Under the pieces are notes generated by a model. It was not told where the DNA came from. It searched no databases and saw nothing but the letters and a program-made list of their open reading frames with translations. From Thermodesulfobacteriota bacterium (GTDB lineage Bacteria; Desulfobacterota_D; UBA1144; Nemesobacterales; Mycalebacteriaceae): a stretch of 64,000 bases of DNA. Of this stretch, positions 1 to 64,000 are shown in pieces (position 1 is the first letter of the stretch; the number at the start of each line of letters is the position of its first letter). The position numbers and the translations under genes were made by a program. The DNA is taken from the NCBI GenBank assembly GCA_965205855.1, contig OZ242184.1, positions 822,570 to 886,569 of the forward strand, given 5' to 3'.

Positions 1-1984
1 ACAAATCTTTTTGCTATTTTAATCGTTGGAGCGATGGGACTTCCGTCCTTGTTTTTCCACTCCTGGAGTTTCTGGTAAATAAACGGCTTGAAAAGTTCAA
101 GAGCCATCTGTTTTGGAAGCCCGCACTGGTGTAGTTTCAGGTCTGGTCCAACCGTGATCACTGAACGTCCCGAATAGTCAACCCTTTTTCCGAGAAGATT
201 CTGGCGGAATCTTCCGCTTTTGCCCTTGATAATATCGGTAAGGCTTTTGAGTGGGCGGTGATTATGTCCGACAACGGGTCTTCCTCTTCTCCCGTTCTCA
301 AACAGAGCATCAACGGATTCCTGAAGCATTCTTTTTTCATTTCTGACAATAATATCGGGCGCATCAAGTTCCAGTAGTCTTTTCAGTCGGTTGTTTCTGT
401 TTATTACCCTTCTGTAAAGCACATTCAAATCGGAAGTGGCAAAACGTCCGTCGTGAGGAACAAGTGGCCGCAAGTCCGGTGGCAAAACAGGAATTGTAGT
501 AAGAACCATCCATTCGGGACGGTTGGTTGATTTGCGGAAGGTCTCACATATCTTGCGTCGTTTTGCTATTTTCGCTTTCTTTAAAAGAGAACTTGACTCC
601 TGCATTTCAATTTTCAATTCTTCGGATAGCGTTTTCAAGTCAATGCTTTTCAACATTTGATAGACGGCTTCGGCTCCCATTCCATAGCTGTAATCAGTCT
701 CAAAGTTCTCATCCGCTTCAGCAAGAATCTGAATTTCTTCTTCTTTGAAAACCGCGCTTTTTATAAGCTTGTTAAAATTGTCACGGGATTTTTTTAACTC
801 TGTTTGCGCGTCCGTCAGCTGTTCATGTTCCTTTTTGAGATGCGGAGGTACGTCCGCATCTCCTTTCTGTTCCAATGTTTTGAGGTTTTTCTCCGCTTTT
901 TTGTAGGCATTTCGCATGGCGGCGTGGTCTTTGCCCTTACTACCTTTCAGAAGGTTGTCACGGGCTTCCTGGATTGCCTCTTCGGAAGATTCACCGGCAT
1001 CCGCGGTATTTTCAAGCAAATTTTTGAAAGCGGTCTGTATCTTCTTGTTGCTTGAAGGAACATCTTCCAATCCAAGGGTTTTGTAATTTTCCGCGAATTT
1101 TTCCTCAAATTCTCTTTTGACGGACTTAAATGCGTCCTGAGCTTCTTTTATTTTTCCACCGGATTCCATTCCGGTTGACTCGGACACTTTTGCATCATAA
1201 GCGGCACGCTCTTTTTCAAAACTTGCCTTGGCATTCAAAAACGAGGATAGGATCATCTTCGCTTCATTGAGGGAAACGCCATTTTTACCCGTCATTAAAG
1301 TCTGCAATGAAAACTTTGTGGCAATTTCCCCGGGCACTAGATATTTATACCAATAGTTTTTTACCAGAGACGCTTCTTCCTCATCCATCAGCAGTGAAGC
1401 CAGACGCTCGGCATCTTCTTCTGTGTTTAACTCGGTTAAGAACTCTTCAGGACAAGGCTTAAGAGACGAAATCACATATTCGGCCTCTCTTAGTTTTGAC
1501 AACTCTTCCTCTGTTAAAGTCTGCCCCATTGTAAGGGAAGAAGTTCCCGGGTTGTTTACAACATGGGATTCATAATAGAGAACTCTATCAAGGTCCCTGA
1601 GACTCATGTCAAGAATCATTCCTATACGACTGGGAGTGCTACGGAGAAACCATATATGGACGACGGGAGAGGCAAGCTCTATGTGCCCCATTCTTTCACG
1701 CCTCAACTTGGAAGTTGTAACCTCCACGCCACATTTTTCACAAACAATCCCTCTGTGTTTCAGTCTTTTGTATTTACCGCAGGCGCATTCAAAATCTTTG
1801 ACGGGGCCAAAAATTTTGGGACAGAAAAGACCGTTTTTCTCTGGCTTGAAAGTTCGATAGTTTATGGTCTCGGGTTTCTTAACTTCTCCGTGAGACCATG
1901 AGACCATATCTTCGGGAGATGCTATCGATATTTGAACTCCCGAGTAAGAGTCCGGTTTGTTTGTTGTAATGTCTTCAAAATCCA
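1..1984 (-). CDS. rpoC: DNA-directed RNA polymerase subunit beta' (partial; 3' end lies beyond the window start)
   Basis: Not in the ORF track because it is open at the window edge. My translation of the minus strand from a GTG at ~1984 (AGGAGG 9 nt upstream) gives ...[32 protein letters not shown]... (zinc-binding N-terminus), then [20 protein letters not shown] and [15 protein letters not shown], all hallmark beta' motifs. It lies immediately downstream of rpoB. Confidence 0.9.
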
Positions 1985-2004
1985 CTTTGGTTGGCCTCCT
2001 GTGC

Positions 2005-5000
2005 CTATGTTTTCACCGCACGCAAATCTAATTCTTCATCGTTGCTGGAAAGCAAGTCTATTTTCAGTCCGAGTGACTGCAACTCCTTTCTGAGAACATT
2101 GAAGGATTCTGGGATTCCCGGGTCAAGAGACATTCTGCCTTCAACTATTGAAGTGAACATTCTTGTCCTGCCCGCCACATCATCCGATTTAACAGTCAAA
2201 AATTCCTGAAGCGTGTGTGCGGCGCCGTAAGCTTCAAGCGCCCAGACTTCCATCTCCCCGAGTCTTTGCCCGCCGTAGTGCGCCTTCCCTCCCAACGGTT
2301 GCTGGGTAACAAGCGAGTAAGGGCCTATTGAGCGCGCGTGTATTTTTTCTTCAACCAAATGGTGGAGTTTCAGCATATACATAATGCCCACCGTTACTTT
2401 CTGGTCAAAAGGCTCACCGGTACGTCCGTCATACAGAATCATTTTGCCGTCATCGGACAAGCCAGCAATTTTCATAAAACCTTTTATCTCTTTTTCGGTT
2501 GCCCCGTCAAAAATGGGAGAAGCGACAGGAACCCCGTCTTTGAGGGATTTAACAAAATCACGTGTCTCTTCATCGGTCATCTTGTCTATAAAAGAAACAT
2601 TCCCGGAATTTCCATAAACCTCTTTCAGTTTATTTTTTATCGCATCAGTGCCATAGTTTGTTTCTATGTATTCGTTGAGTTGTTTTCCGATTTCCTTACT
2701 TGCCCCGCCCAAATGGGTTTCCAAAATCTGCCCGACATTCATTCGAGAAGGCACACCGAGAGGATTCAGCACCATATCAACCGGCGTGCCATCTTCCATA
2801 TAAGGCATGTCCTCTTGGGGAAGAATTCTTGATATAACACCTTTGTTTCCATGGCGTCCAGCCATTTTATCGCCTACCTGCAGATTCATTTTAACCGCGA
2901 CATAGACCTTGACGGTTTTCAAAACGCCCGGAGAAAGATCATCTTTTTGCTCAAGCTTCTTTTTTTTGTCTTCATATCTGAGTTGAAGGGCGTTTATCTC
3001 TCCAATGATTGAATCCACAACAGTCTTGATGCGCTCGGTTAATTTTTTCGACTCAATCTTTATATTTTTTATCTCCTCAAGAGAAAGTGATTTTAGAATT
3101 TCAGAGGTAAAAGAGTCGCCCTTTGAAACAAGTTTGTTATTTTTTACGGTAACACTCGCAGCCGCTTTTACGCCTTTAAGCAAAGACTCAACCGTCTCAC
3201 GCGCGCTCTGTTGAAGAATGTTTTTCTCATAATCCATTTCCTGTTTGATTTTTTCAACTTCTTGGATTTCAATCTCTTTAGCTCTGGAGTCCTTGTCGGC
3301 GACGGCGCGCGAAGTCAGAACCTTCACATCTATGACAGTGCCGATAATTGTTGAACGGCTTTTGAGAGAAGTGTCTTTTACGTCTCTGGCTTTGTCTCCA
3401 AAGATTGCGCGAAGAAGTTTTTCCTCCTGAGACAACTGCATTTCGCCCTTGGGAGATATCTTGCCCACAAGTATGTCTCCCATGTGGACTGTGGCGCCAA
3501 CCCGGATTATCCCGCTCTCATCAAGATTTTTGAGAGCCTCATCGCTTATATTTGGAATATCACGCGTTATTTCCTCACGACCGAGTTTTGTCTCCCTCGC
3601 CTGACATTCAAACTCCTCAACATGAACCGATGTAAAAATATTATCTTTTACAATTCTTTCGCTTATAAGTATCGCATCCTCGAAGTTGTATCCACCCCAA
3701 GGCATAAAAGCCACCATGGTATTTTGACCCAGCGCAAGCTCACCGTTTTTAGTGGAAGGCCCGTCCGCGATAACTTGTCCTTTTTTAATTTTCTGTCCTC
3801 TTAAAACAATAGGAGTCTGATTCCAGCAAGTGCCCTGATTGGACTTCCGGAATTTGATCATCTTGTATATTTCTACTCCCGAACCCGATGAAGGTATGGA
3901 TCTCTGCGATGCTTTGCTGTTTTTAACCACTATAATTTTTGAATCGGAGTGAATCACTTCGCCGTCCGCTCTCGCTATAACGGCAACACCCGAATCTCTG
4001 GAAACTGATGCTTCAAGTCCCGTCCCGACAAGCGGAGCGACCGCCCTTATAAGCGGAGCCGCTTGACGTTGCATATTTGAACCCATAAGAGCCCTGTTCG
4101 CGTCATCATGTTCAAGAAAAGGTATCAGAGAAGCCGAGATTGAAACCAGCTGAGAAGGTGAAACATCCATATGGGTAACCTTGTCTTTTTCCACCATTTT
4201 TATCTCACCCTCGGAACGAGACGAAACAAAATCCAGTTGAAACCGTCCATCACCATCAAGGGGAGCGTTTGCCTGAGCAATAACTATATTTTTTTCCTCT
4301 TCTTCAAGGGCACTCATTTTAACTATTTCATCTGTTACTTTGCCGTTGCGGACAATTCTGTAAGGAGCCCTGATGAAACCGTAGACATCAATCTCCGCAT
4401 ATGTGCTCATGCTTGATATAAGACCGATATTGGGGCCTTCGGGCGTTTCAACGGGGCATATCCGTCCGTAGTGGGAAGAATGGACATCGCGGACGGCAAA
4501 ACCCGCTCTTTCTCTAGTAAGTCCCTTGGGACCCAGAGCGCTGAGCCGCCTTTTGTGAGTTATTTCCGAGAGAGGATTTGTCTGGTCCATAAATTGCGAA
4601 AGCTGGCCTGTTTTGAAAAAGTCTTTGACTATGGTGTCTACTACTTTGGGCACAACTATTTCTCTCGGCATCTTGTTCTCAATACTCTGATAACCTATTC
4701 TTTCCTTTACAGATCTGGCGAATCTCTCGAGACCACTGTAAAAAGTGGCTTCTATCAACTCTCCGACAGTTTTAACTCTGCGGTTTCCCAGATGGTCTAT
4801 GTCGTCTCCAGATCTGCGTCCGCCCTTAAGCTCAAGCAGATATTGCAATGTTTTTACTATGTCTTCTCTTGTTAATGTAAGGATTGCCTCATCTACATTG
4901 TGTTTAAGCCTGTAGTTGAGTTTTTTCCTTCCGACTTTTGACAGCCTGTATTTGGAAGGATTGAAAAACATGTCCGAAAAAAAAGTTCTCGCGGACTCTT

Positions 5001-6480
5001 TGCTCGGCGGATCGGTCGGCCGGAATTTTCTGTATATCTCCGCTATTGCCCCATCGCAGAAAACCTCGATTTCTGCGCCGATTTTACGAAAGCCGTTTCT
5101 AATATCATCTGCGGCTTCGGATGTCAGGTTTTCAAAGCATATTTTCTCTTCGGCCTTTGTTTTTCCCTTTGTTACGGAAGGGTAAGTTTTTGACATGGTT
5201 TTCAGGATTTTAAAAAACGCGGATTTATCAGCCTTGCCCTGCTGAACATTTACGGCGAAGGTATGGTTGATTGAATCACCATAAATCCTTTTTTCTTCAA
5301 GCAGGGTATCCGCCACCGCAGAAGGAATTGAAATATCGTCAATATAGTAAAAGGAAAATTTATCCACTGAATTTTGCCTGATGGCATTGATGGTCTCAGA
5401 CGTTATCTTCTCTCCAAAGCGCGCAATTATCTCACCGCTTTTTTTGTTGACAATATTTTCGGCGCATATCTTTTCATAGAGTTCAGATTCGTTTTCAAGT
5501 AGCACCGTGTCTATTTTTAAGTTTCTCAGTCTCTCAAGAATACTCGGCGTAAACTTTCTTCTCTTTTTTAGAACAACCTCATTTCCTCTCTTTATATCAA
5601 AGGAGCTTTTCTGATAAAGAATCGTCTCAGGATTTATCTCTTTTGACAGCCCGCCGTTTTTTTCAAACCTGACCGTTTCAATACTGTAGAAATGATCCAG
5701 TATCTCCCTCTCGGTATATCCTAGGGCTTTAAGAAAAAGAGAGATATGGAATTTTTTTCTACGATCAATCCGCACATTGAGAAAGTTTTTTGAATCAAAA
5801 TCAAAATCAAGCCATTTGCCATCTTGAGGAATAACCCTTGCAACAGAGGACGATTTGACGGAGGACTGAGGCTGGTCGCCAAGTTTTGGACTATCAAACA
5901 ATACACCGGGGGAACGATGTATCTGATTTACAATTACCCTTTCGGCGCCGCTTATTATGAAGGAGCCATTTTCGGTCATCTTGGGAATTTCACCGAAATA
6001 GACATCCTGTTCAATTACATCCCGGATATTCTCTCCATCTTCTTCCCGCACTATCAGACGCAACGTAACATAGAGCGAAACCGTATAGTCGTAGCCCTTA
6101 AGTCTGCATTCAGTCTCGTCAAGCCTGGGTTGTAAATCATAAATTTCGTGTCCGTTTTTGTCTTTGACGGCATTTCCATCTTCATCAACAACTCTTTGTC
6201 CTAGACTGTAGTGCACAAAATCAAGCGATGTTTTTTCACCATAATTCTCTATGGGAAAGATTGCCTTAAACACAGATTGCAATCCGTAATCTCCCCTTTG
6301 GGAACGTTTTTCAGACTCCACTTTTTCCTGAAGAAATCTCTTATAGGACTCAGTTTGGACATTCAAAAGATTCGGAATATCCAGAATTGCCGGTATTTTT
6401 GAAAAAGTCTTTCTCAATTTAGAACTATGCGTTGTTTGCAAACTCAATATATCAACCCCTCCGAAGCCCGAAACGGGCAA
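2005..6480 (-). CDS. rpoB: DNA-directed RNA polymerase subunit beta
   Basis: 1491-aa ORF with an N-terminus like [29 protein letters not shown] and rifampicin-region motifs ([26 protein letters not shown]). The true start is probably the internal TTG at ~6447, which is preceded by GGAGGGG and leaves an N-terminal length comparable to E. coli. Confidence 0.95.
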
Positions 6481-6524
6481 ACGAGATACAATAAAAACAA
6501 AGCGACCGGAGCAAAGAGCAACTC

Positions 6525-6917
6525 TTAACTCAGTTCCACAGTGGCGCCGGCTTCTTCAAATTTCTTTTTTAACTCTTCCGCCTCTTCTTTTTTTAGCCCA
6601 TTTTTAATAAGTTTCGGGGCACTTTCAACGAGCTCTTTTGATTCCTTAAGGCCAAGAGAAGACACTTCTCTGACAACCTTAATAACCTGAATTTTGTTTG
6701 ACCCGATATCTTTAAGAGTAAGGTCAAACTCCGTTTTCTCACCCCCCTCTGCGGCTTCTTCACCTTGCGCGCCGGCGGCTGGTGCCGCGGCAACCGCAAA
6801 CTGAGGAGCGGCCTTGATATCAAACTTTTCCTCTATCTCTTTAATGAGATCTGATATCTCCATCATGCTTGCTTTCTCAAGGTAGTTGATTACCTCTTCT
6901 TTTGTTAAATCAGCCAT
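6525..6917 (-). CDS. rplL: 50S ribosomal protein L7/L12
   Basis: Translation [34 protein letters not shown]...[16 protein letters not shown]. Start taken at the ATG preceded by AGGAGG, not the longer ORF start at 7001. Confidence 0.93.
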
Positions 6918-7614
6918 CGCTGTTTTCCTCCTTTTTATTTTGATTGTCTGAAGATTGTTCAGTTTCGTTTTCCATCGGTACTTTACTCTGTTCATTTTCA
7001 TCTACTTTCATTTCGGTCTTTCCGTTTTTCGCGGCCGCCCCGCTTCTGCCTTCCTCAGGGTTATCCGAAATTTCCCCGGATTCTTTTGCCCGCCTCAGCG
7101 CCTCAAGAGAATGAACAAACCCAGAACGCATCTGGTCCATAACAGACACAAAGTTTGAAAGCGGAGTCAGAAGAGTTGAAGCAAACATTGATATGAGAAC
7201 CTTTCTTGAAGGCAGTTTTGATATTTGCTCAATATCAGCGGCTTCGCACACCTTGCCATCCATGAGTCCGCCTTTAAGAACAAAATCTTCAAATTCTTTG
7301 TGCGCTTGAATAAAAACCTTTGCTGTAGCCGGAAATTCTTGACCGCATATTGCAATCGCTGTCGGCCCTTCAAAAAGGTTTTTGATTTTTTCCACATCAG
7401 TGCCTTCACAAGCCTTGTGAAGAAGCTTGTTCTTAACAACACGCAACTCTGCATCAGTCTCCTTCACTTGCCTTCTGACCGACTGCATACTCTTAACTCC
7501 AAGCCCTCTGTATTCAATTACAAGAACTGAAGCCGGACCTTTGAAAATAACCGCAAGTTCGTCGATGGTTTTCTTTTTTTCTTGTTTTGTTTGCACCTTA
7601 TGCACCATCCTCAA
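6910..7614 (-). CDS. rplJ: 50S ribosomal protein L10, with an unusually long acidic C-terminal tail
   Basis: Translation [47 protein letters not shown]... is L10-like. Its position between rplA and rplL fits. The last ~55 aa are a low-complexity acidic stretch ([20 protein letters not shown]). Confidence 0.88.
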
Positions 7615-8323
7615 AACTTTTTATTTCCTCTTTGACGTTCATCAAGTCAATGTTGATGTTCGGTCCCATTGTGTTTGATATGCTGACTCTCTTAAAAAAT
7701 TCACCTTTTGAAGATGCAGGCTTCATTTTTTGAAGCGAAGAAAGAAGAAAAAGCATATTCTCTTTTAAATTGCGAGATTCAAATGAACTTTTCCCCAACA
7801 AGGTGTGAACAACCCCGCTCTTATCATTCTTTATCTCTATTCTTCCACTTTTTGACTGTTTTACAATTTTTGCGACATCATTTGTAACTGTTCCCATTTT
7901 TGGAGACGGCATCAAACCTCTCGGCCCAAGAAACTTTCCAAGTTTCCCCACCTTCGCCATTACATCCGGGGTTGCTATGGCAACATCAAAATCAAGCCAG
8001 TTCTCATTCTCTATTTTTTTTACCATATCTTTTAGTCCGGCATAATCTGCACCGGCTTCTATTGCTTCATCAGCCTTTTCCTCTTTGGTAAAAACAAGCA
8101 CTTTGAGGTTTTTCCCCGTGCCATGAGGCAGAACAATGGAGGTTCTTATCTGCTGGTCGGCGTGCTTCGGATCAATTCCAAGCTGCACTGCTACATCCAC
8201 GGATTCATCAAACTTCGCCGAATGTGTTTGAGAAATCAGTCCGACTGCTTCCCCAACGCTGAGTGCGGATTCTCTGTCAAATTTCCCGCATAATTCCTTG
8301 TATCTTTTGCCTCTTTTTATCAT
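7598..8323 (-). CDS. rplA: 50S ribosomal protein L1
   Basis: Translation MIKRGKRYKELCGKFDRES...VDVAVQLGIDPKHADQQIRTSIVLPHGTGK is a typical L1. Confidence 0.92.
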   Translation of the reverse strand: MIKRGKRYKELCGKFDRESALSVGEAVGLISQTHSAKFDESVDVAVQLGIDPKHADQQIRTSIVLPHGTGKNLKVLVFTKEEKADEAIEAGADYAGLKDMVKKIENENWLDFDVAIATPDVMAKVGKLGKFLGPRGLMPSPKMGTVTNDVAKIVKQSKSGRIEIKNDKSGVVHTLLGKSSFESRNLKENMLFLLSSLQKMKPASSKGEFFKRVSISNTMGPNINIDLMNVKEEIKSFEDGA

Positions 8324-8329
8324 AACAAG

Positions 8330-8746
8330 CTATACCACATCAATTCCCATACTTTTTGCGCTTCCGATAATGATATTTCTTGCCGCTTCCATATCATTCG
8401 CGTTCAAATCCTGCATTTTTGTCTCCGCTATCTCGTCAACCTGCTTAACGGTCACCTTTCCAACTTTTACCCTCGGAACATCCGACGACCCTTTTTCTAT
8501 CTTTGCCGCTTTTTTGAGAAGATAAGAAATCGGCGGAGCTTTGATTTCAAGAGAAAAAGTTTTGTCCTTGTAAACAGTGATGACAACCGGAAGCAAACCT
8601 TCTTTGCCCGAGGTTTTCTCATTAAACGCCTTGCAAAACTCCATTATGTTAATTCCCTTCTGCCCCAACGCCGGGCTGATTTGAGGAGAGGGAGATGCCT
8701 TTCCGGCCAGAACAAGCAATTTTAAATAACCATCTATCTCAGACAT
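8330..8746 (-). CDS. rplK: 50S ribosomal protein L11
   Basis: Translation [35 protein letters not shown] is L11-like. Confidence 0.93.
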
Positions 8747-8747
8747 T

Positions 8748-9317
8748 CTACATCTGCTCCAATTGATTGAAGTCCAACTCTATCGGGGTTGACCTTCCAA
8801 ATATATTTACCGAAACAAGAACTTTTCCCCTTTCCAGATTAATTTCCAGAATCACACCGGAAAGGTTGGAAAAAGGCCCTTCGACAACTTTCACGGTTTC
8901 ACCCTGCTCAAAAGATATATTGAGTTTAGGCTTAAGCGTCCCTTTCTGAATTTGAGTTTTCAGTTCCTCTATCTCTCTTTCATCAACGGACGAAACAGAT
9001 GCCGGGTCTATTCTACCCGCTCTCATTTCTTCGCCGACAAAGCCGTTAACTTTCGGCACATCCTTGATAAAATGCCAAGTCTGCTCTTTCATCTCCATAT
9101 TTACAAATACATAACCGGGGAAAAACATCTTCTCAGAAGTTTTCTTTTTCCCGTCTTTTTTTGACTCAACCAAGGTCTCAACGGGAAGCAAAACTTCGTC
9201 TATCGAAACATTTTCCTGAGAAGCACGCACTTTTTCTTCTATAAATGATTTCACCTTTTTCTCATATCCTGTGCTAACTTGCACCACATACCATTTTTTT
9301 TTGCCGTTAGATACCAT
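8748..9317 (-). CDS. nusG: transcription termination/antitermination factor NusG
   Basis: Translation [25 protein letters not shown]...[11 protein letters not shown]... with a KOW-like C-terminus. It sits in the secE-nusG-rplK context. Confidence 0.9.
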
Positions 9318-9346
9318 TTTTCCATCCTACAAAGAAACCGGAAATA

Positions 9347-9535
9347 TTATACCAGCACCAAACCTATCAGCGTTGAGAACAAATAATCGGCAATCGCAAG
9401 GATGACTGTAAACAACACTGATACAGCAAGAACAACGGCAGTGGACTTTATGGTGCTTTCTCGTCCGGGCCATGATATCTTCCAGAACTCAACTTCAACG
9501 TCCTTAATATATTGAGCTATTCTTCTTATATACAT
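9347..9535 (-). CDS. secE: preprotein translocase subunit SecE
   Basis: 62-aa protein with a single TM helix and the KISWPGRESTIKSTAVVL motif. It lies between tRNA-Trp and nusG. Confidence 0.85.
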   Translation of the reverse strand: MYIRRIAQYIKDVEVEFWKISWPGRESTIKSTAVVLAVSVLFTVILAIADYLFSTLIGLVLV

Positions 9536-9571
9536 TTCCTAACCTTTCACCTGACAACCAAGCAGTCAAAA

Positions 9572-9644
<73 letters not shown>

Positions 9645-9661
9645 TAAAATGTTCTTCGCAG

Positions 9662-10837
<1,176 letters not shown>

Positions 10838-10887
10838 CTGTCTCTACCTCCTGAGGCTTTCTAAACGAAAAATGTCATAGTTTGTAC

Positions 10888-10960
<73 letters not shown>

Positions 10961-10973
10961 AGCATTTTTGATG

Positions 10974-11047
10974 AGCGGGAGACGGGGCTCGAACCCGCGA
11001 CCCTCAGCTTGGAAGGCTGATGCTCTGGCCAACTGAGCTACTCCCGC
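10974..11047 (-). tRNA. tRNA-Gly (anticodon TCC)
   Basis: Reverse complement GCGGGAGTAGCTCAGTTGG...TCAGCCTTCCAAGCTGA...GGTTCGAGCCCCGTCTCCCGCT. The anticodon stem TCAGC/GCTGA has the loop CUUCCAA. Confidence 0.75.
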
Positions 11048-11063
11048 AGGCCACCCGTGTTTA

Positions 11064-11146
11064 TGGGGAGGGTAGGATTCGAACCCACGTAGGCTTGCGC
11101 CGGCAGATTTACAGTCTGCTGCTTTTGGCCACTCAGCCACCTCCCC
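11064..11146 (-). tRNA. tRNA-Tyr (anticodon GTA), class II with a long variable arm
   Basis: Reverse complement GGGGAGGTGGCTGAGTGGCCAAAAGCAGCAGACTGTAAATCTGC... with a long extra arm and GGTTCGAATCC T-arm. Confidence 0.75.
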
Positions 11147-11195
11147 TGTTTTACGAAAAACAACAGACATTAAAAAACTCGCACCGCAGGTTTCC

Positions 11196-11269
11196 CAGCT
11201 GGCGAAGGGAATTGAACCCCCGACCTGCTGATTACAAATCAGCTGCTCTGCCAACTGAGCTACGCCAGC
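11196..11269 (-). tRNA. tRNA-Thr (anticodon TGT)
   Basis: Reverse complement GCTGGCGTAGCTCAGTTGGCAGAGCAGCTGATTTGTAATCAGC...GGTTCAATTCCCTTCGCCAGCT. The anticodon loop is UUUGUAA. Confidence 0.75.
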
Positions 11270-11349
11270 GGTTAAAACTTAAGTGTTTGCTCACTACTAA
11301 CTAAGAGCGTTAAGCATATATGTAAAAAAAACTATGTCAAACGAAATTA

Positions 11350-11793
11350 TTAAACAAAAGAGGCAGTTATTGAGACATTCGCGACCTTATCCCCTTGAGG
11401 AACTGTCGCCAAAGCGCTAAAAACCATCACTCTGGTGCGTTTGCGCACAAGAGTGACAGAAAGGATCAATTCTTCTTCCGGACCCACGGGCCTTCTAAAA
11501 CGGCAATTGTCAAGTCCCATCAGATAAGCGTTGGAAAATTCCTGTTCTTTTATTTCATCCGCAAAAGAAGCTCCAACAAGAACACCGCCCGCCTGTGCAA
11601 GGGCCTCGGCAATAACAACGCCTGGAACAATAGGATTTCCGGGAAAATGACCACGGAAAAAAAACTCTCCGGCATCAAAGGTTTTCAGGGCCTTGATACT
11701 CGACCCCTTTTCAAACTCCGTCACACAATCCAAAAAAAGAAAAGGCTCCCTGTGGGGGATAAACTCTTTTATCCTTTTTTTGTCAAAGACCAC
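11350..11793 (-). CDS. fabZ: 3-hydroxyacyl-[ACP] dehydratase FabZ
   Basis: Hot-dog fold motifs LPHREPFLFLD and FFRGHFPGNPIVPGVVIAEALAQ. Confidence 0.88.
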   Translation of the reverse strand: MVFDKKRIKEFIPHREPFLFLDCVTEFEKGSSIKALKTFDAGEFFFRGHFPGNPIVPGVVIAEALAQAGGVLVGASFADEIKEQEFSNAYLMGLDNCRFRRPVGPEEELILSVTLVRKRTRVMVFSALATVPQGDKVANVSITASFV

Positions 11794-11795
11794 AG

Positions 11796-12344
11796 CTAGT
11801 ACTTCCGGTCGTACAAGTTAATAACCTGCTCGGTTACATCAACACCGCCTGACATAAAAATTACTCCGGCATCGCGCGTAAGAATGATTGAATAGCCATT
11901 GGATTCTCCAAATTTGCTTACAACATCTTGTATCTCAGTGAAAATTCTCCTTTTTATCTCATTGTCCCTTCTTCTCAACTCATCGGAAAAATCTTCCTTA
12001 TCACGTACGAGTTCTTTCTTTTTCTTCTCAAGGGTCTCACTTTTCTCTTTGAGCGTTTTGTCATTCATAATGGAGAAGTTTTTTGTAAGTTCTTTTTCCA
12101 TTTTTTCATACTGGATGCCCTTTTCATCAAGAATTCCCTGCTTGACTTTGAATTCCTTCTGAAAAGACTCGCGAGCTCTTTTGCCAGCTTTTGACTGAAC
12201 AAGAACGCGCTGAATATCAACAACGGCAATACGAGACTCTTCCGCGCCTGATGTCGAGCAAAAAGGCACCGCAGAAGCCAGCAAGACCGTGAGTAAAACA
12301 AAACTGAAAAAACGTGAATTGAAAATTATCTGAATCATTACCAA
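11796..12344 (-). CDS. skp: periplasmic chaperone Skp/OmpH
   Basis: Signal peptide followed by a K/E-rich coiled coil (FQKEFKVKQGILDEKGIQYEKMEKEL...). Position between bamA and fabZ fits. Confidence 0.8.
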   Translation of the reverse strand: MVMIQIIFNSRFFSFVLLTVLLASAVPFCSTSGAEESRIAVVDIQRVLVQSKAGKRARESFQKEFKVKQGILDEKGIQYEKMEKELTKNFSIMNDKTLKEKSETLEKKKKELVRDKEDFSDELRRRDNEIKRRIFTEIQDVVSKFGESNGYSIILTRDAGVIFMSGGVDVTEQVINLYDRKY

Positions 12345-12363
12345 ACCTCCTTTAAATCATTGA

Positions 12364-14661
12364 CTACAAAGAAGCACCTATTGAGAAGTGAAGTTGCATT
12401 TTTTCCTCGAAAGGCTCTCTGTCAATCGGATATCCGAACTCAATTTTAATCAGTCCCAAAGGTGAACGCCACCAGAAACCATAACCATAGTCCTGACGCA
12501 AATCAGAAGGGTTGGTTGAGAACTGGGATCCCCTGTCGGAGTCAAAAACATTTCCTATATCATAAAACAAAACTCCAAATAAACCAAGAGGCTCAAAAAG
12601 TGGAATAACCAGATCGGTTTTTCCATATATTCTTTCTGTTCCTCCAAGAGAGGAATTGCCGACGGACAGGTCCCTGTAGTCAAAACCCCGTAGGTTGGAA
12701 GGGCCTCCGAGAAAAAGCCTTTCATCAATTGCGTGGGAGTTACTCTCTCCCCGAATAAAGACTCTGCTGTATCCGATTTTCACCGAGAGAAAGGAACCTC
12801 TTAAAAGCGGAATCCATGCATGGTTCTCAAATGCCAGTTTGCTTAAATCCGTATCTCCTCCAAAAGGGCCGGAGTGCTCATATAAAAGACTTGTCCTGTA
12901 TCCGCTTCTGGGAAACTGGTAGTTGTCCCTTTTGTCCCAATTGATGTCCGCGCCCACAGCGCTTAGTATTCCCCTTGAATCCATAATGTTGGCTTCAACA
13001 GCACGTGGCGAAGGGTTTGTTATCTCAAGATTTTCCCACCTGTAGTAGACTCGCCCCCAGAGATTTTGGTAAAGAGACCTGCCGATTCCAATCGTGGAAC
13101 CCGTGGATTTGGTGTCATAATCCACATAGTCTCTTTCTATTCGGGAGAGAGAAATATCAAAACTCCAATTTGTGTCAAGGAAGTTTCTGTCAGCATACCG
13201 GAAGCTGTAACTATCCGTTATGCCGCCGAAACTGGCGCTCGCCGAAACTGTCTTGCCATAACCGAAGAGGTTTGCCTCTTGGACTGAGCCGAAAAATATG
13301 AAGTCTTCAATTGAGCTTACGCCAGCGCCGAGATTAAACTGAGCTGTTGAAGACTCTCTTATTGAAATATTCACATCCAGTTCGTCCGGATTTTGTTTTG
13401 ACACCTCGGTTGAAACCTGAGTTGCTTCGGAGTCAAAAAATCCAATGCGTCCCACCAGAGGTTTTATTAAAGAAAGGTCGCCGGACCTGTAAATATCCCC
13501 TTCCGCAAATGGGAGCTGCCTTCTTATAACCTTGTCCACAGTCTTGTCATTGCCATCAATATTTAACCTGCCAAAGTAAAAAATCTTTCCTTTTTCAACG
13601 GTAAAAGTTATAAAAACGCCCGGTTTGCCGTCACCTGTTAACTGCTTTTTCAGCGAGGGTTCAACATTGACGTTCGCGTATCCCTGATTTGAATAAACCG
13701 AAGTGAGAATACTTATATCGGAAGTGAGCTTGCCGTTTCCATACGGCTTGCCTTCTTTCAGATTAAGAGTGTAGAAAATTTTGTCTTTATTTACTTCAGG
13801 CGGCGCTTCCATTCCCTCAAGAGAAACTCCCGCCACAAAATACTGCTGTCCTTCGGAGACTTTGAATGACACTTCATAGGAATTTTCTTCCAGATTGCGC
13901 TTCAATTTGGGAGCCGAAACCTGAACGTCAAGATAACCCTCGTTCAAATATATGAACTTTATACGCTCCAAATCCCGCTGAACTTCCTCTTTTACAAAAA
14001 GTCCTTTTTGTCCCAAACTGTAAAAACGGCGCGGCGAACTGAAAATACTTTTCTTTATCTTCTTTGTCTTGATTTTATTGTTGCCCTCAATTTTCACCGA
14101 AGAGATGGTTTCTCTTTGGCCCTCTTCTATATTGTATGAAACACTTATTCCGCCACCCGCTTCGGGCTCTATATCGTAGGAAGCTTGTGCATTGCTGTAA
14201 CCTTTTGTGGTATAGAGACGGGCAATATTATCCAGTTGGTCGTGAAGTTTTCCCGTTCCGGTTATCTGGTTTCCCTCAATTTCCAGAACTTCTTTAATCT
14301 CTTCGTCTTTAATCTTCTTGTTGCCGTTAATGGAGAAATCAACAAGAACCGGGTTCTCTTTGACAATATAAATCAGCTCCACTCCTGATGCGGAAACTAC
14401 TTTCTCAACGGTGACATCGTAAAAATTCCCCGTTGAGTATATTTTTTTTATATCTTCGGCAGTTTTAGATTCATCGTATGTCGCTCCGACTTTCTGAGAG
14501 GCAAGAAGTTCCACGGATTCCTTTGAAACCCTCCTGTTACCTTCAATTCTGATCTTTGATACTTCGGCGGCCTCGGCAAAAGAGGAGATTCCCACGGCGA
14601 AAAATACTGAAAGTAAAACAAAAAAAGGAAACAGTTTTCCCCTTCCGTTACCGTTAAGCAT
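12364..14661 (-). CDS. bamA: outer-membrane protein assembly factor BamA
   Basis: 765 aa with a signal peptide, repeated POTRA-like segments (IRIEGNRRVSKESVE..., VKIEGNNKIKTKKI...) and a C-terminal beta-barrel ending ..GLIKIEFGYPI...HFSIGASL. Confidence 0.9.
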   Translation of the reverse strand: MLNGNGRGKLFPFFVLLSVFFAVGISSFAEAAEVSKIRIEGNRRVSKESVELLASQKVGATYDESKTAEDIKKIYSTGNFYDVTVEKVVSASGVELIYIVKENPVLVDFSINGNKKIKDEEIKEVLEIEGNQITGTGKLHDQLDNIARLYTTKGYSNAQASYDIEPEAGGGISVSYNIEEGQRETISSVKIEGNNKIKTKKIKKSIFSSPRRFYSLGQKGLFVKEEVQRDLERIKFIYLNEGYLDVQVSAPKLKRNLEENSYEVSFKVSEGQQYFVAGVSLEGMEAPPEVNKDKIFYTLNLKEGKPYGNGKLTSDISILTSVYSNQGYANVNVEPSLKKQLTGDGKPGVFITFTVEKGKIFYFGRLNIDGNDKTVDKVIRRQLPFAEGDIYRSGDLSLIKPLVGRIGFFDSEATQVSTEVSKQNPDELDVNISIRESSTAQFNLGAGVSSIEDFIFFGSVQEANLFGYGKTVSASASFGGITDSYSFRYADRNFLDTNWSFDISLSRIERDYVDYDTKSTGSTIGIGRSLYQNLWGRVYYRWENLEITNPSPRAVEANIMDSRGILSAVGADINWDKRDNYQFPRSGYRTSLLYEHSGPFGGDTDLSKLAFENHAWIPLLRGSFLSVKIGYSRVFIRGESNSHAIDERLFLGGPSNLRGFDYRDLSVGNSSLGGTERIYGKTDLVIPLFEPLGLFGVLFYDIGNVFDSDRGSQFSTNPSDLRQDYGYGFWWRSPLGLIKIEFGYPIDREPFEEKMQLHFSIGASL

Positions 14662-15334
14662 TCGCCAGCCTCCCTTCGCGAATAACTACAGTTCTATCAA
14701 ACCTTTTAGAAATCTCCCTGCTGTGGGTGGCCACAACAAAGGTTGTGTTGAGATTCTCTTTCATTTGTAGCATCACATCAGCGACAAGCATTGAAGTTTT
14801 CGGGTCCAGATTTCCCGTTGGCTCATCGGCGAGAACAATCTCCGGCTCCATGACAAGGGCACGGGCAATGGCAACCCTTTGCTGCTGCCCCGAGGAAAGT
14901 TCATCGGGAAATCTTTGGAGATAGTCCCGGAGCCCCATCTGGCAAAGCAACTTTTCCGACCTTGAATAAGCCTCCGATTTTTTCATTCCGGAAATCAAAC
15001 AAGGAAGGCTCGCATTCTCAAGAGATGTAAATCCGCTGAGTAAATTATGAGATTGAAAAACAAACCCCATTTTACGCCTTACTTTTGTATTGAGATGTTT
15101 ATTCGAAGCGGAGTTATATTTTTCGCCTTTAAAAAAAACTTCCCCATCGGTTGGACATTCCAACGCGCCCAGCATATTAAGAAAGGTGGTTTTTCCCGAA
15201 CCGGATTTGCCGTTTATTGAAACACTCTCTCCGTTCTTAACCGTAAGGCTGATTCCATCAACGGCTTTAACGCCACTTCCGTCCCACTGAGTATACTCTT
15301 TTTCCAATTTTTTTGCTTCAATCAGTATGTTCAT
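14654..15334 (-). CDS. lolD: lipoprotein-releasing/MacB-type ABC transporter ATP-binding protein
   Basis: Walker A GKSGSGKTT, ABC signature LSGGQQQRVAIARAL, Walker B ILADEPTGNLD. The start at MNILIEAKKLEKEY overlaps the lolC stop (ATGA). Confidence 0.8.
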   Translation of the reverse strand: MNILIEAKKLEKEYTQWDGSGVKAVDGISLTVKNGESVSINGKSGSGKTTFLNMLGALECPTDGEVFFKGEKYNSASNKHLNTKVRRKMGFVFQSHNLLSGFTSLENASLPCLISGMKKSEAYSRSEKLLCQMGLRDYLQRFPDELSSGQQQRVAIARALVMEPEIVLADEPTGNLDPKTSMLVADVMLQMKENLNTTFVVATHSREISKRFDRTVVIREGRLANA

Positions 15335-16587
15335 TGGGCTTTCAACTTTGCGGCAATATTGTCTCCGCTTGCGCAATAGGCCGGATATACGGCGGCAAGC
15401 ACACAAAACAGCTGGCTTGCCGTGCCAACAAGCAAAAAGTAGAAAGGTTCTATAATAACAGGAAATTTTGATATTCCATAGACTTCCGGGTCAAACGGAA
15501 TCAAACTCGTCACGGTCGCGCTGGTTGCAAGCAGATAACAGACGGCAAAAGACCCTACCGTTCCCAGCAAAGTGCCTGTAAATCCTAGGGAAGCACCGAT
15601 TAGAAGAAAGATGTTTCCGACTTGTTTCCCCGATGCTCCAGCGGCTCGTAGTATGGCTATTTCTCTACTTTTTTCAACCATCATCATCAATAGAACGCTC
15701 ATAATGCTGAGAGAGGCTACGACGACAATGAAACTCAGAAAAATCGTAAGCCCGAGCTTTTCCAGGCGGAGCGCGGAAAACAGCTTGCGGTTGGCCTCCT
15801 GCCAGCTTTGAGCGACAAAGGGAAATCCGAGCGTTTCCTCGAGTTCCCGCGCCACCAATTCTGATTGTAGCGGGTCTTCTATTTCCACTTCAAAAGACTC
15901 CGGCCCCGATTTTTGGAAAAGCTCAATTGCATCCGGAAGATTCATATAGGAAACCACCGAATCATAGTGCGCCATTCCGTAACTGAAAATTGCCGCTACT
16001 TCAAAGGGTTGTGTTTTGGGTCTTTTTTGTAAAGTCTTCTTTTTGTCGGGAGCAAATAGGAGAGTAACCATATCGCCCCGGGAAACACCAAGCGACTCCG
16101 CCAGGCCGCGCCCGATAACTATCGGGGCGCGCGAAGAACGGGAAGATTGAGCGAGAATGGAAAAAACATCCGTATCGCCGTCAGGACTCTCTTCGGTTTC
16201 CGGGGAAATGGAGGAAAAAGTTTTCTTATATGAAGCCGCATTCACTCCGCTTACGGTTGTTCCTTGAGAGCTATATTCCGATACAAGCAACCCTGTTCCG
16301 TAAATAACAGGAGAGACTTTTTTGACTCCGGGAAAAAAAGTTATTTTTTTCTCAATGCGAGCGTAATCCTCAATGCTTCCTTCATAACTTGAAACAAGAA
16401 CATGGGCGGAAGCGCCAAGAATGGTTTTCCGGAGTTCGGTCTGAAACCCGGACATCACAGCAAGAACAACGTTCAAAGAGAAAACTCCAGCGCTGATTCC
16501 GAGAACGGAAATCAGAGATGTAGAAAATATGGCGCGGGTTTTTCTTTGCAACCACAGATATCTAAACGCAACAAGAAACTCAAACAT
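15331..16587 (-). CDS. lolC: LolC/LolE-family (FtsX-like) ABC permease
   Basis: N-terminus FEFLVAFRYLWLQRKTRAIFSTSLISVLGISAGV, a large periplasmic loop and C-terminal TM helices typical of LolC/E and MacB permeases. Confidence 0.75.
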   Translation of the reverse strand: MFEFLVAFRYLWLQRKTRAIFSTSLISVLGISAGVFSLNVVLAVMSGFQTELRKTILGASAHVLVSSYEGSIEDYARIEKKITFFPGVKKVSPVIYGTGLLVSEYSSQGTTVSGVNAASYKKTFSSISPETEESPDGDTDVFSILAQSSRSSRAPIVIGRGLAESLGVSRGDMVTLLFAPDKKKTLQKRPKTQPFEVAAIFSYGMAHYDSVVSYMNLPDAIELFQKSGPESFEVEIEDPLQSELVARELEETLGFPFVAQSWQEANRKLFSALRLEKLGLTIFLSFIVVVASLSIMSVLLMMMVEKSREIAILRAAGASGKQVGNIFLLIGASLGFTGTLLGTVGSFAVCYLLATSATVTSLIPFDPEVYGISKFPVIIEPFYFLLVGTASQLFCVLAAVYPAYCASGDNIAAKLKAQ

Positions 16588-18072
16588 CTAATCTTTCATA
16601 TGAGGGAAAAATAGCACTTCCCTTATGGACTGAGAATTAGAAAGAAGCATAACAAGCCGGTCTATGCCTATCCCGGCTCCAGCAGTCGGAGGCATACCGT
16701 GTTCAAGTGCAACAACAAAGTCTTGATCAATACCGTGAGATTCGTCGTCTCCTCTTTCTTTCATCTCCGCCTGAGACGAAAACCTTTTCCTCTGTTCTTC
16801 TGGATCATTCAACTCTGAAAAGGCATTTGCTATCTCCCAGCCGTTCACATAAAGCTCAAACCTGTCCGTCATTTCCGAATCAGAATCAGAAGCTCTCGCA
16901 AGAGGGGATACGTCAAGCGGAAAACCGAAAACAAACGCAGGGTCTTTGATTTTGGAGGCAAAGGATTGCTCAAAAATTCCAGTCAGCGCTTTCCCTTTTA
17001 TTTTCCCATGCCCAACCCCCAGAGCGTCCGCTTCCTTGAAAAGAAAAGAGCTGTCCGAAAAAATCCTTTCACCGTATTTCTCTTTCAGGGAATCATAGAT
17101 GCTAATTCTTTTCCAGGGAGTTGAAAAATCTATCTTGCCGTCATCGAAATCCACCTTCGCGCAACCCTTGGCGTCAATCACAAAAGAAAACACCATTGCT
17201 TCTATCAAATCCATCATATCTTTGTAGTCAGCGTATGCCTGATAAAACTCAATCATTGTAAATTCGGGATTGTGGCGCGTGGAAACACCTTCATTTCTGA
17301 AAACTCTTCCTATTTCATAAACCTTTTCCAGCCCGCCGACTACAAGTCTTTTCAAGTAAAGTTCCGGCGCTATTCTGAGAAAAAGGTCAATATCAAGTGC
17401 GTTATGATGAGTGGTAAACGGACGTGCCGCCGCACCGCCGGCAATGTGATGAAGTATTGGGGTTTCAACCTCAAGAAACCCTTTTGCGTCAAGGAAACGC
17501 CTTATGAAGCTTATACACGAGGAACGCAGACGAAAGATGTCTCTGACTTTTGGATTTGCTATCATGTCCAGATAACGTTTTCTGAAACGCGTTTCAACCT
17601 GCTGAAGACCGTGCCATTTTTCAGGAAGCGGGCGGAGTGTTTTTGTAAGCATCACAACATTTTCCGCCTTTACGGTTAATTCGCCGGTTTTTGTTTTAAA
17701 AAGACTTCCCTCAATCCCGACAAAGTCACCCGAATCCAAGTACTTACCAACAATGTTAAAGCTGTCTTGGCCGGTTTCTTTTTTGTTCGCGTAGCATTGG
17801 ATTTTCGCGTCGGAGTCTGAGATATCAAAGAACACGGCCCTGCCGAAGCTTCTCTTTGACATAACTCTTCCCGCAATTGAAAAAGCCGGAACAGATACAA
17901 GCTCATCATCTGTTTTTTCACGCACCTGCGACAGAATTTCGGAGATCGCAACCGAAGGTTTGAAGCTGTTTGAATAAGGGTTTAAACCACTGGCGCGAAG
18001 TTGTGAGGTTTTCTCTTTTCTAAGAGTGTATTCGTCATTTTCGCTACTGACACCCGGCGGTTTTGTGCTCAT
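16588..18072 (-). CDS. lysS: lysine--tRNA ligase (class II)
   Basis: Class II motifs [36 protein letters not shown] and [11 protein letters not shown]. Confidence 0.92.
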
Positions 18073-18119
18073 TTGTTATCTCCGGAAAGAATTAAAGCAA
18101 GAGTCAGGACAGTATACTT

Positions 18120-19325
18120 TTACAAATCTGCTTTAACAAGACGGAAGCGACCAAACCCATACGCATAAAGAAAAACTAACAAACCGACCAGAGAAACAGC
18201 GGCAAGAGCCATGTACATACTAAAATAACCAAATTCCTGAGAGAGAATCCCCGATGCGAAAGTTCCCAACATCCCGCCGCAAGTAAAAGAAACGCTGCAC
18301 AAAGCAAAAACTTTTGCCCTTGCCTCTTTTCCAGACTTTTCCATCGCGAGCAGATACAGAGACGGATAAGTAAAGCCGTGTGATACTCCAAAAAAGGCTC
18401 CCGCCGCCGCAACAAGGAGAGAAGACTGTGAAAACCCGAGAAGCAGAACAGACAAAAATGACAAAAACAAAAACGGCGGGCAGACGTATTTTATTCCATA
18501 CTTATCCGGTATCCATCCCAGAAAAATTCTGACAGTCAAAACTGCGGCGGTAAAACAGACAAAAAACAGATAAAATTCCTCAACTCCAACCGAACGCGCA
18601 GAAAGAGAAACAAATGAAAATTGTGAAAGAAAAACCCATCCTGATATGAAAAGCGTTACGGCTGCCACCGCAAGAGACTTTGGCAACAAAGGGAACAGCC
18701 CCGAACCGTTGTTGTGTGTGTCAGAGATTTTGGAATTCTCCGGTAGATTTTTTGACTCTCTTACAAACAGAGACAGAAAAGTCCCGATAAAAGACACGGC
18801 GGCGACAAAAATAAAAAGCGCTGAAAACCCGTCCGAATCAACAATGATTTTGCCGGCATATGGCGCAACGGCGTAGCCGAGAATTGTGAACATACCGTAT
18901 ATTCCCATCGCCTGAACCTTTTTACCCTCCGGAGTTATCTCCGTAATAAGAGTGCCTGCAGATGTAAAAAAAAGGGAAAAAGCCGCTCCTTGCAAGATTC
19001 TGAGCGCATAGATTTTCCAGCCAAGAGATTGAAGAAAAACAAATCCCGTACAAGCAAGAAAAAGAGCGGCAAAACCTATAATAATAAAGATTTTCCTCCG
19101 GTATTTGTCCGCCAGAATTCCGGACAGCGGAGTTAAAAAAAGTATGCCAACCCCGGAAAACCCCATTATAAAACCGACATCGGAATAGCTTCCCCCAAGT
19201 TCCTCTATTCGTAAAGGAAGGAGCAAAAAGGAATGAAAAACAAAAAAGAAAAGAGCACTCAAAAGGGTTGGAACAACAAAGTCAAATGTGAAAAAAAACG
19301 AATGTGAAAGGGTTTTGAGACTCAT
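18120..19325 (-). CDS. MFS transporter
   Basis: ~12 predicted TM helices and the MFS-like loop GILADKYRRK. Confidence 0.6.
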   Translation of the reverse strand: MSLKTLSHSFFFTFDFVVPTLLSALFFFVFHSFLLLPLRIEELGGSYSDVGFIMGFSGVGILFLTPLSGILADKYRRKIFIIIGFAALFLACTGFVFLQSLGWKIYALRILQGAAFSLFFTSAGTLITEITPEGKKVQAMGIYGMFTILGYAVAPYAGKIIVDSDGFSALFIFVAAVSFIGTFLSLFVRESKNLPENSKISDTHNNGSGLFPLLPKSLAVAAVTLFISGWVFLSQFSFVSLSARSVGVEEFYLFFVCFTAAVLTVRIFLGWIPDKYGIKYVCPPFLFLSFLSVLLLGFSQSSLLVAAAGAFFGVSHGFTYPSLYLLAMEKSGKEARAKVFALCSVSFTCGGMLGTFASGILSQEFGYFSMYMALAAVSLVGLLVFLYAYGFGRFRLVKADL

Positions 19326-19347
19326 TGAAAGAAAGATTCCCCCATGC

Positions 19348-20625
19348 TCATAAAGCCGAGAATTTTATTCGGCCCGCAACCACTGTGTGCTTTACCGCAC
19401 CTTTCATATTCCATCCTCCAAACGGGGAGTTTTTCCCTTTTGAGTGAAAAGAACCGGTATCCAAAACGTATTCTTTCTTGGGGTCAAATATAACAATATC
19501 CGCAGGCGTGCCGGGCCGGAGCGTTCCTCCTCCGGTGTTTAGTATGGAAGCCGGAACGGTCGCCATTTTTGATATCATTTCGGAAAGACTTAAAACCCCT
19601 TCCCCCACAAGACGCAGGCAAAGAGGAAGAGCGGTTTCAAGACCGACTATTCCGAACGGAGCTCTGTCAAACTCAACATTTTTTTCATCATATGAATGAG
19701 GCGCATGGTCGGTTGCAATAGCGTCTATTGTTCCGTCCGCGAGCCCTTCTTTAATTGCCTCAATATCTTTTTCGGTCGATAGCGGAGGGTTCATTTTGGC
19801 ATTTGTATTGTAGCCCTCCACCGCCTTATCCGACAGCGTAAAGTGGTGCGGCGTAGCTTCCGCCGTTACCTTGACGCCGTTTTTCTTCGCCTGCCTTATG
19901 GCCGAGACCGAACCTGAGGTTGAAACATGGGCTATATGGAGCGGCGTGCCCGTCATAGCACACAAAATTATGTCCCGTGAGACGCATATTTCCTCCGAGG
20001 CGGAGGGAATTCCCTTGAGTCCCATCATGTTTGACACATACCCTTCATTCATAACGCCGCCGTCGGAGAGAGAAATCTCTTCACAGTGGGATATGACCGG
20101 TATGCCAAACGGTTTCGCGTATTCCATGGCGCGTCTCATAACCCCGGAATCCGAAACGGGCATTCCGTCATCGGAAATTGCCACACAACCGGACTCGCAC
20201 ATTTCCCCTATGTTTGCTATTGACTCCCCTTTTTCACCCTTCGTAATCGCGCCAATTGGAAATACCCGCGCCATACCCTCGGTTCGAGCTTTCATAAGTA
20301 TGTATTCGGTAACGGTCGCGTTATCGTTTACAGGTTCGGTATTCGGCATACACGCGACGGAGGTAAACCCTCCAGCAACAGCACTTTTTGTGCCGGTTTT
20401 TATGGTTTCTTTGTGCTCAAAGCCGGGTTCGCGCAAGTGAACGTGCATATCAACAAAACCCGGAGCCACAACCAGCCCGCACGCGTCTATCACCTTAACG
20501 CCGGGAATTTTATCCGCAGATGGAGGAGGTTTTGATATTTTGCCCTTTTCAACAAAGAGACTCCCTTTTTTGTCGGTTCCAACCGAAGGGTCAACTATTC
20601 TGCCGCCTTTGATGAGGAACTTCAT
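19348..20625 (-). CDS. pyrC: dihydroorotase
   Basis: PGFVDMHVHLREPG metal-binding motif and TDHAPH. The likely start MKFLIKGGRIVDP sits just after the pyrB stop. Confidence 0.88.
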   Translation of the reverse strand: MKFLIKGGRIVDPSVGTDKKGSLFVEKGKISKPPPSADKIPGVKVIDACGLVVAPGFVDMHVHLREPGFEHKETIKTGTKSAVAGGFTSVACMPNTEPVNDNATVTEYILMKARTEGMARVFPIGAITKGEKGESIANIGEMCESGCVAISDDGMPVSDSGVMRRAMEYAKPFGIPVISHCEEISLSDGGVMNEGYVSNMMGLKGIPSASEEICVSRDIILCAMTGTPLHIAHVSTSGSVSAIRQAKKNGVKVTAEATPHHFTLSDKAVEGYNTNAKMNPPLSTEKDIEAIKEGLADGTIDAIATDHAPHSYDEKNVEFDRAPFGIVGLETALPLCLRLVGEGVLSLSEMISKMATVPASILNTGGGTLRPGTPADIVIFDPKKEYVLDTGSFHSKGKNSPFGGWNMKGAVKHTVVAGRIKFSAL

Positions 20626-21578
20626 TTTTGTGTTTTTCCCGCCTTCTTTCTTGAACATAAAAGATACAAAATTGCCATCCTGACCGATATGCCGTTAGCA
20701 ACCTGATTGAGTATCATTGAACCCGGTCCGTAGGCAATTTCCGAAGTCATCTCAATTGTCCTGTTCAGGGGCCCCGGATGCATAACCGTCAACCCCGAAG
20801 ACGCAAGTTTTACACGCTCTTCGGTAAGTCCGAAAAATTTAAAATACTCTCTGAGCGACGGGAAGTAGCGTTTGCTGTTTCTTTCCGTCTGAACCCTGAG
20901 CATTATCACCACATCCACACCGGGCAAGGCGTCTTCCATTGAATGGTAAATCTGAACCCCAAGTTTGGAGAAATGCTCAGGCACCAGGGAGCATGGACCC
21001 ACAATTCCAACGTGCGCGCCCAGTTTCAAAAGAGCGCGCATATCCGACCGCGCGACCCTGCTGTTTAAAATATCACCCGCTATAAGAACTTTAAGGCCCT
21101 CTATGCGCCCTTTCGCCTGTTTTATTGTCAGAAGGTCAAGAAGAGCCTGACTCGGATGCTCGTTTGAACCGTCTCCGGCGTTGACTATTGATATGTCCGT
21201 TTGTTTCGCAAGCAGACTCGGAGCTCCGGACATTGGATGCCTGATTATTATCGCCTCGGCTCCCATTGCTTCAAGATTTTTTACGGTGTCCAGAAGGTTT
21301 TCACCTTTTGCAATACTGCTCTGCGAGACGCTGAAGTTGAGAATATCGGCACTAAGCCTTTTTTCAGCGATTTCAAAAGACGCTTTTGTGCGGGTGCTGG
21401 GTTCAAAAAAAAGGTTTGCGATTGTAATGCCCTTGAGAGCCGGAACCTTTTTGATTTTTCTGTCAGTAGCTTCCTTCATTGAAGAAGCCGTTTCAAGAAT
21501 CAGATTTATATCTTCCTTTGTAAGATCCGAGATTCCTATCAAATCTTTTTTTTCAAACTCTTTCATGCCATTTTTCAC
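20622..21578 (-). CDS. pyrB: aspartate carbamoyltransferase catalytic subunit
   Basis: STRTK carbamoyl-phosphate motif (FFEPSTRTKASFE) and HPMSGAPS. Confidence 0.9.
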   Translation of the reverse strand: MKNGMKEFEKKDLIGISDLTKEDINLILETASSMKEATDRKIKKVPALKGITIANLFFEPSTRTKASFEIAEKRLSADILNFSVSQSSIAKGENLLDTVKNLEAMGAEAIIIRHPMSGAPSLLAKQTDISIVNAGDGSNEHPSQALLDLLTIKQAKGRIEGLKVLIAGDILNSRVARSDMRALLKLGAHVGIVGPCSLVPEHFSKLGVQIYHSMEDALPGVDVVIMLRVQTERNSKRYFPSLREYFKFFGLTEERVKLASSGLTVMHPGPLNRTIEMTSEIAYGPGSMILNQVANGISVRMAILYLLCSRKKAGKTQK

Positions 21579-22150
21579 AAGCGCCCTTTTCCCCGTAGAA
21601 AAACCCCTTCCTCCGCTTCATTCCTCCCGCCGTTCATAACAAGAACAACTCTGCGGTTTTTCCCCGCTTTGACCTTGAGGGCACAATAGTCCGGATGTAT
21701 GGGAAATTCCCTGTTCCCTATGTCCGCAATAACGGCAAGCGCAATACGGTCGGGCCTTCCGTAGTCTGTTACAGCTTCAATAGCCGCGCGTGCCGTTCTT
21801 CCCGTAAAAATAACATCATCCACGACCAGAACATTCATCCCTTCAACACTGAAAGGCATCTCGGTCTCTTTCACTTCAGGCCATTTCCGCCCACCGTGTC
21901 CGAGGTCGTCTCTGTAGAGCGTTATATCAAGAAAACCCAGAGGCACGGGCTTTCCCGTTATTTTAGACAAAAAAACCGCCATCCGCCGCGCGATAGCCTC
22001 TCCCATTGTTTTGATACCGACAATGCAAATTCCATTTGCGGTCTTCCAATCCATATCGCTTGCCACACGGCGCGATATATCCATTATTGAATCATTCAGG
22101 GCACGCGCGTCCATAAGTGTTTCTACGGTTTTGCCTGCTTGTCTGCCCAT
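21575..22150 (-). CDS. pyrR: bifunctional pyr operon regulator / uracil phosphoribosyltransferase PyrR
   Basis: PRTase motif VLVVDDVIFTGRTARAAIEA. The start is taken at the internal M (MGRQAGKT...) because the longer ORF runs 120 nt into lepB. The start codon overlaps the lepB stop (TAATG). Confidence 0.8.
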   Translation of the reverse strand: MGRQAGKTVETLMDARALNDSIMDISRRVASDMDWKTANGICIVGIKTMGEAIARRMAVFLSKITGKPVPLGFLDITLYRDDLGHGGRKWPEVKETEMPFSVEGMNVLVVDDVIFTGRTARAAIEAVTDYGRPDRIALAVIADIGNREFPIHPDYCALKVKAGKNRRVVLVMNGGRNEAEEGVFLRGKGRL

Positions 22151-22896
22151 TATCTGATCTCCGAAAAAATCCTCTTCCACCTGACTTGAGGAATCAGGGA
22201 GTCTTTGAATTGCCATGACCAGTGTATCATCACAGCTTTGCCGACAACATTCTTTCCGGCAATTACTCCCCACACACGGCTGTCATGGCTGTTGTCGCGG
22301 TTGTCTCCCATAAGAAAAATGTGTCCTTCGGGCACCTTTAAAGGATATGAAATATCCCCTTTGTATGTTGAGTAACGACCTTTTTTGTACAGTATGTTGA
22401 CGTTGTTATTTCCAAATCTCTGCACATATCTTTCCATCAGAGTGTCTTTATCTCCCGGATAGGGTCCTGCGTAAGTTTGCAAAACTTCATTTCCGTTAAT
22501 AAGAATACTCCTTCCGCGTATCTGAACCGTGTCCCCGCCAACAGCAACCACTCTTTTTATAAAATAATTTTTTCCTGCGTTGTCCGAAGTCCCCAGTTTT
22601 CTTTTAAAGACCACAACATCTCCCCTGTCAATCGCCGTTGTGCCGAAAAGAAACGTATCGGAGAAAGGAATCCTGACCCCGTAGGAGAATTTTTTCACAA
22701 TTATGTAATCACCGATAAGAAGAGTCGGCTTCATTGAAGATGAGGGAATTTTAAAGGGTTGAACAATAAAAGCGCGGACGAAAAAAGCAAGAAAAAGAGC
22801 CAGAAGAACGGATTCCAGATTTTGTCTTAACGGTATCTTGGAAGATCCGCTCCTTTTGCCGAGAAAAAAGTTAAACATTGAAAACGGTTGCGTCAA
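22150..22896 (-). CDS. lepB: signal peptidase I
   Basis: Motifs PSSSMKPTLLIGDYIIVKKF and GDNRDNSHDSRVWG (catalytic Ser/Lys boxes). Confidence 0.9.
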   Translation of the reverse strand: MTQPFSMFNFFLGKRSGSSKIPLRQNLESVLLALFLAFFVRAFIVQPFKIPSSSMKPTLLIGDYIIVKKFSYGVRIPFSDTFLFGTTAIDRGDVVVFKRKLGTSDNAGKNYFIKRVVAVGGDTVQIRGRSILINGNEVLQTYAGPYPGDKDTLMERYVQRFGNNNVNILYKKGRYSTYKGDISYPLKVPEGHIFLMGDNRDNSHDSRVWGVIAGKNVVGKAVMIHWSWQFKDSLIPQVRWKRIFSEIR

Positions 22897-22928
22897 ACCT
22901 GAGTCCTATTATAGACACGTGAGCAAAA

Positions 22929-25091
22929 CTATTCAAATACCCTGCCGCACCTTTCCACAAGCACAACCCCTTCAAGTACAGACAGGGAATCCATAATTTT
23001 TTCAAGATGTGCAATGTTCCTAAGTTTCAAAAGGAAACTGTATTTTTTGCCTTCCTCAAATTTTTCGGTCTTGTTTTTCACAATGTCGGCTTTGAGAGAG
23101 CCAATTGTTTTAACAATTGAAGAGAGCACTTCCTCACTGTCATTGCAAAGCACGTAGATTCCCGTGGATGACTTTCCCCTCAACCCTTTGCGCCACTCAA
23201 CCGGCACAATTGTCTCGCTGTTTATCTCATCGCTCATATAGCAGGTTTCCGAGTGAACAACCACTCCGCTGCCGCGTGTTGCATACCCCACTATCGGTTC
23301 TCCGGGAACGGGAAGACAGCAATTGGAAAAACGTGCTATCACGGTTTTATTTCCGGCAATTATCTTTTTCCTGCTCTCAGGGTCCGTCACCTTATCAAGT
23401 ATCTTCTCTATTCTCCCCATTTTTTCGGCCCCGATTCCGGAAGCCGGGTCAATAAGTTTCTGCAAAGCCGTTACCGATACGCGGCCGAAACCAACCATTC
23501 GGAAAAAATCCTCCGGATCCGGAAAGCCGAGTTTTAAAAGCGGTTTCTTGAGTTGTCCGGAGTCCAAAATTGATTTCAGGTTTTTTCCCTCAGAAGAAAA
23601 GCGCCTCTCGCATATCGCACGCCCTATTTCCAGAGATTTTTCCCTGCGTATTCTGGATAGGGATTTCCTTATCTTGCTTTTCGCTTCGGTGGTAACAACG
23701 GTGGTAAGCCATTTCTCAGAAGGAAAAGAGTCTTTGGAGACTTTTATTTCAACCACATCTCCGGTTTTGAGCGGATTGTCCAGGGGAACAGACTTTCTGT
23801 TAACAACCGCTTCGCAACATTTGTCACCGATTTCCGTGTGAATTCGGTAGGCAAAATCCACCGGCGTTGAGCCGACCGGAAGCTCAACAAGCTCGGCTTT
23901 GGGCGTGTAAACATAGATAACGCTCGGATTAAGCTCGGTTTTAAGCGATTCCATAAAACCCGCGGGAAAAACCGAGTATTCCTCTTCGGCAATCTCACCT
24001 ATTCTCGTGAACCTGCGGAGTATCTCGGTTTCCGCCGTACGGGTGTCGTTGGCATGCTTGTAATACCAATGAGCCGCCATTCCGTTTTGCGCGAACTCAT
24101 GCATCCGCAACGTTCTTATCTGGAATTCCATCTGGTCTCCGTCCGGCGACATGACGGTTGTGTGAATGGACTTATAGCCGTTGCTCTTCGGAAGCGCTAT
24201 GTAGTCCTTTATTCTTCCGGGAACCGGATTCCACAAGACATGAATTTTCCCCAGAACCAGATAACAGTCACTTTCCGATTTCGTTATGACGCGAAGCGCG
24301 ATTATGTCGTGCAGTTCATCAAGGTCCAGATTCTGCCATTTCATTTTTCCGTATATGCTGTAAAAACTCTTCACTCTACCGAAAACCTCACACCGGAGCC
24401 CGGCTTCATCAAGCAGGAAATTTTCCAGTTTTGTCTTTGCCTCATCTATCTTTTTTTCGTACTTGCCTCTTCCTTTTTTCAATTTCTGTTTGATTTTTCT
24501 GTATTCACGCGGGTTCAGAAATTTGAAGGCAAGGTCTTCAAGTTCGGAGGCGAGCCATCCTATCCCAAGCCTGTGAGCAACCGGGGCATAGATGTGCAAG
24601 GTCTCTTTTGATATTTTTCTGCGCCTGTCCTCATCTAAAAACTCAAGGGTTCTCATATTGTGAAGCCGGTCCGCGAGTTTGATGAAAACAACCCTCACAT
24701 CCTTGGCGGTCGCAAGTATCAGTTTCTTAAAATTCTCGTCCCGCCGTGCCGAAGGATTCAGGTTTGAGAGTTTGCCAACCTTTGTAGCTCCGTCCACAAG
24801 AAAAGAGATTTCCTTGCCGAACACACTTTCTATGTCATTCAAAGTCGCAAGCGTGTCTTCAACGGTATCATGAAGAAGCCCGGTCGCTATTGTGCTTGGG
24901 TCAAGCCCAAGTTCCGCAAGTATGAGCGAGACCTCAAGCGGGTGGCTTAAATACGGTTCGCCCGAAGACCTTCTCTGTCCGGCATGAACCTTGGCGGAAT
25001 AAACATAGGCCTTGTTTATAAGGTTGGTGTCAAAATCAGAAAGCGGGGCAAACTCTCTGGCTTTATCAAGAATATCGTTAAGTCTTATCAT
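22929..25091 (-). CDS. spoT: bifunctional (p)ppGpp synthetase/hydrolase (RelA/SpoT family)
   Basis: HD hydrolase motif GLLHDTVEDT, synthetase motif HRLGIGWLASELEDLAFKFLNP, and TGS/ACT-like C-terminus. The start at MIRLNDILDK avoids overlap with gmk. Confidence 0.85.
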   Translation of the reverse strand: MIRLNDILDKAREFAPLSDFDTNLINKAYVYSAKVHAGQRRSSGEPYLSHPLEVSLILAELGLDPSTIATGLLHDTVEDTLATLNDIESVFGKEISFLVDGATKVGKLSNLNPSARRDENFKKLILATAKDVRVVFIKLADRLHNMRTLEFLDEDRRRKISKETLHIYAPVAHRLGIGWLASELEDLAFKFLNPREYRKIKQKLKKGRGKYEKKIDEAKTKLENFLLDEAGLRCEVFGRVKSFYSIYGKMKWQNLDLDELHDIIALRVITKSESDCYLVLGKIHVLWNPVPGRIKDYIALPKSNGYKSIHTTVMSPDGDQMEFQIRTLRMHEFAQNGMAAHWYYKHANDTRTAETEILRRFTRIGEIAEEEYSVFPAGFMESLKTELNPSVIYVYTPKAELVELPVGSTPVDFAYRIHTEIGDKCCEAVVNRKSVPLDNPLKTGDVVEIKVSKDSFPSEKWLTTVVTTEAKSKIRKSLSRIRREKSLEIGRAICERRFSSEGKNLKSILDSGQLKKPLLKLGFPDPEDFFRMVGFGRVSVTALQKLIDPASGIGAEKMGRIEKILDKVTDPESRKKIIAGNKTVIARFSNCCLPVPGEPIVGYATRGSGVVVHSETCYMSDEINSETIVPVEWRKGLRGKSSTGIYVLCNDSEEVLSSIVKTIGSLKADIVKNKTEKFEEGKKYSFLLKLRNIAHLEKIMDSLSVLEGVVLVERCGRVFE

Positions 25092-25726
25092 AAGGTCTTG
25101 CGGCGTCTGGCAACATCTTTCCAATTACCTGAATACGCGGCTTTTATATTTTCTATCCTTTGCTTTCGGGTTCTGAACATCTTTATCACGGACTCAATTT
25201 CTGCCAGCGAGTCTCCAAGCTTGCCGTTGACAATCACATAGTCGTATCTGTCAATTACCGAAATCTCCTCTTTCAGCGAAAGAAGCCTCCGCTGGATGCT
25301 TTTGTTGTTCTCGGTATTCCTTCTTCTGAGTCTTTCGTGAAGGTCGTCAATTGTCGGCGGAGTAACAAATATGAGAATGGCGTCCGGGAACTGCTTTTTG
25401 ATGTTGTCCGCTCCTTCAACATTAACATCCAGCACTATGTCGGCGGAGTTACTGTCTTTGGACAATGCCTTCTCTATCTGACACCGCGGAGTTCCATAGC
25501 GGTTTCCGTGAACCACGGCCCATTCGGCAAAGTAGTCCTGTTTCACGCGACGGGTGAACTCTTCATCTTCAACAAATTCATAGTCAGACAAGTCGCCCTT
25601 GTCTTCCGGCCGCCTAGGACGGGTCGTGCAGGAAATTGAAAACTCCATATTCGGCATCACCTTGCACACATGCTTGACAAGTGTTGTCTTGCCGCTCGCC
25701 GAAGGTCCGGAAATTACAAATACCAT
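25088..25726 (-). CDS. gmk: guanylate kinase
   Basis: Translation VISGPSASGKTTLVKHVC...SCTTRPRRPEDKGDLSDYEFV. Confidence 0.9.
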   Translation of the reverse strand: MVFVISGPSASGKTTLVKHVCKVMPNMEFSISCTTRPRRPEDKGDLSDYEFVEDEEFTRRVKQDYFAEWAVVHGNRYGTPRCQIEKALSKDSNSADIVLDVNVEGADNIKKQFPDAILIFVTPPTIDDLHERLRRRNTENNKSIQRRLLSLKEEISVIDRYDYVIVNGKLGDSLAEIESVIKMFRTRKQRIENIKAAYSGNWKDVARRRKTL

Positions 25727-25758
25727 GACGGTGGATTATACAGAAAACGGGAAAAAAC

Positions 25759-26433
25759 TTAAAAAGAAACCAAGGTCTCCGCATCAATCTCAAGAGCGGA
25801 TTCCACTATAAGGTCAGCCTGGGACAAAGAGCCACGCGGGTACGAGTTTGTAACGGCAATACATTTCATTCCCGCCGCCTTTGCCGCTGCTATTCCGGGC
25901 GGGGAGTCCTCTATTGCGACGCACTGCCCCGCTTGTATGTGCAGATGAGTTCGCTCTTCATTTACTCCCTGTAAGGCGCGAAGAAATATCTCTGGGTTGG
26001 GTTTGCATTTTGAGCAATCTTCGGCGGCCGCCACAAAGGAAAAGAAATCAAGAAGCCCATCGCGGGAAAGAACGGACTCTATCTCTTCCCTCAGTGCCCC
26101 AGATGCGATGGCAAGAGAAAAATCTCCCGCGAGACCGCGTATTAGATTCTCAATGCCTGCAAAAAAAGCGCATTTCCGTATGGCGGAGGAAACGGCAAGC
26201 GATTTTTCGCGCACGAGTTCTGCAACGGCTTCCTCGGAGGAATCCAGATTGTTTTCCCGAAGCAGAACCGTAAAAAGAGTTTTATCATCAAACGCGAGGT
26301 ATTTTGAGTAGTAATCCTGTTCGGAAATCTCAATTCTCACTGGGGCGAGAACTTGCCTGAAAGCCCTCAAATGAACGGTTTCAGTGTCGGCGATAACGCC
26401 GTCAAAATCAAATATCACAACTTTTATCGCCAT
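25759..26433 (-). CDS. HAD-family hydrolase (beta-phosphoglucomutase-like phosphatase)
   Basis: HAD motif I VVIFDFDGVIADTE and motif III/IV AIEDSPPGIAAAKAAGMKCIAV. Confidence 0.7.
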   Translation of the reverse strand: MAIKVVIFDFDGVIADTETVHLRAFRQVLAPVRIEISEQDYYSKYLAFDDKTLFTVLLRENNLDSSEEAVAELVREKSLAVSSAIRKCAFFAGIENLIRGLAGDFSLAIASGALREEIESVLSRDGLLDFFSFVAAAEDCSKCKPNPEIFLRALQGVNEERTHLHIQAGQCVAIEDSPPGIAAAKAAGMKCIAVTNSYPRGSLSQADLIVESALEIDAETLVSF

Positions 26434-26492
26434 TGTCCTACCAGAGCAAGGTGTGATATTATAAAGGATATTTTAAAACAGAGGTTGACCGG

Positions 26493-26828
26493 ATGAGTTA
26501 TTACAAGCCCGAAGATTTAAAAAAATTTGCCGAAGTCGGAAATTTTGCAAAGGATTTGATGGATAAATTCTTTGACTACTACAACGCCGCCGTATCGGAG
26601 GAAGGATCTCTGACAAAGCGCGAGAAATCCCTGATTGCCCTTGCCGTAGCGCACTCAAAACAGTGCCCTTACTGCATAGACGCTTATACGAGCAAATGCA
26701 TTGAGGCCGGAGCGGATCCGGAAGAAATGACCGAAGCCGTTCATATAGCCGCGTCAATAGAAGCCGGAATAAAACTTATTTACGCCGTACAGATGAGAAA
26801 CGCTATGAAAAAAAACGGCGCCATTTAA
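26493..26828 (+). CDS. AhpD/carboxymuconolactone-decarboxylase-family peroxidase-like protein (partner of the ArsS-type rSAM)
   Basis: 111 aa with REKSLIALAVAHSKQCPYCIDAYT (AhpD-like CxxC). Immediately upstream of the radical-SAM gene. Confidence 0.7.
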   Translation: MSYYKPEDLKKFAEVGNFAKDLMDKFFDYYNAAVSEEGSLTKREKSLIALAVAHSKQCPYCIDAYTSKCIEAGADPEEMTEAVHIAASIEAGIKLIYAVQMRNAMKKNGAI

Positions 26829-26854
26829 GCCGCTGTGCGCGAGCAACCTGTCTT

Positions 26855-27871
26855 ATGGAAAAAAAAATAGATTTCAGCAGCTTCATCAAAGAACGGGGAG
26901 TCAACATAACCCCTCTTTCACTCAAAACTCTTCAGGTCAATATAACAAGACTGTGCAATCAGACTTGTGTTCATTGCCATGTTGACGCTTCCCCGAAAAG
27001 AACTGAGCAGATGAGCATGGAGACCGTCAATCGCTGTCTGGAAATCCTTGAGCAATGCGATGAAATTGAAACACTTGACATTACGGGCGGAGCTCCCGAA
27101 CTCAATCCGCATTTTGACTATTTTGTGGAGAATGCCTCCAAGCTTAAGAAGCGTTTAATAGTCCGGCACAACCTCACTGTTACAATTGACGGAAATCCGG
27201 TTACCGGAGAGAGCAAAGAGTATCTTCCGGAGTTTTTTGCGAAACACCGCGTGGAGGTTGTCTCGTCTCTTCCCCATTACTCGGAGTATTTTACTGACAG
27301 ACAGAGAGGCAAGGGAGTTTTTGAAAAAAGCATCCGCGCCGCTCTTTTGTTGAACAGGCAGGGATACGGCATGGAAGAAAGCGGGCTTGTTCTCAACTTT
27401 GTTTACAATCCGCCCGGAGAATACTTCGCTTCCGACCAGAAAAGTCTTGAAAAAATTTTCAAAGAGAAGTTGAGAACGAAATACGGCATTGAGTTCAACA
27501 ACCTTCATTCCATCATAAACATGCCGATTAACAGGTTCCGCAGGCAGCTGATAAGAGAGAGAAAATATGCGGATTATATGGACAAACTTGTCTCAGCTTT
27601 CAATCCCGCCGCCGCGGAAGGAGTAATGTGCAGAAATATGATAAGCGTTGACTATAACGGGGCGCTTTATGATTGCGACTTCAACCAGATGTTGAACATG
27701 TCCGTCCGTCTTACAAGCACAGACAAACCGACAATTTTCAACTCTTCTCCCGACCGGATAATGAAACGCAACATCAGTTTTGCAAACCACTGTTTCGGTT
27801 GCACCGCTGGAGGGGGAAGCAGTTGCGGAGGGGAGACCGCCTCCGAAGAAAGGACGCCGCAAACAAAATGA
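26855..27871 (+). CDS. radical SAM / Cys-rich-tail protein (ArsS-like, arsenosugar-biosynthesis rSAM family)
   Basis: CNQTCVHCH rSAM cluster motif near the N-terminus and a C-terminal HCFGCTAGGGSSCGG tail, as I recall for the rSAM/'selenodomain' (ArsS) family. All Cys are TGC/TGT codons with no in-frame TGA. Confidence 0.75.
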   Translation: MEKKIDFSSFIKERGVNITPLSLKTLQVNITRLCNQTCVHCHVDASPKRTEQMSMETVNRCLEILEQCDEIETLDITGGAPELNPHFDYFVENASKLKKRLIVRHNLTVTIDGNPVTGESKEYLPEFFAKHRVEVVSSLPHYSEYFTDRQRGKGVFEKSIRAALLLNRQGYGMEESGLVLNFVYNPPGEYFASDQKSLEKIFKEKLRTKYGIEFNNLHSIINMPINRFRRQLIRERKYADYMDKLVSAFNPAAAEGVMCRNMISVDYNGALYDCDFNQMLNMSVRLTSTDKPTIFNSSPDRIMKRNISFANHCFGCTAGGGSSCGGETASEERTPQTK

Positions 27872-28494
27872 ACACGGTCGCGGTTTTCCTCAAATATCCC
27901 TCTCCGGGAAATGTAAAAACCCGAATGGCAAAAGACCTTGGCCAAGAGCGCGCCGCACAGATATATTCGGCGATGGCCAAAATGGTCCTTTCCACGGCCG
28001 GAGGCGTCGGGCATTCACTTTGCGTATTTTACGACCCGCCGCAAATGGAAAAGGAAACCAGAGAATGGCTCGGTCGTGATTTCAAGGGACGGCTTCTGCC
28101 TCAGAGGGGGCAATCTCTCGGAGAAAAAATACCTCACGCAATTGAAGACTGCATATGTTTCGGAAGCGGAAAAGTGGTGGTCATCGGAACCGATTGCGTG
28201 GAAATAACCCCGGAAATATTAAAAGATTCTTTCAAACGCCTTGATGAAACAGACACCGTAATAGGCCCGTGCGAGGACGGCGGCTACTATTTGATAGGAC
28301 TGAAACGCAACCACAAGGAAATTTTCCGGGGAGTAGACTGGAGCACAAACAAGGTAACGGCTCAGACACTTGAAAAAATACTAAAATTGCCACTCAAAGT
28401 GAGCATACTCGACACACTGCGCGATATTGACTTCGCAGAAGACCTGGATGGAAAAACCTTGAACAGAATTGAAAGCGCAAATTTCAAAACCTGA
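27868..28494 (+). CDS. DUF2064-type glycosyltransferase-like protein (rSAM-associated 'transferase 1' family)
   Basis: The start MNTVAVFLKYPSPGNVKTRMAKDLG overlaps the rSAM stop (ATGA). Motifs GTDCVEITPE and GPCEDGGYYLIGL are typical of DUF2064. Confidence 0.7.
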   Translation: MNTVAVFLKYPSPGNVKTRMAKDLGQERAAQIYSAMAKMVLSTAGGVGHSLCVFYDPPQMEKETREWLGRDFKGRLLPQRGQSLGEKIPHAIEDCICFGSGKVVVIGTDCVEITPEILKDSFKRLDETDTVIGPCEDGGYYLIGLKRNHKEIFRGVDWSTNKVTAQTLEKILKLPLKVSILDTLRDIDFAEDLDGKTLNRIESANFKT

Positions 28495-28501
28495 AAAGAA
28501 G

Positions 28502-29248
28502 ATGACTGAAACAACCGTTTTTGAACCGGCTTTCACCCTCGCGTTTCTTGCCGGAATGGCATCCTTCCTCTCGCCTTGCATTTTTCCGCTTGTTCCAGGG
28601 TATCTGTCGGCAATGGCCGCCGGAAGAGGAACGGCGGATGTCCGTGTAAGAGGCTTTTTTTCGTTGCTTCCCGTCATTGTTTTTGTTCTGGGGTTTTCTT
28701 TTGTTTTTTCACTAATGGGAACATCAGCTTCGTTTCTGGGCTCCTTTATCATGAAAAACAGGGGAGTTCTCTCAACGGTTTCCGGTTCCCTGATAATGGT
28801 ATTCGGGCTTTTCACAATGGATGTCATAAAGATCCCTTTTCTACAAAGGCAGAAACCTTTGAACCTTCAGACAAAGGACAGGGGGGTTGCGTATGTATTT
28901 CTTCTGGGTTGCGCTTTTGCTCTCGGTTGGACGCCGTGCATAGGCCCCATGCTTGCCTCAATTCTCGCGTATGCGGCTTCGTCCGGACAAACGACAAAAG
29001 GAATTTCCCTTTTGCTTGTTTATTCCGCCGGGCTTGGAATTCCCTTTATTGCCGTTGGAATTTTCTTTGCAAAATGGAGACCGCTATCTTCTGTGGCGCG
29101 GAAATTCCATCCGTTCTATAAACACATAGTAGGGGGAATGATGGTGATTGCGGGCTTTCTCATATCGTTTGACCTTCTGTTTTATCTGAACATCTACGGA
29201 CAGAGAATATTTGATTTCTTCGGCATTGACTTCTGGAGGCAAATCTGA
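28502..29248 (+). CDS. ccdA: cytochrome c-type biogenesis / thiol-disulfide electron transporter CcdA (DsbD membrane domain)
   Basis: Six TM helices with two conserved Cys (SPCIFPLVPGY and WTPCIGPML). The start may instead be at 28469. Confidence 0.75.
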   Translation: MTETTVFEPAFTLAFLAGMASFLSPCIFPLVPGYLSAMAAGRGTADVRVRGFFSLLPVIVFVLGFSFVFSLMGTSASFLGSFIMKNRGVLSTVSGSLIMVFGLFTMDVIKIPFLQRQKPLNLQTKDRGVAYVFLLGCAFALGWTPCIGPMLASILAYAASSGQTTKGISLLLVYSAGLGIPFIAVGIFFAKWRPLSSVARKFHPFYKHIVGGMMVIAGFLISFDLLFYLNIYGQRIFDFFGIDFWRQI

Positions 29249-29259
29249 TTTTTGGCATG

Positions 29260-29288
29260 TTGACTAATTATCCGCGGTTCCATATAGT
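29260..29288 (+). promoter_or_regulatory. near-consensus sigma70-type promoter upstream of fmdB
   Basis: TTGACT followed by a 17-nt spacer and TATAGT, about 35 nt upstream of the fmdB ATG. Confidence 0.45.
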
Positions 29289-29323
29289 TAGTTGATTACT
29301 TCCGCTCCGGAGATAGTTGCCAG

Positions 29324-29590
29324 ATGCCTTTTTATGAATATCAGTGTGTGAAATGCGGAGACAAATTTGAGTTTTTTCATCTCGACAAGGACGATGTGGC
29401 AAAATGCGCCAATTGCGGAACAAAAAAAGTTAAAAAAATTCCATCTTCTTTCGGTTTCGGCTTCAAGGGATTCGGAACCACTTCCACTCCGGCTCCCGAA
29501 GCTTTGCCCGCAGACGGCAGTGCAGATGAAACCCCTTCCTCCAACGATTGCAGTTGCTCTTCCGAAAGTTGCTCTGTGGGTGAAAGTTAA
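29324..29590 (+). CDS. FmdB-family zinc-ribbon putative regulatory protein
   Basis: [18 protein letters not shown]...AKCANCGT gives a CxxC...CxxC zinc ribbon with a low-complexity tail. Confidence 0.7.
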
Positions 29591-30879
29591 TGCCGCCAAA
29601 AAAAGACTTGAAAAAAGCCGCGCTTGAATATCACAAAAAAGGCAGAAAAGGGAAACTCGGAGTCATTGCGATAAAACCGTGCGCGACTCAGTGGGATTTG
29701 TCCCTTGCCTATTCGCCCGGGGTGGCGGAACCATGCAGAGAGATACATAAAAGTCCGGATACTGCGTATGAATACACAAACAAGGGAAATCTTATCGGCG
29801 TTGTTTCAAACGGGACGGCGGTTCTGGGTCTTGGCAACATTGGCGCTCTTGCCGGCAAGCCGGTTATGGAAGGAAAAGGCATACTCTTCAAAAGGTTTGC
29901 CGATATTGATGCATATGACATCAACATAAACTGTTCCGATCCGGACGAGCTTATTTCAATAGTCAAAAGTCTTGAGCCAACCTTTGGAGGAATCAACCTT
30001 GAAGACATCAAGGCGCCGGAATGTTTTCAGGTTGAAACTGAATTGAAAGAAAAAATGGACATTCCCGTTTTCCACGACGACCAGCACGGGACAGCCATAA
30101 TATCGGCCGCGGGTCTTCTTAATGCGTGCGAAATCGCCGGTAAAAAGTTTGAAGACCTCACAATCGTTTTCAACGGAGCCGGAGCGTCCGCGATAGCTTG
30201 CGCCAATCTCTTTATATCAATGGGAGTAAAAAGAGAAAACATAACAATGTGCGACAGCCGCGGAGTTATTTACAAGGGTCGAGGTGAGGGAATGAACCCT
30301 CAGAAAGAGATGTTTGCGATTAAAACAAAACACAGAACGGTTGAGGATGCGATGAAAGGAGCGCAGTGTTTTGTGGGGCTTTCAAGCGGCGGCGCCGTAA
30401 GTAAAAAAATGGTAAGAAGCATGGATAGCAACCCGATAATTTTTGCCATGGCAAATCCCGACCCTGAAATTTCATATGAAGATGCCGTAAGCGCAAGAAA
30501 AGACCATGTTATTATGGCAACGGGAAGGTCCGACTATCCGAACCAGATAAACAACGTGCTTGGTTTTCCGTTCATCTTCCGCGGTGCTCTTGATGTGCGG
30601 GCAAAGTCAATCAACGAAGAGATGAAAATCGCCGCTGTGCGCGCTCTTGCCGATTTGGCAAAAAAACCGGTTCCCAAAAGTGTAATCAAAGCATATGGCG
30701 GAAAGCCGATTGAGTTTTCCCCCGATTACATAGTTCCGAAGCCTTTTGACCCGCGCGTGCTTCCGTGGGAGTCCGCTGCGGTTGCGGAAGCCGCAATCAA
30801 AAGTGGTGTGGCAAGGACAAAAATCAACATATCCGCATACAAGCGGTCACTTGAAAAAAAGATACAAGACCAGCTCTGA
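29590..30879 (+). CDS. maeB: NAD(P)-dependent malic enzyme (oxaloacetate-decarboxylating malate dehydrogenase), short form without a PTA domain
   Basis: Translation [19 protein letters not shown], and [14 protein letters not shown] Rossmann motif. The start overlaps the fmdB stop (TAATG). Confidence 0.88.
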
Positions 30880-30885
30880 CTCCGT

Positions 30886-31569
30886 GTGATGGCAGAGAAT
30901 CTTGCGTTATTGAAGGAGAGTCCTTTGCCGCTCAAAGCCGTCATATTTGACATGGACGGGGTGCTTATAGAAAGCGAGCCCCTGTGGGAAGCGGCGGAAA
31001 TCACCCTTCTCAAATCAAGAGGCATAGAATACGACCCTCTTTTCAGAGAAAAAGTTATCGGGCTCAATCAGATTGACTCATCAAAACTCATCATTCGGGA
31101 ATTTGGCGTGAAAAACTGTTCGCCCGAAGAGATGATAAGACAGCGTATAGAAATTCTTCTTGGGATTTACGATAAAAAACTCACAATGTTTGAAGGCTCT
31201 AAAGCGCTTGTTGAAAAGATACGGGAAAGCGGATTTAAGACCGCCCTGGCGTCCAGCTCACCCATGGAAGTGATAACGTATGTGCTTGAAAGGTTTTCAC
31301 TTACGAAACTTTTTGACGCGGTGGTTTCAGGTAGCTGCATTCAAAACGGCAAGCCCGCTCCCGATATCTACTTGCTCGCGGCGGAGCAGCTCGGGGTTCA
31401 ACCGCCTGAATGCGCCGCGGTTGAAGACTCGCCCATAGGAGTAAAATCCGCCGTTTCCGCCGGAATGTTCTGCATCGGCGTTCCCGACAAGCGGCTCAAA
31501 GCCGAAGAGTTTGAAATCTGTGATGTGATTTGTGAAAACATCGGGCAAGTGGAAAAAATAATCGCTTAA
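30886..31569 (+). CDS. HAD-family phosphatase (beta-PGM-like)
   Basis: Motifs AVIFDMDGVLIESEPLW and AVEDSPIGVKSAVSAGMFCIGV. Confidence 0.7.
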   Translation: MMAENLALLKESPLPLKAVIFDMDGVLIESEPLWEAAEITLLKSRGIEYDPLFREKVIGLNQIDSSKLIIREFGVKNCSPEEMIRQRIEILLGIYDKKLTMFEGSKALVEKIRESGFKTALASSSPMEVITYVLERFSLTKLFDAVVSGSCIQNGKPAPDIYLLAAEQLGVQPPECAAVEDSPIGVKSAVSAGMFCIGVPDKRLKAEEFEICDVICENIGQVEKIIA

Positions 31570-31576
31570 ATTTTCT

Positions 31577-32239
31577 TTAATCGCATGGCGACATAAAGCA
31601 GTTGGAATCATGCACATTACCCGGGCTGTAATCAGTTGACTTAATGAACCCATCTTCATCCACATTAATGTGCGCCTTGTAACCATAGGTACTTTTGCGC
31701 TTTCCATCCGACCCGGCTTTTACATTCCAGCCGACCTCGGGGTCTTGGGTCGAATGACCTTCCTGGTTCTTGTGGGGACGGCATTGCTTCGCTTCAATCA
31801 CACTGGCATCAACAATACTGACCCCTCCCGATTGGATGTAAAGCCCTTGTTCGCTCAATTGAGTGTTGATCTCACGGAGGCACTCATCCATTAAGGACAA
31901 GCTCTCCAGCGTTTGTCTAAACCGCCAAAACGTCGCGTGATTCGGCACAGATTCTGAAATGTCCAGACCGGTGAAGCGACGAAACAGCAGATCCCGTGCC
32001 AACTGCTTTTCCAGTGCCGGGTCACTGAGTCCGTACCAGCTTCGCAGCAATAAAGCTTTAAACATCATCAATGGTGGCCAGGCCTTCTCGCCCCGAGGGT
32101 TTGAATGAATACCTGAAAGCTGTTGCTCCAGGCGCGACCAATCGATTAATTCGTGCACGGCATCCAGTTCTTTGAGCGCATCATGCTCGAGCAACAGGCC
32201 ATCCGCCAAACTGCGTTGCCTGAGGTTTTTCCAGGCCAT
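31577..32239 (-). pseudogene. IS5-family DDE transposase, C-terminally truncated
   Basis: 220-aa ORF MAWKNLRQRSL...LSDPALEKQLARDLLFRRFTGL...STYGYKAHINVDEDGFI, which is the N-terminal two-thirds of the 39273..40257 transposase. Confidence 0.8.
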
Positions 32240-32336
32240 TTCTTCTTCTCCAGGGGGTATAGTGGTGGGGTATAGTGCTTGAGCCTATTATCGCAAATTC
32301 TCAACGCAGATTCTTCTGGTTTTATGCAAAGGTCTC
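31594..32336 (-). mobile_element. truncated IS5-family insertion sequence (copy 1, ~740 bp), covering the right ~60% of the element
   Basis: ~95% nucleotide identity to 39612..40345, including the terminal GAGACCTTTGCA inverted-repeat end at 32336. Similarity stops abruptly at 31594, 24 nt after the HAD gene stop. Confidence 0.8.
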
Positions 32337-32540
32337 TAATAAGTAGAACTGTCCGATCACAGACCTCCAGAAAACGCCGCGATGCCTCATTCTGGGTGGG
32401 ACGGCTTTCCGTCCACCCTCCGATAGCTGATAAGCTCGCTGATCAAGTACATCGAACAACATCGCTGTTAACTGTTTCGTTTCCAGGAAATGATGAAACT
32501 GCAAAATCACACTCTCATCGGGAAGACGATCATCGTCCAA
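32322..32540 (-). pseudogene. remnant of a second, different IS5-like transposase N-terminal domain
   Basis: 72-aa ORF with LPDESVILQFHHFLETKQLTAMLFDVLDQRAYQLSEGG. This resembles the InsH-type N-terminal motif (PDxTTLxxFRxxLxxxxLxxxLFxxV...GL) but is unrelated in sequence to the flanking IS copies. Confidence 0.3.
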
Positions 32541-32690
32541 ATCCTAATGCGCAAAACGACGCATCGATTCGACCTTTGGCATACTGTCTTCCGTTAGTGG
32601 GTCGGACAGGTACTGTTTTCCATCGGGTTTCGCGGCACTGTAAGCGAGGCAGGTGGCCTTCGTCACAAGCGTTGGCAACGAGCTACTATC

Positions 32691-35600
32691 TCAATCTTTA
32701 TTTTCCGCCTTAAAATGCTTCGCCTCGCCAATGAGCGCCTCTATTTCCTCTCTTTTGCTTGTCGTAAGCCTTCTCAAGCCAACGCGATTGACGATGTAAT
32801 CCAGAGGGGAGTGCCGGTTACGGTCAGCGGAAATAGCATCTAGTGCCAGGCCGAGCTTTTCTGGATAGGGAACCTGTTCCCAAGAGCGTTCTTCACCGCC
32901 AAATTCAAGGCCGCGAAACTTGAGTACTTTTTCAGGTGGCTGATGATGCGGCCAGAAAATGTTTTCCCCCGACGGGCCTTTTTGAATTCGGCGCTTTTTG
33001 TGAACTGCTGCCCTGACCGTTTTTTTGATTCGAGAACCGCTTCTCCGGAACCCATGCAATCGTGCCATCTTCTGGCAAAGATGTTCGTGGGTGATCGGCC
33101 CGAACCGGTCAATGATGTCAGTGCCCAAGTCCATCAGGGTAGAGCGATATTCGTCATCGTAGAAGGAATCCGAATCGAGTCTTCGATTTCCCTGTGTAGA
33201 ACTCCTGCCATCAAGCCGATCAGCTGCGGGTAGTGAGCTCCGTGGTTGCTCAATTGAGTTTTCCCTATCTTGCCCGGTTTGCTGAATTTCCCTATCGTGC
33301 GGCGAATTATGGGGCCGCGTGCGCGCAGCTTTGGGTGCCCGCTCCACTTTTTCCACGACAGCTGTTCGGAGATGGTTGCCGATCAGGACGTCAATTTCGT
33401 CGCCTTCTTCAGTTCCCAGGAGTGCTTCGCCCAACGGCGTAAAAGTGCCGACAATGCTGTTCGACGGATCGTTGTTTCGATCGTCCAGTGTCACTTTCAG
33501 AAATTCATCAGGGTCGTCCAGGTATCGAACCTGGACGGTGTCTCCAGGGCCGACGCCTACGCCGAAACCGTATTTTTCTTCTTCGGTGGCTTTTTGGTCA
33601 TCGTCGGATACCTCGCTGAGCTCATCATCTTCGATGGGCTGAACAATGGCAGTCGATTGCGTTTCCAGTGAAGTTTCGGTGAATTTATCAGCATTTCTTT
33701 TCAGATCTTCCATGCGTTGAGTAATAACGCCCCGCAGTATCTCGGCTTCGCGAGGAGGGTCATTGAACCAATCCGTCGACCAAATCCGGTGGAAATGCCA
33801 CCCGAGGCCCTCGAGCACCTCCTGGCGAAGTCTGTCGCGGTCTCTGGCGGATTTCGAGGAATGATAACTGGCACCGTCGCATTCGACCCCAAGAATGTAA
33901 CCGTGGGGCCAATTCGGATGTTTGACGCCGATATCGATAAAGTAGCCAGCAACGCCGACCTGTGGTACGGCCCCGCATCCCATCGCTTTAATCTGGTCGA
34001 TTACGAAAACCTCGAACTCCGAGCCAGGCTCCCCGGGGGCATGTGTCCCGCCTTCGAGTACCCCGGTTTCCGAGTAGTCGAGCCACCGCTTGAGCATGTA
34101 GGTTCCTGGGTTGCCGTTTTCATCCGCACGAATATCTGCAGCGGTCATTGATGAGAAAGTGATAATCTGCTCTTTGGCGCGTGAAAAGAGCACGTTCAAA
34201 CGGCGCTTACCTGCAAGTCCGTTGATGGGGCCAAAACGCTGCATGACCGGCCCGCCAGTGTTTTCGGATCCATAGACGGTTCCAATAAAAATTACGTCCC
34301 TTTCGTCGCCCTGAACATTTTCGAGATTCTTAATAAAGAAACTCTCAAGCCCATCGTTCTTCTCGTTCCAATAATTAACATAGTCTGCAGCCTTCTTCCT
34401 TGTCCTTAAAGCATCTTCCATCTCCTCGATCATCAGGTCTCGCTGTTTCTGATTCAGCGTGACGATACCGAGAGAGCGATCCGGGCTCCGTTCCATGAAA
34501 TCCAGCGCCGCATCGACCATCACCCGGGATTCCGGCCCGTTTATTCCCGATTGGTAAATACCGTCGACAGAGACGCGAGACACGCCCATGTCCTTGCGGC
34601 CCTCATGGGCGGAGGGAAAAACGATCAGCTTATCGTCATAAACGAGTTTGTTGGAAAACTTGATCAAGTCCGAATGGCGTGATCGATAATGCCAGCGGAG
34701 CTGCCTTTTTGGTCTGAACGCAGCGTTTGCCAGTTCGAGGATCGACTCATCCAGCACGGTCTCGTCCTCGTCCTCCTCGTCGATCATCCTGCGAAAGAAG
34801 GTGGTAGGGGGCAGTTGATTGGTGTCCCCAACGATCATCGTCTGTTTCGAGCGGATCAGCGCACCGAAGGCATCTTCGGGTGGCATTTGTGACGCTTCGT
34901 CGATGATGCAAAGATCGAACTCGACCGTGCCTCGGGGAAGGTATTGTGCAACGGCCAGCGGCGACATCATCCAACAGGGCTTCAACTCCTGAAGGGCTTT
35001 ACCTGATCTCTCAGCAAGGGCGCGCATGGGGACAAACCTTTTTTTCTTGCTTATTTCGTTTTCGATGAGCGCCCACTCAGTCAATTCAGATTTTTTGCCC
35101 ACTCGTATGCCTGGCGGCGGATTCGCAGATTGTTGAATGCGCTGTCTGATCATCTGTCTTGTAGATTGGATGATCTGCTTGTCCGCATTTGCGAGCTTTT
35201 CGCGTAGATCATCCAGTTTTGACCCATGAAAACGCCCTAAAACGGAATTAAAATCGTGATCGCGATAAACGCGCTTTGCCAGGCTCCTTGCAACCAGGGC
35301 ATTGGCGATTTTCGGGAGATCAGAAAGCGGGATGCAATTTTCCTGACAGATGTTCGCGAGTTTGGGGTGTCCGAATTTCGCAAAAGAATCCAGAGCAACT
35401 GCGTATTCGGAGCGCTTGTACATCTCTTCAGAATTATGGACGGCCTGTTTCAGGAAGTCGGCTATTTGAGCATTCGTCCGACCTGTACGGAAGTGGGCGT
35501 CATTCTGGCCTGTCAGGCCGGACAACGCGTTGAGCCGATTCGCCGCCATGCTTGATAAATTTAGATACTTTTCCAGTTGAGAACGGAAATCTGCAACTTT

Positions 35601-38600
35601 GTTATCGCGGATCAACTTGACGATGAGTTCTCGCCATTCTTCCACCGCTGGCAACACGGTTTTCGCAATGGAAAGTTCCGGTTCCGCGTCATTTGCGACG
35701 GTATCATGCCCACTAAACTGATCTTGGAGCAATGCTCGCACCGGCTCCTTATCCGTTAATTCCGCATGAATTTCGTGCAACCTGACAACATCACTCCGGA
35801 GCACCTGCAATCCGACGATGTCAAGCCGGTCCGCTGCGGGAATGTCCGACAGAAGTGTAGACAGCTCTTGGATTCCCGACTCGAAAGATTCTTTGCGCCG
35901 GGTTAACTCGTCAATTCGTTCCAGCAGGCTCTCGTAGTCTCCCTCCCATTCGGGAAGGGAAATCTTCGGGATAGACACGAGCAGATCCAGAGCGCCATGC
36001 TTCAGAACGTCACGGATCGCCAGCTTTTCTACACCGGGGAGCCTTTGCTCAACGACTTCGAAGAATTTCAGAAGGTTCCCGAAGGAAACGAAGTCGGTAT
36101 CAAGGCCCAGGTTGTGGAGTCCAAGGACACTGTCCAGGGCAGGCAGCTTGAAAAACCGGTCTTTTTCGTCAAGCCAATCAGACAACGCTTTGAGATCCGA
36201 TGCCGCAGAGACCCTGTCAAAGCGGGCCGCATAGGCAAGTTCCATATATGCTTGCTTGGCAGACCGATAGGACGGCGAGAGAAAACCAAACATCCCGGCC
36301 TCAGCGATCTGGCAAGCATGTTGCCGCAGGTGCTGAGGGTCAGTTTCCGTCTTTAGAGAAACCCGCGTACCCAAGTCGACCGCTGACCTTTTTAATTTCT
36401 CGCCGAGTTCGCAGACTTGCCGGATGACGATGGCAGCCTCAGGCGACGCGGTTGTTTCGTTCCTAAGTGCAAGAGCGGCACGGTCGGTCTTTTCGATGAT
36501 GCCAGCCGCACATTGGAGATCACATATCAAGAAGTCTCGGCACTCAGGAAATGCTTCAAGAAATGGCCTTAGTTTCGTGGAGAGAGCCTGGAGATCTTCG
36601 AGCTTGCTATTGTCTGCACCTTGCCTGCTTTCAAGCTCCTTGAGGCTGAGGGTTTCGAAGTCGTGCGCCTGACAGACACGTTCAATTTCGGTAAGCCGTT
36701 CATTCCAGACCGCGTCCATTGGCTCTCGGACGCTTCTTCCGATTTCATCAATGCGGTCGCGCAACGCATTGCAATCGGAAATGAACTGCTCGATATGATC
36801 GACCGAATCTTGGTCTAACAGCCGATCCACCAGATCTGCATCCGGGCGAGCTCCGGTAAGCTCCACACCATTAAGGCAGGATTTCAGAAGATCCAGATCC
36901 TGTTCGTATTGAGAACTCTCCATTCCCATATCGTTCAACGCTTGTTCCAGAACACTCAAGGAATGGAAAGATTTCTCCGCCGCGTTGGCAGTTTCACCAA
37001 TTTTCTCGACATCAAACTTACTGATATTCTCGACGCTCAAGCCTCGCCAGTAATCGCCGACGTCCTTCAGTTTTCCCCATGCACGCCCGAGGGATTCTGC
37101 GGCGCTGATAATGTTCTCAACCTGAGACGAAGACATGTCCTCGATTTGGTCGAAGTCGATGTCTCGAATTTCTTTGGGCAAGTTGTCTAGAATCTCGTGG
37201 GTGGCGATATTCTTTCCCAATATCTCATGGACGGAGAGCTCCGAATTTCCGAACTTCCTACCGATAACGGAAACGTATTCGGCGAGCTCTGCCCGATACT
37301 TGTTGAAATTCTCTCGAATACTTTCGAGATCGTGGTAATTACTCACAGTCTCCATCTCAACCCGGCCCCGAATCGACTGGATCACCTTTTCCTTTGTCGA
37401 ACGTTCGGCTTGAAGCGGTAGGACGAATTCGCCAAGGCCCACGGATTCGAGGCGCGATTTTACAATCTCAAGAGCGGCCATCTTTTCGGCCACGAAGAGC
37501 ACTTTCTTGCCAGAGCCCAACGCACACGCAATCGCATTCACGATCGTCTGGGATTTCCCTGTCCCCGGCGGCCCTTCGACTGCGAGGTTCCTTCCTTCGG
37601 CCAGGTCGACAAGTGTGCTGAACTGCGAGGAGTCCGCGTCCATAACAACGTATGGCACTTTTTCTTCGATTTCGGGGGCATCCATTTCATATTCCTCCTC
37701 GAACGGGGTCGCGGAGGAAGCTTCTGTACCGATAAGCATCGTCTCGATAATGTCGCTCTGTTCAAAAGTCGCACTGGATGTATCAAGATCGTGATACATT
37801 GCCATTCGAGAAGACGGGAAAACACCAAAGACAACTTGCCGGCGCACGCGGATATTGAGGTTACTGGGCAGCGCATCAGCGACGCGTTTCAAATAGTCCT
37901 CGACGGAACCGCCTTCGTAGCCTGGAAGTTCAATACCGAAATCTTGCTTAAGCTTCTCCGCAAGCACCAGATTCGTCTCGGCCTCATCGCCGCGGCCGTT
38001 AACCCGGAACTCCAGACCTTTGCGCGTTTTTTTCTTTTCCAGTTCGACCGGGAGAAGGACTATCGGAGAGAAGTAAACCCTGTCTTCCTTCGGTTCCTTC
38101 CATTCGAGAAAGCCGAAAGCTGCATGCAACACATTGATGCCGGATTCCTGAATCCATGTCCGGGATTTCGCCAAAATTCCATTCAGTTTCCGTTCGAACT
38201 CGCCGGGAAGAAGGAGAGTCTGGATATCCTCGTCAGTATGACGCCCGTCTTCATGTTCTTCCTCTGGCAGAGGAAGGTCGTAAGACGGGGAGATGTGATT
38301 GTTCTTTGCGTGCTGGGATAGTGACGTATCCCCCTGCTCTGCTCGGGGCAACATCCCCAGCTGCTCTCTTACGCGATCCTTCAGGTCACGGTCTATTTGC
38401 TCTTCGCGGTCGAGCGCCTCCGCCGCATCCGGATCGAGGTTTTGCAACTGCTCGAGATAGGCTTCGCCGACGGCACGGGCTTGGCTAAGCGCATTTCGGA
38501 ACTCTCGCGTCTGCTCGTCTTTTGGATCGTCTTCGAGGGACGGCAGGGGCACAAAGCGCATCGGTTTTTGGAGCGAGAGGTTCGCCATAAGCACGTCCGG

Positions 38601-38765
38601 CAATTCATCAACGATTCGTGCAAACGGTCCTCGCCGACCCAAATTCGCCGATATCAGAGGGTTGCGGCGCGTAAGATCAAGCAGTTTTCGGCGTAGATTC
38701 TCTACCTTGTCTTTCAGTATCTGGACAAACCCCTCTTGATCTGTGCTGTTTTCGACTCGATCCAT
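32691..38765 (-). CDS. giant (2024 aa) DUF4011-like / Upf1-like SF1 helicase / Vsr-type PD-(D/E)xK endonuclease / GreA-C-like multidomain protein; candidate Hhe-like defence helicase-nuclease
   Basis: N-terminus RRKLLDLTRRNPLISANLGRRGPFARIVDELPD (DUF4011-like). Walker A VEGPPGTGKSQ at aa ~398. After an ~880-aa coiled-coil-rich insert come DLCIIDEASQM (motif II), MIVGDTNQLPP, GIVTLNQKQRD, VQGDERDVIFIGTV and RLNVLFSRAKEQI. Next is a DUF559/Vsr-like block GYFIDIGVKHPNWPHGYILGVECDGASYHSSKSARDRDRLRQEVLEGLGWHFHRIWSTDWF, then a GreA-C-like segment GDTVQVRYLD...IVGTFTPLGEALLGTEEGDEIDV. Confidence 0.85.
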   Translation of the reverse strand: MDRVENSTDQEGFVQILKDKVENLRRKLLDLTRRNPLISANLGRRGPFARIVDELPDVLMANLSLQKPMRFVPLPSLEDDPKDEQTREFRNALSQARAVGEAYLEQLQNLDPDAAEALDREEQIDRDLKDRVREQLGMLPRAEQGDTSLSQHAKNNHISPSYDLPLPEEEHEDGRHTDEDIQTLLLPGEFERKLNGILAKSRTWIQESGINVLHAAFGFLEWKEPKEDRVYFSPIVLLPVELEKKKTRKGLEFRVNGRGDEAETNLVLAEKLKQDFGIELPGYEGGSVEDYLKRVADALPSNLNIRVRRQVVFGVFPSSRMAMYHDLDTSSATFEQSDIIETMLIGTEASSATPFEEEYEMDAPEIEEKVPYVVMDADSSQFSTLVDLAEGRNLAVEGPPGTGKSQTIVNAIACALGSGKKVLFVAEKMAALEIVKSRLESVGLGEFVLPLQAERSTKEKVIQSIRGRVEMETVSNYHDLESIRENFNKYRAELAEYVSVIGRKFGNSELSVHEILGKNIATHEILDNLPKEIRDIDFDQIEDMSSSQVENIISAAESLGRAWGKLKDVGDYWRGLSVENISKFDVEKIGETANAAEKSFHSLSVLEQALNDMGMESSQYEQDLDLLKSCLNGVELTGARPDADLVDRLLDQDSVDHIEQFISDCNALRDRIDEIGRSVREPMDAVWNERLTEIERVCQAHDFETLSLKELESRQGADNSKLEDLQALSTKLRPFLEAFPECRDFLICDLQCAAGIIEKTDRAALALRNETTASPEAAIVIRQVCELGEKLKRSAVDLGTRVSLKTETDPQHLRQHACQIAEAGMFGFLSPSYRSAKQAYMELAYAARFDRVSAASDLKALSDWLDEKDRFFKLPALDSVLGLHNLGLDTDFVSFGNLLKFFEVVEQRLPGVEKLAIRDVLKHGALDLLVSIPKISLPEWEGDYESLLERIDELTRRKESFESGIQELSTLLSDIPAADRLDIVGLQVLRSDVVRLHEIHAELTDKEPVRALLQDQFSGHDTVANDAEPELSIAKTVLPAVEEWRELIVKLIRDNKVADFRSQLEKYLNLSSMAANRLNALSGLTGQNDAHFRTGRTNAQIADFLKQAVHNSEEMYKRSEYAVALDSFAKFGHPKLANICQENCIPLSDLPKIANALVARSLAKRVYRDHDFNSVLGRFHGSKLDDLREKLANADKQIIQSTRQMIRQRIQQSANPPPGIRVGKKSELTEWALIENEISKKKRFVPMRALAERSGKALQELKPCWMMSPLAVAQYLPRGTVEFDLCIIDEASQMPPEDAFGALIRSKQTMIVGDTNQLPPTTFFRRMIDEEDEDETVLDESILELANAAFRPKRQLRWHYRSRHSDLIKFSNKLVYDDKLIVFPSAHEGRKDMGVSRVSVDGIYQSGINGPESRVMVDAALDFMERSPDRSLGIVTLNQKQRDLMIEEMEDALRTRKKAADYVNYWNEKNDGLESFFIKNLENVQGDERDVIFIGTVYGSENTGGPVMQRFGPINGLAGKRRLNVLFSRAKEQIITFSSMTAADIRADENGNPGTYMLKRWLDYSETGVLEGGTHAPGEPGSEFEVFVIDQIKAMGCGAVPQVGVAGYFIDIGVKHPNWPHGYILGVECDGASYHSSKSARDRDRLRQEVLEGLGWHFHRIWSTDWFNDPPREAEILRGVITQRMEDLKRNADKFTETSLETQSTAIVQPIEDDELSEVSDDDQKATEEEKYGFGVGVGPGDTVQVRYLDDPDEFLKVTLDDRNNDPSNSIVGTFTPLGEALLGTEEGDEIDVLIGNHLRTAVVEKVERAPKAARTRPHNSPHDREIQQTGQDRENSIEQPRSSLPAADRLDGRSSTQGNRRLDSDSFYDDEYRSTLMDLGTDIIDRFGPITHEHLCQKMARLHGFRRSGSRIKKTVRAAVHKKRRIQKGPSGENIFWPHHQPPEKVLKFRGLEFGGEERSWEQVPYPEKLGLALDAISADRNRHSPLDYIVNRVGLRRLTTSKREEIEALIGEAKHFKAENKD

Positions 38766-39136
38766 TTTTGTCTCTTTACTCAGTTGTTTGACTGTAACAT
38801 CAGCCTATGGGATTAGTTTGACATAGAGTGATTCATCGTCAAAATATCCTATAGCCACTGCCTATTAGCGACGATTATGCGATTTTTTGAGATGCTAGTT
38901 AAGGGGAATCTAATGAAATTCATAGCCACGCTGGCGACTCTGCCCAGAACTGCCGACCTGCTGACTCTATCAAACATCGATCCTTATTTTACAACATGTC
39001 ATATGACTAACAGAACTTGGACCTCGGCTCACACAGATCTAAATTTCTTGTTCCCAAATAACATCAATCTAGATCCTATATAATCAAGCACATCAACACT
39101 ATATCGCTTGTGGTGGCGACTGGAATACTGAGATTA

Positions 39137-40345
39137 GAGACCTTTGCACGGACACATTGTAGAGTTTATCAGTTCTTCAAACGGGCTTTTTTTTGAGAAA
39201 AATGCCCAAAAAGCACTCAATCAGCCGTATTGGTTGGCCGATTAGCCCATCTTTCCACCCCTTTTTCATTTTTTAGGCGCAACTTGCCTGCTGAAGCGAT
39301 AAACCCCGCTTGATATTGTCGGCGACGCACATCAACTCAAAGCGCGTGCGGTTACGGCCAAGACCCAGGTAGCGGGCTTTGCCCATCCCGTAGTGTAGCT
39401 TTAACACCCCAAAGACACGTTCCACCGTACAGCGTACCCCCGAATGAAGCCGGTTAAACTTCCTCCCCTGTGCATCCAACGGCTGGTTGCGATAAGCCAC
39501 GTTTGATGATCCGATTATCTATCTGTCGCTCCGCCAGCCACGGGTCGTGAGCCTGACTACGATAAGCATTATCCGCATAAACCGCCGTCTCATCGCCGCT
39601 TAATAAATCCGTAAAGCAGTTGGAATCATGCACATGACCCGGGCTGTAGTCGGTTGACTTAATGAACCCATCTTCATCCACATTAATGTGCGCCTTGTAA
39701 CCATAGGTACTTTTGCGCTTTCCATCCGACCCGGCTTTCACATTCCAGCCGACCTCGGGGTCTTGGGTCGAATGACCTTCCTGGTTCTTGTGGGGACGGC
39801 ATTGCTTCGCTTCAATCACACTGGCATCAACAATACTGACCCCTCCCGATTGGATGTAAAGCCCTTGTTCGCTCAATTGAGTGTTGATCTCACCCAGGCA
39901 CGCATCCATCAAGGATAAGCGCTCCAGCGTTTGTCTAAACCGCCACAACGTCGCGTGATCCGGCACCGATTCTGAAATGTCCAGACCGGTGAAGCGACGA
40001 AACAGCAGATCCCGTGCCAATTGCTTTTCCAGTGCCGGGTCACTGAGTCCGTACCAGCTTCGCAGCAACAAAGCTTTAAACATCATCAATGGTGGCCAGG
40101 CCTTCTCGCCCCGAGGGTTTGAATGAATACCTGAAAGCTGTTGCTCCAGGCGCGACCAATCGATTAATTCGTGCACAGCATCCAGTTCTTTGAGCGCATC
40201 ATGATCGATCAACAGGCCATCCGTCAAACTGCGTTGCCTGAGGTTTTTCCAGGCCATTTCTTCTCCAGTGGAGGGGTATAGTGCTTGGGCGGCCTATTAT
40301 CTCAAATCCTCAACGTAGGTTCTTCTGGTTTTATGCAAAGGTCTC
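39137..40345 (-). mobile_element. full-length IS5-family insertion sequence (copy 2, ~1.2 kb) with terminal inverted repeats GAGACCTTTGCA
   Basis: Inverted-repeat-left GAGACCTTTGCAcgg at 39137 and inverted-repeat-right tatGCAAAGGTCTC ending at 40345. The internal transposase is in the same orientation as copy 1. Confidence 0.8.
39273..40257 (-). pseudogene. IS5-family DDE transposase, split by a frameshift near 39480-39500
   Basis: ORFs 39454..40257 (...TAVYADNAYRSQ...IIKRG) and 39273..39500 (AYRNQPLDAQGRKFNRLHSGVRCTVERVFGVLK...) together make a typical ~320-aa IS5 transposase in two frames. Confidence 0.75.
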
Positions 40346-40370
40346 AATTTAAGAAATAAGAATAGTAATG

Positions 40371-40420
40371 GGGTCAGAGTAATATTTATCCCCCATGGTT
40401 TCTTAATTCGACTCTGACCC
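40371..40420 (-). terminator. perfect 10-bp inverted repeat GGGTCAGAGT...ACTCTGACCC (30-nt loop) followed by a T-rich tract on the minus strand; putative terminator of the 40437..41510 gene, abutting the IS end
   Basis: Seen directly. On the minus strand the hairpin is followed by CATTACTATTCTTATTTCTT. Confidence 0.4.
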
Positions 40421-40436
40421 TTATTGTTTCCTTTCG

Positions 40437-41510
40437 TTATTTTTCACTAATGATATATGGGAACTGTATTTTATAACGCATTGCATTGTTTGCGTTATCG
40501 TCAATTGCTACACCGGTCATTAGCTGTAATACCGTATTCATCGCATCGTCGTGCAAGGCACGTCCGTTAAGGCCGTTCACCGTATAATTCGCCTTTGTAC
40601 CGATTTTGTAATTCATAATATCCGGCATCACCATATCAGCCACCTTGTATGCATGTTTTTTTGCTACGGCAGGCTTTGCGCCAGCCACTGATGTCGCCCA
40701 AAAAACATTGTGAATAATCGTCTGGCGTCTTTCCGCAACATCTAAATCGGGACGATGTTGCCCATGATCTTCATGCACAGCGGGTGTATCAGAAAGAAAG
40801 ACATAAGGGAAAAGTACATTCGCGTGGCGATCAACCTGACACCACTCATCTTTGTAAAAAACTGATGTTGTTGTAAAAAACTTAACTTCACTCCCTAACA
40901 TTTTATTAGGAACATCCACCACAATAAAACTCGCCGTTGCACCTATAAATAAATCTCCATCTTCTTTAAAAATCTCCGGCGCAAAAGTGCCTTTTTGTTT
41001 AGCTGCATTAAATTTAGCTAATCCCACACCATTTCCAAAAAAAGGATCATTGCCTCTACCCACCCAAACACGCATGCCGTTTGATAGGTTTATTTTTTTA
41101 CCCACCTGCCCATTACCTGTCGGCTTTCCTTTTTCTCCCACTTTCGCATTGGGAGTATCTATTTTTGAGATAGAAACGTTTCCTTTTTGAAAAGAGAACA
41201 CCAGTGTCATACCTTTTTTAAAAGCCATATCTTGCGCAAAATGAAGATTATAAAGCCCACCTTGAGCAAACACTACACCAGCAGGTGACGTGCCTGTTCC
41301 TGGCTGACTCGGATTAGATGAAGAGATAAAAGAGGTATACCCCTTATTGCTAGACTGGAACACATAAGTGTCATTAAGATCATAAGCAGGATACTTGCCC
41401 TGCAAACCCGATATAAAGTGCCCAGAAGCATGCACAGTACCCACCGCATAAGCTAAACCTAATAATGCGGTTACAAATATAAATCCACTTTTTATAATAC
41501 TATTTTTCAT
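40437..41510 (-). CDS. secreted hypothetical protein (signal peptide; possibly DUF4331-like)
   Basis: N-terminus MKNSIIKSGFIFVTALLGLAYAVGTVHA is a Sec signal. It is a G/N/K-rich mature protein with ...NGRALHDDAMNTVLQ... and lies in an AT-rich (~38% GC) segment. Confidence 0.5.
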   Translation of the reverse strand: MKNSIIKSGFIFVTALLGLAYAVGTVHASGHFISGLQGKYPAYDLNDTYVFQSSNKGYTSFISSSNPSQPGTGTSPAGVVFAQGGLYNLHFAQDMAFKKGMTLVFSFQKGNVSISKIDTPNAKVGEKGKPTGNGQVGKKINLSNGMRVWVGRGNDPFFGNGVGLAKFNAAKQKGTFAPEIFKEDGDLFIGATASFIVVDVPNKMLGSEVKFFTTTSVFYKDEWCQVDRHANVLFPYVFLSDTPAVHEDHGQHRPDLDVAERRQTIIHNVFWATSVAGAKPAVAKKHAYKVADMVMPDIMNYKIGTKANYTVNGLNGRALHDDAMNTVLQLMTGVAIDDNANNAMRYKIQFPYIISEK

Positions 41511-41567
41511 ATTACATACCCTCTTTGATTATTAATTTTGATTATTAATATAGGGGAATTATATACG

Positions 41568-42398
41568 ATGTTAGCCATATTTAATAACATTCCTGACCAA
41601 AGTATCTGGACTGCCTACCAGCATTACATCAAACTTCAGGGATGGTTCAACCCGAGCGGACTGGAACTCATGGCGCCTAAGCACAATGGGACTTATGCAT
41701 GTAGGCACTGGCGAGGGACCCCAGATTATTCAGATGCAAATGACAACTACTTTCCACATTACAAACTATCCGTGGATGCAACGGAAGAGACTCTAATAAA
41801 AGATATTGAAAACTTAAAAAAAAATCTCAAAGAGGGTCTGCATGCAAATCTACAACTGAATGTTTTGCTATATTCGCTTCACGCCTACAAACCGCTCCTG
41901 CAAGCAAGGCAAAACTGCCCCGTGCGCATAAGCCCTGTTGCCTTAAACAAAGACGAAGCGGACTTTGTTGAATTTCTGGTTCAAGTTGTAAGAAGCGAAG
42001 ATATTGACAAGGAGATTTATCTGATGCGCAACCTGACCAAAGGGAAAGGCATTTCCTTCTTTGACACCCACTCTTTTTATCCTGACTTCATACTTTGGAT
42101 GAAAGACGGTAAAAGACAGGACATTCTCTTTATAGACCCAAAAGGTCTTCAAAAGTTTGACAGAAAAACCAAATCCAAAACGGGTTTGCACAAGCAGATA
42201 AAAGAAACAGAAAAGAAGATTCAAAAGAAAAATCCCAAACTTTTTCTTCACTCCTATATCTGGTCAACAACCCATCCTCAGGACATTGGTTCCGATAAGA
42301 ATCTCACGGAAGAAGAACTCAAGAAGTCGGGAGTCTTCTTTGCTTCAAATAGAAAGTCTGAACTTAAAGAACTTTTGAACCATGCTCTCAAGAACTGA
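41568..42398 (+). CDS. hypothetical protein with a PD-(D/E)xK-like nuclease motif
   Basis: Translation ...[37 protein letters not shown]... (PD ... D-x-K). ATG at 41568 is preceded by GGGG. The ORF-track TTG start at 41538 is less likely. AT-rich sequence with a K-rich C-terminus. Confidence 0.5.
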
Positions 42399-42401
42399 CC
42401 G

Positions 42402-42890
42402 CTACCGGTTCTTCGGAAAGTCAAAATCAACCATTTCCGATTTCGCGGTTGAGATATTCGCCCACAGTTCCGCATCAGTTTCAATATGAACAACCCCGCA
42501 GGTCGGAACATTCCCTATTGTCTTGCCCGTAAGAGAGTTGGCCAAATCGGTTATGGCAAAATTATGGCAGAAAACGGCGACTGTGGAAAAACTCTCGTCG
42601 ATTGACTCAACAGCCCGAAGAAGAGAAGTTTCGTCAAAAGTGTAAAACGCCTCGTCGCTTATTATGTTTTCGGGTGCGAACCCGGCGCTCTGCGCGAGAA
42701 GTTTTGCCGTGTCAAGTCCCCTTCTCGCCGAACTTGAATAGAAAGCATCAAACTGCACCGGTGTTTTTTTCAAGCGAAGACCCATGTGCGAAGCGTCTGC
42801 AATACCCCTCCCGGAAAGCGGCCGGTCAAAATCCACGACCCGTTCTTTTCGGGAAGATTTCGCGTGGCGGATTAAAAAAAGCGTTTTCAT
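42402..42890 (-). CDS. histidine-phosphatase-family protein (SixA-like)
   Basis: N-terminus LFLIRHAKSSRK...RPLSGRGIADASHMG carries the RHG motif of the phosphoglycerate-mutase/SixA family. Confidence 0.7.
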   Translation of the reverse strand: MKTLFLIRHAKSSRKERVVDFDRPLSGRGIADASHMGLRLKKTPVQFDAFYSSSARRGLDTAKLLAQSAGFAPENIISDEAFYTFDETSLLRAVESIDESFSTVAVFCHNFAITDLANSLTGKTIGNVPTCGVVHIETDAELWANISTAKSEMVDFDFPKNR

Positions 42891-45073
42891 TTTACTCGCG
42901 CGAGTTTTCGGACAAACTGCCTGGACACCTCCACCGAAGAAGCGTAGAAATTCGCCTTGCTCGGCCCGTAACCTATTTTGATTGAATACGCCCGTTCGGG
43001 AAGCTCTCCGAACATATCTTCATCCGTCATATCGTCCCCCATTGCTATAACGCAATCCCAATCGCCCGGAAGCCAACGGCGGGTTGAAGCCCCTTTGCTA
43101 ACTGAAAAATGCCTCACTTCTATGACTTTGTTTCCATGCATAATATTGAGCCCGAGATTTTGTACGATGCCGGCAAGAGTCTCATTCAACTCCCCCACCC
43201 TGACAACGGCAAGAGACGGATCGACCCCCCTGTAGTGCCACGCGAGAGAGTAATCTTTTTTTTCCACAAAAGAGCCCGGTGTTCTGTCGGTAAAAATTTC
43301 AAGAATTAGTGAAACATCTTTTTTCCAATCAGTGGCGGGAGAAACCGCACGCTCCCATTTTGCGCCGTCCTTTATCCACGCTCCGTGCTCCGCGACAATG
43401 CAATCGCTCACGTTTCCCAGCCATTTTGAAAGGGTTTTTCTGTCCCTGCCGCTTACAATAACAAGTTTCGCGCGGGGATTTGAATTAATCGCGCGCAGGC
43501 ACTTTTTAATTTCTTCATCGGGTTTCGCGTCATGGGGATTTTTTCTGAACGGAACAAGAGTGCCATCATAGTCAAGAAAAACAATAGATTTACGGCTTGC
43601 CCGGAATCTTTGGATAATTTCTCCTGATACTCTTGTTGAAAGGAATTTTGAAGACATCTCCCCCTGCCGTTTTTTCATACTGCGCAGTTTGTCCATAAAA
43701 TCATTTTTCCAGCGCATAAGGTCATACCTTATAAGCCTGTCTCTCATTGCCTTCATTTTCCGTTTGCGCTCCGCTGCTGGCATTTCAAGAGCTGACAGCA
43801 AAGCGGCCGAAGTCATTGATATATCATTGGGATTTACAATCAAAGCCTCGCCAAGCTCTCTTGAAGTCCCGGCTGTTTCGCTGAGTATCAACATACCAAG
43901 CCCTTCCGGTCGGGAAGCGACATACTCCTTCGCAATAAGGTTCATTCCGTCACGCGACGGGGTAATAAACAAAACATCCGCAAGAGAGTAAAGAGAAACC
44001 ATCCCCTGAAAATTAAAAGATCTGTAAAGATATTTAATCGGCTCCCAGTTGAGAGTTCCCCATTTGCCATTTATTTCACTAACCATCCGTTCAATGTTTG
44101 AGCGCAAAGCCCTGTAGCGGCCCACTTCGGTTCGTGAAGGAACAGCGACAAGCAAAAGTATGACTTTGCCCTTCCAACCGGGGTTTTCTTTTAGAAACAA
44201 GTTGTAGGCTTCAAGGCGTTTTTCTATGCCCTTTGTGTAGTCCAGCCTATCTATTGAGAGGATGACGCGGCAGTGGTCCGAAAAAAGCCTCTTCTTTTTT
44301 TTCCTGTATTTTTTGACCGCGGGGGATTTAAGAGCAGATGCAAACTTCTCCACATCCACTCCCATAGGAAACATATCCGCCTTTACAAGACGCTCTCCGA
44401 CCGAAAGAACACCGAGAGAGTTTTCAATCTGTTTAACCCTTCTGACACTTTCAGCAAAATGCCTCACATAATCAAAGGTGTGAAACCCGATTAAGTCCGC
44501 GCCGAGCAGGCCGTCTATTATCTCGGAACAAGCGGGAATAGACCTGAATATCTCAGAAGACGGAAACGGCGTGTGCAGAAAAAACCCTATTTCGGCATCC
44601 GGAAGCTTGTCTCTGAGAAGTGAGGGAAGCAACATCAGGTGATAGTCGTGTATCCAGATGGTATCGTCCTCTTTCGCGATTTTCAGAACGGCACGGGCAA
44701 ATTTCTCATTAACATTCCGGTAATCCCTGTAGTAATCATCTTTGTATTCGGCAAACTGCGGAAAATAATGAAAAAGCGGCCAGATGGTTGAATTGCAAAA
44801 ACCGTTGTAATATCCGTCGGTTTCCTTGTCGTCGAGAAAAACCGGCGACAGATGTTTGTCCGCAAGAGCGCGTTCAAGTTTGCGGCGCTCTTCGCCGTTT
44901 AATGAAGAGAATGAAACTCCGGGCCATCCGACCCAGACTTGCCGCTTTCCGAATTGCAAGCCACCAACCCCGGTCGCAAGTCCTCCGACATTGCGGTTGA
45001 GAACAAATCTCCCCTGTTTCCTCAATCCGGCGGAAAACGGAAGACGGTTTGAAACTGTTATTATCTTTGGCAT
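42887..45073 (-). CDS. otsAB: bifunctional trehalose-6-phosphate synthase / trehalose-6-phosphatase (OtsA-OtsB fusion)
   Basis: N-terminal GT20 domain (IITVSNRLPFS..., FLHTPFPSSEIFR, WIHDYHLMLLP) and a C-terminal HAD phosphatase (IVFLDYDGTLVPF...IAMGDDMTDEDMF). Confidence 0.85.
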   Translation of the reverse strand: MPKIITVSNRLPFSAGLRKQGRFVLNRNVGGLATGVGGLQFGKRQVWVGWPGVSFSSLNGEERRKLERALADKHLSPVFLDDKETDGYYNGFCNSTIWPLFHYFPQFAEYKDDYYRDYRNVNEKFARAVLKIAKEDDTIWIHDYHLMLLPSLLRDKLPDAEIGFFLHTPFPSSEIFRSIPACSEIIDGLLGADLIGFHTFDYVRHFAESVRRVKQIENSLGVLSVGERLVKADMFPMGVDVEKFASALKSPAVKKYRKKKKRLFSDHCRVILSIDRLDYTKGIEKRLEAYNLFLKENPGWKGKVILLLVAVPSRTEVGRYRALRSNIERMVSEINGKWGTLNWEPIKYLYRSFNFQGMVSLYSLADVLFITPSRDGMNLIAKEYVASRPEGLGMLILSETAGTSRELGEALIVNPNDISMTSAALLSALEMPAAERKRKMKAMRDRLIRYDLMRWKNDFMDKLRSMKKRQGEMSSKFLSTRVSGEIIQRFRASRKSIVFLDYDGTLVPFRKNPHDAKPDEEIKKCLRAINSNPRAKLVIVSGRDRKTLSKWLGNVSDCIVAEHGAWIKDGAKWERAVSPATDWKKDVSLILEIFTDRTPGSFVEKKDYSLAWHYRGVDPSLAVVRVGELNETLAGIVQNLGLNIMHGNKVIEVRHFSVSKGASTRRWLPGDWDCVIAMGDDMTDEDMFGELPERAYSIKIGYGPSKANFYASSVEVSRQFVRKLARVK

Positions 45074-45137
45074 AAAACAGCAAACAACACCCCGGTAACT
45101 CGGGCGGTTTTGAGTATACTACATTTGCGGCACAGCC

Positions 45138-45689
45138 ATGAGGATAACAAAAATAATAACGGGAATAATCAGCGCGGCGCTTGTCGCCGCCGTCGCCGTA
45201 TTGATTTTATATTCTTTCGGCAACCGTTTTTCTCCGGAAAGCGGAAAATGGCCGGAATCACCGCTTATAGGCAAACCCGCGCCCGATTTTTCTCTTAAAC
45301 TTTTCAACGGAAAGCCACTTAATATGAAAGAATTAAATGGCAAAGTTGTAGTGCTTAACTTCTGGGCTTCCTGGTGCCTTCCGTGCGCGTATGAGGCGGA
45401 AGAAATAAACCGGGCGGAAAAAACGTACGGCGAGCGTAATGTCGTTTTTTTGGGCGTTAATGTAATGGACAATACCGAAGACGCCATACGGTTCACGGCA
45501 AAGCATAAAATCAATTATCCGAACGGCTACGATCCTGAAAAAACAATCCATATAAACTACGGAGTCGCGGGCGTGCCGGAAACTTTTTTCATTGACGAAA
45601 ACTCCAAAGTTCTGGGTAAAATATCGGGCCCCGTCACCTTCGCAGAGATATCCGATATCCTCTCTTCAGTCCGTGTGCGGGAAAATTGA
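45138..45689 (+). CDS. TlpA/ResA-like thiol-disulfide oxidoreductase (thioredoxin fold, membrane-anchored)
   Basis: N-terminal TM helix, then LNFWASWCLPCAYEAEEIN (WCxPC active site). Confidence 0.75.
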   Translation: MRITKIITGIISAALVAAVAVLILYSFGNRFSPESGKWPESPLIGKPAPDFSLKLFNGKPLNMKELNGKVVVLNFWASWCLPCAYEAEEINRAEKTYGERNVVFLGVNVMDNTEDAIRFTAKHKINYPNGYDPEKTIHINYGVAGVPETFFIDENSKVLGKISGPVTFAEISDILSSVRVREN

Positions 45690-45737
45690 CATTGCGGATT
45701 TTTCCGTAAAGATTATCGCGGTTTCTTTATTGTACTA

Positions 45738-47219
45738 ATGAGTTTCAATCAACTACTTGCCAGCGCATCACTTATAAGTCCCGAACTCCTGCTTTCTCTC
45801 TCCGGGCTTGTTCTGATTGTGCTTGCTCCACTACTGAGAAAAATTTCCCAAAAACATCGTTCGTTGCTTTTTTCCGCGCTTGCGCTCACGGGGTTTGTCA
45901 CGGCTTTCTTGCTCAACACGAACAGGTTTGGCATTTCTCAAAACGCGTTTTCAAACTCTCTTTTGCTTGATTCTTTTGCGGTTTTTTTTAACTCAATTTT
46001 CCTTGCAAACGGCATTGTCGTAATCTTTTTTGCGAAATCATATATGCGGGAATCCGAAAAACTGGGGGAGTTTTTTGCTCTTATAATTTTCTGCACCGTT
46101 GGGATGATGCTGATGGTGGAGTCGGTGGAATTCATATCCCTTTTTATAGCGTTTGAAACAATGTCCATATGCGTTTACGCGCTTTCGGGATTTTCCGACA
46201 ACCGTTCCTCTTCAGCGGAAGCGGGAATCAAGTACCTTATTGCGGGAGGTTTTTCATCCGCTTTGATGCTGCTTGGAATAGCCCTTCTTTACGGTGCGAC
46301 AGGCAGCCTCTTTTTTGAAGAAATAGGCGTGCGTTTCTCCGAGTTTCCCTCAAACCCGATGCTTATTACCGGAGCCGCGCTTGTCCTTGCGGGGTTTATC
46401 TTCAAAATAGGAGCCGCACCTCTTCACCAGTGGGTTCCGGATGTATATGGCGGTGCTCCCCTGCCCGCGACCGCTTTTATGTCGGTCGGTGTCAAAGTGG
46501 CGGCATTCGCGATACTTGCAAGGTTCATAGTTGAAATAGGAACCGCTGGCAACTGGGCTTTAACCGCAATCCTGGCAACAGTGGCGGTTGCGACAATGAC
46601 TGTCGGGAATATTTCGGCAATAGCTCAGAGCAACATCAAAAGAATGCTTGCTTATTCAAGCATCGCTCATGCGGGCTATGCAATTGTGGGATTGGTCGCT
46701 TATCTATCTTCGGAAGGAAACATCGCCGGGCTTTCGGGACTTTTCTACTACCTTTACGCATACTCAATAATGAGTCTCGGGGCGTTTGGCATAATATCTT
46801 TACTTGGAAAAGACGGAAATGAGTATCAGACTTTCAGTGATTTGGCCGGTCTCTGGAGAGAAAAACCGGGGCTTTCCTTCGCGCTCGCAGTTTTTATGTT
46901 TTCCCTTGCGGGAGTGCCTCCCACAATCGGTTTTTTCGCGAAATATAGGGTTTTCCTTCCCGCCGCGGAGGCGGGAATGTATTGGCTTGTCATATTTGCA
47001 CTTGTTAACAGCATTGTTTCCGCTTATTACTACCTGAAGGTGCTTGTGTTTGTTTTTATGAGACCGGTCTCAAAACAAAAAACACAAGCATGGGAAGCAG
47101 ACTTCGGAGCGCAAGCGGTAATAGTCCTTCTTTGCGCGGGAACTCTGTTGCTCGGCATATTTCCCATGTATACGGCTGAGATAATAAACTCCGCCACACA
47201 GGCGTTGACCGTGAAATGA
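45738..47219 (+). CDS. nuoN: NADH-quinone oxidoreductase subunit N
   Basis: ~14 TM helices with the NuoN/ND2-like segment YSSIAHAGYAIVGL and ...HQWVPDVYGGAP... Confidence 0.8.
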   Translation: MSFNQLLASASLISPELLLSLSGLVLIVLAPLLRKISQKHRSLLFSALALTGFVTAFLLNTNRFGISQNAFSNSLLLDSFAVFFNSIFLANGIVVIFFAKSYMRESEKLGEFFALIIFCTVGMMLMVESVEFISLFIAFETMSICVYALSGFSDNRSSSAEAGIKYLIAGGFSSALMLLGIALLYGATGSLFFEEIGVRFSEFPSNPMLITGAALVLAGFIFKIGAAPLHQWVPDVYGGAPLPATAFMSVGVKVAAFAILARFIVEIGTAGNWALTAILATVAVATMTVGNISAIAQSNIKRMLAYSSIAHAGYAIVGLVAYLSSEGNIAGLSGLFYYLYAYSIMSLGAFGIISLLGKDGNEYQTFSDLAGLWREKPGLSFALAVFMFSLAGVPPTIGFFAKYRVFLPAAEAGMYWLVIFALVNSIVSAYYYLKVLVFVFMRPVSKQKTQAWEADFGAQAVIVLLCAGTLLLGIFPMYTAEIINSATQALTVK

Positions 47220-49456
47220 GCAAAAAAGACAGCGGATTTCAAAAAGAGACACTCGCGATAGTAATTTTTCTTCTGGGAACAATAGCCGCTGCGAGTCTTG
47301 TAATGGGCGGTTCTTTGTCGCCCTTCGGCGGCGGTGCAGTCGGGTGGGTCGGCAAGATTTTGTCAAGAAGCCTCGGATATGGTCTGGGGGTTTCATCCTA
47401 TCTGATTCCGGTCTGTTGCGTTTATTTATTCGTCCGCATTTTGTTTGCGAAAATTAGCGCAAAAGACACGGCAAAAGACGCCGTGGCGGCAGCAGGGCTT
47501 ATAATCTCATTCAGTCTGTTGTTTACGGCACCGGCTTTTGAGGGAGTTTTTACCAGCCATCTCACGCAAAACGGCACGGGAGGAAAACTCGGAGAGCTGA
47601 TTTTTGCTTTGACATTGGACAGTGTTGGAATCTTTGGTTCATATGTAATAGCCCTTTCGATTATTTCCGCGTGTCTCATATTTCTTGCCAAAACCAGTTT
47701 GCGTTCAGTGTTATTAAAGGTTGCCAGCGGAGCAATCAAATTTCTTGTCGTGACGTCGGCAGCTCTTTTGAAGGCCGGGAGAGTTCTGTATTCTCTGTCT
47801 TCCCGTCTCGGAAAAACCGTCTTTCTTTCAACCGCGAGATTGCTGAAAAAATACCACGACAGAGCGAAATCCGCCCCTCTGCGAGAAAAACCCGTCAAAA
47901 AAACCGAACCCACAGTTGTTGTTCCGGAGATAAAAACCGCAAATAACACTCCCAAAATCGTGGTCAAAAATAAAAAGGAAACTCCTCTGAAAATAGTTAA
48001 AACAGAAAAAGACACGGAAAAACAGACGGACAAACAATTCAAATTGCCTCCGGTTGACCTTCTCGAAAAACCGGACGGAGAGAAGACCGGAGTGGACAGG
48101 GAAGCGGCATACGCAAATGCCCGTCTCATTGAAGACAAACTTAAAGACTTCGGCGTTTCGGGAGAAATCACCGAAATAAAACCGGGGCCTGTTATCACCA
48201 TGTTTGAGTACAAGCCCGCCGCCGGTGTGCGCGTAAGCAAAATCGCCTCGCTTGAAAACGACCTCGCAATGAGCTTAAGCGCACGGAGCATAAGAATCAT
48301 ATCCCCGATACCGGGCAAAGATGTTGTCGGCATTGAAGTGCCCAACGGCGAAAGTGAAAAAGTCTGTCTGGGGGAACTTCTTGAAAATCCGACTTTCTCT
48401 CAAAGCGGGTCGCTTCTGACAATAGCGGTGGGAAAAGACATATCGGGAACGCCGTACTACACCAATCTCGCTACCGCGCCGCATTTGATGGTGGCGGGAA
48501 CCACGGGTTCGGGCAAGAGCGTGCTTCTGAATTCACTGCTCGCAAGCCTTTTTTACAAAGCCGGACCCAACCGTCTGCGGCTTCTTATGATAGACCCGAA
48601 AATGCTTGAATTTGCCATATATGAAGGTATTCCACACCTTCTCCATCCGATTGTGACAGAGCCGAAAAAAGCAATCGCGGCTCTCAAATGGGCGGTCGCC
48701 GAAATGGAAAACAGATATAAACTTTTATCAGAAAAAAGCGTAAGAAACATAGATTCTTATAACGCCAAAATAGAAAGAGAAGAAGGAAAAAACTCTGCCG
48801 CAATCCTTCCCTACATAGTGATTCTCATAGACGAGCTCGCGGATTTAATAATGTCCGCGGCATCCGAAACACGGGACGCGATAATAAGAATAGCCCAGAA
48901 GGCTCGTGCGGCGGGCATACATCTTGTTGTTGCGACCCAGCGCCCTTCGGCGGATGTTGTTTCGGGGTTGCTCAAAGCCAACATCCCGGCAAGGATATCT
49001 TTTCTTGTTTCCTCAAAAGTGGACTCAAGGATAGTGCTTGACTCGCAAGGAGCCGAAAGGTTGCTAGGCAAGGGAGACATGCTCTTTCTGAAACCCGGAA
49101 CCAATGCTCTTGAAAGAATTCAGGGAGCGCTCATAACCGACGAAGAAAGAGAGAAAATTGTTGAATTTCTCAAATCCCAAGGAAACCCCGTGTTTGACCG
49201 GCAAATATCCGAAGCCATTAACAAACCCGAACAACCCGAAGACATCGGAGAAGATGAAACGGATGATATGTATGAAGAAGCCCTTCAAATTGTCAGAGAA
49301 GCGGGACAAGTGTCAATCTCAATGCTTCAGCGCCGCATGAAAATCGGTTACAACCGTGCCGCGACAATAGTTGAAATAATGGAAAAACGGGGAATTATCG
49401 GCGAGCATCAGGGAGCGGGCAAAGCAAGAGAAGTTATTTTACCGGAGGGAGAGTAA
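47216..49456 (+). CDS. ftsK: DNA translocase FtsK/SpoIIIE
   Basis: N-terminal TM helices, a linker, the motor motifs HLMVAGTTGSGKSV and VVATQRPSADVV, and a C-terminal winged-helix gamma domain. The start overlaps the nuoN stop (ATGA). Confidence 0.9.
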   Translation: MSKKDSGFQKETLAIVIFLLGTIAAASLVMGGSLSPFGGGAVGWVGKILSRSLGYGLGVSSYLIPVCCVYLFVRILFAKISAKDTAKDAVAAAGLIISFSLLFTAPAFEGVFTSHLTQNGTGGKLGELIFALTLDSVGIFGSYVIALSIISACLIFLAKTSLRSVLLKVASGAIKFLVVTSAALLKAGRVLYSLSSRLGKTVFLSTARLLKKYHDRAKSAPLREKPVKKTEPTVVVPEIKTANNTPKIVVKNKKETPLKIVKTEKDTEKQTDKQFKLPPVDLLEKPDGEKTGVDREAAYANARLIEDKLKDFGVSGEITEIKPGPVITMFEYKPAAGVRVSKIASLENDLAMSLSARSIRIISPIPGKDVVGIEVPNGESEKVCLGELLENPTFSQSGSLLTIAVGKDISGTPYYTNLATAPHLMVAGTTGSGKSVLLNSLLASLFYKAGPNRLRLLMIDPKMLEFAIYEGIPHLLHPIVTEPKKAIAALKWAVAEMENRYKLLSEKSVRNIDSYNAKIEREEGKNSAAILPYIVILIDELADLIMSAASETRDAIIRIAQKARAAGIHLVVATQRPSADVVSGLLKANIPARISFLVSSKVDSRIVLDSQGAERLLGKGDMLFLKPGTNALERIQGALITDEEREKIVEFLKSQGNPVFDRQISEAINKPEQPEDIGEDETDDMYEEALQIVREAGQVSISMLQRRMKIGYNRAATIVEIMEKRGIIGEHQGAGKAREVILPEGE

Positions 49457-49474
49457 GAATTCAGCCGCCTTTTC

Positions 49475-50683
49475 TCACCTGTCCACCTCTCCGAGCACAA
49501 TATCGATGCTTCCGAGCGCTGCGACAACATCGCCGACAAACGCGCCCTCAAGCATCGGAGGCAACGACTGGAGATTCACAAAAGACGGGCCTCTCACGCG
49601 CATGCGGAAAGGCTTTTTCGTGCCGTCGCTGACAAGGTAGTAGCCAAGTTCGCCTTTGGGGTTTTCAACGGCGTGATATGTCTCTCCGGCGGGGGGAGAA
49701 AAACCGTCATACACAAGAACAAAATGGCGTATAAGTGATTCCATTTGCGTGTAAACCTTTTCTTTTTCGGGGAGAACAATATCCGGCAGGTCTGCGACAA
49801 ACGGGCCGTCTGGCAGGTTGTCTATCGCTTGTTGGATAATTCGCACACTCTGCCTGCACTCCTCCATTCTACAAAGATATCGGGAATACACATCCCCGTC
49901 TTCGCCTATCGGGATGTCAAAATCGTAGTTTTCATAATCCAGATACGGTTTTGATTTTCGCAAATCAAACGGAACGCCGCTTCCTCTCAAAGTGGCTCCG
50001 GAAAGTCCGAGATCAAGCGCGTCTTTGGCGCTGATGAAAGAAACTCCCTTTGTTCTTTGAAGCCAGATGGTGTTTTTTGTGAGAAGCTTGTCAACATCGT
50101 CCAGTGTCGCGGGAAACTCCTTGAGAAAATTTCTGACCGCTTCTTCAAAATTTTCAGGCAAATCCGCAGGAAGCCCCCCGACTCGGGGATACGAAGTGGT
50201 CATTCTCGCGCCGCAAACTATCTCCAGAATGTCGTAGATTCTTTCACGCTCCTTAAAGCAGTACATAAACGGCGTAAAAGCTCCAAGGTCAAGCGCGCCC
50301 GTGCCTATGCCAACCATGTGGGACTCTATCCTGCCAAGCTCAAAAAGAATAACCTCCGAGACTTTCGCCCTTTCGGGAATCTCATCCTGAATTCCAAGCA
50401 GTTTCTCAACGGCGAGCACAAAACCTATGTTGTTGCAAATGGCGGCAAGGTAGTCCATTCTGTCGGTATAGGGAAGGCATTGCTGATAGGTGATATTTTC
50501 ACAAAGTTTCTCTATCCCCCTGTGTAAATACCCGATGTGTGGAACCGCCTTGCGAATAACTTCTCCGTCGAGGCTGAGAACTATGCGCAATACCCCGTGC
50601 GTGGCCGGGTGCTGCGGACCCATATTCAAAATCATCTCTTTGCTGTCCGGACTTGCGTCCGAAACAAACTGAACCCGCTCCAT
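49475..50683 (-). CDS. nuoD: NADH-quinone oxidoreductase subunit D (49 kDa)
   Basis: Translation LNMGPQHPATHGVLRIVLSLDGEVI and HIGYLHRGIEKL. Confidence 0.9.
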   Translation of the reverse strand: MERVQFVSDASPDSKEMILNMGPQHPATHGVLRIVLSLDGEVIRKAVPHIGYLHRGIEKLCENITYQQCLPYTDRMDYLAAICNNIGFVLAVEKLLGIQDEIPERAKVSEVILFELGRIESHMVGIGTGALDLGAFTPFMYCFKERERIYDILEIVCGARMTTSYPRVGGLPADLPENFEEAVRNFLKEFPATLDDVDKLLTKNTIWLQRTKGVSFISAKDALDLGLSGATLRGSGVPFDLRKSKPYLDYENYDFDIPIGEDGDVYSRYLCRMEECRQSVRIIQQAIDNLPDGPFVADLPDIVLPEKEKVYTQMESLIRHFVLVYDGFSPPAGETYHAVENPKGELGYYLVSDGTKKPFRMRVRGPSFVNLQSLPPMLEGAFVGDVVAALGSIDIVLGEVDR

Positions 50684-51195
50684 CAGAAGTTGCCTTCTTT
50701 GAGTGCTTTGTTGAAAGAGCGTTTTGCCGGCTCTCGGTCCCGCACATCAAAATCTTTGCGGAGAGGAAAACCCTCATAGTCTTCGGGGAGAAGTATTCTT
50801 CTCATATCCGGATGTCCGTTGAATCTGATTCCAAACATGTCAAACACCTCTCTTTCAAGCCAGTTCGCCCCTTTCCATACCGAAGTAACAGACTCAACGG
50901 ACGGGGATTTTTCGTCAATAGGAGCTTTGAGAAAAACCCTTAATTCCTCATTGTATTCAAAGTCAAAACGAACTGTGTTATATACAACCTCAAAACGCGC
51001 GTCCCGCCCTTCGTCGAGAAGGTCAACGGCGGTTATGTCAGACAGATAAACAAACCCGAACTCAGATTTCAGTTTCAAGCAGGCTTCTTTTACGCACAGG
51101 GGCATAACGGTAAAGACCGGTTCCCCTCCTTTCATCTTACCGGCGGACAGAGTGAATTCCGAAAGCCCTTGTTGAATTGAATTAACAAGGCTCAT
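50683..51195 (-). CDS. nuoC: NADH-quinone oxidoreductase subunit C (30 kDa)
   Basis: Translation [38 protein letters not shown]. Confidence 0.88.
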
Positions 51196-51677
51196 ATCAA
51201 TGGCGCGCCTTCATTTTCAATCTTTTTCTGTATTTTAATAATAGCGTCTATAAGCGCTTCAGGGCGCGGCGGACAACCGCCGACATAAACATCAACAGGT
51301 AGAAATTCGTCTATGCCCTGAACAACGGCGTAGCTGTCAAAAGGACCGCCGCCGCAGGTACATGAGCCCATCGCTATAACCCATTTTGGCTCCGGCATCT
51401 GGTCGTAAATTTTCCGGCAAACAGACGCCATTTTATAGGTTATCGTCCCCGAAACTATCATAAGGTCGGCCTGACGCGGAGAAAATCTGGCCACTTCCGC
51501 CCCAAAGCGCGACATATCGTAGCGGGACGCGAAAGCTCCCATCATTTCAATCGCGCAACACGCAGTCCCCAGAGGCATGGGCCAGAGACTGTTTTTTCTC
51601 GACCAGTCCACCAGAGCGGAAACCTTTGTTGAGATGAAGCCGTCTCCGCCGAGAAGACCGCCGCTGTTCATTGCCAA
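51192..51677 (-). CDS. nuoB: NADH-quinone oxidoreductase subunit B (20 kDa)
   Basis: Translation [25 protein letters not shown] and [10 protein letters not shown] (N2 cluster ligands). Confidence 0.9.
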
Positions 51678-52024
51678 TCCAGCACCCCTTTGAACAGAAC
51701 ATACAAATACCCGGCAGCTATTACCGCAAGAAATGCTCCGAGCTCAAAGGTTGCCACAATTCCCAGTTCCCGCGAAGCAACAGCCCATGCTATAAGGAAA
51801 ACGGCCTCTATGTCAAAAAGGATAAAAAGCGCGCCGATAAGATAGTATTTTACGGGAAATTTGCCGCTTGCCTCGCCAACGGGAGTTACTCCCGACTCAT
51901 AAGGAGAATATTTTGCCTCGCTCGGTTTTTTTCGTCCCAGAAATACGGAAAGGAAAAGCAATACAACGGCAAGCCCCATTGTCAAAATCCAGACAATCAC
52001 TATCGGAGCGTAGCTGTAGCCCAT
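51668..52024 (-). CDS. nuoA: NADH-quinone oxidoreductase subunit A
   Basis: Three TM helices with [13 protein letters not shown] and [13 protein letters not shown]. Confidence 0.85.
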
Positions 52025-52051
52025 ATCAGTGGAAAGGTTAAGGGACAGAAA

Positions 52052-52816
52052 ATGATTGTCAAGAAGTCAGCGGACAAAGAACTATCCGTATATAGTTGTT
52101 TTCAAGAAAGCACAAAAATGCCCTCCGAACTCGATGTCTTTATAACCTGTATGCGCGAAGAAGAGAATCTTAAAATCCTTCTTCCGCGTCTTGACGCCGT
52201 TCTTAAAAATTACGGCATTACATACAAAATTCTGGTTGTGGATACAGTCAGCCCGATGGATGCGACACTTGAGGTGTGCAAAAACTTTGAGAATGCCATC
52301 TATGTTCCGACAGAAGGCGGAAAAGACGGATACGGAAGAGCCGTGCGGACGGGAATCAACAACGCAAACGGAAAATACTCGGTACTTATGGACGGAGACC
52401 TTTCGCATCCGCCCGAGGTTATTCCCGCCATGCTGGATTTGCGCGAAAAAAACGACATGGTAATCGCCTCGCGCTACATTGAAGGCGGACATTCGGATGA
52501 CAACATTGTCAACCGGCTTATGTCGCGCTCTCTGAACATATTCTGCTCATCCATTATAGGAATTGACTGCAAAGACTGGTCAACAAGTTTCAAGCTTTAC
52601 AAAACCCCGCAAATCCAGGCGTTATCTCTCACTTGCGAGCATTTTGACATACATCAGGAGATAATCTGTAAACTTCACAGAAACCATCCTGACTTTGTGT
52701 TTTCTGAAGTTCCAATGTTTTTTTCCAGACGCGTCCACGGCTCTTCAACACGAAGGGTTGTTTATGCGTACTCGCTTATAAAAACAATTATAAGACTGCG
52801 GTTCGGTCTTCTCTAA
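52052..52816 (+). CDS. family-2 glycosyltransferase (dolichyl-phosphate mannose synthase-like)
   Basis: GT2 motifs VVDTVSPMDAT, LMDGDLSHPP and ASRYIEGG. The ORF-track start at 51671 would run antisense through nuoA/nuoB. The ATG at 52052 is preceded by AAGG..AGGGA. Confidence 0.7.
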   Translation: MIVKKSADKELSVYSCFQESTKMPSELDVFITCMREEENLKILLPRLDAVLKNYGITYKILVVDTVSPMDATLEVCKNFENAIYVPTEGGKDGYGRAVRTGINNANGKYSVLMDGDLSHPPEVIPAMLDLREKNDMVIASRYIEGGHSDDNIVNRLMSRSLNIFCSSIIGIDCKDWSTSFKLYKTPQIQALSLTCEHFDIHQEIICKLHRNHPDFVFSEVPMFFSRRVHGSSTRRVVYAYSLIKTIIRLRFGLL

Positions 52817-53759
52817 CAGCAAGGCGAACCGCGCTTTTTACCGCCTCCTGCATACTGCGCGGGTCGGCCATTCCCTGCCACGCTATATCAAATGCCGTCC
52901 CGTGGTCGGGAGAGGTTCTGACAATCGGAAGCCCGAGCGTTATGTTCACTCCGCTGTAAAAAGCGAGCATTTTGAACGGAACAAGCCCCTGGTCGTGATA
53001 CATCGCTATTACCGCGTCCCACTGTCCACCAACGGCATTATAAAAAACCGCGTCTGCGGAAACGGGCCCCGCGACATTAATACCCTTTGCGGACGCCCTT
53101 ATAACCGCCGGGGCAATTTCCTCCATATCTTCACTGCCGAACTCGCCGCCGTCTCCGGCATGAGGGTTAAGCCCGCAAACGGCAATCCGGGGAGAATCTA
53201 TGGCAAATTTGTCCGAAAGTTCGGACGCACATATCCGTATGGTGTTGAAGACCCTTTCCCCGGTTACAAGTGCCGGAACTTCGGCAAGCGCGCAGTGAAC
53301 CGTAACCAATGCGACCCTGAAATCGCCGCTTTCAAACATCATCACCACTTCGTCCGCTCCCGTCATATCCTTTAACATCTCGGTATGTCCAGAATACGGC
53401 GAGCCGGCAAGGGTTATCGCTTTTTTGTTAATCGGAGCGGTAACAACCGCGTCCGCAAAGCCAGAGGAGACATGCTCAACCGCTCTTTCTATTGAGGCAA
53501 GCGATTCGTGGCCGCAAATTTCGCTCACATCTCCGGGACTTAAATCATCAAACTTCAGACCACCGCAATCCACAAATTCAACATCGCTTTTGTTCGCACC
53601 GACAAGTTCGCATGCCTTTGAAAAAATCTCGCGGCCGCCGAAAACAACCGGTTCGCACAACCGCCTGGTTTGTTCGGATGAAACAACCTTCGCCACAATT
53701 TCAGGGCCTATCCCCGCAGGGTCTCCAAGCGTCAGTGCTATTTTCGGTTTTTTAGCCAT
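52788..53759 (-). CDS. pdxA: 4-hydroxythreonine-4-phosphate dehydrogenase
   Basis: N-terminus KIALTLGDPAGIGPEIVAK and HGTAFDIAWQG. Confidence 0.85.
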   Translation of the reverse strand: MAKKPKIALTLGDPAGIGPEIVAKVVSSEQTRRLCEPVVFGGREIFSKACELVGANKSDVEFVDCGGLKFDDLSPGDVSEICGHESLASIERAVEHVSSGFADAVVTAPINKKAITLAGSPYSGHTEMLKDMTGADEVVMMFESGDFRVALVTVHCALAEVPALVTGERVFNTIRICASELSDKFAIDSPRIAVCGLNPHAGDGGEFGSEDMEEIAPAVIRASAKGINVAGPVSADAVFYNAVGGQWDAVIAMYHDQGLVPFKMLAFYSGVNITLGLPIVRTSPDHGTAFDIAWQGMADPRSMQEAVKSAVRLAVREDRTAVL

Positions 53760-53778
53760 AAATTACAGCCGCGATTCT

Positions 53779-54543
53779 TCAGTTCATCCTTTCAAAAAGA
53801 TCCATACTGTTGAGAAAAAGACGTTCCTCCATTTCTTCGGGCGGTGTTTTTCTTATTTCAGTGAGCAGTTCAAAAACATGACGGACAAATCCCGGTTCAT
53901 TTTCTTTGCCTCTTTGCGGAACGGGAGCAAGGTAAGGGGAATCGGTCTCAATAAGAATTCTCTCGGACGGAATTTTCCGCGCGGCATCGCGAACTTCCGG
54001 CGCGTTTTTGAAGGTCATAATTCCCGAAAAAGAGATAAAAAAATCCATATCAATAAACTTTTTCGCCATTTCATAATTTCCCGAAAAACAATGGATAACC
54101 CCCGGCTTGTCGCGCTTTGTTGCGGCTTTGATAATTGCCTCAACATCGTCCCCGGAATCCCTGAGATGAACAATAAACGGCAGTCCAAGCCGTCCCGCAA
54201 TCTCTATGTGCGCCTCAAAGGACTTAATCTGAATATCGCGCGGAGATTTCATATAGTGGTAGTCAAGCCCTGTCTCCCCTATCGCGACAACCTTTTCCCG
54301 GGACGCGGCCGCAGAGATAAAATTGACCGATTCATCCTGAAACGTTGACGCCAAATGGGGATGTATTCCCACCGCGGCATAGACCGAATCAAACTGCCCG
54401 GCAAGCTCAAGGGTATCAAGGGAATTTTCATATCGCGTTGAAACGGAAACTATCCTTCCAATCCCCGCCTCCGTGGCCCTTTCCACCGCTCTGAAAACTT
54501 TGTCTCCGAGCATTTCCAAATGGGCGTGAGTGTCAACAAGCAA
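53779..54543 (-). CDS. tatD: TatD-family metal-dependent DNase/hydrolase
   Basis: N-terminus MLVDTHAHLEML, then ...GIHPH... and ...IETDSPYL... Confidence 0.85.
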   Translation of the reverse strand: MLVDTHAHLEMLGDKVFRAVERATEAGIGRIVSVSTRYENSLDTLELAGQFDSVYAAVGIHPHLASTFQDESVNFISAAASREKVVAIGETGLDYHYMKSPRDIQIKSFEAHIEIAGRLGLPFIVHLRDSGDDVEAIIKAATKRDKPGVIHCFSGNYEMAKKFIDMDFFISFSGIMTFKNAPEVRDAARKIPSERILIETDSPYLAPVPQRGKENEPGFVRHVFELLTEIRKTPPEEMEERLFLNSMDLFERMN

Positions 54544-54546
54544 AGG

Positions 54547-55020
54547 TCAGCGTTCTCCTTCGGGGGTTTTGTCGGGGTATTGTGCAACGTCCTCTACCTC
54601 TTTAAGAAACTGGCTCACATCGTCAAACGATTTGTAGACGGAAGCGAAACGCAGATACGCAACCTTGTCAAAAGAGCGTAGTTTTTCCATAATGTGTTCC
54701 CCGACCTCGTGCGCGGGTATTTCGCGCTCGCCTTTGCTTGCGAGTTCACCCTCTATTTTGAGCACGAAATTCTCAATTGCTTCGGCGGTTATTCCGCGTT
54801 TTTCACAGGCTTTTTTAACGCCGTCAAGGATTTTTTCCCTTCTAAAACTCTCTTTGCGCCCATCTTTTTTCAGAATGGAAATCCTAACCTCGGGACGCTC
54901 GTATGTAGTAAACCGCTTCTTGCACGCAGTGCACTCCCTCCTACGGCGTATGGAAGGTGTCTCATCGTTGCTACGAGAGTCTAAAACACTTGTGTCTCCC
55001 ATGCAGAAAACGCACTTCAA
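54547..55020 (-). CDS. nrdR: transcriptional repressor NrdR
   Basis: [16 protein letters not shown] zinc ribbon plus ATP-cone ([14 protein letters not shown]). Confidence 0.9.
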
Positions 55021-56264
55021 ATTTTCATACCCTCATAGACGGGAAATTTCAGGCACAAATCTTTAACCTCGGCGTTTATGGTGGCAAGTTTTTTTTCATC
55101 GCCGGGGTTTTCAATCGCCCTGCAAATAAAATCCGCGATTATATCCATTTCCGCCTCTTTCATCCCCCGCGTTGTAACTGCCGGCGTGCCGACCCTTATG
55201 CCGCTTGAAACCGCTGGTGGCAACTTGTCAAACGGAATGGAGTTTTTATTGACCGTAACTCCAGATTTTTCAAGGGTTTCTTCCGCTTCTTTGCCGGTTA
55301 TCCCCTTGCTTTCAAGGTTAACAAGAATCAGATGATTGTCTGTTCCGCCGGATAGCAGATTGAAACCGCGCCCGGAAAGCGCTTTCGCCATGGCGCGGGC
55401 ATTTTTCAAAGTCTGCTTCTGGTAATCCGCAAAACCGGGAGCGAGAGCTTCGGCAAACGCCACCGCTTTCGCGGCTATGACATGCATCAGAGGCCCTCCC
55501 TGAGTTCCGGGGAAAACTCTGCCGTTTAGCTTTTTTTCATGCTCGCTTTTCATTATCACCGCGCCGCCTCTGGGTCCGCGAAGAGTTTTGTGCGTTGTGG
55601 TGGTAACAAAGTCGCAATGAGGAACGGGATCGGGGTAGATTCCCGCCGCCACAAGCCCGGCGGGATGCGCTATGTCCGCCATAAGGACGGAGCCGGATTC
55701 ATCTGCTATTTCCCTGAAAATACCGAAGTCAATTGCTCGCGGATACGCGCTAAAACCGGCGATAATCAGTTTCGGTTTGTATTTGAGGGCGATGTCTCTC
55801 ACTTCATCGTAGTCTATGAGAAAGGTGTCGGGATCTACGCCGTATGGAACTGCATTATAGTAGCGCCCGGAAAAATTGACCGCACTGCCGTGCGTGAGGT
55901 GACCGCCGTGCGACAAATCCATTCCGAGAAAGGTGTCTCCGGGTTGAAGGCATGAAAAGAAAACCGCCATATTCGCCTGAGCACCGGAATGAGGCTGAAC
56001 ATTCGCGGCGTCTGCCCCAAAAAGGCGTTTCAGTCTGTCGCGCGCGATGTTTTCTGCCACGTCAACAAACTCGCACCCGCCGTAGTATCTCTTTCCCGGA
56101 AGCCCTTCCGCATATTTGTTTGTCATAACGCTTCCAAGCGCCTCAAGCACTGCCGGGCTGACATAGTTTTCAGACGCTATCAGCTCAATTTTAAGTTCCT
56201 GCCTCTCAAGTTCGCGCCGTATGGAATCTGCTATTTCAGGGTCTGTTTGTTGAAGAATTGACAA
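55017..56264 (-). CDS. glyA: serine hydroxymethyltransferase
   Basis: Translation [27 protein letters not shown] and [14 protein letters not shown] (PLP lysine). Confidence 0.95.
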
Positions 56265-56362
56265 TTTTCATCCTGCGGTTTTTGACAACGCTAACAAAGT
56301 TAAAAGGCTTTGGCAAACCCGCTTTTTGCAACACGGCAAATTGAAATCTATAGTTGTTAAAT

Positions 56363-59137
56363 ATGGAACAAGCCTCAAAACGACCAATACAGATAAAAGG
56401 CGCGCGGGAAAACAATCTCAAAAATATAAATGTTGAAATTCCCGCAAACAGTTTCACAGTCGTAACCGGTCTCAGCGGTTCGGGGAAATCATCCTTCGCG
56501 GTGGACACCGTTCACGCCGAAAGCATGAGAAAATACATCCAGTGCCTATCCACATACACAAGGCAGTTTCTTGACAGGTTCCGGCGTCCCGATGTTGATT
56601 CTATCGAGAATCTGCCGCCGTCAATATCAATAGAGAACAGAAACCGGGTTCAAAACAACCGCTCCACGCTCGGCACAACAACCGAGATTGACAGCTACTT
56701 GCGCCTTTTGTTCGCAAATGCCGGGAAAATTTTCTGCCCTCGATGCAAATTCCAAGTCGCCGACCATAACCCACAGTCAATCGCGCAAACCCTTGTCAGT
56801 TCGGGAGACGGAGAAAATGTTTTAATACTTTTTCCGGCGGCTGAAGATGAAACCGCGCAAAGGCTTTTGAAAAAAGGATATTCAAGGGTCTTTGCCGAAA
56901 AAGACGGAGTAAGGGGAATTGACGAAAACGCCGGACTGTCTTCCGGTTGTGAGGTTGTTGTTGACAGAATCAGAATCGGAAGAAAATCGCTTCCGCGAAC
57001 GGTTGAGTCTCTCGAGACCGCTTTCAGTGAAAACGAGACCATCACCGTTCGTTTTGAAAAAAGAAAACCTCTGTTTTTCAAAAAAGGGCTTGTATGCCAC
57101 AAATGCGGCGATATTTTTTCAAAGCCGTATCCGGCAATGTTTTCATTCAACAGTCCTCACGGAGCGTGCGAAAAATGCAACGGGTTTGGAAACAAACTTG
57201 AGATAGACCGCTCTCTTGTCATTCCGGACGATTCAAAAAGCATTCGCGGCGGAGCGGTTGAGCCGTTCTCCCGCCCGTCCTTCAGGTTCGCGCAGAGAAA
57301 ACTTGTTGAACTCGCGGAAAAAAACTCAATAGATCCCGACGCCCCTTTTTCCAACCTCATGCGGAAAGAGCGGGATTTTATATTTTCCGGAGACGGCTCG
57401 GTTGGTATTGCGTCGGGCGGAATTATGGGTTTTTTTAAAAAAATTGAGAAAAAAATCTACAAGGTGCAGGTAAGGGTTTTTCTCTCACGTTACCGCTCGG
57501 CCGTGAAATGCGGGGCGTGCGGCGGAAGCAGAATCCGCCCCGAGGCGCTCGCGGTAAAAATAGACGGCCACGACATAAACCAAGTGTCGGAAATGACGGT
57601 CGGAGACATTGCGGATTTTTTCTCCGAAAAATCGCTCGAAAAAACCCTGTCCAAAAACGAAACCCTCCTCGCGAAAGATATTTTGAAGGAAATTCGGGAG
57701 CGTATTCTGTTTCTCAACGACGTGGGTCTTGAATACCTGACCCTTTCCCGTCTTACACGCACGCTTTCGGGCGGAGAGGCACAAAGGGCAAGCCTTGCCT
57801 GCCAACTTGGCTCCGGACTGACGGAAACCCTCTATATTCTTGATGAACCGTCGGTGGGTCTCCATCCTCAGGACACACACAACATGGTCTCCACAATCAA
57901 ACACATACGGGAAAAGGGAAACACCATTGTGGTTGTGGAGCACGACCTGGACATAGTAAAAGAGTCCGACTACATAGTTGAACTGGGCAGAGAGACGGGA
58001 GAAAACGGCGGAGAAGTTGTCTATCAGGGGCCTGCAGGAAACCTTGCTTCGTCCGCCCCGGAGTCTTACACGGGTCTTTACTTATCCGGAGAAAAATCCG
58101 TTTGCGTTCCCAACCGTGGCGTGGAAAAATCCAAAGGCGCGTTAACCGTGCTTGGAGCGGCCGAGAACAATCTCAGAAACATTGATGCTTCAATACCTCT
58201 TGGAACACTTGTCTGCGTAACCGGGGTTTCGGGTTCGGGCAAAAGCTCTCTCATTAAAAATGTTTTGTACAACCGCCTCGCAAACAAACTCTGCGGACAG
58301 TCTTACGCCGAGGGCAAATGCCGCTCAATCAGGGGAACGGAAAACATAAGCGATATTGTGATGCTTGACCAGTCGCCAATCGGAAAAAATTCGCGTTCAA
58401 ATCCCGCGACTTATGTAAAGGCGTATGACGCCATACGCAAAATCATGGCTTCTTCCGAAGAAGCGAAGCGGGCCGGTATCACCGCGTCTCATTTTTCTTT
58501 CAACACCTCAAAGGGCAGATGCGAAGTTTGCGAAGGCGAGGGAACTCAGAAAATAGAAATGCTTTTTCTCGCCGATGTTTCGGTTGTATGCCCCGAATGT
58601 GAAGGAAAAAGATTCAAAAAAACCATTCTGGAAACACGATTGAAGAACAAAAGCATAGACGACATTTTAAATATGACTGCAAGGGAAGCGGCGGAATTTT
58701 TCCCCGAATCTCAGGCTCTTTTTAAAAAACTTAAAAGCCTGATTGATGTGGGTCTGGGTTATTTAAGGCTTGGACAGCCCGCGACAACACTTTCAGGCGG
58801 AGAGGCACAAAGAATGAAAATAGTCCGTGAACTTTCAAGAAAAGACGGACGGAATATTCTCTATATCCTTGACGAGCCATCCATCGGATTGCATATGGAG
58901 GATGTGAGAAAATTACTCGCTATGCTTGAAAAATTGGTTGCCGGCGGAAACTCGGTTCTTGTAATTGAACACAATCCCGAAATTATCAAAACAGCCGCGC
59001 ACATAATAGACCTCGGACCCGGAGGAGGAAAGCGCGGAGGAAAAATCGTAGCGGAGGGAACTCCCGAAGAGATAGTTAAAAACCGGAAATCCGCGACCGG
59101 CAGGTTTCTGAAGCCGCTTTTGAAAAAGAAAAAATGA
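56363..59137 (+). CDS. uvrA: excinuclease ABC subunit A
   Basis: Two ABC ATPase modules (GLSGSGKSS and GVSGSGKSS; [12 protein letters not shown] and [12 protein letters not shown]) and zinc-finger CxxC pairs. The ATG at 56363 is preferred over the TTG at 56354. Confidence 0.93.
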
Positions 59138-59970
59138 GAAAATACCTTTCGTTCGTCAAATTTGAGCACACGCTTTTTTCTCTTCCAATCGTAATTGCGG
59201 GGGCTATGCTTGCCTCCGGCGGCATTCCCGACGGGCGGACGATTTTGCTTATTCTCTGCGCCACGATGGGAGCAAGAACCGCGGCGATGGCTTTTAACAG
59301 AATTATTGACGCTGAAATTGACGCCGCGAACCCGCGAACAAAAAACAGAGAGATTCCGTCCGGAATTATAAGCCGCTTTGAAGCTCGTTTGGTTCTTGTT
59401 TCCGGCCTTGCGGTTTATTTTGTTTCCGCATGGCTGATATGCCCTCTTGTGTTTTACCTGTCGCCGTTTCCGGCGGTCGTTTTTGCACTCTATCCTTATA
59501 TGAAAAGGCGGACGTCTCTCTGTCACTTCGGGGTCGGACTCGTGCTCTCTTTCGCCCCTGCGGGCGGGTGGCTTGCCGTGAGGTGCTCGTTGAACGATTT
59601 TTTTATCCCCCTGATGCTGAGCATATTCACATTTTTCTGGGTCACGGGATTTGACATTATCTACTCGGTTGAGGATAAAGATTTTGACAGAGAAAACGGC
59701 TTGCATTCCCTTCCCGCTCTGCTTGGCGCGAAAACGGCGCTTTTGGTTTCGGCGGTGTCCCATACCGTCTGTGTTGTTCCTCTGATTGTTCTTCAATTCG
59801 TAGAATTCGACGGAAAGGTTTTTTCACTCACCGCGCTTGCGGTTCTTTACGCCATTTTCCTGTTCGTGCAAGTTAAATCTTCCGAAACCGAACTAGCTTT
59901 TTTCAAACTGAACACGGTCGCAGGAGCCTTTGTTTTAGTTTTCATTCTTTGCGGGATATACTTGCCATGA
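59134..59970 (+). CDS. UbiA-family prenyltransferase (MqnP-like, futalosine-pathway menaquinone polyprenyltransferase candidate)
   Basis: Motifs NRIIDAEIDAANPRTKNREIPSG and YSVEDKDFD (UbiA Asp-rich motifs), with 8-9 TM helices. The start overlaps the uvrA stop. Confidence 0.75.
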   Translation: MRKYLSFVKFEHTLFSLPIVIAGAMLASGGIPDGRTILLILCATMGARTAAMAFNRIIDAEIDAANPRTKNREIPSGIISRFEARLVLVSGLAVYFVSAWLICPLVFYLSPFPAVVFALYPYMKRRTSLCHFGVGLVLSFAPAGGWLAVRCSLNDFFIPLMLSIFTFFWVTGFDIIYSVEDKDFDRENGLHSLPALLGAKTALLVSAVSHTVCVVPLIVLQFVEFDGKVFSLTALAVLYAIFLFVQVKSSETELAFFKLNTVAGAFVLVFILCGIYLP

Positions 59971-59981
59971 GGGACTGAAAG

Positions 59982-60533
59982 TTGAGAACAATAGTGGGAA
60001 TAACGGGCGCGTCCGGTGCGGTTTACGGAGTTGATTTCCTCAGACGCTGCGAAGGCGACAGATACCTTGTCGCAAGTAAATGGGGAAGAGCGGTTTTGAA
60101 TGAAGAAATGGGAGTCAATGTCGAGGAGCTTGGCCAGTGGGCGAAAAAAACCTTCAGTGACTCCGACCTCGCATCACCATTTTCTTCGGGGAGCAACCAT
60201 TTTGACTCAATGGTGATTGTCCCGTGTTCGGTTTCCACGCTCGCGAAAATAGCTAACGGCATTGCCGACACACTTATAACAAGAATCGCCCAGGTCGCAC
60301 TCAAGGAAAAAAGAAAACTTGTAGTCGCCATCAGAGAAACGCCGCTCAGCACAGTCGCGCTTGAAAACGCCGCCAAACTTTCGGGATACGGGGCGATAAT
60401 CATGCCCATAAGCCCTCCGCACTACTCCGGCGCACGTACCGCCTCCGAACTTGTAGGCGGGTTTGTGGATAAACTTCTCTCCGTCTCATCGGGAACAGAA
60501 ATTGACGGCTGGCGGAGCGGAGACCTCGGTTGA
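59982..60533 (+). CDS. ubiX: UbiX-family flavin prenyltransferase (MqnL-like)
   Basis: Translation IVGITGASGAVYGVDFLR... and ...MVIVPCSVSTLAKIANGIADTLI... Confidence 0.85.
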   Translation: MRTIVGITGASGAVYGVDFLRRCEGDRYLVASKWGRAVLNEEMGVNVEELGQWAKKTFSDSDLASPFSSGSNHFDSMVIVPCSVSTLAKIANGIADTLITRIAQVALKEKRKLVVAIRETPLSTVALENAAKLSGYGAIIMPISPPHYSGARTASELVGGFVDKLLSVSSGTEIDGWRSGDLG

Positions 60534-62296
60534 GCGGAACCTTTCGCAACTTGCGCGAATACATCACTCATCTTGAGAAAAAAGGCGACCTCCGACGTGT
60601 AAAAACTCCGGTCAATCCGGAACTTGAAATTACCGAAATCGCCTCGCGTGAGATGAAACTCGGCGGGCCCGCGCTTCTGTTTGAAAATGTTGAAGGTTGT
60701 GCGTTTCCTCTTGCGATAAACCTGTTCGCTTCCGAAGAAAGAATCAAAACCGCGCTCGGAGGCAACCCGCGCGATGTGGGCGAGGAGCTTGTGGAAATTT
60801 TTGAAAAAGTTAACCCGCCAACTGTGCGCGGGGTGGCATCCGCGCTGCCCGCAATGACTCGTATGCTCTCAATGAGAACGACCAACTCATGGACGGGCGC
60901 ACGCGCACAGAAAAATGAAACCACGCCCAACCTTGAAACACTTCCCGCAATCAAATGCTGGCCAAAAGACGGTGGAAGGTTCATAACCTTCGGTCTTGTT
61001 ATAACCCACAGCCCGATTTCTAATTCAAGAAACATGGGGCTTTACCGTCTTCAAATCTACGATTCCAAAACCACCGGAATGCACTGGCATCCGCACAAGG
61101 GCGGCGCGGCGCATTACAACGAGGCGGAAAAACTCGGGTGCGACCTTGAAGCGGCGGTTGTTATCGGCGGCGACCCCGCCCTGATATTCAGCGCCATCGC
61201 ACCTTTGCCGGATGGAGTTGATGAGGTTGCTTTTTCGGGATACCTGCGCCGCCGTGCGGTCTCAATGGCGAAGGGGAAAACCATCTCCGCAAAAGTTCCC
61301 GCGGAGGCGGAAATAATTATTGAGGGAATTGTCCCGAAAAACATACGGCGGACAGAGGGGCCGTTTGGAGACCATTTCGGGCATTATTCAATGCAGGCGG
61401 ATTTTCCCGTTTTTCAGGCAAAACATATGACCTTTGCGGACGATGCAATTTTCCCCGCGACTGTTGTGGGGAAACCCCCACAGGAGGATATGTATCTCGG
61501 AGTCGCCGCGGGCGAGATGTTTTCACCGCTTATCAGAATTATCCACCCGGAGATCAAGGATATGTGGGCTTGTCCGGAAGCCGGATTTCACAACCTTCTT
61601 TTTGTTTCCGTAGACGAGAGGTATCCGAAAAACGCCGTTAAATCCATGCTTGCCCTCTGGGGCACGGGACAGCTTGTGCTGACAAAATGCATTGTAACGG
61701 TATCGGGCAAGGTTAATTTACGGGATTTCTCCGCCATCCTTGGAGAAATCGGAAAAAATTTCAATCCGAAAGATGATTTTCTGCTGATTCCGTCCGCCCC
61801 GCTTGATACTCTTGATTTCACAAGTGGAAATTTCCATGTGGGAAGCAAAATGGGAATCAACGCCGTGAAAAAACCCGGCAGACCGCAGATAAAATACTGC
61901 TCTTCGGTTCCCGACCCAAGAGGAAAGCATCCGGAAATAAAAGATTACCGTCTGCTCGCGGGAGGTTTCTTTGTCGCAAGCGTTGACGGAAACCCGAAAG
62001 GGTTAATAAGGCGCGTATTTGAAACGCCGGGTTTTGAGGAAATCAGAATAGCCGTTCTTGTGAGCCCCGACATAGACATACACGATGACACCGAACTGAT
62101 ATGGGGAATTTTCACGCGCTTTGACCCGCGCCTTGACATTGAGTTCGAACGGATGAGTAATCTCGGTTCCGACACCGTGCGCGAGGGGCGCATGGGAATA
62201 GACGCCACAAAAAAGGAGTGGTATCCTGAAGTTACCGAAATGTCACCCGAAATTAAGGCGGAAGTATCTGAAAAGTGGAACAGTTACCGGAGCTAA
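60530..62296 (+). CDS. ubiD: UbiD-family decarboxylase (MqnM-like)
   Basis: 588 aa with GGPALLFENVEG and the UbiD-like motif IGGDPALIFSA. The start overlaps the ubiX stop. Confidence 0.8.
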   Translation: MSGTFRNLREYITHLEKKGDLRRVKTPVNPELEITEIASREMKLGGPALLFENVEGCAFPLAINLFASEERIKTALGGNPRDVGEELVEIFEKVNPPTVRGVASALPAMTRMLSMRTTNSWTGARAQKNETTPNLETLPAIKCWPKDGGRFITFGLVITHSPISNSRNMGLYRLQIYDSKTTGMHWHPHKGGAAHYNEAEKLGCDLEAAVVIGGDPALIFSAIAPLPDGVDEVAFSGYLRRRAVSMAKGKTISAKVPAEAEIIIEGIVPKNIRRTEGPFGDHFGHYSMQADFPVFQAKHMTFADDAIFPATVVGKPPQEDMYLGVAAGEMFSPLIRIIHPEIKDMWACPEAGFHNLLFVSVDERYPKNAVKSMLALWGTGQLVLTKCIVTVSGKVNLRDFSAILGEIGKNFNPKDDFLLIPSAPLDTLDFTSGNFHVGSKMGINAVKKPGRPQIKYCSSVPDPRGKHPEIKDYRLLAGGFFVASVDGNPKGLIRRVFETPGFEEIRIAVLVSPDIDIHDDTELIWGIFTRFDPRLDIEFERMSNLGSDTVREGRMGIDATKKEWYPEVTEMSPEIKAEVSEKWNSYRS

Positions 62297-63381
62297 TAGA
62301 AAAACTTTGCGTTGACAAGTCCCTGCTTCCCATACTCAACAAAGTGGAAAACGGAGAGCGTCTTTCCTTTGACGACGGAATACGCCTTCTTGAAACAGAT
62401 GACTTGCACACCGTAGGTATGATGGCGGATTTTGAAAAGCGTAGAAGAAGCGGCGACAAGGTGTATTTTGTTGTCAACCGACACATAAACCCGTCAAATA
62501 TCTGCGCCATTTCCTGCAAGTTCTGCGCTTTTGGAAAAACAAAAAAATCGGCAGACGCGTATGAAATGTCCATATCGCAAATCCTGGACGTAATGAATGA
62601 AGACCTGCGCGAGGTTCATATTGTGGGCGGGCTCCATCCCGATTGGGAATTCGGTCATTATCTTGACATAGTGAAAGCGGTAAAAGACGCTCAACCGGCC
62701 TGTCATATCAAAGCATTCACAGCGGTTGAGATTGACTGGTTTGCCGAAATCAGCGGCAAATCGCTTGAGCGTGTACTTGAAGATTTAACGGACGCGGGAG
62801 TAAACGCGCTAACGGGAGGAGGAGCGGAAATTCTTCATCCTGAAATCAGAAAAAAAATATGCGCCCCGAAAACAGTTGCGACACGCTGGGAGGAGATTCA
62901 TAAACTCGCCCACAATATGAACATTCCGACAAACGCCACGATTCTCTACGGTCATCTGGAAAAGCCGTTTCATGTGATAGATCATTTTGAGCGTTTGAGA
63001 AACCTTGAAGACGAAGCGCCGGGATTTTTTGCGTTCATTCCCGTTCTGTTTCAGACGGAAAACACGGGGTTGAGCAATATTGAGCCCTTCCCCGCTTCAT
63101 ACGATATGAAAATACACGCCGCCGCTCGCCTTTTTCTTGACAACATTCCGCACATAAAAGCGTATTGGATAACGCTCGGCGAGAAAGCCGCGCAAGTGGC
63201 GCTTCACTACGGCGCAAGTGATGCGGACGGAACGATAATGCGGGAAAGAATTATTCACGACGCGGGCGCGCCCTCGGAACGCGGACACAGCAGGGATTTT
63301 ATGGTGAATATGATTAAGGGTGCAGGCTATGTGCCGGTTGAAAGGGATGCACTTTATAATGAGTTGAGGGTATGGAAATAA
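62275..63381 (+). CDS. MqnC/MqnE-family radical SAM enzyme (futalosine pathway)
   Basis: CxxxCxxC cluster motif CAISCKFCAFG and the shared MqnC/MqnE fold motifs (HIVGGLHPDW, ILYGHLE). The two paralogues cannot be distinguished by eye. Confidence 0.75.
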   Translation: MEQLPELIEKLCVDKSLLPILNKVENGERLSFDDGIRLLETDDLHTVGMMADFEKRRRSGDKVYFVVNRHINPSNICAISCKFCAFGKTKKSADAYEMSISQILDVMNEDLREVHIVGGLHPDWEFGHYLDIVKAVKDAQPACHIKAFTAVEIDWFAEISGKSLERVLEDLTDAGVNALTGGGAEILHPEIRKKICAPKTVATRWEEIHKLAHNMNIPTNATILYGHLEKPFHVIDHFERLRNLEDEAPGFFAFIPVLFQTENTGLSNIEPFPASYDMKIHAAARLFLDNIPHIKAYWITLGEKAAQVALHYGASDADGTIMRERIIHDAGAPSERGHSRDFMVNMIKGAGYVPVERDALYNELRVWK

Positions 63382-63538
63382 GGAGGAAAAATTGGAAACA
63401 TTCCTCTCGTGGAACAAAGATTGTTAAAGCACTTGATTATAAAGATAACAAAAACTGTTACATCAGTATGTGTCAGAAGACCATTGGGTAAAGGCAACTA
63501 AACAGCTTTAAAAAGCAGGAGAACAATGGGATTGGCAA

Positions 63539-63817
63539 TTGTTCAGTGAAGAAATTTCAAAACTCTTTTTAGACTTGTTGGCAGTTGGAGCTACTATCAC
63601 ATTCTTTATTTGGGCTAAAACTCGTTCCAACTTATCGTTTTGGGAATATGGCAGGTGGGTAAATACAGTCACAAGTTATATTGGTCAAAGTCTAATTTTC
63701 AGACTTATTCAATCACTGGTTTTTAAAGTTGCTGTAAGATTTGACTTATATGCAGTAACCTTGAGTAAACTTCAGGACGGAGAATATTCTTTCACAACTC
63801 TCTCATTAGAAGATTAA
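63539..63817 (+). CDS. small hypothetical ORF in an AT-rich patch (possibly spurious)
   Basis: 92-aa ORF with no recognisable motifs. The surrounding 450 bp has much lower GC than neighbouring genes. Confidence 0.2.
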   Translation: MFSEEISKLFLDLLAVGATITFFIWAKTRSNLSFWEYGRWVNTVTSYIGQSLIFRLIQSLVFKVAVRFDLYAVTLSKLQDGEYSFTTLSLED

Positions 63818-63827
63818 AAAAAACAAC

Positions 63828-64000
63828 ATGACTAACAAAAAACTTATTAACATCAATGACTTCCACCTCGAAGCAAAAGAAAAACTTCCACAGATGTTCT
63901 ATGACTACTACGCCTCCGGAGCACACGATGAAATCACCCTTTCGGAGAATAACGAAGCGTATAACCGCATAAAGTTGAGATACAGGGTTATGGTGGATGT
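63828..64000 (+). CDS. FMN-dependent alpha-hydroxy-acid dehydrogenase (L-lactate/glycolate oxidase family), N-terminal fragment continuing past the window end
   Basis: My translation MTNKKLININDFHLEAKEKLPQMFYDYYASGAHDEITLSENNEAYNRIKLRYRVMVDV matches the conserved N-terminus of this family. Confidence 0.7.
   Translation, partial: MTNKKLININDFHLEAKEKLPQMFYDYYASGAHDEITLSENNEAYNRIKLRYRVMVD

Follow-up and report, generated by a model that had tools for sequence, protein, structure and literature searches.

A three-gene ArsS core without a neighbouring arsM in a Dadabacteria genome, a probable deletion derivative of an arsenosugar operon

Results

A curated arsenosugar core in a streamlined genome

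The stretch of DNA analysed here (64 kb, hereafter the window) lies on a 1.40 Mb contig; the genome is streamlined and belongs to the class Ca. Dadabacteria, and the nearest named homologues are from Ca. Mycalebacterium. We propose that one of its loci, which encodes an AhpD-like protein, the radical SAM enzyme ArsS and a DUF2064 protein, is an arsenosugar-pathway core left by deletions and that its ArsS would keep the chemistry of its family; we put the probability of this reading at roughly 0.7. By family profile, the three genes are an ordinary, conserved and already curated core of the bacterial arsenosugar pathway. The features of the region are the following.

25759..26433, minus strand: HAD-IA beta-PGM-like hydrolase, divergently transcribed (profile matches; synteny)
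26433..26462, plus strand: sigma-70-like promoter match (TTGTCC, 18 nt spacer, TG-TATTAT), some 30 bp before the start codon of the AhpD-like gene
26493..26828, plus strand: AhpD-like (CMD family) CxxC protein, 111 aa (TIGR04169 and Pfam CMD)
26855..27871, plus strand: ArsS, radical SAM with DUF3641 (SPASM/twitch-like) C-terminal domain and flexible GSSCGG tail, 338 aa (TIGR04167)
27868..28494, plus strand: DUF2064 / TIGR04282 putative nucleotide-diphospho-sugar transferase-like protein, 208 aa (TIGR04282; PDB 3CGX match)
28502..29248, plus strand: CcdA (DsbD_TM) thiol-disulfide electron transporter, 248 aa (Pfam DsbD_TM; SPC and TPC motifs)
30886..31569, plus strand: second HAD-IA beta-PGM-like hydrolase (profile matches; synteny)

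All three core proteins score above the curated NCBIfam cut-offs: the AhpD-like protein with TIGR04169 (158.4 bits vs 120), ArsS with TIGR04167 (408.7 bits vs 300, residues 21–327 aligned to model positions 5–302 of 303) and the DUF2064 protein with TIGR04282 (193.1 bits vs 134), the last also matching PDB 3CGX (E = 1.8e-27). Pfam assigns Radical_SAM plus DUF3641 to ArsS, and NCBI records already name close homologues from Ca. Mycalebacterium and Dadabacteria as ArsS. A previous sequence-only reading had assigned the locus to the 'rSAM/selenodomain' neighbourhood (now ArsS arsenosugar), in the order AhpD-like, radical SAM, DUF2064 and CcdA, and the profiles bear out both the assignment and the order, with all four genes on the plus strand at the coordinates above. 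It had also described DUF2064 as translationally coupled to the radical SAM gene, and the DUF2064 start codon and the ArsS stop codon do share the letters ATGA at 27868–27871, a 4-bp overlap read directly from the sequence; ahpD lies upstream of arsS with a gap of 26 bp.

The catalytic motifs are those of the family. The CxxC of the AhpD-like protein is C58-P-Y-C61, and the radical SAM motif CX3CX2C of ArsS, C34-NQT-C38-VH-C41, is invariant in an alignment of 20 sequences. The ArsS tail reads H312-C313-F-G-C316-TAGGGSS-C324-GG and is followed, at the C-terminus, by about 10 residues that are private to this protein. Since the codons of its three cysteines are TGT, TGC and TGC, the protein has no selenocysteine, as had been claimed; among the 84 loci compared, no Sec-containing ArsS was found and all were Cys forms. 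A GxxU motif is listed for Sec-containing members (PMC13188914). Of the four markers of Haft's 'rSAM/selenodomain' system (TIGR04167, TIGR04169, TIGR04282 and TIGR04283), the window thus has the first three, side by side and in their customary order; it lacks TIGR04283 and has the Cys rather than the Sec form. It shares with SsArsS of Synechocystis sp. PCC 6803 the CX3CX2C motif, DUF3641 and the HCxGCTAGxGSSCGG tail, its conserved residues being as in ArsM-linked members; SsArsS works with ArsM in Synechocystis, whereas the window is devoid of ArsM over 64 kb and the upstream arsR-arsM pair is gone.

Constraint on the retained genes and predicted structure of ArsS

Identity to the nearest relatives is 83–86% for AhpD and 72–75% for ArsS, which equals that of malic enzyme and exceeds that of RelA, Gmk and signal peptidase. 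Of the 98 columns found to be near-invariant among arsM-linked ArsS proteins, the window ArsS retains 92, and no clade-specific ArsS substitution was found at columns conserved at 90% or more. By these comparisons the retained core genes are under strong constraint. An AF2 model of the window ArsS has a mean pLDDT of 78.8, with the tail (320–338) at low confidence, and its best Foldseek matches are SPASM/twitch radical SAM enzymes at a TM of about 0.45–0.5; a sequence search found no solved ArsS structure. The window ArsS most likely still adenosylates dimethylarsenite: the conservation of the near-invariant columns supports the same activity rather than proving it.

Arsenic genes and a GT2 partner in the window

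The absence of arsM from the window, already claimed from the sequence, held in every search. When practically every long ORF of the 64 kb was scanned with Pfam, no SAM-dependent methyltransferase was detected. Custom HMMs for ArsM, MTAP, ArsR and a TIGR04283-type GT2, trained on genes neighbouring ArsS in the other loci, were run on the six-frame translation; for ArsM, MTAP and ArsR they gave no match in the window better than E = 0.7 (best for ArsM, E = 1.3), and tblastn at E ≤ 1 returned nothing for ArsM or ArsR in the 64 kb. Because the spacer between the first HAD gene and ahpD is only 59 bp, it holds no arsM remnant. The search for a GT2 'transferase 2' partner, which the earlier reading had suggested, came up empty in the window: its sole GT2, at about 52136–52816, is AglJ/DPM1-like and has no match to TIGR04283 in NCBIfam at E ≤ 1e-5. 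This protein is the best match of the custom GT2 HMM in the window, at only 12.9 bits (E = 0.0016), and we rejected it as the missing TIGR04283 given that its best models are AglJ and DPM1-type. Neither the window nor any of the Dadabacteria-class loci examined has a TIGR04283 GT2.

ArsS loci across bacteria

We compared the window with 83 other ArsS loci, 23 of which have arsM in the sequence compared, with strong ArsM matches (363–499 bits). When only the 42 loci flanked by 5 kb or more on both sides are considered, arsM lies within 3 kb of ArsS in 13 (31%). An unlinked arrangement, seen in the remaining 69%, is therefore the norm of the family, and the lack of a nearby arsM, which the earlier reading had stressed, is not unusual. 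Of the 83 loci, 67 have an AhpD-like gene, and ArsR, Pit, PstS and MTAP recur as neighbours of ArsS across phyla.

Full clusters of Bacteroidota and Bdellovibrionota (L069, L037, L053 and L054) have ArsS and DUF2064 in common with the window, and in L053 and L054 the AhpD-like gene is likewise directly upstream of ArsS. These clusters have complete ArsM, MTAP, DUF2064 and GT2 sets. They thereby add ArsM, a nucleoside phosphorylase of the MTAP type and TIGR04283 to what the window has, and some also carry DUF547 or a MerA-like oxidoreductase; none of these additions is in the window. The cluster of L069 runs MerA-like, Pit, ArsS, ArsM, MTAP, GT2, DUF2064. An OlsE-like hydroxylase occurs in other loci such as L076 and is missing from the window. 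DUF2064-GT2 fusions are found in L027 and L072.

Probable origin of the locus by deletion

In loci L009, L084 and L085, which have the same housekeeping synteny as the window, arsR-arsM lies directly upstream of ahpD, and in L084 and L085 pstSCAB or PHO4 separates DUF2064 from TlpA-CcdA. Across the larger-genome relatives, the shared synteny reads arsR-arsM-ahpD-arsS-DUF2064-(pstSCAB or PHO4)-TlpA-CcdA. As these relatives carry the fuller operon in that synteny, the window arrangement would be a deletion derivative. A neighbour-joining tree of ArsS loci, drawn without support values, groups the arsM-less loci (the window, L001, L002, L004, L003 and L006) in one clade, while the sister clade and the next outgroups are arsM-linked; from this we infer a single loss of arsM in the clade of the window. 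The proposed ancestor is an operon arsR-arsM-ahpD-arsS-DUF2064-(pstSCAB or PHO4) with TlpA-CcdA next to it. Loss of arsR-arsM, of the phosphate transporter genes and of several others, with tlpA now elsewhere in the window, would have brought ccdA to within 7 bp of DUF2064 and left the module flanked by HAD genes.

The comparative neighbourhood analysis that had been proposed for the cluster gave a divided answer: the arsenosugar module recurs across phyla, while the adjacency of CcdA is confined to the Dadabacteria-class synteny, of which the HAD genes are also part. The ccdA ORF opens at 28469 and its likely start is the ATG at 28502, 7 bp past the DUF2064 stop codon. The protein matches Pfam PF02683 DsbD_TM (E = 1.1e-18) and has one redox cysteine per half, in SPC26-IFPLVPG and TPC146-IGPML. 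It was rejected as an ArsG-type organoarsenical permease, these being canonical CcdA motifs and its score with NF040495 being 28.5 bits vs a cut-off of 200. CcdA stands beside the module only in Dadabacteria-class loci with the whole housekeeping synteny (7/83 loci, plus L084 and L085). A TlpA-like thioredoxin and the pstSCAB or PHO4 transporter come between DUF2064 and CcdA in the larger-genome relatives, so CcdA would belong to a TlpA-CcdA periplasmic thiol-reduction pair and is probably a syntenic neighbour outside the arsenic module. The likeness to the CcdA/TlpA (ResA) pair of cytochrome c maturation extends to the window, where CcdA is a DsbD_TM protein with SPC and TPC and a TlpA/ResA-like thioredoxin is encoded at 45138–45689; the two genes are adjacent in relatives but about 16 kb apart in the window, with ccdA abutting DUF2064. 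A CcmH gene lies 8 kb downstream in L003.

Two HAD genes on opposite strands do flank the cluster, as the sequence-only reading had noted, but the bracket of paralogues it had drawn is conserved synteny between distant paralogues of 28% identity. The first HAD gene holds its position in all Dadabacteria-class relatives, including those with arsR-arsM between it and ahpD, and in L084 the second is found about 9 kb downstream. The low identity and the conserved syntenic positions also led us to reject a recent duplication that would have framed a mobile unit. By synteny, both the place of CcdA next to DUF2064 and the HAD bracket probably result from the deletions and reflect no functional coupling.

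The spacing along ahpD-arsS-DUF2064-ccdA (26 bp, a 4-bp overlap and 7 bp) is tight and the next promoter-like site comes only after ccdA, which is compatible with co-transcription of ccdA and lends a functional CcdA link a small probability. A scan of the region found promoter and terminator matches no commoner than in shuffled sequence, so the promoter at 26433..26462 is weakly supported.

Proposed pathway and source of the substrate

[quoted passage not shown] For the window enzyme, the flexible GSS-C324-GG tail, which carries the Sec position of selenoprotein members, would hold the trivalent arsenical, and C259, C274, C313 and C316 may form the site of a SPASM/twitch-type auxiliary cluster. 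The AhpD-like CxxC protein would keep the arsenical, the tail cysteine or both in the reduced state; one such step would turn DMAs(V) into DMAs(III). Adenine would then be removed, a step for which other loci have MTAP, and the TIGR04282 protein would activate or transfer the arsenoribosyl unit, normally with the GT2 TIGR04283. The absence of TIGR04283 and MTAP, the proposed downstream partners, from the window counts against an arsenosugar core. A literature search on DUF2064, TIGR04282 and DDMAA returned no characterisation of the enzymes for the steps after ArsS.

Since the locus no longer has arsM, the module would depend for its dimethylarsenite on an unlinked arsM or on a supply by the environment or host community. 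The former is a sub-case of the deletion-core reading in which arsM, perhaps with MTAP and TIGR04283, resides elsewhere in the 1.4-Mb genome and the module works as in Synechocystis. We regard this as a candidate source of the substrate at clearly less than even odds: the lack of arsM within 3 kb in 69% of the well-flanked loci and an ArsS devoid of any sign of altered specificity speak for it, but the ancestral arsM at the locus would have been deleted, and the window's contig (1,401,274 bp) bears none of the 120 best Dadabacteria-type ArsM homologues, a weak argument in that only homologues of at least about 58% identity are seen. Among the same 120 best homologues, at least about 58% identical, none lies on the ArsS contigs of the other arsM-less relatives (1,162,647, 215,403, 225,093, 255,159, 1,990,023 and 1,507,946 bp), while for the arsM-linked clade ten ArsS contigs were matched. 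The lack of a close ArsM on those contigs would agree with a lineage without ArsM that would draw methylated arsenic from seawater, its host or co-symbionts, the AhpD-like protein reducing DMAs(V) to DMAs(III) and ArsS making the adenosyl arsenical. It would fit the loss of arsR-arsM with ahpD-arsS-DUF2064 kept under strong constraint in a deep clade of 1.4–2.0 Mb genomes, and the nearest named relatives are Ca. Mycalebacterium, which are sponge symbionts. No methylarsenical uptake system was identified in the window, however, and that the AhpD-like protein acts as a reductase is conjecture, so that we hold this source only tentatively, as a little less likely than an unlinked arsM. Its strong form, in which the clade of small-genome, Mycalebacterium-like Dadabacteria as a whole has no arsM and takes up the dimethylarsenic of others for reduction by the AhpD-like protein and adenosylation, or alternatively has an ArsS with a non-methylated or non-arsenic substrate, is slightly less likely again.

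Readings in which the module has left the family chemistry are far less probable. In one, which takes up the sequence-only idea of CcdA as a supplier of reducing equivalents, ArsS would act on a different substrate (inorganic As(III), MAs(III), another metalloid or a thiol) and CcdA would supply or export reducing equivalents for it. That ccdA follows DUF2064 by 7 bp, with no promoter-like or terminator-like site between, and that this arrangement is kept in Mycalebacterium-like genomes agree with such a repurposing. The proposed supply of reducing equivalents nevertheless fared poorly, for CcdA sits beside ArsS in one syntenic class only and is TlpA-paired in relatives, with pst or PHO4 genes intervening; its motifs are those of canonical periplasmic thiol reduction, its ArsG permease match is far below the cut-off, and conserved ArsS positions show no clade-specific changes, which together make the repurposed module improbable. 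A peptide-modifying SPASM enzyme (RiPP maturase) in place of an arsenic enzyme is more remote still. Weak N-terminal matches to PapB, WgkB, YydG and other maturases exist, and SuiB and EpeE are among the structural neighbours; yet the matches reach 24–46 bits vs cut-offs of 300–650 and cover the radical SAM core only (about residues 11–172), the top one being PapB (46.2 bits vs a cut-off of 340, N-terminal core only), as against the 408.7 bits of TIGR04167 over 21–327. The protein thus groups with ArsS and not with an unrelated radical SAM subfamily. No precursor peptide gene, protease or exporter is found nearby, and the neighbours across phyla are ArsM, ArsR, Pit and Pst.

Discussion

Marine arsenic is dominated by arsenosugars and arsenolipids, and to our knowledge the pathway has been characterised only as far as its first two enzymes, ArsM and ArsS. 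The locus alone adds little new biology, since public annotation pipelines already name all three proteins. The comparison it prompted is of more use: most ArsS loci have no linkage to arsM. The locus also carries a caution: in streamlined genomes tight gene spacing is a poor guide to function. A lineage that keeps the ArsS core after deletion of arsR-arsM would offer a natural test case for ArsS acting on imported methylarsenicals; if the clade did live on scavenged arsenic, arsenosugars and arsenolipids would be made jointly, by several members of a community or by host and symbiont. The co-localisation of MTAP with ArsS and the DUF2064-GT2 fusions provide testable candidates for the steps after ArsS.

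The ArsS module of the window

The window carries a block of four genes on the forward strand, flanked by two HAD genes:

25759-26433, -: first HAD-IA beta-PGM-like gene, flanking the block
26493-26828, +: AhpD/CMD-family (AhpD-like) protein, 111 aa, with C58-PY-C61
26855-27871, +: radical SAM protein (ArsS), 338 aa, with C34-x3-C38-x2-C41
27868-28494, +: DUF2064 protein, 208 aa, its ATG lying on the preceding stop codon as ATGA
28502 (ATG) to 29248, +: CcdA, 248 aa, with motifs SPC26 and TPC146
30886-31569, +: second HAD-IA beta-PGM-like gene, flanking the block

We showed that the first three proteins, which form the module, exceed the curated NCBIfam cut-offs of TIGR04169 (AhpD-like; 158.4 bits, cut-off 120), TIGR04167 (ArsS; 408.7 bits, cut-off 300) and TIGR04282 (DUF2064; 193.1 bits, cut-off 134). 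The Pfam domains are, in block order, CMD, Radical_SAM plus DUF3641, DUF2064 and DsbD_TM. The ArsS tail reads HC313FGC316TAGGGSSC324GG, with Cys codons TGT, TGC and TGC; no module gene contains a frameshift or internal stop, and the two HAD genes share only 28% identity. The locus is a known, curated gene neighbourhood. Its nearest named ArsS homologues belong to Ca. Mycalebacterium and Ca. Dadabacteria (73-75% identity), and some homologue records at NCBI are already titled "arsenosugar biosynthesis radical SAM (seleno)protein ArsS".

Essentially all long ORFs of the 64-kb window were scanned with Pfam, and none matched a SAM-dependent methyltransferase. Custom HMMs for ArsM (the arsenic methyltransferase), MTAP (a nucleoside phosphorylase), ArsR and the TIGR04283-type GT2 were built from neighbours of ArsS at other loci and compared with the six-frame translation of the window: ArsM, MTAP and ArsR gave no match below E = 0.7, and tblastn gave none for ArsM or ArsR at E <= 1. 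Every detail of the four-gene cluster without arsM, as described by the sequence-only reading, was thereby borne out (NCBIfam, Pfam, HMMs, tblastn). The top match of the GT2 HMM (12.9 bits, E = 0.0016) is the sole GT2 of the window (~52136-52816, +), which is AglJ/DPM1-like and is ruled out as the TIGR04283 partner. This protein (~232 aa) is encoded between nuoA and pdxA, and its top NCBIfam models, AglJ and dolichyl/undecaprenyl-phosphate hexose transferases, all score far under cut-off; the mechanically called ORF begins at 51671 and runs into nuoA, which is on the opposite strand, so the real start is probably the Met at ~52136.

The ArsS C-terminus in the window, CGGETASEERTPQTK (27842-27871), runs ~10 residues beyond the ...CGGxTA ends of its relatives. 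In one relative (L004), an in-frame spacer of 30 nt (10 codons) separates the arsS stop codon from the DUF2064 ATG; in the window, arsS continues through the matching stretch, so that the ATGA overlap looks like a lost stop codon, not ancestral coupling.

ArsS neighbourhoods across bacteria

We compared the best 80 of at least 592 ArsS-encoding stretches from species-representative genomes, together with three exact-match loci, giving 83 loci without the window. They span Acidobacteriota, Bacteroidota, Nitrospirota, Bdellovibrionota, Leptospira, Burkholderiales, Calditrichota and others; neighbours were clustered and representatives annotated.

Genes found beside ArsS in the 83 loci
AhpD-like: 67/83
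DUF2064: 30/83
ArsM: 23/83 (strong matches, 363-499 bits)
TIGR04283-type GT2: 18/83
MTAP-type nucleoside phosphorylase: 11/83
CcdA: 7/83

ArsR, Pit and PstS/PstB also recur, at fewer loci. The top NCBIfam model for the representative ArsM proteins is NF008823, "arsenite methyltransferase" (198-253 bits, just below the cut-off of 263). The arsenic association is therefore real across the family. Of the 42 loci flanked by 5 kb or more on both sides, only 13 (31%) have arsM within 3 kb of arsS, so an arsM-less neighbourhood is the majority condition. The missing nearby arsM, previously taken as unusual, is thus typical of the family, and so is the Cys-not-Sec tail, all 84 ArsS sequences carrying Cys in an HCxGCTAGxGSSCGG motif that hardly varies.

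Across the 11 MTAP loci (L037, L045, L053, L054, L069, L075, L076 and others) the phosphorylase gene recurs alongside those for ArsS, ArsM, DUF2064 and GT2; its representative from L069 reaches 292 bits with TIGR01694 (cut-off 275). At two loci DUF2064 is fused to a TIGR04283-type GT2 (L027, 7594-9063; L072, 10947-12335). Further genes recur near ArsS (L069, 4909-8820; L076, 3523-4365; Bacteroidota loci L045 and L053-L055), encoding a 733-aa protein with a hydrophobic N-terminal extension and a MerA/lipoamide-dehydrogenase-like C-terminal two-thirds, a ~280-aa protein without NCBIfam match (cluster C8), an OlsE-like lipid hydroxylase and an AglJ-like GT2. These neighbours may have to do with the formation of arsenolipids or with the redox handling of arsenicals.

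Predicted chemistry of the module

[quoted passage not shown] In Synechocystis, SsArsS works with SsArsM, according to work cited in PMC8552651. Adenine removal and ribose derivatisation follow, by enzymes not named in the preprint (bioRxiv 10.64898/2026.04.29.721666).

In the window ArsS, C259-x9-G269-x4-C274 matches the SPASM/twitch signature CX9-15GX4C, and the four cysteines C259, C274, C313 and C316 could jointly bind an auxiliary cluster. The AF2 model (mean pLDDT 78.8, pTM 0.82) has as best solved structural neighbours the SPASM/twitch enzymes SuiB, BlsE, DesII, EpeE, BtrN, MoaA and anSME; sequence and structure searches found no close ArsS homologue of solved structure. Residues 320-338 of the tail are predicted with low confidence, as expected of a flexible arm. 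C324 occupies the GxxU position, filled by Sec in the selenoprotein members (PMC13188914), and the tail that carries it could plausibly bind trivalent arsenic. The AhpD-like CxxC protein would keep the arsenical or the ArsS tail reduced, a role that fits two observations, that it is the most constant ArsS partner and that no gene of the block is better conserved, as well as the existence of an NCBIfam model for ArsM-AhpD fusion selenoproteins (NF041537).

The DUF2064 protein matches PDB 3CGX, a "putative nucleotide-diphospho-sugar transferase" (E = 1.8e-27), and weakly resembles CofC. Combined with MTAP co-localisation and the DUF2064-GT2 fusions, these likenesses led us to propose a route in which MTAP would phosphorolyse DDMAA to 5-arsinoyl-ribose-1-phosphate, TIGR04282 would activate this product and TIGR04283 would transfer the activated arsenoribose. 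Gene content thus suggests MTAP, DUF2064 and GT2 as candidates for the post-ArsS steps (adenine removal, then activation and transfer).

History of the locus

All seven CcdA-bearing ArsS loci are from the class Ca. Dadabacteria, in which NCBI taxonomy places Ca. Mycalebacterium (phylum Thermodesulfobacteriota). The window and those CcdA loci with enough flank have a common synteny: ATCase, PyrR, signal peptidase, RelA, Gmk, HAD (-), the module and malic enzyme. Within it, three loci (L009, L084, the latter on a 2.67-Mb contig, and L085) carry HAD (-), then arsR-arsM-ahpD-arsS-DUF2064, and TlpA-CcdA farther downstream. Directly after DUF2064 and before TlpA, L084 has a pstSCAB-like phosphate ABC transporter (11710-15100) and L085 a PHO4 phosphate permease (11723-12856), a placement that suggests coupling to phosphate or arsenate uptake; in both of these larger-genome relatives, genes for a PPTase, malic enzyme, a CDF transporter and a HAD protein come after TlpA-CcdA. 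The window has only a 59-bp spacer at the site of arsR-arsM, and it has no phosphate transporter, PPTase or CDF gene of the kind seen there. In a neighbour-joining tree of ArsS, the arsM-less loci (the window, L001, L002, L003, L004 and L006) form one clade, whose sister comprises the arsM-linked L009, L084 and L085 plus L008, a short contig whose sequence does not reach upstream of the module; the next outgroups, L005 and L019, are arsM-linked.

Most simply, synteny and tree would reflect one loss of arsR-arsM and, after it, additional deletions. The latter would have brought CcdA to 7 bp from DUF2064 and the second HAD gene to within 2.3 kb of ccdA, making the CcdA adjacency and the HAD bracket, both initially thought unusual, by-products of synteny and genome reduction. 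The natural partner of CcdA is a TlpA/ResA-like thioredoxin: a TlpA-like gene lies directly upstream of ccdA in L003, L009, L084 and L085, and L003 has a CcmH gene 8 kb downstream. The window encodes a TlpA/ResA-like periplasmic thioredoxin ~16 kb from ccdA (45138-45689, +), adjoining a trehalose-6-phosphate synthase/phosphatase gene. The interest of the locus is modest, and lies in a streamlined lineage having apparently kept its ArsS core after its arsR-arsM was deleted.

Constraint on the retained genes and source of the methylarsenic

Compared with L004, L002 and L001, the window proteins are 83-86% (AhpD) and 72-75% (ArsS) identical, against 86-87% for malic enzyme, 69-71% for RelA, 62-63% for Gmk and 62-65% for signal peptidase. 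Against deeper relatives, AhpD (68-71%) and ArsS (60-63%) remain just under malic enzyme (71-74%), with RelA far lower (46-49%). Judged from this conservation, the module genes are under purifying selection. The window keeps 92 of the 98 near-invariant columns of ArsM-linked ArsS, the six changes being I/L, R/K, F/L, F/L, A/P and I/T, and no substitution common to the arsM-less clade was found at ArsS columns conserved at >=90%; the sequence gives no hint of a new specificity.

With arsR-arsM apparently lost from the locus, the methylated substrate would have to come from another source. Cross-matching the ArsS and ArsM homologue lists gave ten contigs common to both in the arsM-linked clade, and no ArsM for the contig of the window or for six other contigs of arsM-less relatives, in a list that reaches down to ~58% identity only, so that a divergent or horizontally acquired arsM would escape it. 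An unlinked arsM elsewhere in the genome is a possible source, which we put forward tentatively. Use of exogenous methylarsenic would accommodate the cross-match together with a conserved ArsS, and we hold it to be slightly less likely. A repurposed, CcdA-coupled function could draw on the 7-bp spacing, which the proposed deletion history explains otherwise, and is improbable given an ArsS so little changed. For a protein that combines SPASM/twitch likeness with so high a score against the ArsS model, a role as RiPP maturase is scarcely credible.

Other features of the window

An ~8-kb island (31577-40345) has a G+C content of 52%, versus about 46%. It encodes a 2024-aa protein (32691-38765, -) with DUF4011, AAA_11/AAA_12, MTES_1575 REase and DUF3320 domains. 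At its edges an IS5-family transposase region occurs as two direct copies with 97% identity (31594-31893 and 39612-39911), and a 54-nt repeat occurs at 32283 and 40292; from its sequence, the island looks like a composite transposon. The corresponding site in the Mycalebacterium relatives L001 and L002 holds an N6_N4 methyltransferase-HNH gene, and with such differing content it looks like a variable hotspot for mobile or defence genes. Five tRNA genes (9572-9644 and 10888-11269, -) flank tuf, upstream of the nusG-rplKAJL-rpoB block; a 136-aa ORF (10844-11254) is spurious because it overlaps this tRNA cluster.

What the first reader, a model, noticed from the sequence alone, without database searches (positions are those of the whole stretch)
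31594..40345. Composite-transposon-like structure: truncated and frameshifted IS5-family copies in direct orientation bracket the helicase-nuclease island
Copy 1 (31594..32336) is only the right ~740 bp of the element. It ends 24 nt after the HAD gene stop. Copy 2 (39137..40345) is full length with GAGACCTTTGCA terminal inverted repeats, but its transposase is broken by a frameshift. The copies are ~95% identical and are not clones, which suggests an old acquisition. A fragment of a third, unrelated IS5-like transposase N-terminus lies at 32322..32540. No clear target-site duplication is visible at the IS ends. Both transposases look dead, so the island appears fixed. The abrupt truncation of copy 1 suggests a deletion or recombination event that may also have removed chromosomal genes between the HAD gene and the island.
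Basis: seen in the sequence. Interest (0 to 1): 0.6.

Follow-up and report, generated by a model that had tools for sequence, protein, structure and literature searches.

The report
Dead IS-bracketed phage-defence gene cassette
Two decayed copies of an insertion sequence bracket a horizontally acquired 6.8-kb segment carrying an intact Hhe-like helicase-nuclease (a candidate anti-phage gene), lodged in a variable slot of a sponge-symbiont genome; it is a well-preserved but ordinary kind of mobile-DNA fossil.

Summary
Copy 1 (31594-32336) is the transposase-proximal 743 bp of a 1.2-kb IS5-family element. Copy 2 (39137-40345) is full length, has perfect 12-bp terminal inverted repeats, and carries a 1-nt insertion that breaks an otherwise uniform 327-aa transposase. 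The copies are 95.9% identical sister copies in direct orientation.

New findings:
- The 6.8 kb between them (32337-39136) is 97-99% identical to a segment in a compositionally unrelated 60-69% GC genome that lacks the flanking IS copies. Homology stops to the base at both inner IS ends.
- Three syntenic relatives (Ca. Mycalebacterium-like Dadabacteria) have HAD directly abutting HisPhos-otsAB. The helicase is therefore acquired, not ancestral, and no core genes were lost.
- The slot (31570-42401) also holds a DUF4331 gene and a type III restriction-enzyme fragment. One relative carries a methyltransferase-HNH gene there, so this is a hotspot for accessory and defence genes.
- Intact relatives of the IS make 5-bp target duplications. 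Copy 2 has none.

The best reading is a composite-transposon-like unit, now immobilised. Transposition of the whole unit is inferred, not shown. It is a new member of a known kind and of modest interest.

The parts
30886..31569 (+). HAD-IA hydrolase gene; conserved left border of the variable slot
   Evidence: Pfam HAD_2 E 2.8e-30. It is 68-73% identical to the HAD of the syntenic relatives L086-L088.
31570..31593 (.). 24-nt stub between the HAD stop codon and the truncation point of copy 1
   Evidence: Sequence read directly. No similarity to the IS or to the intergenic DNA of relatives.
31594..32336 (-). IS copy 1: truncated. It keeps the transposase-proximal terminal repeat (32325-32336), the leader and codons 1-215. 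It lacks the distal ~475 bp and the outer end.
   Evidence: Alignment to copy 2 at 95.9%. The 220-aa ORF has DUF772 and a partial DDE_Tnp_1. It carries 14 unique derived changes.
32337..39136 (-). 6.8-kb cargo segment, horizontally acquired
   Evidence: 96.7-98.7% identical to L085 9630-18029, with homology ending exactly at both inner IS ends. GC is 51.7%, and tetranucleotide correlation to the window flanks is 0.51-0.54, against 0.95 between the two flanks.
32412..32610 (-). Decayed N-terminal (DUF772) fragment of a second, divergent IS5/IS1182-type transposase with an in-frame stop; part of the cargo
   Evidence: Translation. DUF772 E 6.7e-5. 32% identity to P0001. Present downstream of the helicase in L084 and L085 too.
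32691..38765 (-). Intact 2,024-aa Hhe-like helicase-nuclease: DUF4011, AAA_11/AAA_12 helicase, MTES_1575 nuclease, GreA/B-C-like domain, DUF3320
   Evidence: Pfam. PADLOC PDC-S37 1102 bits and Hhe 762 bits. NCBIfam Hhe_antiphage 1156 bits, below the cut-off of 2000. Full-length homologues at 91% (P0135).
38766..39136 (-). Native upstream non-coding region of the helicase gene, carried with the cargo
   Evidence: 368 of 371 bases identical to L085 9630-10000. The promoter-like site at 38902-38874 is not above chance.
39137..40345 (-). IS copy 2: full length, 1,209 bp, terminal repeats at 39137-39148 and 40334-40345. The transposase is split into 267-aa and 75-aa ORFs by a 1-nt insertion (plus-strand A at 39494/39495).
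   Evidence: The repaired protein is 94% identical to the intact 327-aa P0001. NCBIfam IS5 family transposase NF033581 scores 262.6 bits against a cut-off of 140 for P0001. No 5-bp target duplication.
40346..42401 (.). Further accessory DNA in the same slot (GC 40%): a DUF4331 gene (40437-41510, -) and a 286-aa ORF (41538-42398, +) that is the C-terminal fragment of a type III restriction enzyme
   Evidence: Pfam DUF4331. PADLOC REase_III E 9.4e-16, profile positions 947-1094 of 1154. Absent from L086-L088. GC.
42402..42890 (-). Histidine phosphatase gene (followed by otsAB at 42887-45073); conserved right border of the slot
   Evidence: Pfam His_Phos_1. 66-74% identical and collinear in L086-L088.

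Best explanation
The region is an immobilised, composite-transposon-like cassette. Two sister copies of an unnamed 1.2-kb IS5-family insertion sequence, in direct orientation, bracket a 6.8-kb foreign segment. That segment carries an intact Hhe-like DUF4011 helicase-nuclease (a candidate single-gene anti-phage system), its own upstream region, and an older IS remnant. The cassette sits in a variable slot between the convergent HAD and HisPhos-otsAB genes of a Candidatus Mycalebacterium-like (Dadabacteria) sponge symbiont.

**Shown**
- The cargo is foreign and recently shared with another genome.
- The breakpoints lie exactly at the IS termini.
- The slot is empty in relatives.
- The IS normally makes 5-bp target duplications, and copy 2 lacks one.
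- The left copy has lost its outer ~475 bp, and the right copy has a 1-nt frameshift.

**Inferred**
- In a donor lineage that holds both the cargo and active copies of this IS, two IS copies came to flank the segment.
- The IS-cargo-IS unit then entered the slot, which already held restriction-modification debris. It entered either by transposition using its outer ends, or by recombination of an IS+cargo circle with a resident IS copy.
- Later an illegitimate deletion clipped the left copy and a point insertion broke the right transposase.
- With no left outer end and no intact transposase in cis, the unit can no longer move, while the helicase gene remains open.
For: - **Sister copies.** The two IS copies are homologous and are each other's closest relatives. 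They are 95.9% identical and share 17 derived sites against five intact relatives.
- **Shared cargo.** Window 32337-39136 matches L085 9630-18029 at 96.7-98.7%. Similarity stops to the base at both inner IS ends, and L085 has no copy of this IS within 23.5 kb.
- **Foreign composition.** The cargo is compositionally foreign in all three genomes that carry it.
- **Empty slot.** L086, L087 and L088 are collinear with the window for about 9 kb to the left and 8 kb to the right. They have HAD next to HisPhos-otsAB and no slot content.
- **Target duplications.** Four intact IS copies carry 5-bp target duplications, whereas copy 2 is flanked by GATTA and AATTT. DNA outside copy 2 does not continue the L085 homology.
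- **Plausible donor.** The L085 lineage also carries intact copies of this IS. Its CoaBC clusters with proteins on the 2.47-Mb and 1.16-Mb contigs, which hold 327-aa transposase members. L081 and L082 share its composition, with tetranucleotide correlation 0.92-0.94.
- **Broken transposase.** The listed homologues are almost all 327 aa, so the split ORF is a mutation rather than programmed frameshifting.
Against: - The left outer end and its flank are deleted. The defining test, a 5-bp duplication flanking the whole unit, cannot be made.
- No second instance of IS-cargo-IS was found. The only near-identical cargo copies (L085, L084) lack this IS.
- In L085 the host GC resumes within 25 nt of one cargo end, and both junctions read ATTAAT. 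This hints that the cargo may have ends of its own.
- The two IS copies differ by 4.1%, whereas the cargo's 5' half differs from L085 by only ~1%. The bracketing copies were therefore not freshly duplicated when the cargo last moved, or recombination has blurred the record.
- The frameshift could be an assembly error, since no reads were available.
Confidence: 0.62

Rival explanations
1. There was no unit transposition. A larger foreign island carrying the helicase first integrated in the slot. Two copies of the IS then inserted independently on either side of the gene. IS-mediated adjacent deletions or other illegitimate deletions later removed the outer island DNA, the target duplications and part of copy 1.
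For: - The slot demonstrably accumulates and loses accessory DNA. It holds a truncated type III Res fragment and a DUF4331 gene, and L087 has a different occupant.
- One deletion, the truncation of copy 1, certainly occurred.
- The copies are 4.1% diverged, more than the cargo's 5' half is from L085.
Against: - It needs at least two separate deletions that each ended exactly at, or inside, an IS.
- Copy 2 is complete, yet neither a target duplication nor any L085-like sequence survives outside it.
- The two copies are sisters that share 17 derived sites. This fits a single origin as well as it fits two independent insertions.
Confidence: 0.22
2. The 6.8-kb segment is itself a discrete mobile cassette with its own termini (TAAT...ATTA). 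It is moved by an unidentified mechanism, and the IS ends coincide with its ends because that machinery, or the IS's target choice, acts there.
For: - In L085 the cargo has no flanking IS, yet it ends at the same bases as in the window.
- Host-type GC (62-69%) resumes within 25 nt at the radC side.
- Both L085 junctions read ATTAAT.
Against: - The cargo encodes no recombinase or transposase other than a dead fragment.
- In L084 the shared segment has different, shorter limits: window 32384-38845.
- On the cobO side of L085, low-GC DNA continues about 300 nt beyond the cargo end, so there is no compositional break there.
- The termini share only 4 bp.
Confidence: 0.08
3. The structure is an assembly artefact. 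The contig was mis-joined or collapsed at IS repeats, or the frameshift and truncation are sequencing errors.
For: IS repeats are classic mis-join points. The source is a metagenome-derived 1.4-Mb contig, and no reads could be examined.
Against: - The copies differ at 30 substitutions and 2 indels, so they would not collapse.
- The truncation joins IS-internal sequence to unique DNA 24 nt from a conserved gene.
- The backbone on both sides is collinear with three relatives.
- The extra base lies in a 2-base run, not a long homopolymer.
Confidence: 0.05
4. The helicase gene is ancestral to this lineage and the IS copies merely landed beside it.
For: None beyond the intact reading frame.
Against: - It is absent from three collinear relatives and from four more distant ones.
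- Its composition is foreign.
- A 97-99% identical copy exists in a 60-69% GC genome.
Confidence: 0.02

Closest known systems
Composite (compound) transposons with directly repeated IS copies, e.g. Tn9 (IS1) (from general knowledge)
   Same: Two copies of one IS bracket a cargo gene that has no mobility function of its own. The cargo breakpoints lie at the IS termini. The individual IS copy lacks its own target duplication.
   Different: The left outer end is deleted, both transposase genes are broken, no flanking duplication can be checked, and no second instance of the unit was found.
IS26-type pseudo-compound transposons / translocatable units (IS6 family) (from general knowledge)
   Same: The IS copies are in direct orientation. 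A unit of IS plus cargo could have integrated next to, or into, a resident copy. The inner copy has no target duplication.
   Different: This is a different IS family. No evidence shows that IS5-family elements form such units. Only RecA-type recombination between copies would be needed here, and it was not tested.
IS5 family insertion sequences; the closest named relative found is the ISAba23 family
   Same: It has a DUF772 + DDE_Tnp_1 transposase of 327 aa, matches NCBIfam NF033581 above the cut-off, is 1.2 kb long, and has terminal inverted repeats.
   Different: It is only 52.6% identical in protein to ISAba23-family transposases, and no plasmid DNA matched. Its target duplication is 5 bp in four of four intact copies. 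From memory, the IS5 subgroup is usually quoted at 4 bp, which is a lead rather than a test.
Hhe, the DUF4011 helicase + Vsr-like nuclease single-gene anti-phage protein (NCBIfam NF042953; PADLOC Hhe and PDC-S37)
   Same: It has DUF4011, a Upf1-like AAA_11/AAA_12 helicase and an MTES_1575 nuclease in one ~2,000-aa protein. It aligns over residues 21-1721 to the Hhe model.
   Different: It scores 1156 bits against a cut-off of 2000, so it is not an equivalog. The best PADLOC match is the candidate family PDC-S37. It has extra GreA/B-C-like and DUF3320 domains at the C-terminus. No functional test was done.
Defence islands / integration hotspots between conserved core genes (from general knowledge)
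   Same: The same intergenic slot holds different defence-type genes in different relatives. The window has the Hhe-like gene and a type III Res fragment. Ca. M. zealandia has a methyltransferase-HNH gene. Two other relatives have nothing there.
   Different: The slot is small (0-11 kb). No integrase or tRNA gene is associated with it, and only four genomes were compared.

Membership tests
IS5 family insertion sequence | DDE transposase matching a curated IS5-family model above its cut-off | tested here: met
   P0001, 94% identical to the repaired copy 2 protein, scores 262.6 bits on NF033581 against a cut-off of 140. The copy 2 ORFs hit DUF772, DDE_Tnp_1 and DDE_Tnp_1_6.
IS5 family insertion sequence | Terminal inverted repeats at both ends of a ~1-1.5 kb element | tested here: met
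   The perfect 12-bp GAGACCTTTGCA repeat lies at 39137-39148 and 40334-40345. The element is 1,209 bp.
IS5 family insertion sequence | Short direct target-site duplication flanking an inserted copy | tested here: not met
   For the window's copy 2 the flanks are GATTA and AATTT. Four intact relatives in L081-L083 each have a 5-bp duplication, so the element does make them. The outer flank of copy 1 is deleted.
Composite (compound) transposon | Two copies of the same IS flank a cargo segment | tested here: met
   The copies are 95.9% identical sister copies in direct orientation around 32337-39136.
Composite (compound) transposon | Both outer terminal repeats are present, so the unit can be cut out | tested here: not met
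   Copy 1 lacks its outer ~475 bp and terminal repeat. Only three repeat matches exist in the window.
Composite (compound) transposon | A target-site duplication flanks the whole unit | tested here: inconclusive
   The right outer flank is AATTT. The left outer flank no longer exists. An AATTT at 31569-31573 is not adjacent to any IS end and is judged to be chance.
Composite (compound) transposon | At least one copy encodes a working transposase | tested here: not met
   Copy 1 is truncated at codon ~215. Copy 2 is frameshifted by a 1-nt insertion. Supply in trans from elsewhere in the 1.4-Mb genome could not be checked.
Composite (compound) transposon | The same IS-cargo-IS unit occurs at another site | tested here: inconclusive
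   The near-identical cargo in L085 and L084 lacks this IS. JGI metagenome scans for the cargo end and the IS end found nothing. ENA look-ups were exhausted.
Hhe anti-phage protein | Reaches the curated equivalog score of NF042953 | tested here: not met
   1156 bits against a cut-off of 2000.
Hhe anti-phage protein | DUF4011 + superfamily-1 helicase + Vsr/MTES_1575-type nuclease in one polypeptide | tested here: met
   Pfam DUF4011 (residues 27-272), AAA_11/AAA_12 (1282-1538) and MTES_1575 (1584-1678). PADLOC Hhe scores 762 bits.
Hhe anti-phage protein | Protects against phage | not testable with these tools
   Needs a plaque assay with the cloned gene.
Horizontally acquired genomic island | Absent from the same site in syntenic relatives | tested here: met
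   L086 and L088 have HAD 0-43 nt from HisPhos. None of the slot's DNA or proteins was found in L086-L088.
Horizontally acquired genomic island | Composition deviates from the host, and a near-identical copy exists in an unrelated genome | tested here: met
   GC is 51.7% against 45-47.5% for the host. Tetranucleotide correlation is 0.51-0.54 against 0.95 between flanks. The copy in L085, whose host DNA is 60-69% GC, is 97-99% identical.

The most novel reading that the evidence does not exclude
The 6.8-kb segment is delivered free of IS copies, and precisely bounded by the inner IS termini, from an IS-cargo-IS arrangement or from a tandem-dimer-like intermediate. The IS-free L085 copy has the very same end bases, and L081 holds a head-to-tail IS pair separated by exactly 5 bp. 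On this reading an IS5-family transposase, or a host system acting at TAAT...ATTA / ATTAAT, mobilises the DNA between two neighbouring IS copies rather than the copies themselves. That would be a mode of gene transfer not described for this family, and it would move a defence gene between unrelated sponge symbionts.
Probability: 0.07. Interest if true: 0.7.

Novelty: new member of a known kind. Interest (0 to 1): 0.35.

Why it matters
This is a clean, base-resolved example of one anti-phage candidate gene being passed between compositionally unrelated bacteria. The contigs come from related ENA assemblies, and the window's closest relatives are named as sponge symbionts (Ca. Mycalebacterium).

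- An IS family that is active in the neighbouring genomes is the likely vehicle.
- A small slot between conserved genes repeatedly collects defence-type genes.
- For annotation, the helicase should be called Hhe-like and acquired.
- The two IS ORFs should be called pseudogenes of one unnamed IS5-family element.
- The HAD|HisPhos junction can serve as a marker site for accessory-gene turnover in this lineage.

It does not change what is known about transposition or defence.

Tried and rejected
- **Exact look-ups.** The source 1.4-Mb contig is not retrievable, so genome-wide IS counts were impossible.
- **DNA searches for the IS or cargo.** blastn of the IS against plasmids gave no match. Two JGI metagenome scans, for the cargo end and the IS end, gave no match.
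- **Programmed frameshift.** Rejected. The family is almost uniformly a single 327-aa ORF. The shift is a 1-nt insertion relative to five intact copies and has no slippery motif.
- **IS remains in the stub.** MAFFT placed the 24-nt stub and the HAD 3' end against internal IS sequence (columns 349-366). At 12 of 18 matches this was judged an alignment artefact.
- **Left target duplication.** The AATTT at 31569-31573 was rejected as the missing left duplication, because the next 20 nt are not IS sequence.
- **Promoter and terminator scans.** Counts around the junctions were not above shuffled expectation.
- **Selection on the helicase.** dN/dS for the C-terminal half against L085 was computed on an unaligned offset and is discarded. 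The usable values are 0.56 against L084 and ~0.8 against the L085 N-terminal part, which rests on few changes.
- **Organism names.** Cluster look-ups for L081-L085 returned no names, so only composition is used to call those genomes unrelated.
- **PDB search.** The search for ORF286 found nothing.

Full report

Yes. A repeat search finds 31594-31893 matching 39612-39911 at 97%, and the right ends match as well. Pairwise alignment shows that copy 1 (31594-32336) corresponds to the right 734 bp of copy 2 (39137-40345).

The 12-mer GAGACCTTTGCA occurs at both ends of copy 2 in inverted orientation and at the right end of copy 1. It occurs nowhere else in the 64 kb. About 0.36 matches are expected by chance, and 0 of 100 shuffles reached 3. 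Copy 1 starts 24 nt after the HAD stop codon.

Aligned together with five related copies, the two window copies are 95.9% identical over 731 bases. They differ by a 12-nt and a 3-nt indel in the leader.

**2. What is the element?**

On the minus strand copy 2 encodes a 267-aa ORF (DUF772 + DDE_Tnp_1) and an overlapping 75-aa ORF holding the DDE C-terminal part. After the frame is repaired, the protein is 93-94% identical to intact 327-aa transposases. The listed homologues are almost all 327 aa.

An intact relative scores 262.6 bits on the NCBIfam IS5-family model NF033581, against a cut-off of 140. The closest named relatives among plasmids are ISAba23-family transposases at only 52.6%. No plasmid DNA matched. 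This is therefore an unnamed IS5-family element.

Five intact DNA copies from ENA metagenome contigs (L081-L083) read CGTGGC-TATCG where copy 2 reads CGTGGCTTATCG. The break is a single-base insertion in a two-base run, not programmed frameshifting.

Four of those intact copies are flanked by 5-bp direct repeats: ACGTT, ATCTT, ATTGA and AGGTA. Copy 2 is flanked by GATTA and AATTT. Copy 2 therefore did not simply insert where it now lies, or its flank has since been rearranged.

**3. How are the two copies related?**

They are sisters. They share 17 states that differ from all five other copies. Copy 1 has 14 unique changes, mostly in coding sequence. Copy 2 has 22 unique columns, mostly a deletion and clustered changes in the leader.

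Their 4.1% divergence is not in itself a sign of great age. Two intact copies with target duplications in one other genome (L083) are only 95.2% alike.

**4. What is the cargo?**

The 2,024-aa ORF (32691-38765, minus strand) has DUF4011, AAA_11/AAA_12, MTES_1575, a GreA/B-C-like stretch and DUF3320.

| Model | Score |
|---|---|
| PADLOC candidate family PDC-S37 | 1102 bits |
| PADLOC Hhe | 762 bits |
| NCBIfam 'DUF4011 domain-containing anti-phage protein Hhe' | 1156 bits, residues 21-1721; cut-off 2000 |

I therefore call it Hhe-like, not Hhe. DUF4011 proteins are annotated as Hhe in defence surveys (PMC11232893).

The frame is intact, and the C-terminus matches a 91% identical full-length homologue. 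dN/dS against that homologue is about 0.56.

Between the helicase stop codon and copy 1 lies a decayed DUF772 fragment of a different transposase. It matches at E 6.7e-5, is 32% identical to the main transposase, and has one in-frame stop.

**5. The key result: the same cargo elsewhere**

The two closest helicase homologues were located on ENA contigs. By blastn, window 32337-39136 matches L085 9630-18029 at 96.7-98.7%. That interval is exactly the DNA between the two inner IS ends.

At base level, identity runs up to ...GAGATTA| and |TAATAAGTAG... and then vanishes on both sides. L085 has no copy of this IS within 23.5 kb. There the segment lies between cobO and radC-coaBC-dut, and its helicase is split by a different, IS4-like element.

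A third genome (L084) shares window 32384-38845 at 91.5-95.7%, with different flanks again. The old DUF772 remnant travels with the helicase in all three.

The cargo has 51.7% GC and is compositionally foreign everywhere:

| Context | GC of flanks | Tetranucleotide correlation with cargo |
|---|---|---|
| Window | 45-47.5% | 0.51-0.54 (the two flanks correlate at 0.95 with each other) |
| L085 | host genes 60-69% | 0.36-0.46 (L085's own cargo copy) |
| L084 | 41-49% | 0.19-0.33 (L084's own cargo copy) |

**6. The empty site**

HAD homologues identify the source as a relative of Candidatus Mycalebacterium (Dadabacteria). The name is taken from NCBI names on hits at 68-69% identity.

Three such genomes (L086, L087, L088) are collinear with the window: about 9 kb to the left for L087 and L088 (about 3 kb for L086), and about 8 kb to the right for all three. 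Protein identities are 60-89%.

- In L086, HAD and the convergent HisPhos-otsAB are 43 nt apart.
- In L088 they overlap.
- In L087 (Ca. M. zealandia) a methyltransferase-HNH gene sits between them.
- None of the window's slot content (31570-42401) is found in these three, either as DNA or as protein.
- Four more distant relatives (L003-L006) carry an aldo-keto reductase there instead.

The helicase is therefore acquired, and no conserved chromosomal gene is missing.

The slot is also larger than the finding. To the right of copy 2 lie a DUF4331 gene and a 286-aa ORF, at 40% GC. The ORF matches only the last ~150 positions of a type III restriction-enzyme model at E 9.4e-16. So the slot held other defence DNA that has been partly deleted.

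**7. Mechanism**

*Shown:*
- The cargo is foreign.
- The breakpoints lie exactly at the IS termini.
- Copy 2 has no target duplication, and no L085-like DNA lies outside it.
- The L085 lineage also hosts intact copies of this IS. Its CoaBC clusters with proteins on the 2.47-Mb and 1.16-Mb contigs that carry 327-aa members, and L081 and L082 share its composition.

*Inferred:*
- Two IS copies came to flank the segment in such a donor.
- IS-cargo-IS then moved as a unit into the slot, either by transposition from its outer ends or by recombination of an excised IS+cargo circle with a resident copy. Both routes predict the same structure.
- A later deletion and a point insertion killed it.

The decisive check would be a 5-bp repeat flanking the whole unit. 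It is impossible because the left outer end is gone. I put this reading at about 0.6.

**8. Rivals and loose ends**

- Independent IS insertions into a resident island, followed by IS-adjacent deletions, cannot be excluded (about 0.2).
- A cassette with ends of its own is suggested by L085, where host-type GC resumes within 25 nt of one end and both junctions read ATTAAT. Against this, L084 has different limits, the cobO side shows no compositional break, and the cargo encodes no recombinase (about 0.08).
- Misassembly is unlikely given the divergence between the copies and the collinear backbone, but it is untested (about 0.05).
- An ancestral helicase is refuted.

Unexplained: cargo divergence from L085 is uneven. 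It is 99.2% identical upstream, 98.7% in the 5' half, 96.7% in the 3' half and 94.9% in the tail. This suggests recombination among variants.

**9. Verdict**

The 'composite-transposon-like' label is reasonable as a description of the structure.

The claims of old age and of lost chromosomal genes are not supported. The unit is a decayed member of a known kind: an IS-bracketed defence gene in an accessory-gene hotspot. Its value lies mainly in being a tidy, base-resolved case of transfer of a defence gene between compositionally unrelated genomes from related metagenome assemblies.

Noticed in passing
window 41538-42398 (+): The 286-aa ORF matches only the C-terminal ~150 positions (947-1094 of 1154) of a type III restriction-enzyme model (PADLOC REase_III, E 9.4e-16). 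It has no Pfam, NCBIfam or PDB sequence hit. It looks like a truncated Res gene ending 3 nt from the HisPhos stop codon, and so is debris of an earlier restriction-modification occupant of the slot.
   Followed up: partly
window 40437-41510 (-): This low-GC (~40-43%) gene encodes a 357-aa protein with an apparent N-terminal hydrophobic signal (judged by eye). Only residues 38-111 match DUF4331. It is absent from all syntenic relatives and has no PADLOC hit. Its function and origin are unknown.
   Followed up: partly
L087 10800-12260 (Ca. Mycalebacterium zealandia contig): The same HAD|HisPhos slot holds a 486-aa N6/N4 methyltransferase fused to an HNH nuclease in this relative. The slot therefore collects defence-type genes in more than one lineage.
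   Followed up: partly
L081 98-126: Two copies of the IS lie head to tail, with exactly 5 bp (TTATT) between the end of one and the start of the next. That is the same length as the target duplication. It resembles the junction of an IS dimer or circle, or it may be a nested adjacent insertion. The downstream copy also has an internal deletion (1,047 bp, 284-aa ORF).
   Followed up: no
L085 13507-15106: In the high-GC genome, a ~1.6-kb insertion encoding a 437-aa DDE_Tnp_1_4 (IS4-like) transposase splits the near-identical helicase gene into 1,180-aa and 805-aa ORFs. The window's copy is the intact one.
   Followed up: partly
L085 9624-9635 and 18024-18035: Both junctions of the IS-free cargo copy read ATTAAT (ACA|AT|TAATCTCAG ... 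CTACTTATTA|AT|AACATG). The cargo termini are TAAT...ATTA. Whether this is chance, IS target preference or real element ends is unresolved.
   Followed up: partly
window 32412-32610; L084 16213-16455; L085 17784-18038: The old DUF772 transposase fragment downstream of the helicase is conserved in all three genomes. It is an uninterrupted 80-84-aa ORF in L084 and L085 but carries a stop codon in the window. Its persistence next to the helicase is unexplained.
   Followed up: partly
window 32311-32324 and 40320-40333 (positions 13-14 inward from the transposase-proximal end): Both window copies read GCATAAAACC where all five intact relatives read GCACGAARCC. This shortens the match between the two terminal repeats from about 16 bp to 12 bp. 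It is a shared change that might weaken transposase binding.
   Followed up: no
window 32337-39136 vs L085: Divergence along the cargo is uneven: 99.2% identical upstream, 98.7% in the 5' half, 96.7% in the 3' half and 94.9% in the tail. This suggests a mosaic produced by recombination between cargo variants.
   Followed up: partly
L084 16830-17480 (-): A different truncated IS5-type transposase (216 aa, DUF772 + DDE_Tnp_1) lies ~370 nt beyond the cargo homology in the third genome. IS5-type elements therefore recur next to this helicase in every context seen.
   Followed up: no
window 9572-11269: This is an ordinary core region with a tRNA cluster (Thr, Tyr, Gly, Thr, then Trp). The 391-aa ORF at 9662-10837 is probably EF-Tu, judged by length and position but not scanned. 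Nothing unusual was seen.
   Followed up: no

Follow-up and report, generated by a model that had tools for sequence, protein, structure and literature searches.

A low-GC islet beside an IS5-family element is probably an IS-linked DUF4331 gene next to a remnant of a Type III res gene

The low-GC islet that follows an IS5-family insertion sequence in this Thermodesulfobacteriota contig consists, with high probability, of two adjacent pieces of debris from mobile DNA, unrelated to each other, within a variable hotspot. The first piece comprises the IS5-family element together with a gene for a secreted DUF4331-family protein. The second reads, by profile comparison, as what is left, in scrambled form, of the 3′ end of a Type III restriction gene (res) of approximately 1050 codons, that is, a res pseudogene fragment. 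Both components are of known kinds, one a restriction-gene relic and the other an IS-linked passenger gene of a Pfam DUF family, and the islet forms a corner of a hotspot of defence and accessory genes that has been churned by IS elements. All positions refer to the window, the whole stretch of 64,000 nucleotides that was analyzed; L088 in the following list is a locus in another assembly.

31570–42886, no strand: accessory segment of 11.3 kb between the conserved HAD-hydrolase gene (30886–31569) and the OtsA/B fusion gene (42887–45073), delimited by tblastx/tblastn synteny
31594–32336, minus strand: partial copy of the same IS5-family element, with a 220-aa transposase fragment (31577–32239; Pfam DUF772 and DDE_Tnp_1)
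32691–38765, minus strand: Hhe/PDC-S37-type defence helicase-nuclease of 2024 aa, flanked by two IS5 copies (PADLOC, Pfam)
39137–40346, minus strand: IS5-family insertion sequence, its transposase split into two ORFs (39454–40257 and 39273–39500; NCBIfam, terminal repeats)
40371–40420, minus strand: hairpin with a perfect 10-bp stem and then a U-rich tract (inverted repeat and folding), probable DUF4331 terminator
40437–41510, minus strand: DUF4331-family secreted or periplasmic protein of 357 aa (Pfam PF14224), IS5-linked passenger gene
41511–41555, no strand: region upstream of the DUF4331 gene that is still common to L088 (alignment and sequence)
41538 or 41568 to 42398, plus strand: nuclease ORF of 286 aa (from TTG 41538) or 276 aa (from ATG 41568; ORF calling)
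41556–41661, no strand: AT-rich DNA of approximately 105 bp without a match, which supplies ATG 41568 and the first ~30 codons of the ORF
41662–41736, plus strand: res helicase-domain fragment in frame +1 with respect to the ORF (profile positions 554–578, i-E 5.4e-11)
41730–42389, plus strand: C-terminal PD-(D/E)xK endonuclease domain of res, in the ORF frame (profile positions 824–1051 of 1052, i-E 2.7e-62)
42402–42890, minus strand: SixA-like protein of the histidine-phosphatase superfamily, 162 aa (Pfam His_Phos_1, E 1.2e-10)

The sequence features of the islet listed in the earlier note all held up in our re-analysis. The ~2-kb block is the lowest-GC 2 kb of the window: the GC content of 40347–42398 is 0.400, whereas the window averages 0.47 (sd 0.029 among 2052-bp windows; z = −2.46). 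None of 620 sampled 2052-bp windows was as low, and the minimum among them (0.401) came from one that overlaps the islet. Another low-GC stretch (0.41–0.43) lies at approximately 3800–9800. The DUF4331 gene and the nuclease ORF are divergent and 27–57 nt apart, and a gap of 3 nt separates the ORF from the convergent gene at 42402–42890. The perfect 10-bp inverted repeat between the IS and the islet genes has its arms at 40371–40380 (GGGTCAGAGT) and 40411–40420 (ACTCTGACCC) with 30 nt between them, and the U-rich tract lies 3′ of the hairpin on the sense strand of the DUF4331 gene. The folding energy of the hairpin is −21.1 kcal/mol (z-score only −1.69). Judged from these features, the hairpin is the probable terminator of the DUF4331 gene.

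The IS5 transposase matches the NCBIfam model transpos_IS5_4 (NF033581) with 182.8 bits against a cut-off of 140. Terminal inverted repeats of 12 bp bound the element (GAGACCTTTGCA at 39137; TGCAAAGGTCTC up to 40345, with the right end at 40345/40346), and it is assigned to the IS5 family by its DDE transposase together with these repeats. A protein 99% identical to the DUF4331 protein (P0163) is encoded at L088 on a 1.77-Mb contig in an unrelated gene neighborhood, and positions 39137–41536 of the window align with L088 9975–12370 at 96.75% identity over 2400 bp. The shared block takes in all of the IS5, the hairpin-bearing spacer, the DUF4331 gene, and 26 nt upstream of it. At this end the window carries a 13-bp tandem duplication (TTTGATTATTAAT at 41524–41536 and 41537–41549), and once it is allowed for, the homology breaks off at approximately 41555, ~45 bp upstream of the start codon of the DUF4331 gene. 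The block at L088 was the only near-identical second copy found. There, two inverted IS5 copies, right ends inward, enclose the DUF4331 gene, and no nuclease ORF adjoins it; these copies are 92% identical to the IS5 of the window and their transposases are single ORFs of 327–332 aa.

In this, the L088 locus, with its 96.75% identical block, resembles IS5 composite transposons and other IS-bounded passengers, and the Hhe gene in the window is likewise bracketed by two IS5 copies. The DUF4331 gene of the window differs from this arrangement in that a single IS copy with a split transposase lies beside it and no target-site duplication was identified; a search by eye around the IS, or around the IS and DUF4331 unit, gave none that was convincing. 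The view that the ~2-kb block is of foreign composition and tied to the IS is supported by its GC content, by the adjoining IS5, and by the IS5 and DUF4331 block shared with L088.

The 357-aa protein scores 43.1 bits against Pfam DUF4331 (PF14224; gathering score 27, E 4.3e-11) and its N-terminus, MKNSIIKSGFIFVTALLGLAYAVGTVHA followed by SG, reads as a Sec signal peptide, which bears out both the signal peptide and the possible DUF4331 identity proposed earlier. We found 42 homologs at 42–99% identity, nearly all of them ~357 aa in length and every one with a precomputed PF14224 match; those with names come from marine Alphaproteobacteria, e.g., Leisingera, Ruegeria, Parasedimentitalea, Pelagibius, and Roseibium. 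The Pfam model has 421 positions, whereas the protein in the window is shorter and aligns with it in three stretches, as a member of a tight ~357-aa subfamily. The AF2 model is confident (pLDDT 82.8) and mostly composed of beta strands, and a structure search with it returned no significant neighbor in the PDB. PADLOC gave no meaningful match for the protein, none of the papers in the searchable literature set mentions the family, and a metagenome scan for relatives yielded a single 1.7-kb contig, too short for gene context. The gene contexts of other subfamily members vary. At L091, the homolog abuts an IS3-type transposase, with a group II intron reverse transcriptase adjoining; at L092 and L093, genes for a LysR regulator and a cytochrome P460 lie on either side of it; and at L089, it lies among unrelated genes. 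Because of the block shared with L088 and these varied contexts, the DUF4331 gene reads as singleton cargo, tied here to IS5 rather than to the nuclease ORF.

On the other side of the intergenic region, the nuclease ORF carries the motifs YPDF (D183) and FIDPKG (D200 and K202), which together with E140 and Q194 are invariant in an 18-sequence family alignment. The hPDF...IDPK arrangement pointed out previously is therefore real, and a probable restriction-type PD-(D/E)xK core is supported by the invariant D...D-x-K and by a PADLOC match to REase_III (PDLC03654; E 9.4e-16), in which ORF residues 111–250 align with model positions 947–1094 of 1154. The ORF had no match in Pfam, NCBIfam, or PHROGs, and an exact-sequence look-up of the 276-aa protein returned no recorded gene call. 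Sequence searches of the PDB with the single ORF, the family profile, and a full-length relative gave only chance matches, so that this res subfamily is not detectably related by sequence to the EcoP15I chains in the PDB; this fits with the disorder of the endonuclease domain in the EcoP15I crystal structure (PMC4490356).

A word-indexed homology search recovered only 18 relatives of 195–433 aa. When 1.84 billion representative proteins were searched exhaustively with a profile, 1685 matched the nuclease-domain family, and most of the best matches listed are proteins of 1020–1120 aa that align C-terminally, at residues ~700–1080. These full-length relatives carry a Walker A motif (GSGKT) and DEGH; Pfam ResIII was located near the N-terminus in all three members tested, and two members tested against PADLOC REase_III matched with E values of 1e-161 and 1e-238. 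At L001 and L004, the res gene lies downstream of a Type III Mod of 951 or 1049 aa (PADLOC MTase_III, E 7e-209 and 3e-195), and at L005 an N6_N4 methyltransferase and a ResIII gene are also found upstream. The full-length relatives of the ORF share the canonical architecture and position of Type III Res, in which a PD-(D/E)XK domain at the C-terminus comes after an SF2 ATPase and a helical spacer (PMC8259958, PMC4490356), and the endonuclease domain of the ORF and the C-terminus of this Res family are homologous.

We then derived a 1052-position res profile from 80 full-length members and ran it, filters off, against the six-frame translation of the window. The profile matches at exactly two places, 41662–41736 and 41730–42389. 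In the first, 24 of 27 residues are identical to residues 547–573 of P0020 (tblastn), within the conserved helicase segment of relatives whose identity elsewhere is only ~40%. The second runs through 228 profile positions without a stop or frameshift, keeps all 22 invariant family residues, including D183, D200, and K202, and has a score density of 0.87 bits per position (0.87–1.04 in relatives); the closest res relatives are only 51–54% identical. Profile positions 1–553 and 579–823 are absent from the window, and with them the N-terminal SF2 helicase/ATPase domain. Since only these two pieces match, codons 1–553 and ~245 internal codons would have been lost, with a change of frame at approximately 41733. 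A tblastn search of the whole 64-kb window with three Mod proteins from the homolog loci gave a best E value of only 0.26, and the neighbors of the ORF are the DUF4331 gene and the histidine phosphatase gene rather than a mod gene.

The stretch at 41556–41661, the source of the first ~30 codons of the ORF, matches neither the res profile (filters off) nor L088. We also considered the N-terminus (frame 0, 41556–41645) as degenerate res displaced by a 19-nt insertion, and this was rejected, as the profile supports only two residues (GW). In the AF2 model of the ORF, pLDDT falls below 50 for residues 1–64, 68–80, and 100–115 and is mostly 81–94 from ~120 to 286. The predicted disorder of the N-terminus agrees with a chimeric, non-native start: the ORF is a chimeric leftover frame whose first ~60 residues are not native protein.

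Type III restriction depends on Mod as well as on Res, with DNA recognition provided by Mod, and the nuclease domains are active only inside the Mod2Res complex (PMC8259958, PMC4490356). In contrast to such systems, the window retains only 228 of 1052 res profile positions in frame and 25 out of frame, and it lacks the ATPase domain, the helical spacer, and a mod gene. Because Type III cleavage needs site recognition by Mod and inter-site communication by the Res ATPase, the 276/286-aa ORF most likely has no restriction function, as would be expected of a relic. Broken genes are also found at all seven loci that carry the nearest nuclease-domain homologs (L001–L007), as follows.

L001 and L005: res broken by a frameshift
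L004: res broken by an in-frame stop
L002: res truncated at the 5′ end beside an IS1595 transposase
L006 and L007: res truncated at the 5′ end
L003: res with an internal deletion of positions 278–809

The frameshifts at L001 (7x coverage) and L005 are possibly sequencing errors, as several homolog loci come from long-read metagenome assemblies. Res relics are common in this subfamily.

The strongest competing explanation is that the shortened ORF was retained as a functional, free-standing PD-(D/E)xK nuclease, such as an orphan restriction-like enzyme, a toxin, or a defence effector, with a divergent promoter shared with the DUF4331 gene. Its catalytic residues and core are intact and modeled at high confidence, its profile score density equals that of its relatives, and it has an open frame with an ATG at 41568 in a defence and IS island with the Hhe gene nearby. 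A promoter-like GTTACA-17-TATAAT at 41470–41498 is directed into the ORF; however, this site is weak, and three promoter-like sites were found where 5.1 were expected from shuffles. The first ~60 residues are encoded by DNA that is either out of frame or non-homologous, and disorder is predicted for them; in addition, the helicase-motif fragment in another frame shows that the ORF was born of an accidental deletion. At other loci, the short homologs are themselves parts of broken res genes rather than a conserved stand-alone family, and Type III nuclease domains work only in complex with Mod (PMC8259958, PMC4490356). On this balance we regard a working stand-alone nuclease as unlikely, and the orphan or defence nuclease with a partner that the earlier note envisaged is not supported by a remnant in which only res positions 554–578 (out of frame) and 824–1051 survive. 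It is similarly unlikely that a decapitated Res nuclease domain with an accidental N-terminus was co-opted as a free nuclease transcribed from the DUF4331 upstream region delivered by IS5.

Far less probable still is a functional two-gene module in which the DUF4331 gene and the nuclease ORF were acquired together. The two genes have a similarly low GC content (0.406 and 0.407, respectively), and their divergent layout around a short common intergenic region with an IS alongside would suit such a module. Their GC3 values are unlike (0.335 vs 0.43), however, and the nuclease ORF is a gene fragment. No DUF4331 gene was called at the seven loci with homologs of the res C-terminus, and no res-like gene was found among the called genes at the five loci with DUF4331 homologs (L088, L089, L091, L092, and L093), so that the two are neighbors in none of the 12 other loci examined. 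With this lack of co-occurrence, which the earlier note itself had named as a refutation, and with the near-identical DUF4331 and IS5 block at L088 ending before the ORF, the reading of the islet as one separately acquired module of nuclease and partner is refuted. The last alternative, that res only seems broken through an assembly or sequencing artefact while the genome holds an intact Type III system, can draw on the possible errors in the long-read homolog loci but is extremely improbable for the window, where ~800 codons are missing rather than one base, their space is taken up by the intact DUF4331 gene and the IS, no further helicase and no mod sequence occur within the 64 kb, and the identical 276-aa product is recorded at NCBI and ENA on a 1.4-Mb contig.

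The debris explanation also fits the surroundings of the islet, which belongs to an accessory segment. In the closest relative found, the Thermodesulfobacteriota MAG L055 (73% OtsAB identity), both sides of this segment are colinear with the window and 31570–42886 is missing: L055 1–12207 corresponds to window positions 54996–42858 and then jumps straight to 31545 and downwards, with the HAD gene ~50 bp after OtsAB. In three more distant relatives (L009, L010, and L013), 1.1–7.3 kb of other DNA occupies the OtsAB/HAD junction. Within the segment, the order is the partial IS5, the Hhe/PDC-S37 gene, the full IS5, DUF4331, the res relic, and the SixA-like gene. The partial IS5 copy is 94.5% identical to positions 39612–40345 over 746 bp, in direct orientation. 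The 2024-aa protein between the two copies matches PADLOC PDC-S37 (E = 0) and Hhe (E 2.3e-229) and contains the Pfam domains DUF4011, AAA_11/12, MTES_1575, and DUF3320. At the other end, the phosphatase gene and the end of the OtsA/B gene share 4 nt, and no such gene lies downstream of OtsAB in any of the 11 relatives tested. The designation SixA-like holds at the level of the His_Phos_1 superfamily only, as the score against TIGR00249 sixA (45.7 bits) is below the equivalog cut-off of 74.5.

Taking these results together, we propose the following history for the two pieces of debris. The first piece (39137 to ~41555), an IS5-family element plus the DUF4331 gene as passenger and a terminator hairpin of its own, which falls within the block common to the window and L088, may move, or may recently have moved, between genomes as an IS5-bounded unit. 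The second piece (~41662–42398) would be what is left of a Type III restriction-modification system that once stood at this site beside the phosphatase gene. Its ancestral res of ~1050 codons, encoding helicase and nuclease, would have lost the first ~553 codons, and presumably the mod partner too, together with ~245 internal codons and the reading frame between them. The result would be 25 out-of-frame helicase-motif codons fused to the last ~228 codons, which encode the PD-(D/E)xK nuclease domain. The arrival of IS5 and DUF4331, or an IS-mediated deletion beside them, probably removed mod and the 5′ two-thirds of res, and the remnant appears to be non-functional and its decay recent.

Some observations sit less easily with this explanation. 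The nuclease domain is undamaged and stands in an open frame with a usable ATG, which can be explained by a recent truncation and equally by retention under selection. In addition, ~105 bp (41556–41661) between the IS5 and DUF4331 block and the first res base are unaccounted for, and the block at L088 stands alone as a near-identical second copy.

The significance of these findings is mostly limited to annotation hygiene. The 276-aa ORF is best annotated as a res pseudogene fragment rather than as a hypothetical protein or an orphan nuclease, and the DUF4331 gene is better recognized as IS-linked cargo. If a co-opted nuclease domain did prove true, it would be an example of a recycled restriction-enzyme fragment. 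The IS5 element probably carries cargo between genomes at ~97% identity, namely the DUF4331 gene and apparently the Hhe defence gene next door, and in this Thermodesulfobacteriota-like lineage the OtsAB/HAD junction is a hotspot of repeated integration. For this subfamily of Type III Res, the seven broken loci out of seven fit with a frequent inactivation of restriction genes.

The junction between OtsAB and the HAD-hydrolase gene is a variable hotspot in the Thermodesulfobacteriota-like lineage of the window. The two flanking genes are separated by 11.3 kb in the window (31570-42886), but by only about 50 bp in L055, a Thermodesulfobacteriota MAG and the closest relative found. In the more distant relatives L009, L010, and L013, the junction holds 1.1-7.3 kb of other DNA. 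The following features were assigned at this junction in the window:

31594-32336 and 39137-40346, IS5 copies bracketing the Hhe-type gene
32691-38765, minus strand, Hhe/PDC-S37-type defence helicase-nuclease of 2024 aa (PADLOC E = 0)
39273-40257, minus strand, IS5 transposase in two ORFs (267 aa + 75 aa)
41524-41549, perfect 13-bp tandem duplication (TTTGATTATTAAT x2) in the upstream region of the DUF4331 gene
42402-42890, minus strand, SixA-like histidine phosphatase gene, sharing 4 nt with the end of the OtsA/B fusion gene

The 2024-aa protein combines DUF4011, AAA_11/12, MTES_1575, and DUF3320 domains with a GreA/GreB C-terminal-like stretch. Its gene is flanked by two IS5 copies in direct orientation, 94.5% identical to each other, a layout that looks like a composite transposon carrying the defence gene as cargo. 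The split of the IS5 transposase is probably an inactivating frameshift; the IS5 copies at L088, a locus with a DUF4331 homolog, are 92% identical to the window copy and encode single-protein transposases of 327-332 aa.

The SixA-like gene has a host-like GC of 0.49, yet downstream of OtsAB it is missing from all 11 relatives checked. Elsewhere in the window, a second low-GC stretch lies at about 3800-9800, where GC measured in 2-kb windows is 0.41-0.43. A 1491-aa ORF (2005-6480) overlaps this stretch, as do several smaller ORFs.

At the seven loci carrying the nearest homologs of the res C-terminal nuclease domain (L001-L007), the res gene of this Type III subfamily is broken in every case, through a frameshift, an in-frame stop, a 5' truncation beside IS1595, or an internal deletion. 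Some of these breaks may be long-read sequencing errors (coverage at L001 is 7x). In L001 and L005, mod and res are separated by additional genes (AbiJ_NTD4 and DUF4365).

Upstream of the DUF4331 gene, TTTGATTATTAAT occurs twice in the window versus once in L088, and this duplication is the source of the TTG at 41538, which starts the relic res ORF when it is read in its longer form of 286 aa. In two metagenome contigs (L092, 5001-6724; L093, 1279-3002), a cytochrome P460 gene lies 81 nt downstream of the DUF4331 homolog on the same strand, and a LysR regulator precedes the homolog. This shared neighbourhood may give a clue to what proteins of this DUF4331 subfamily do.
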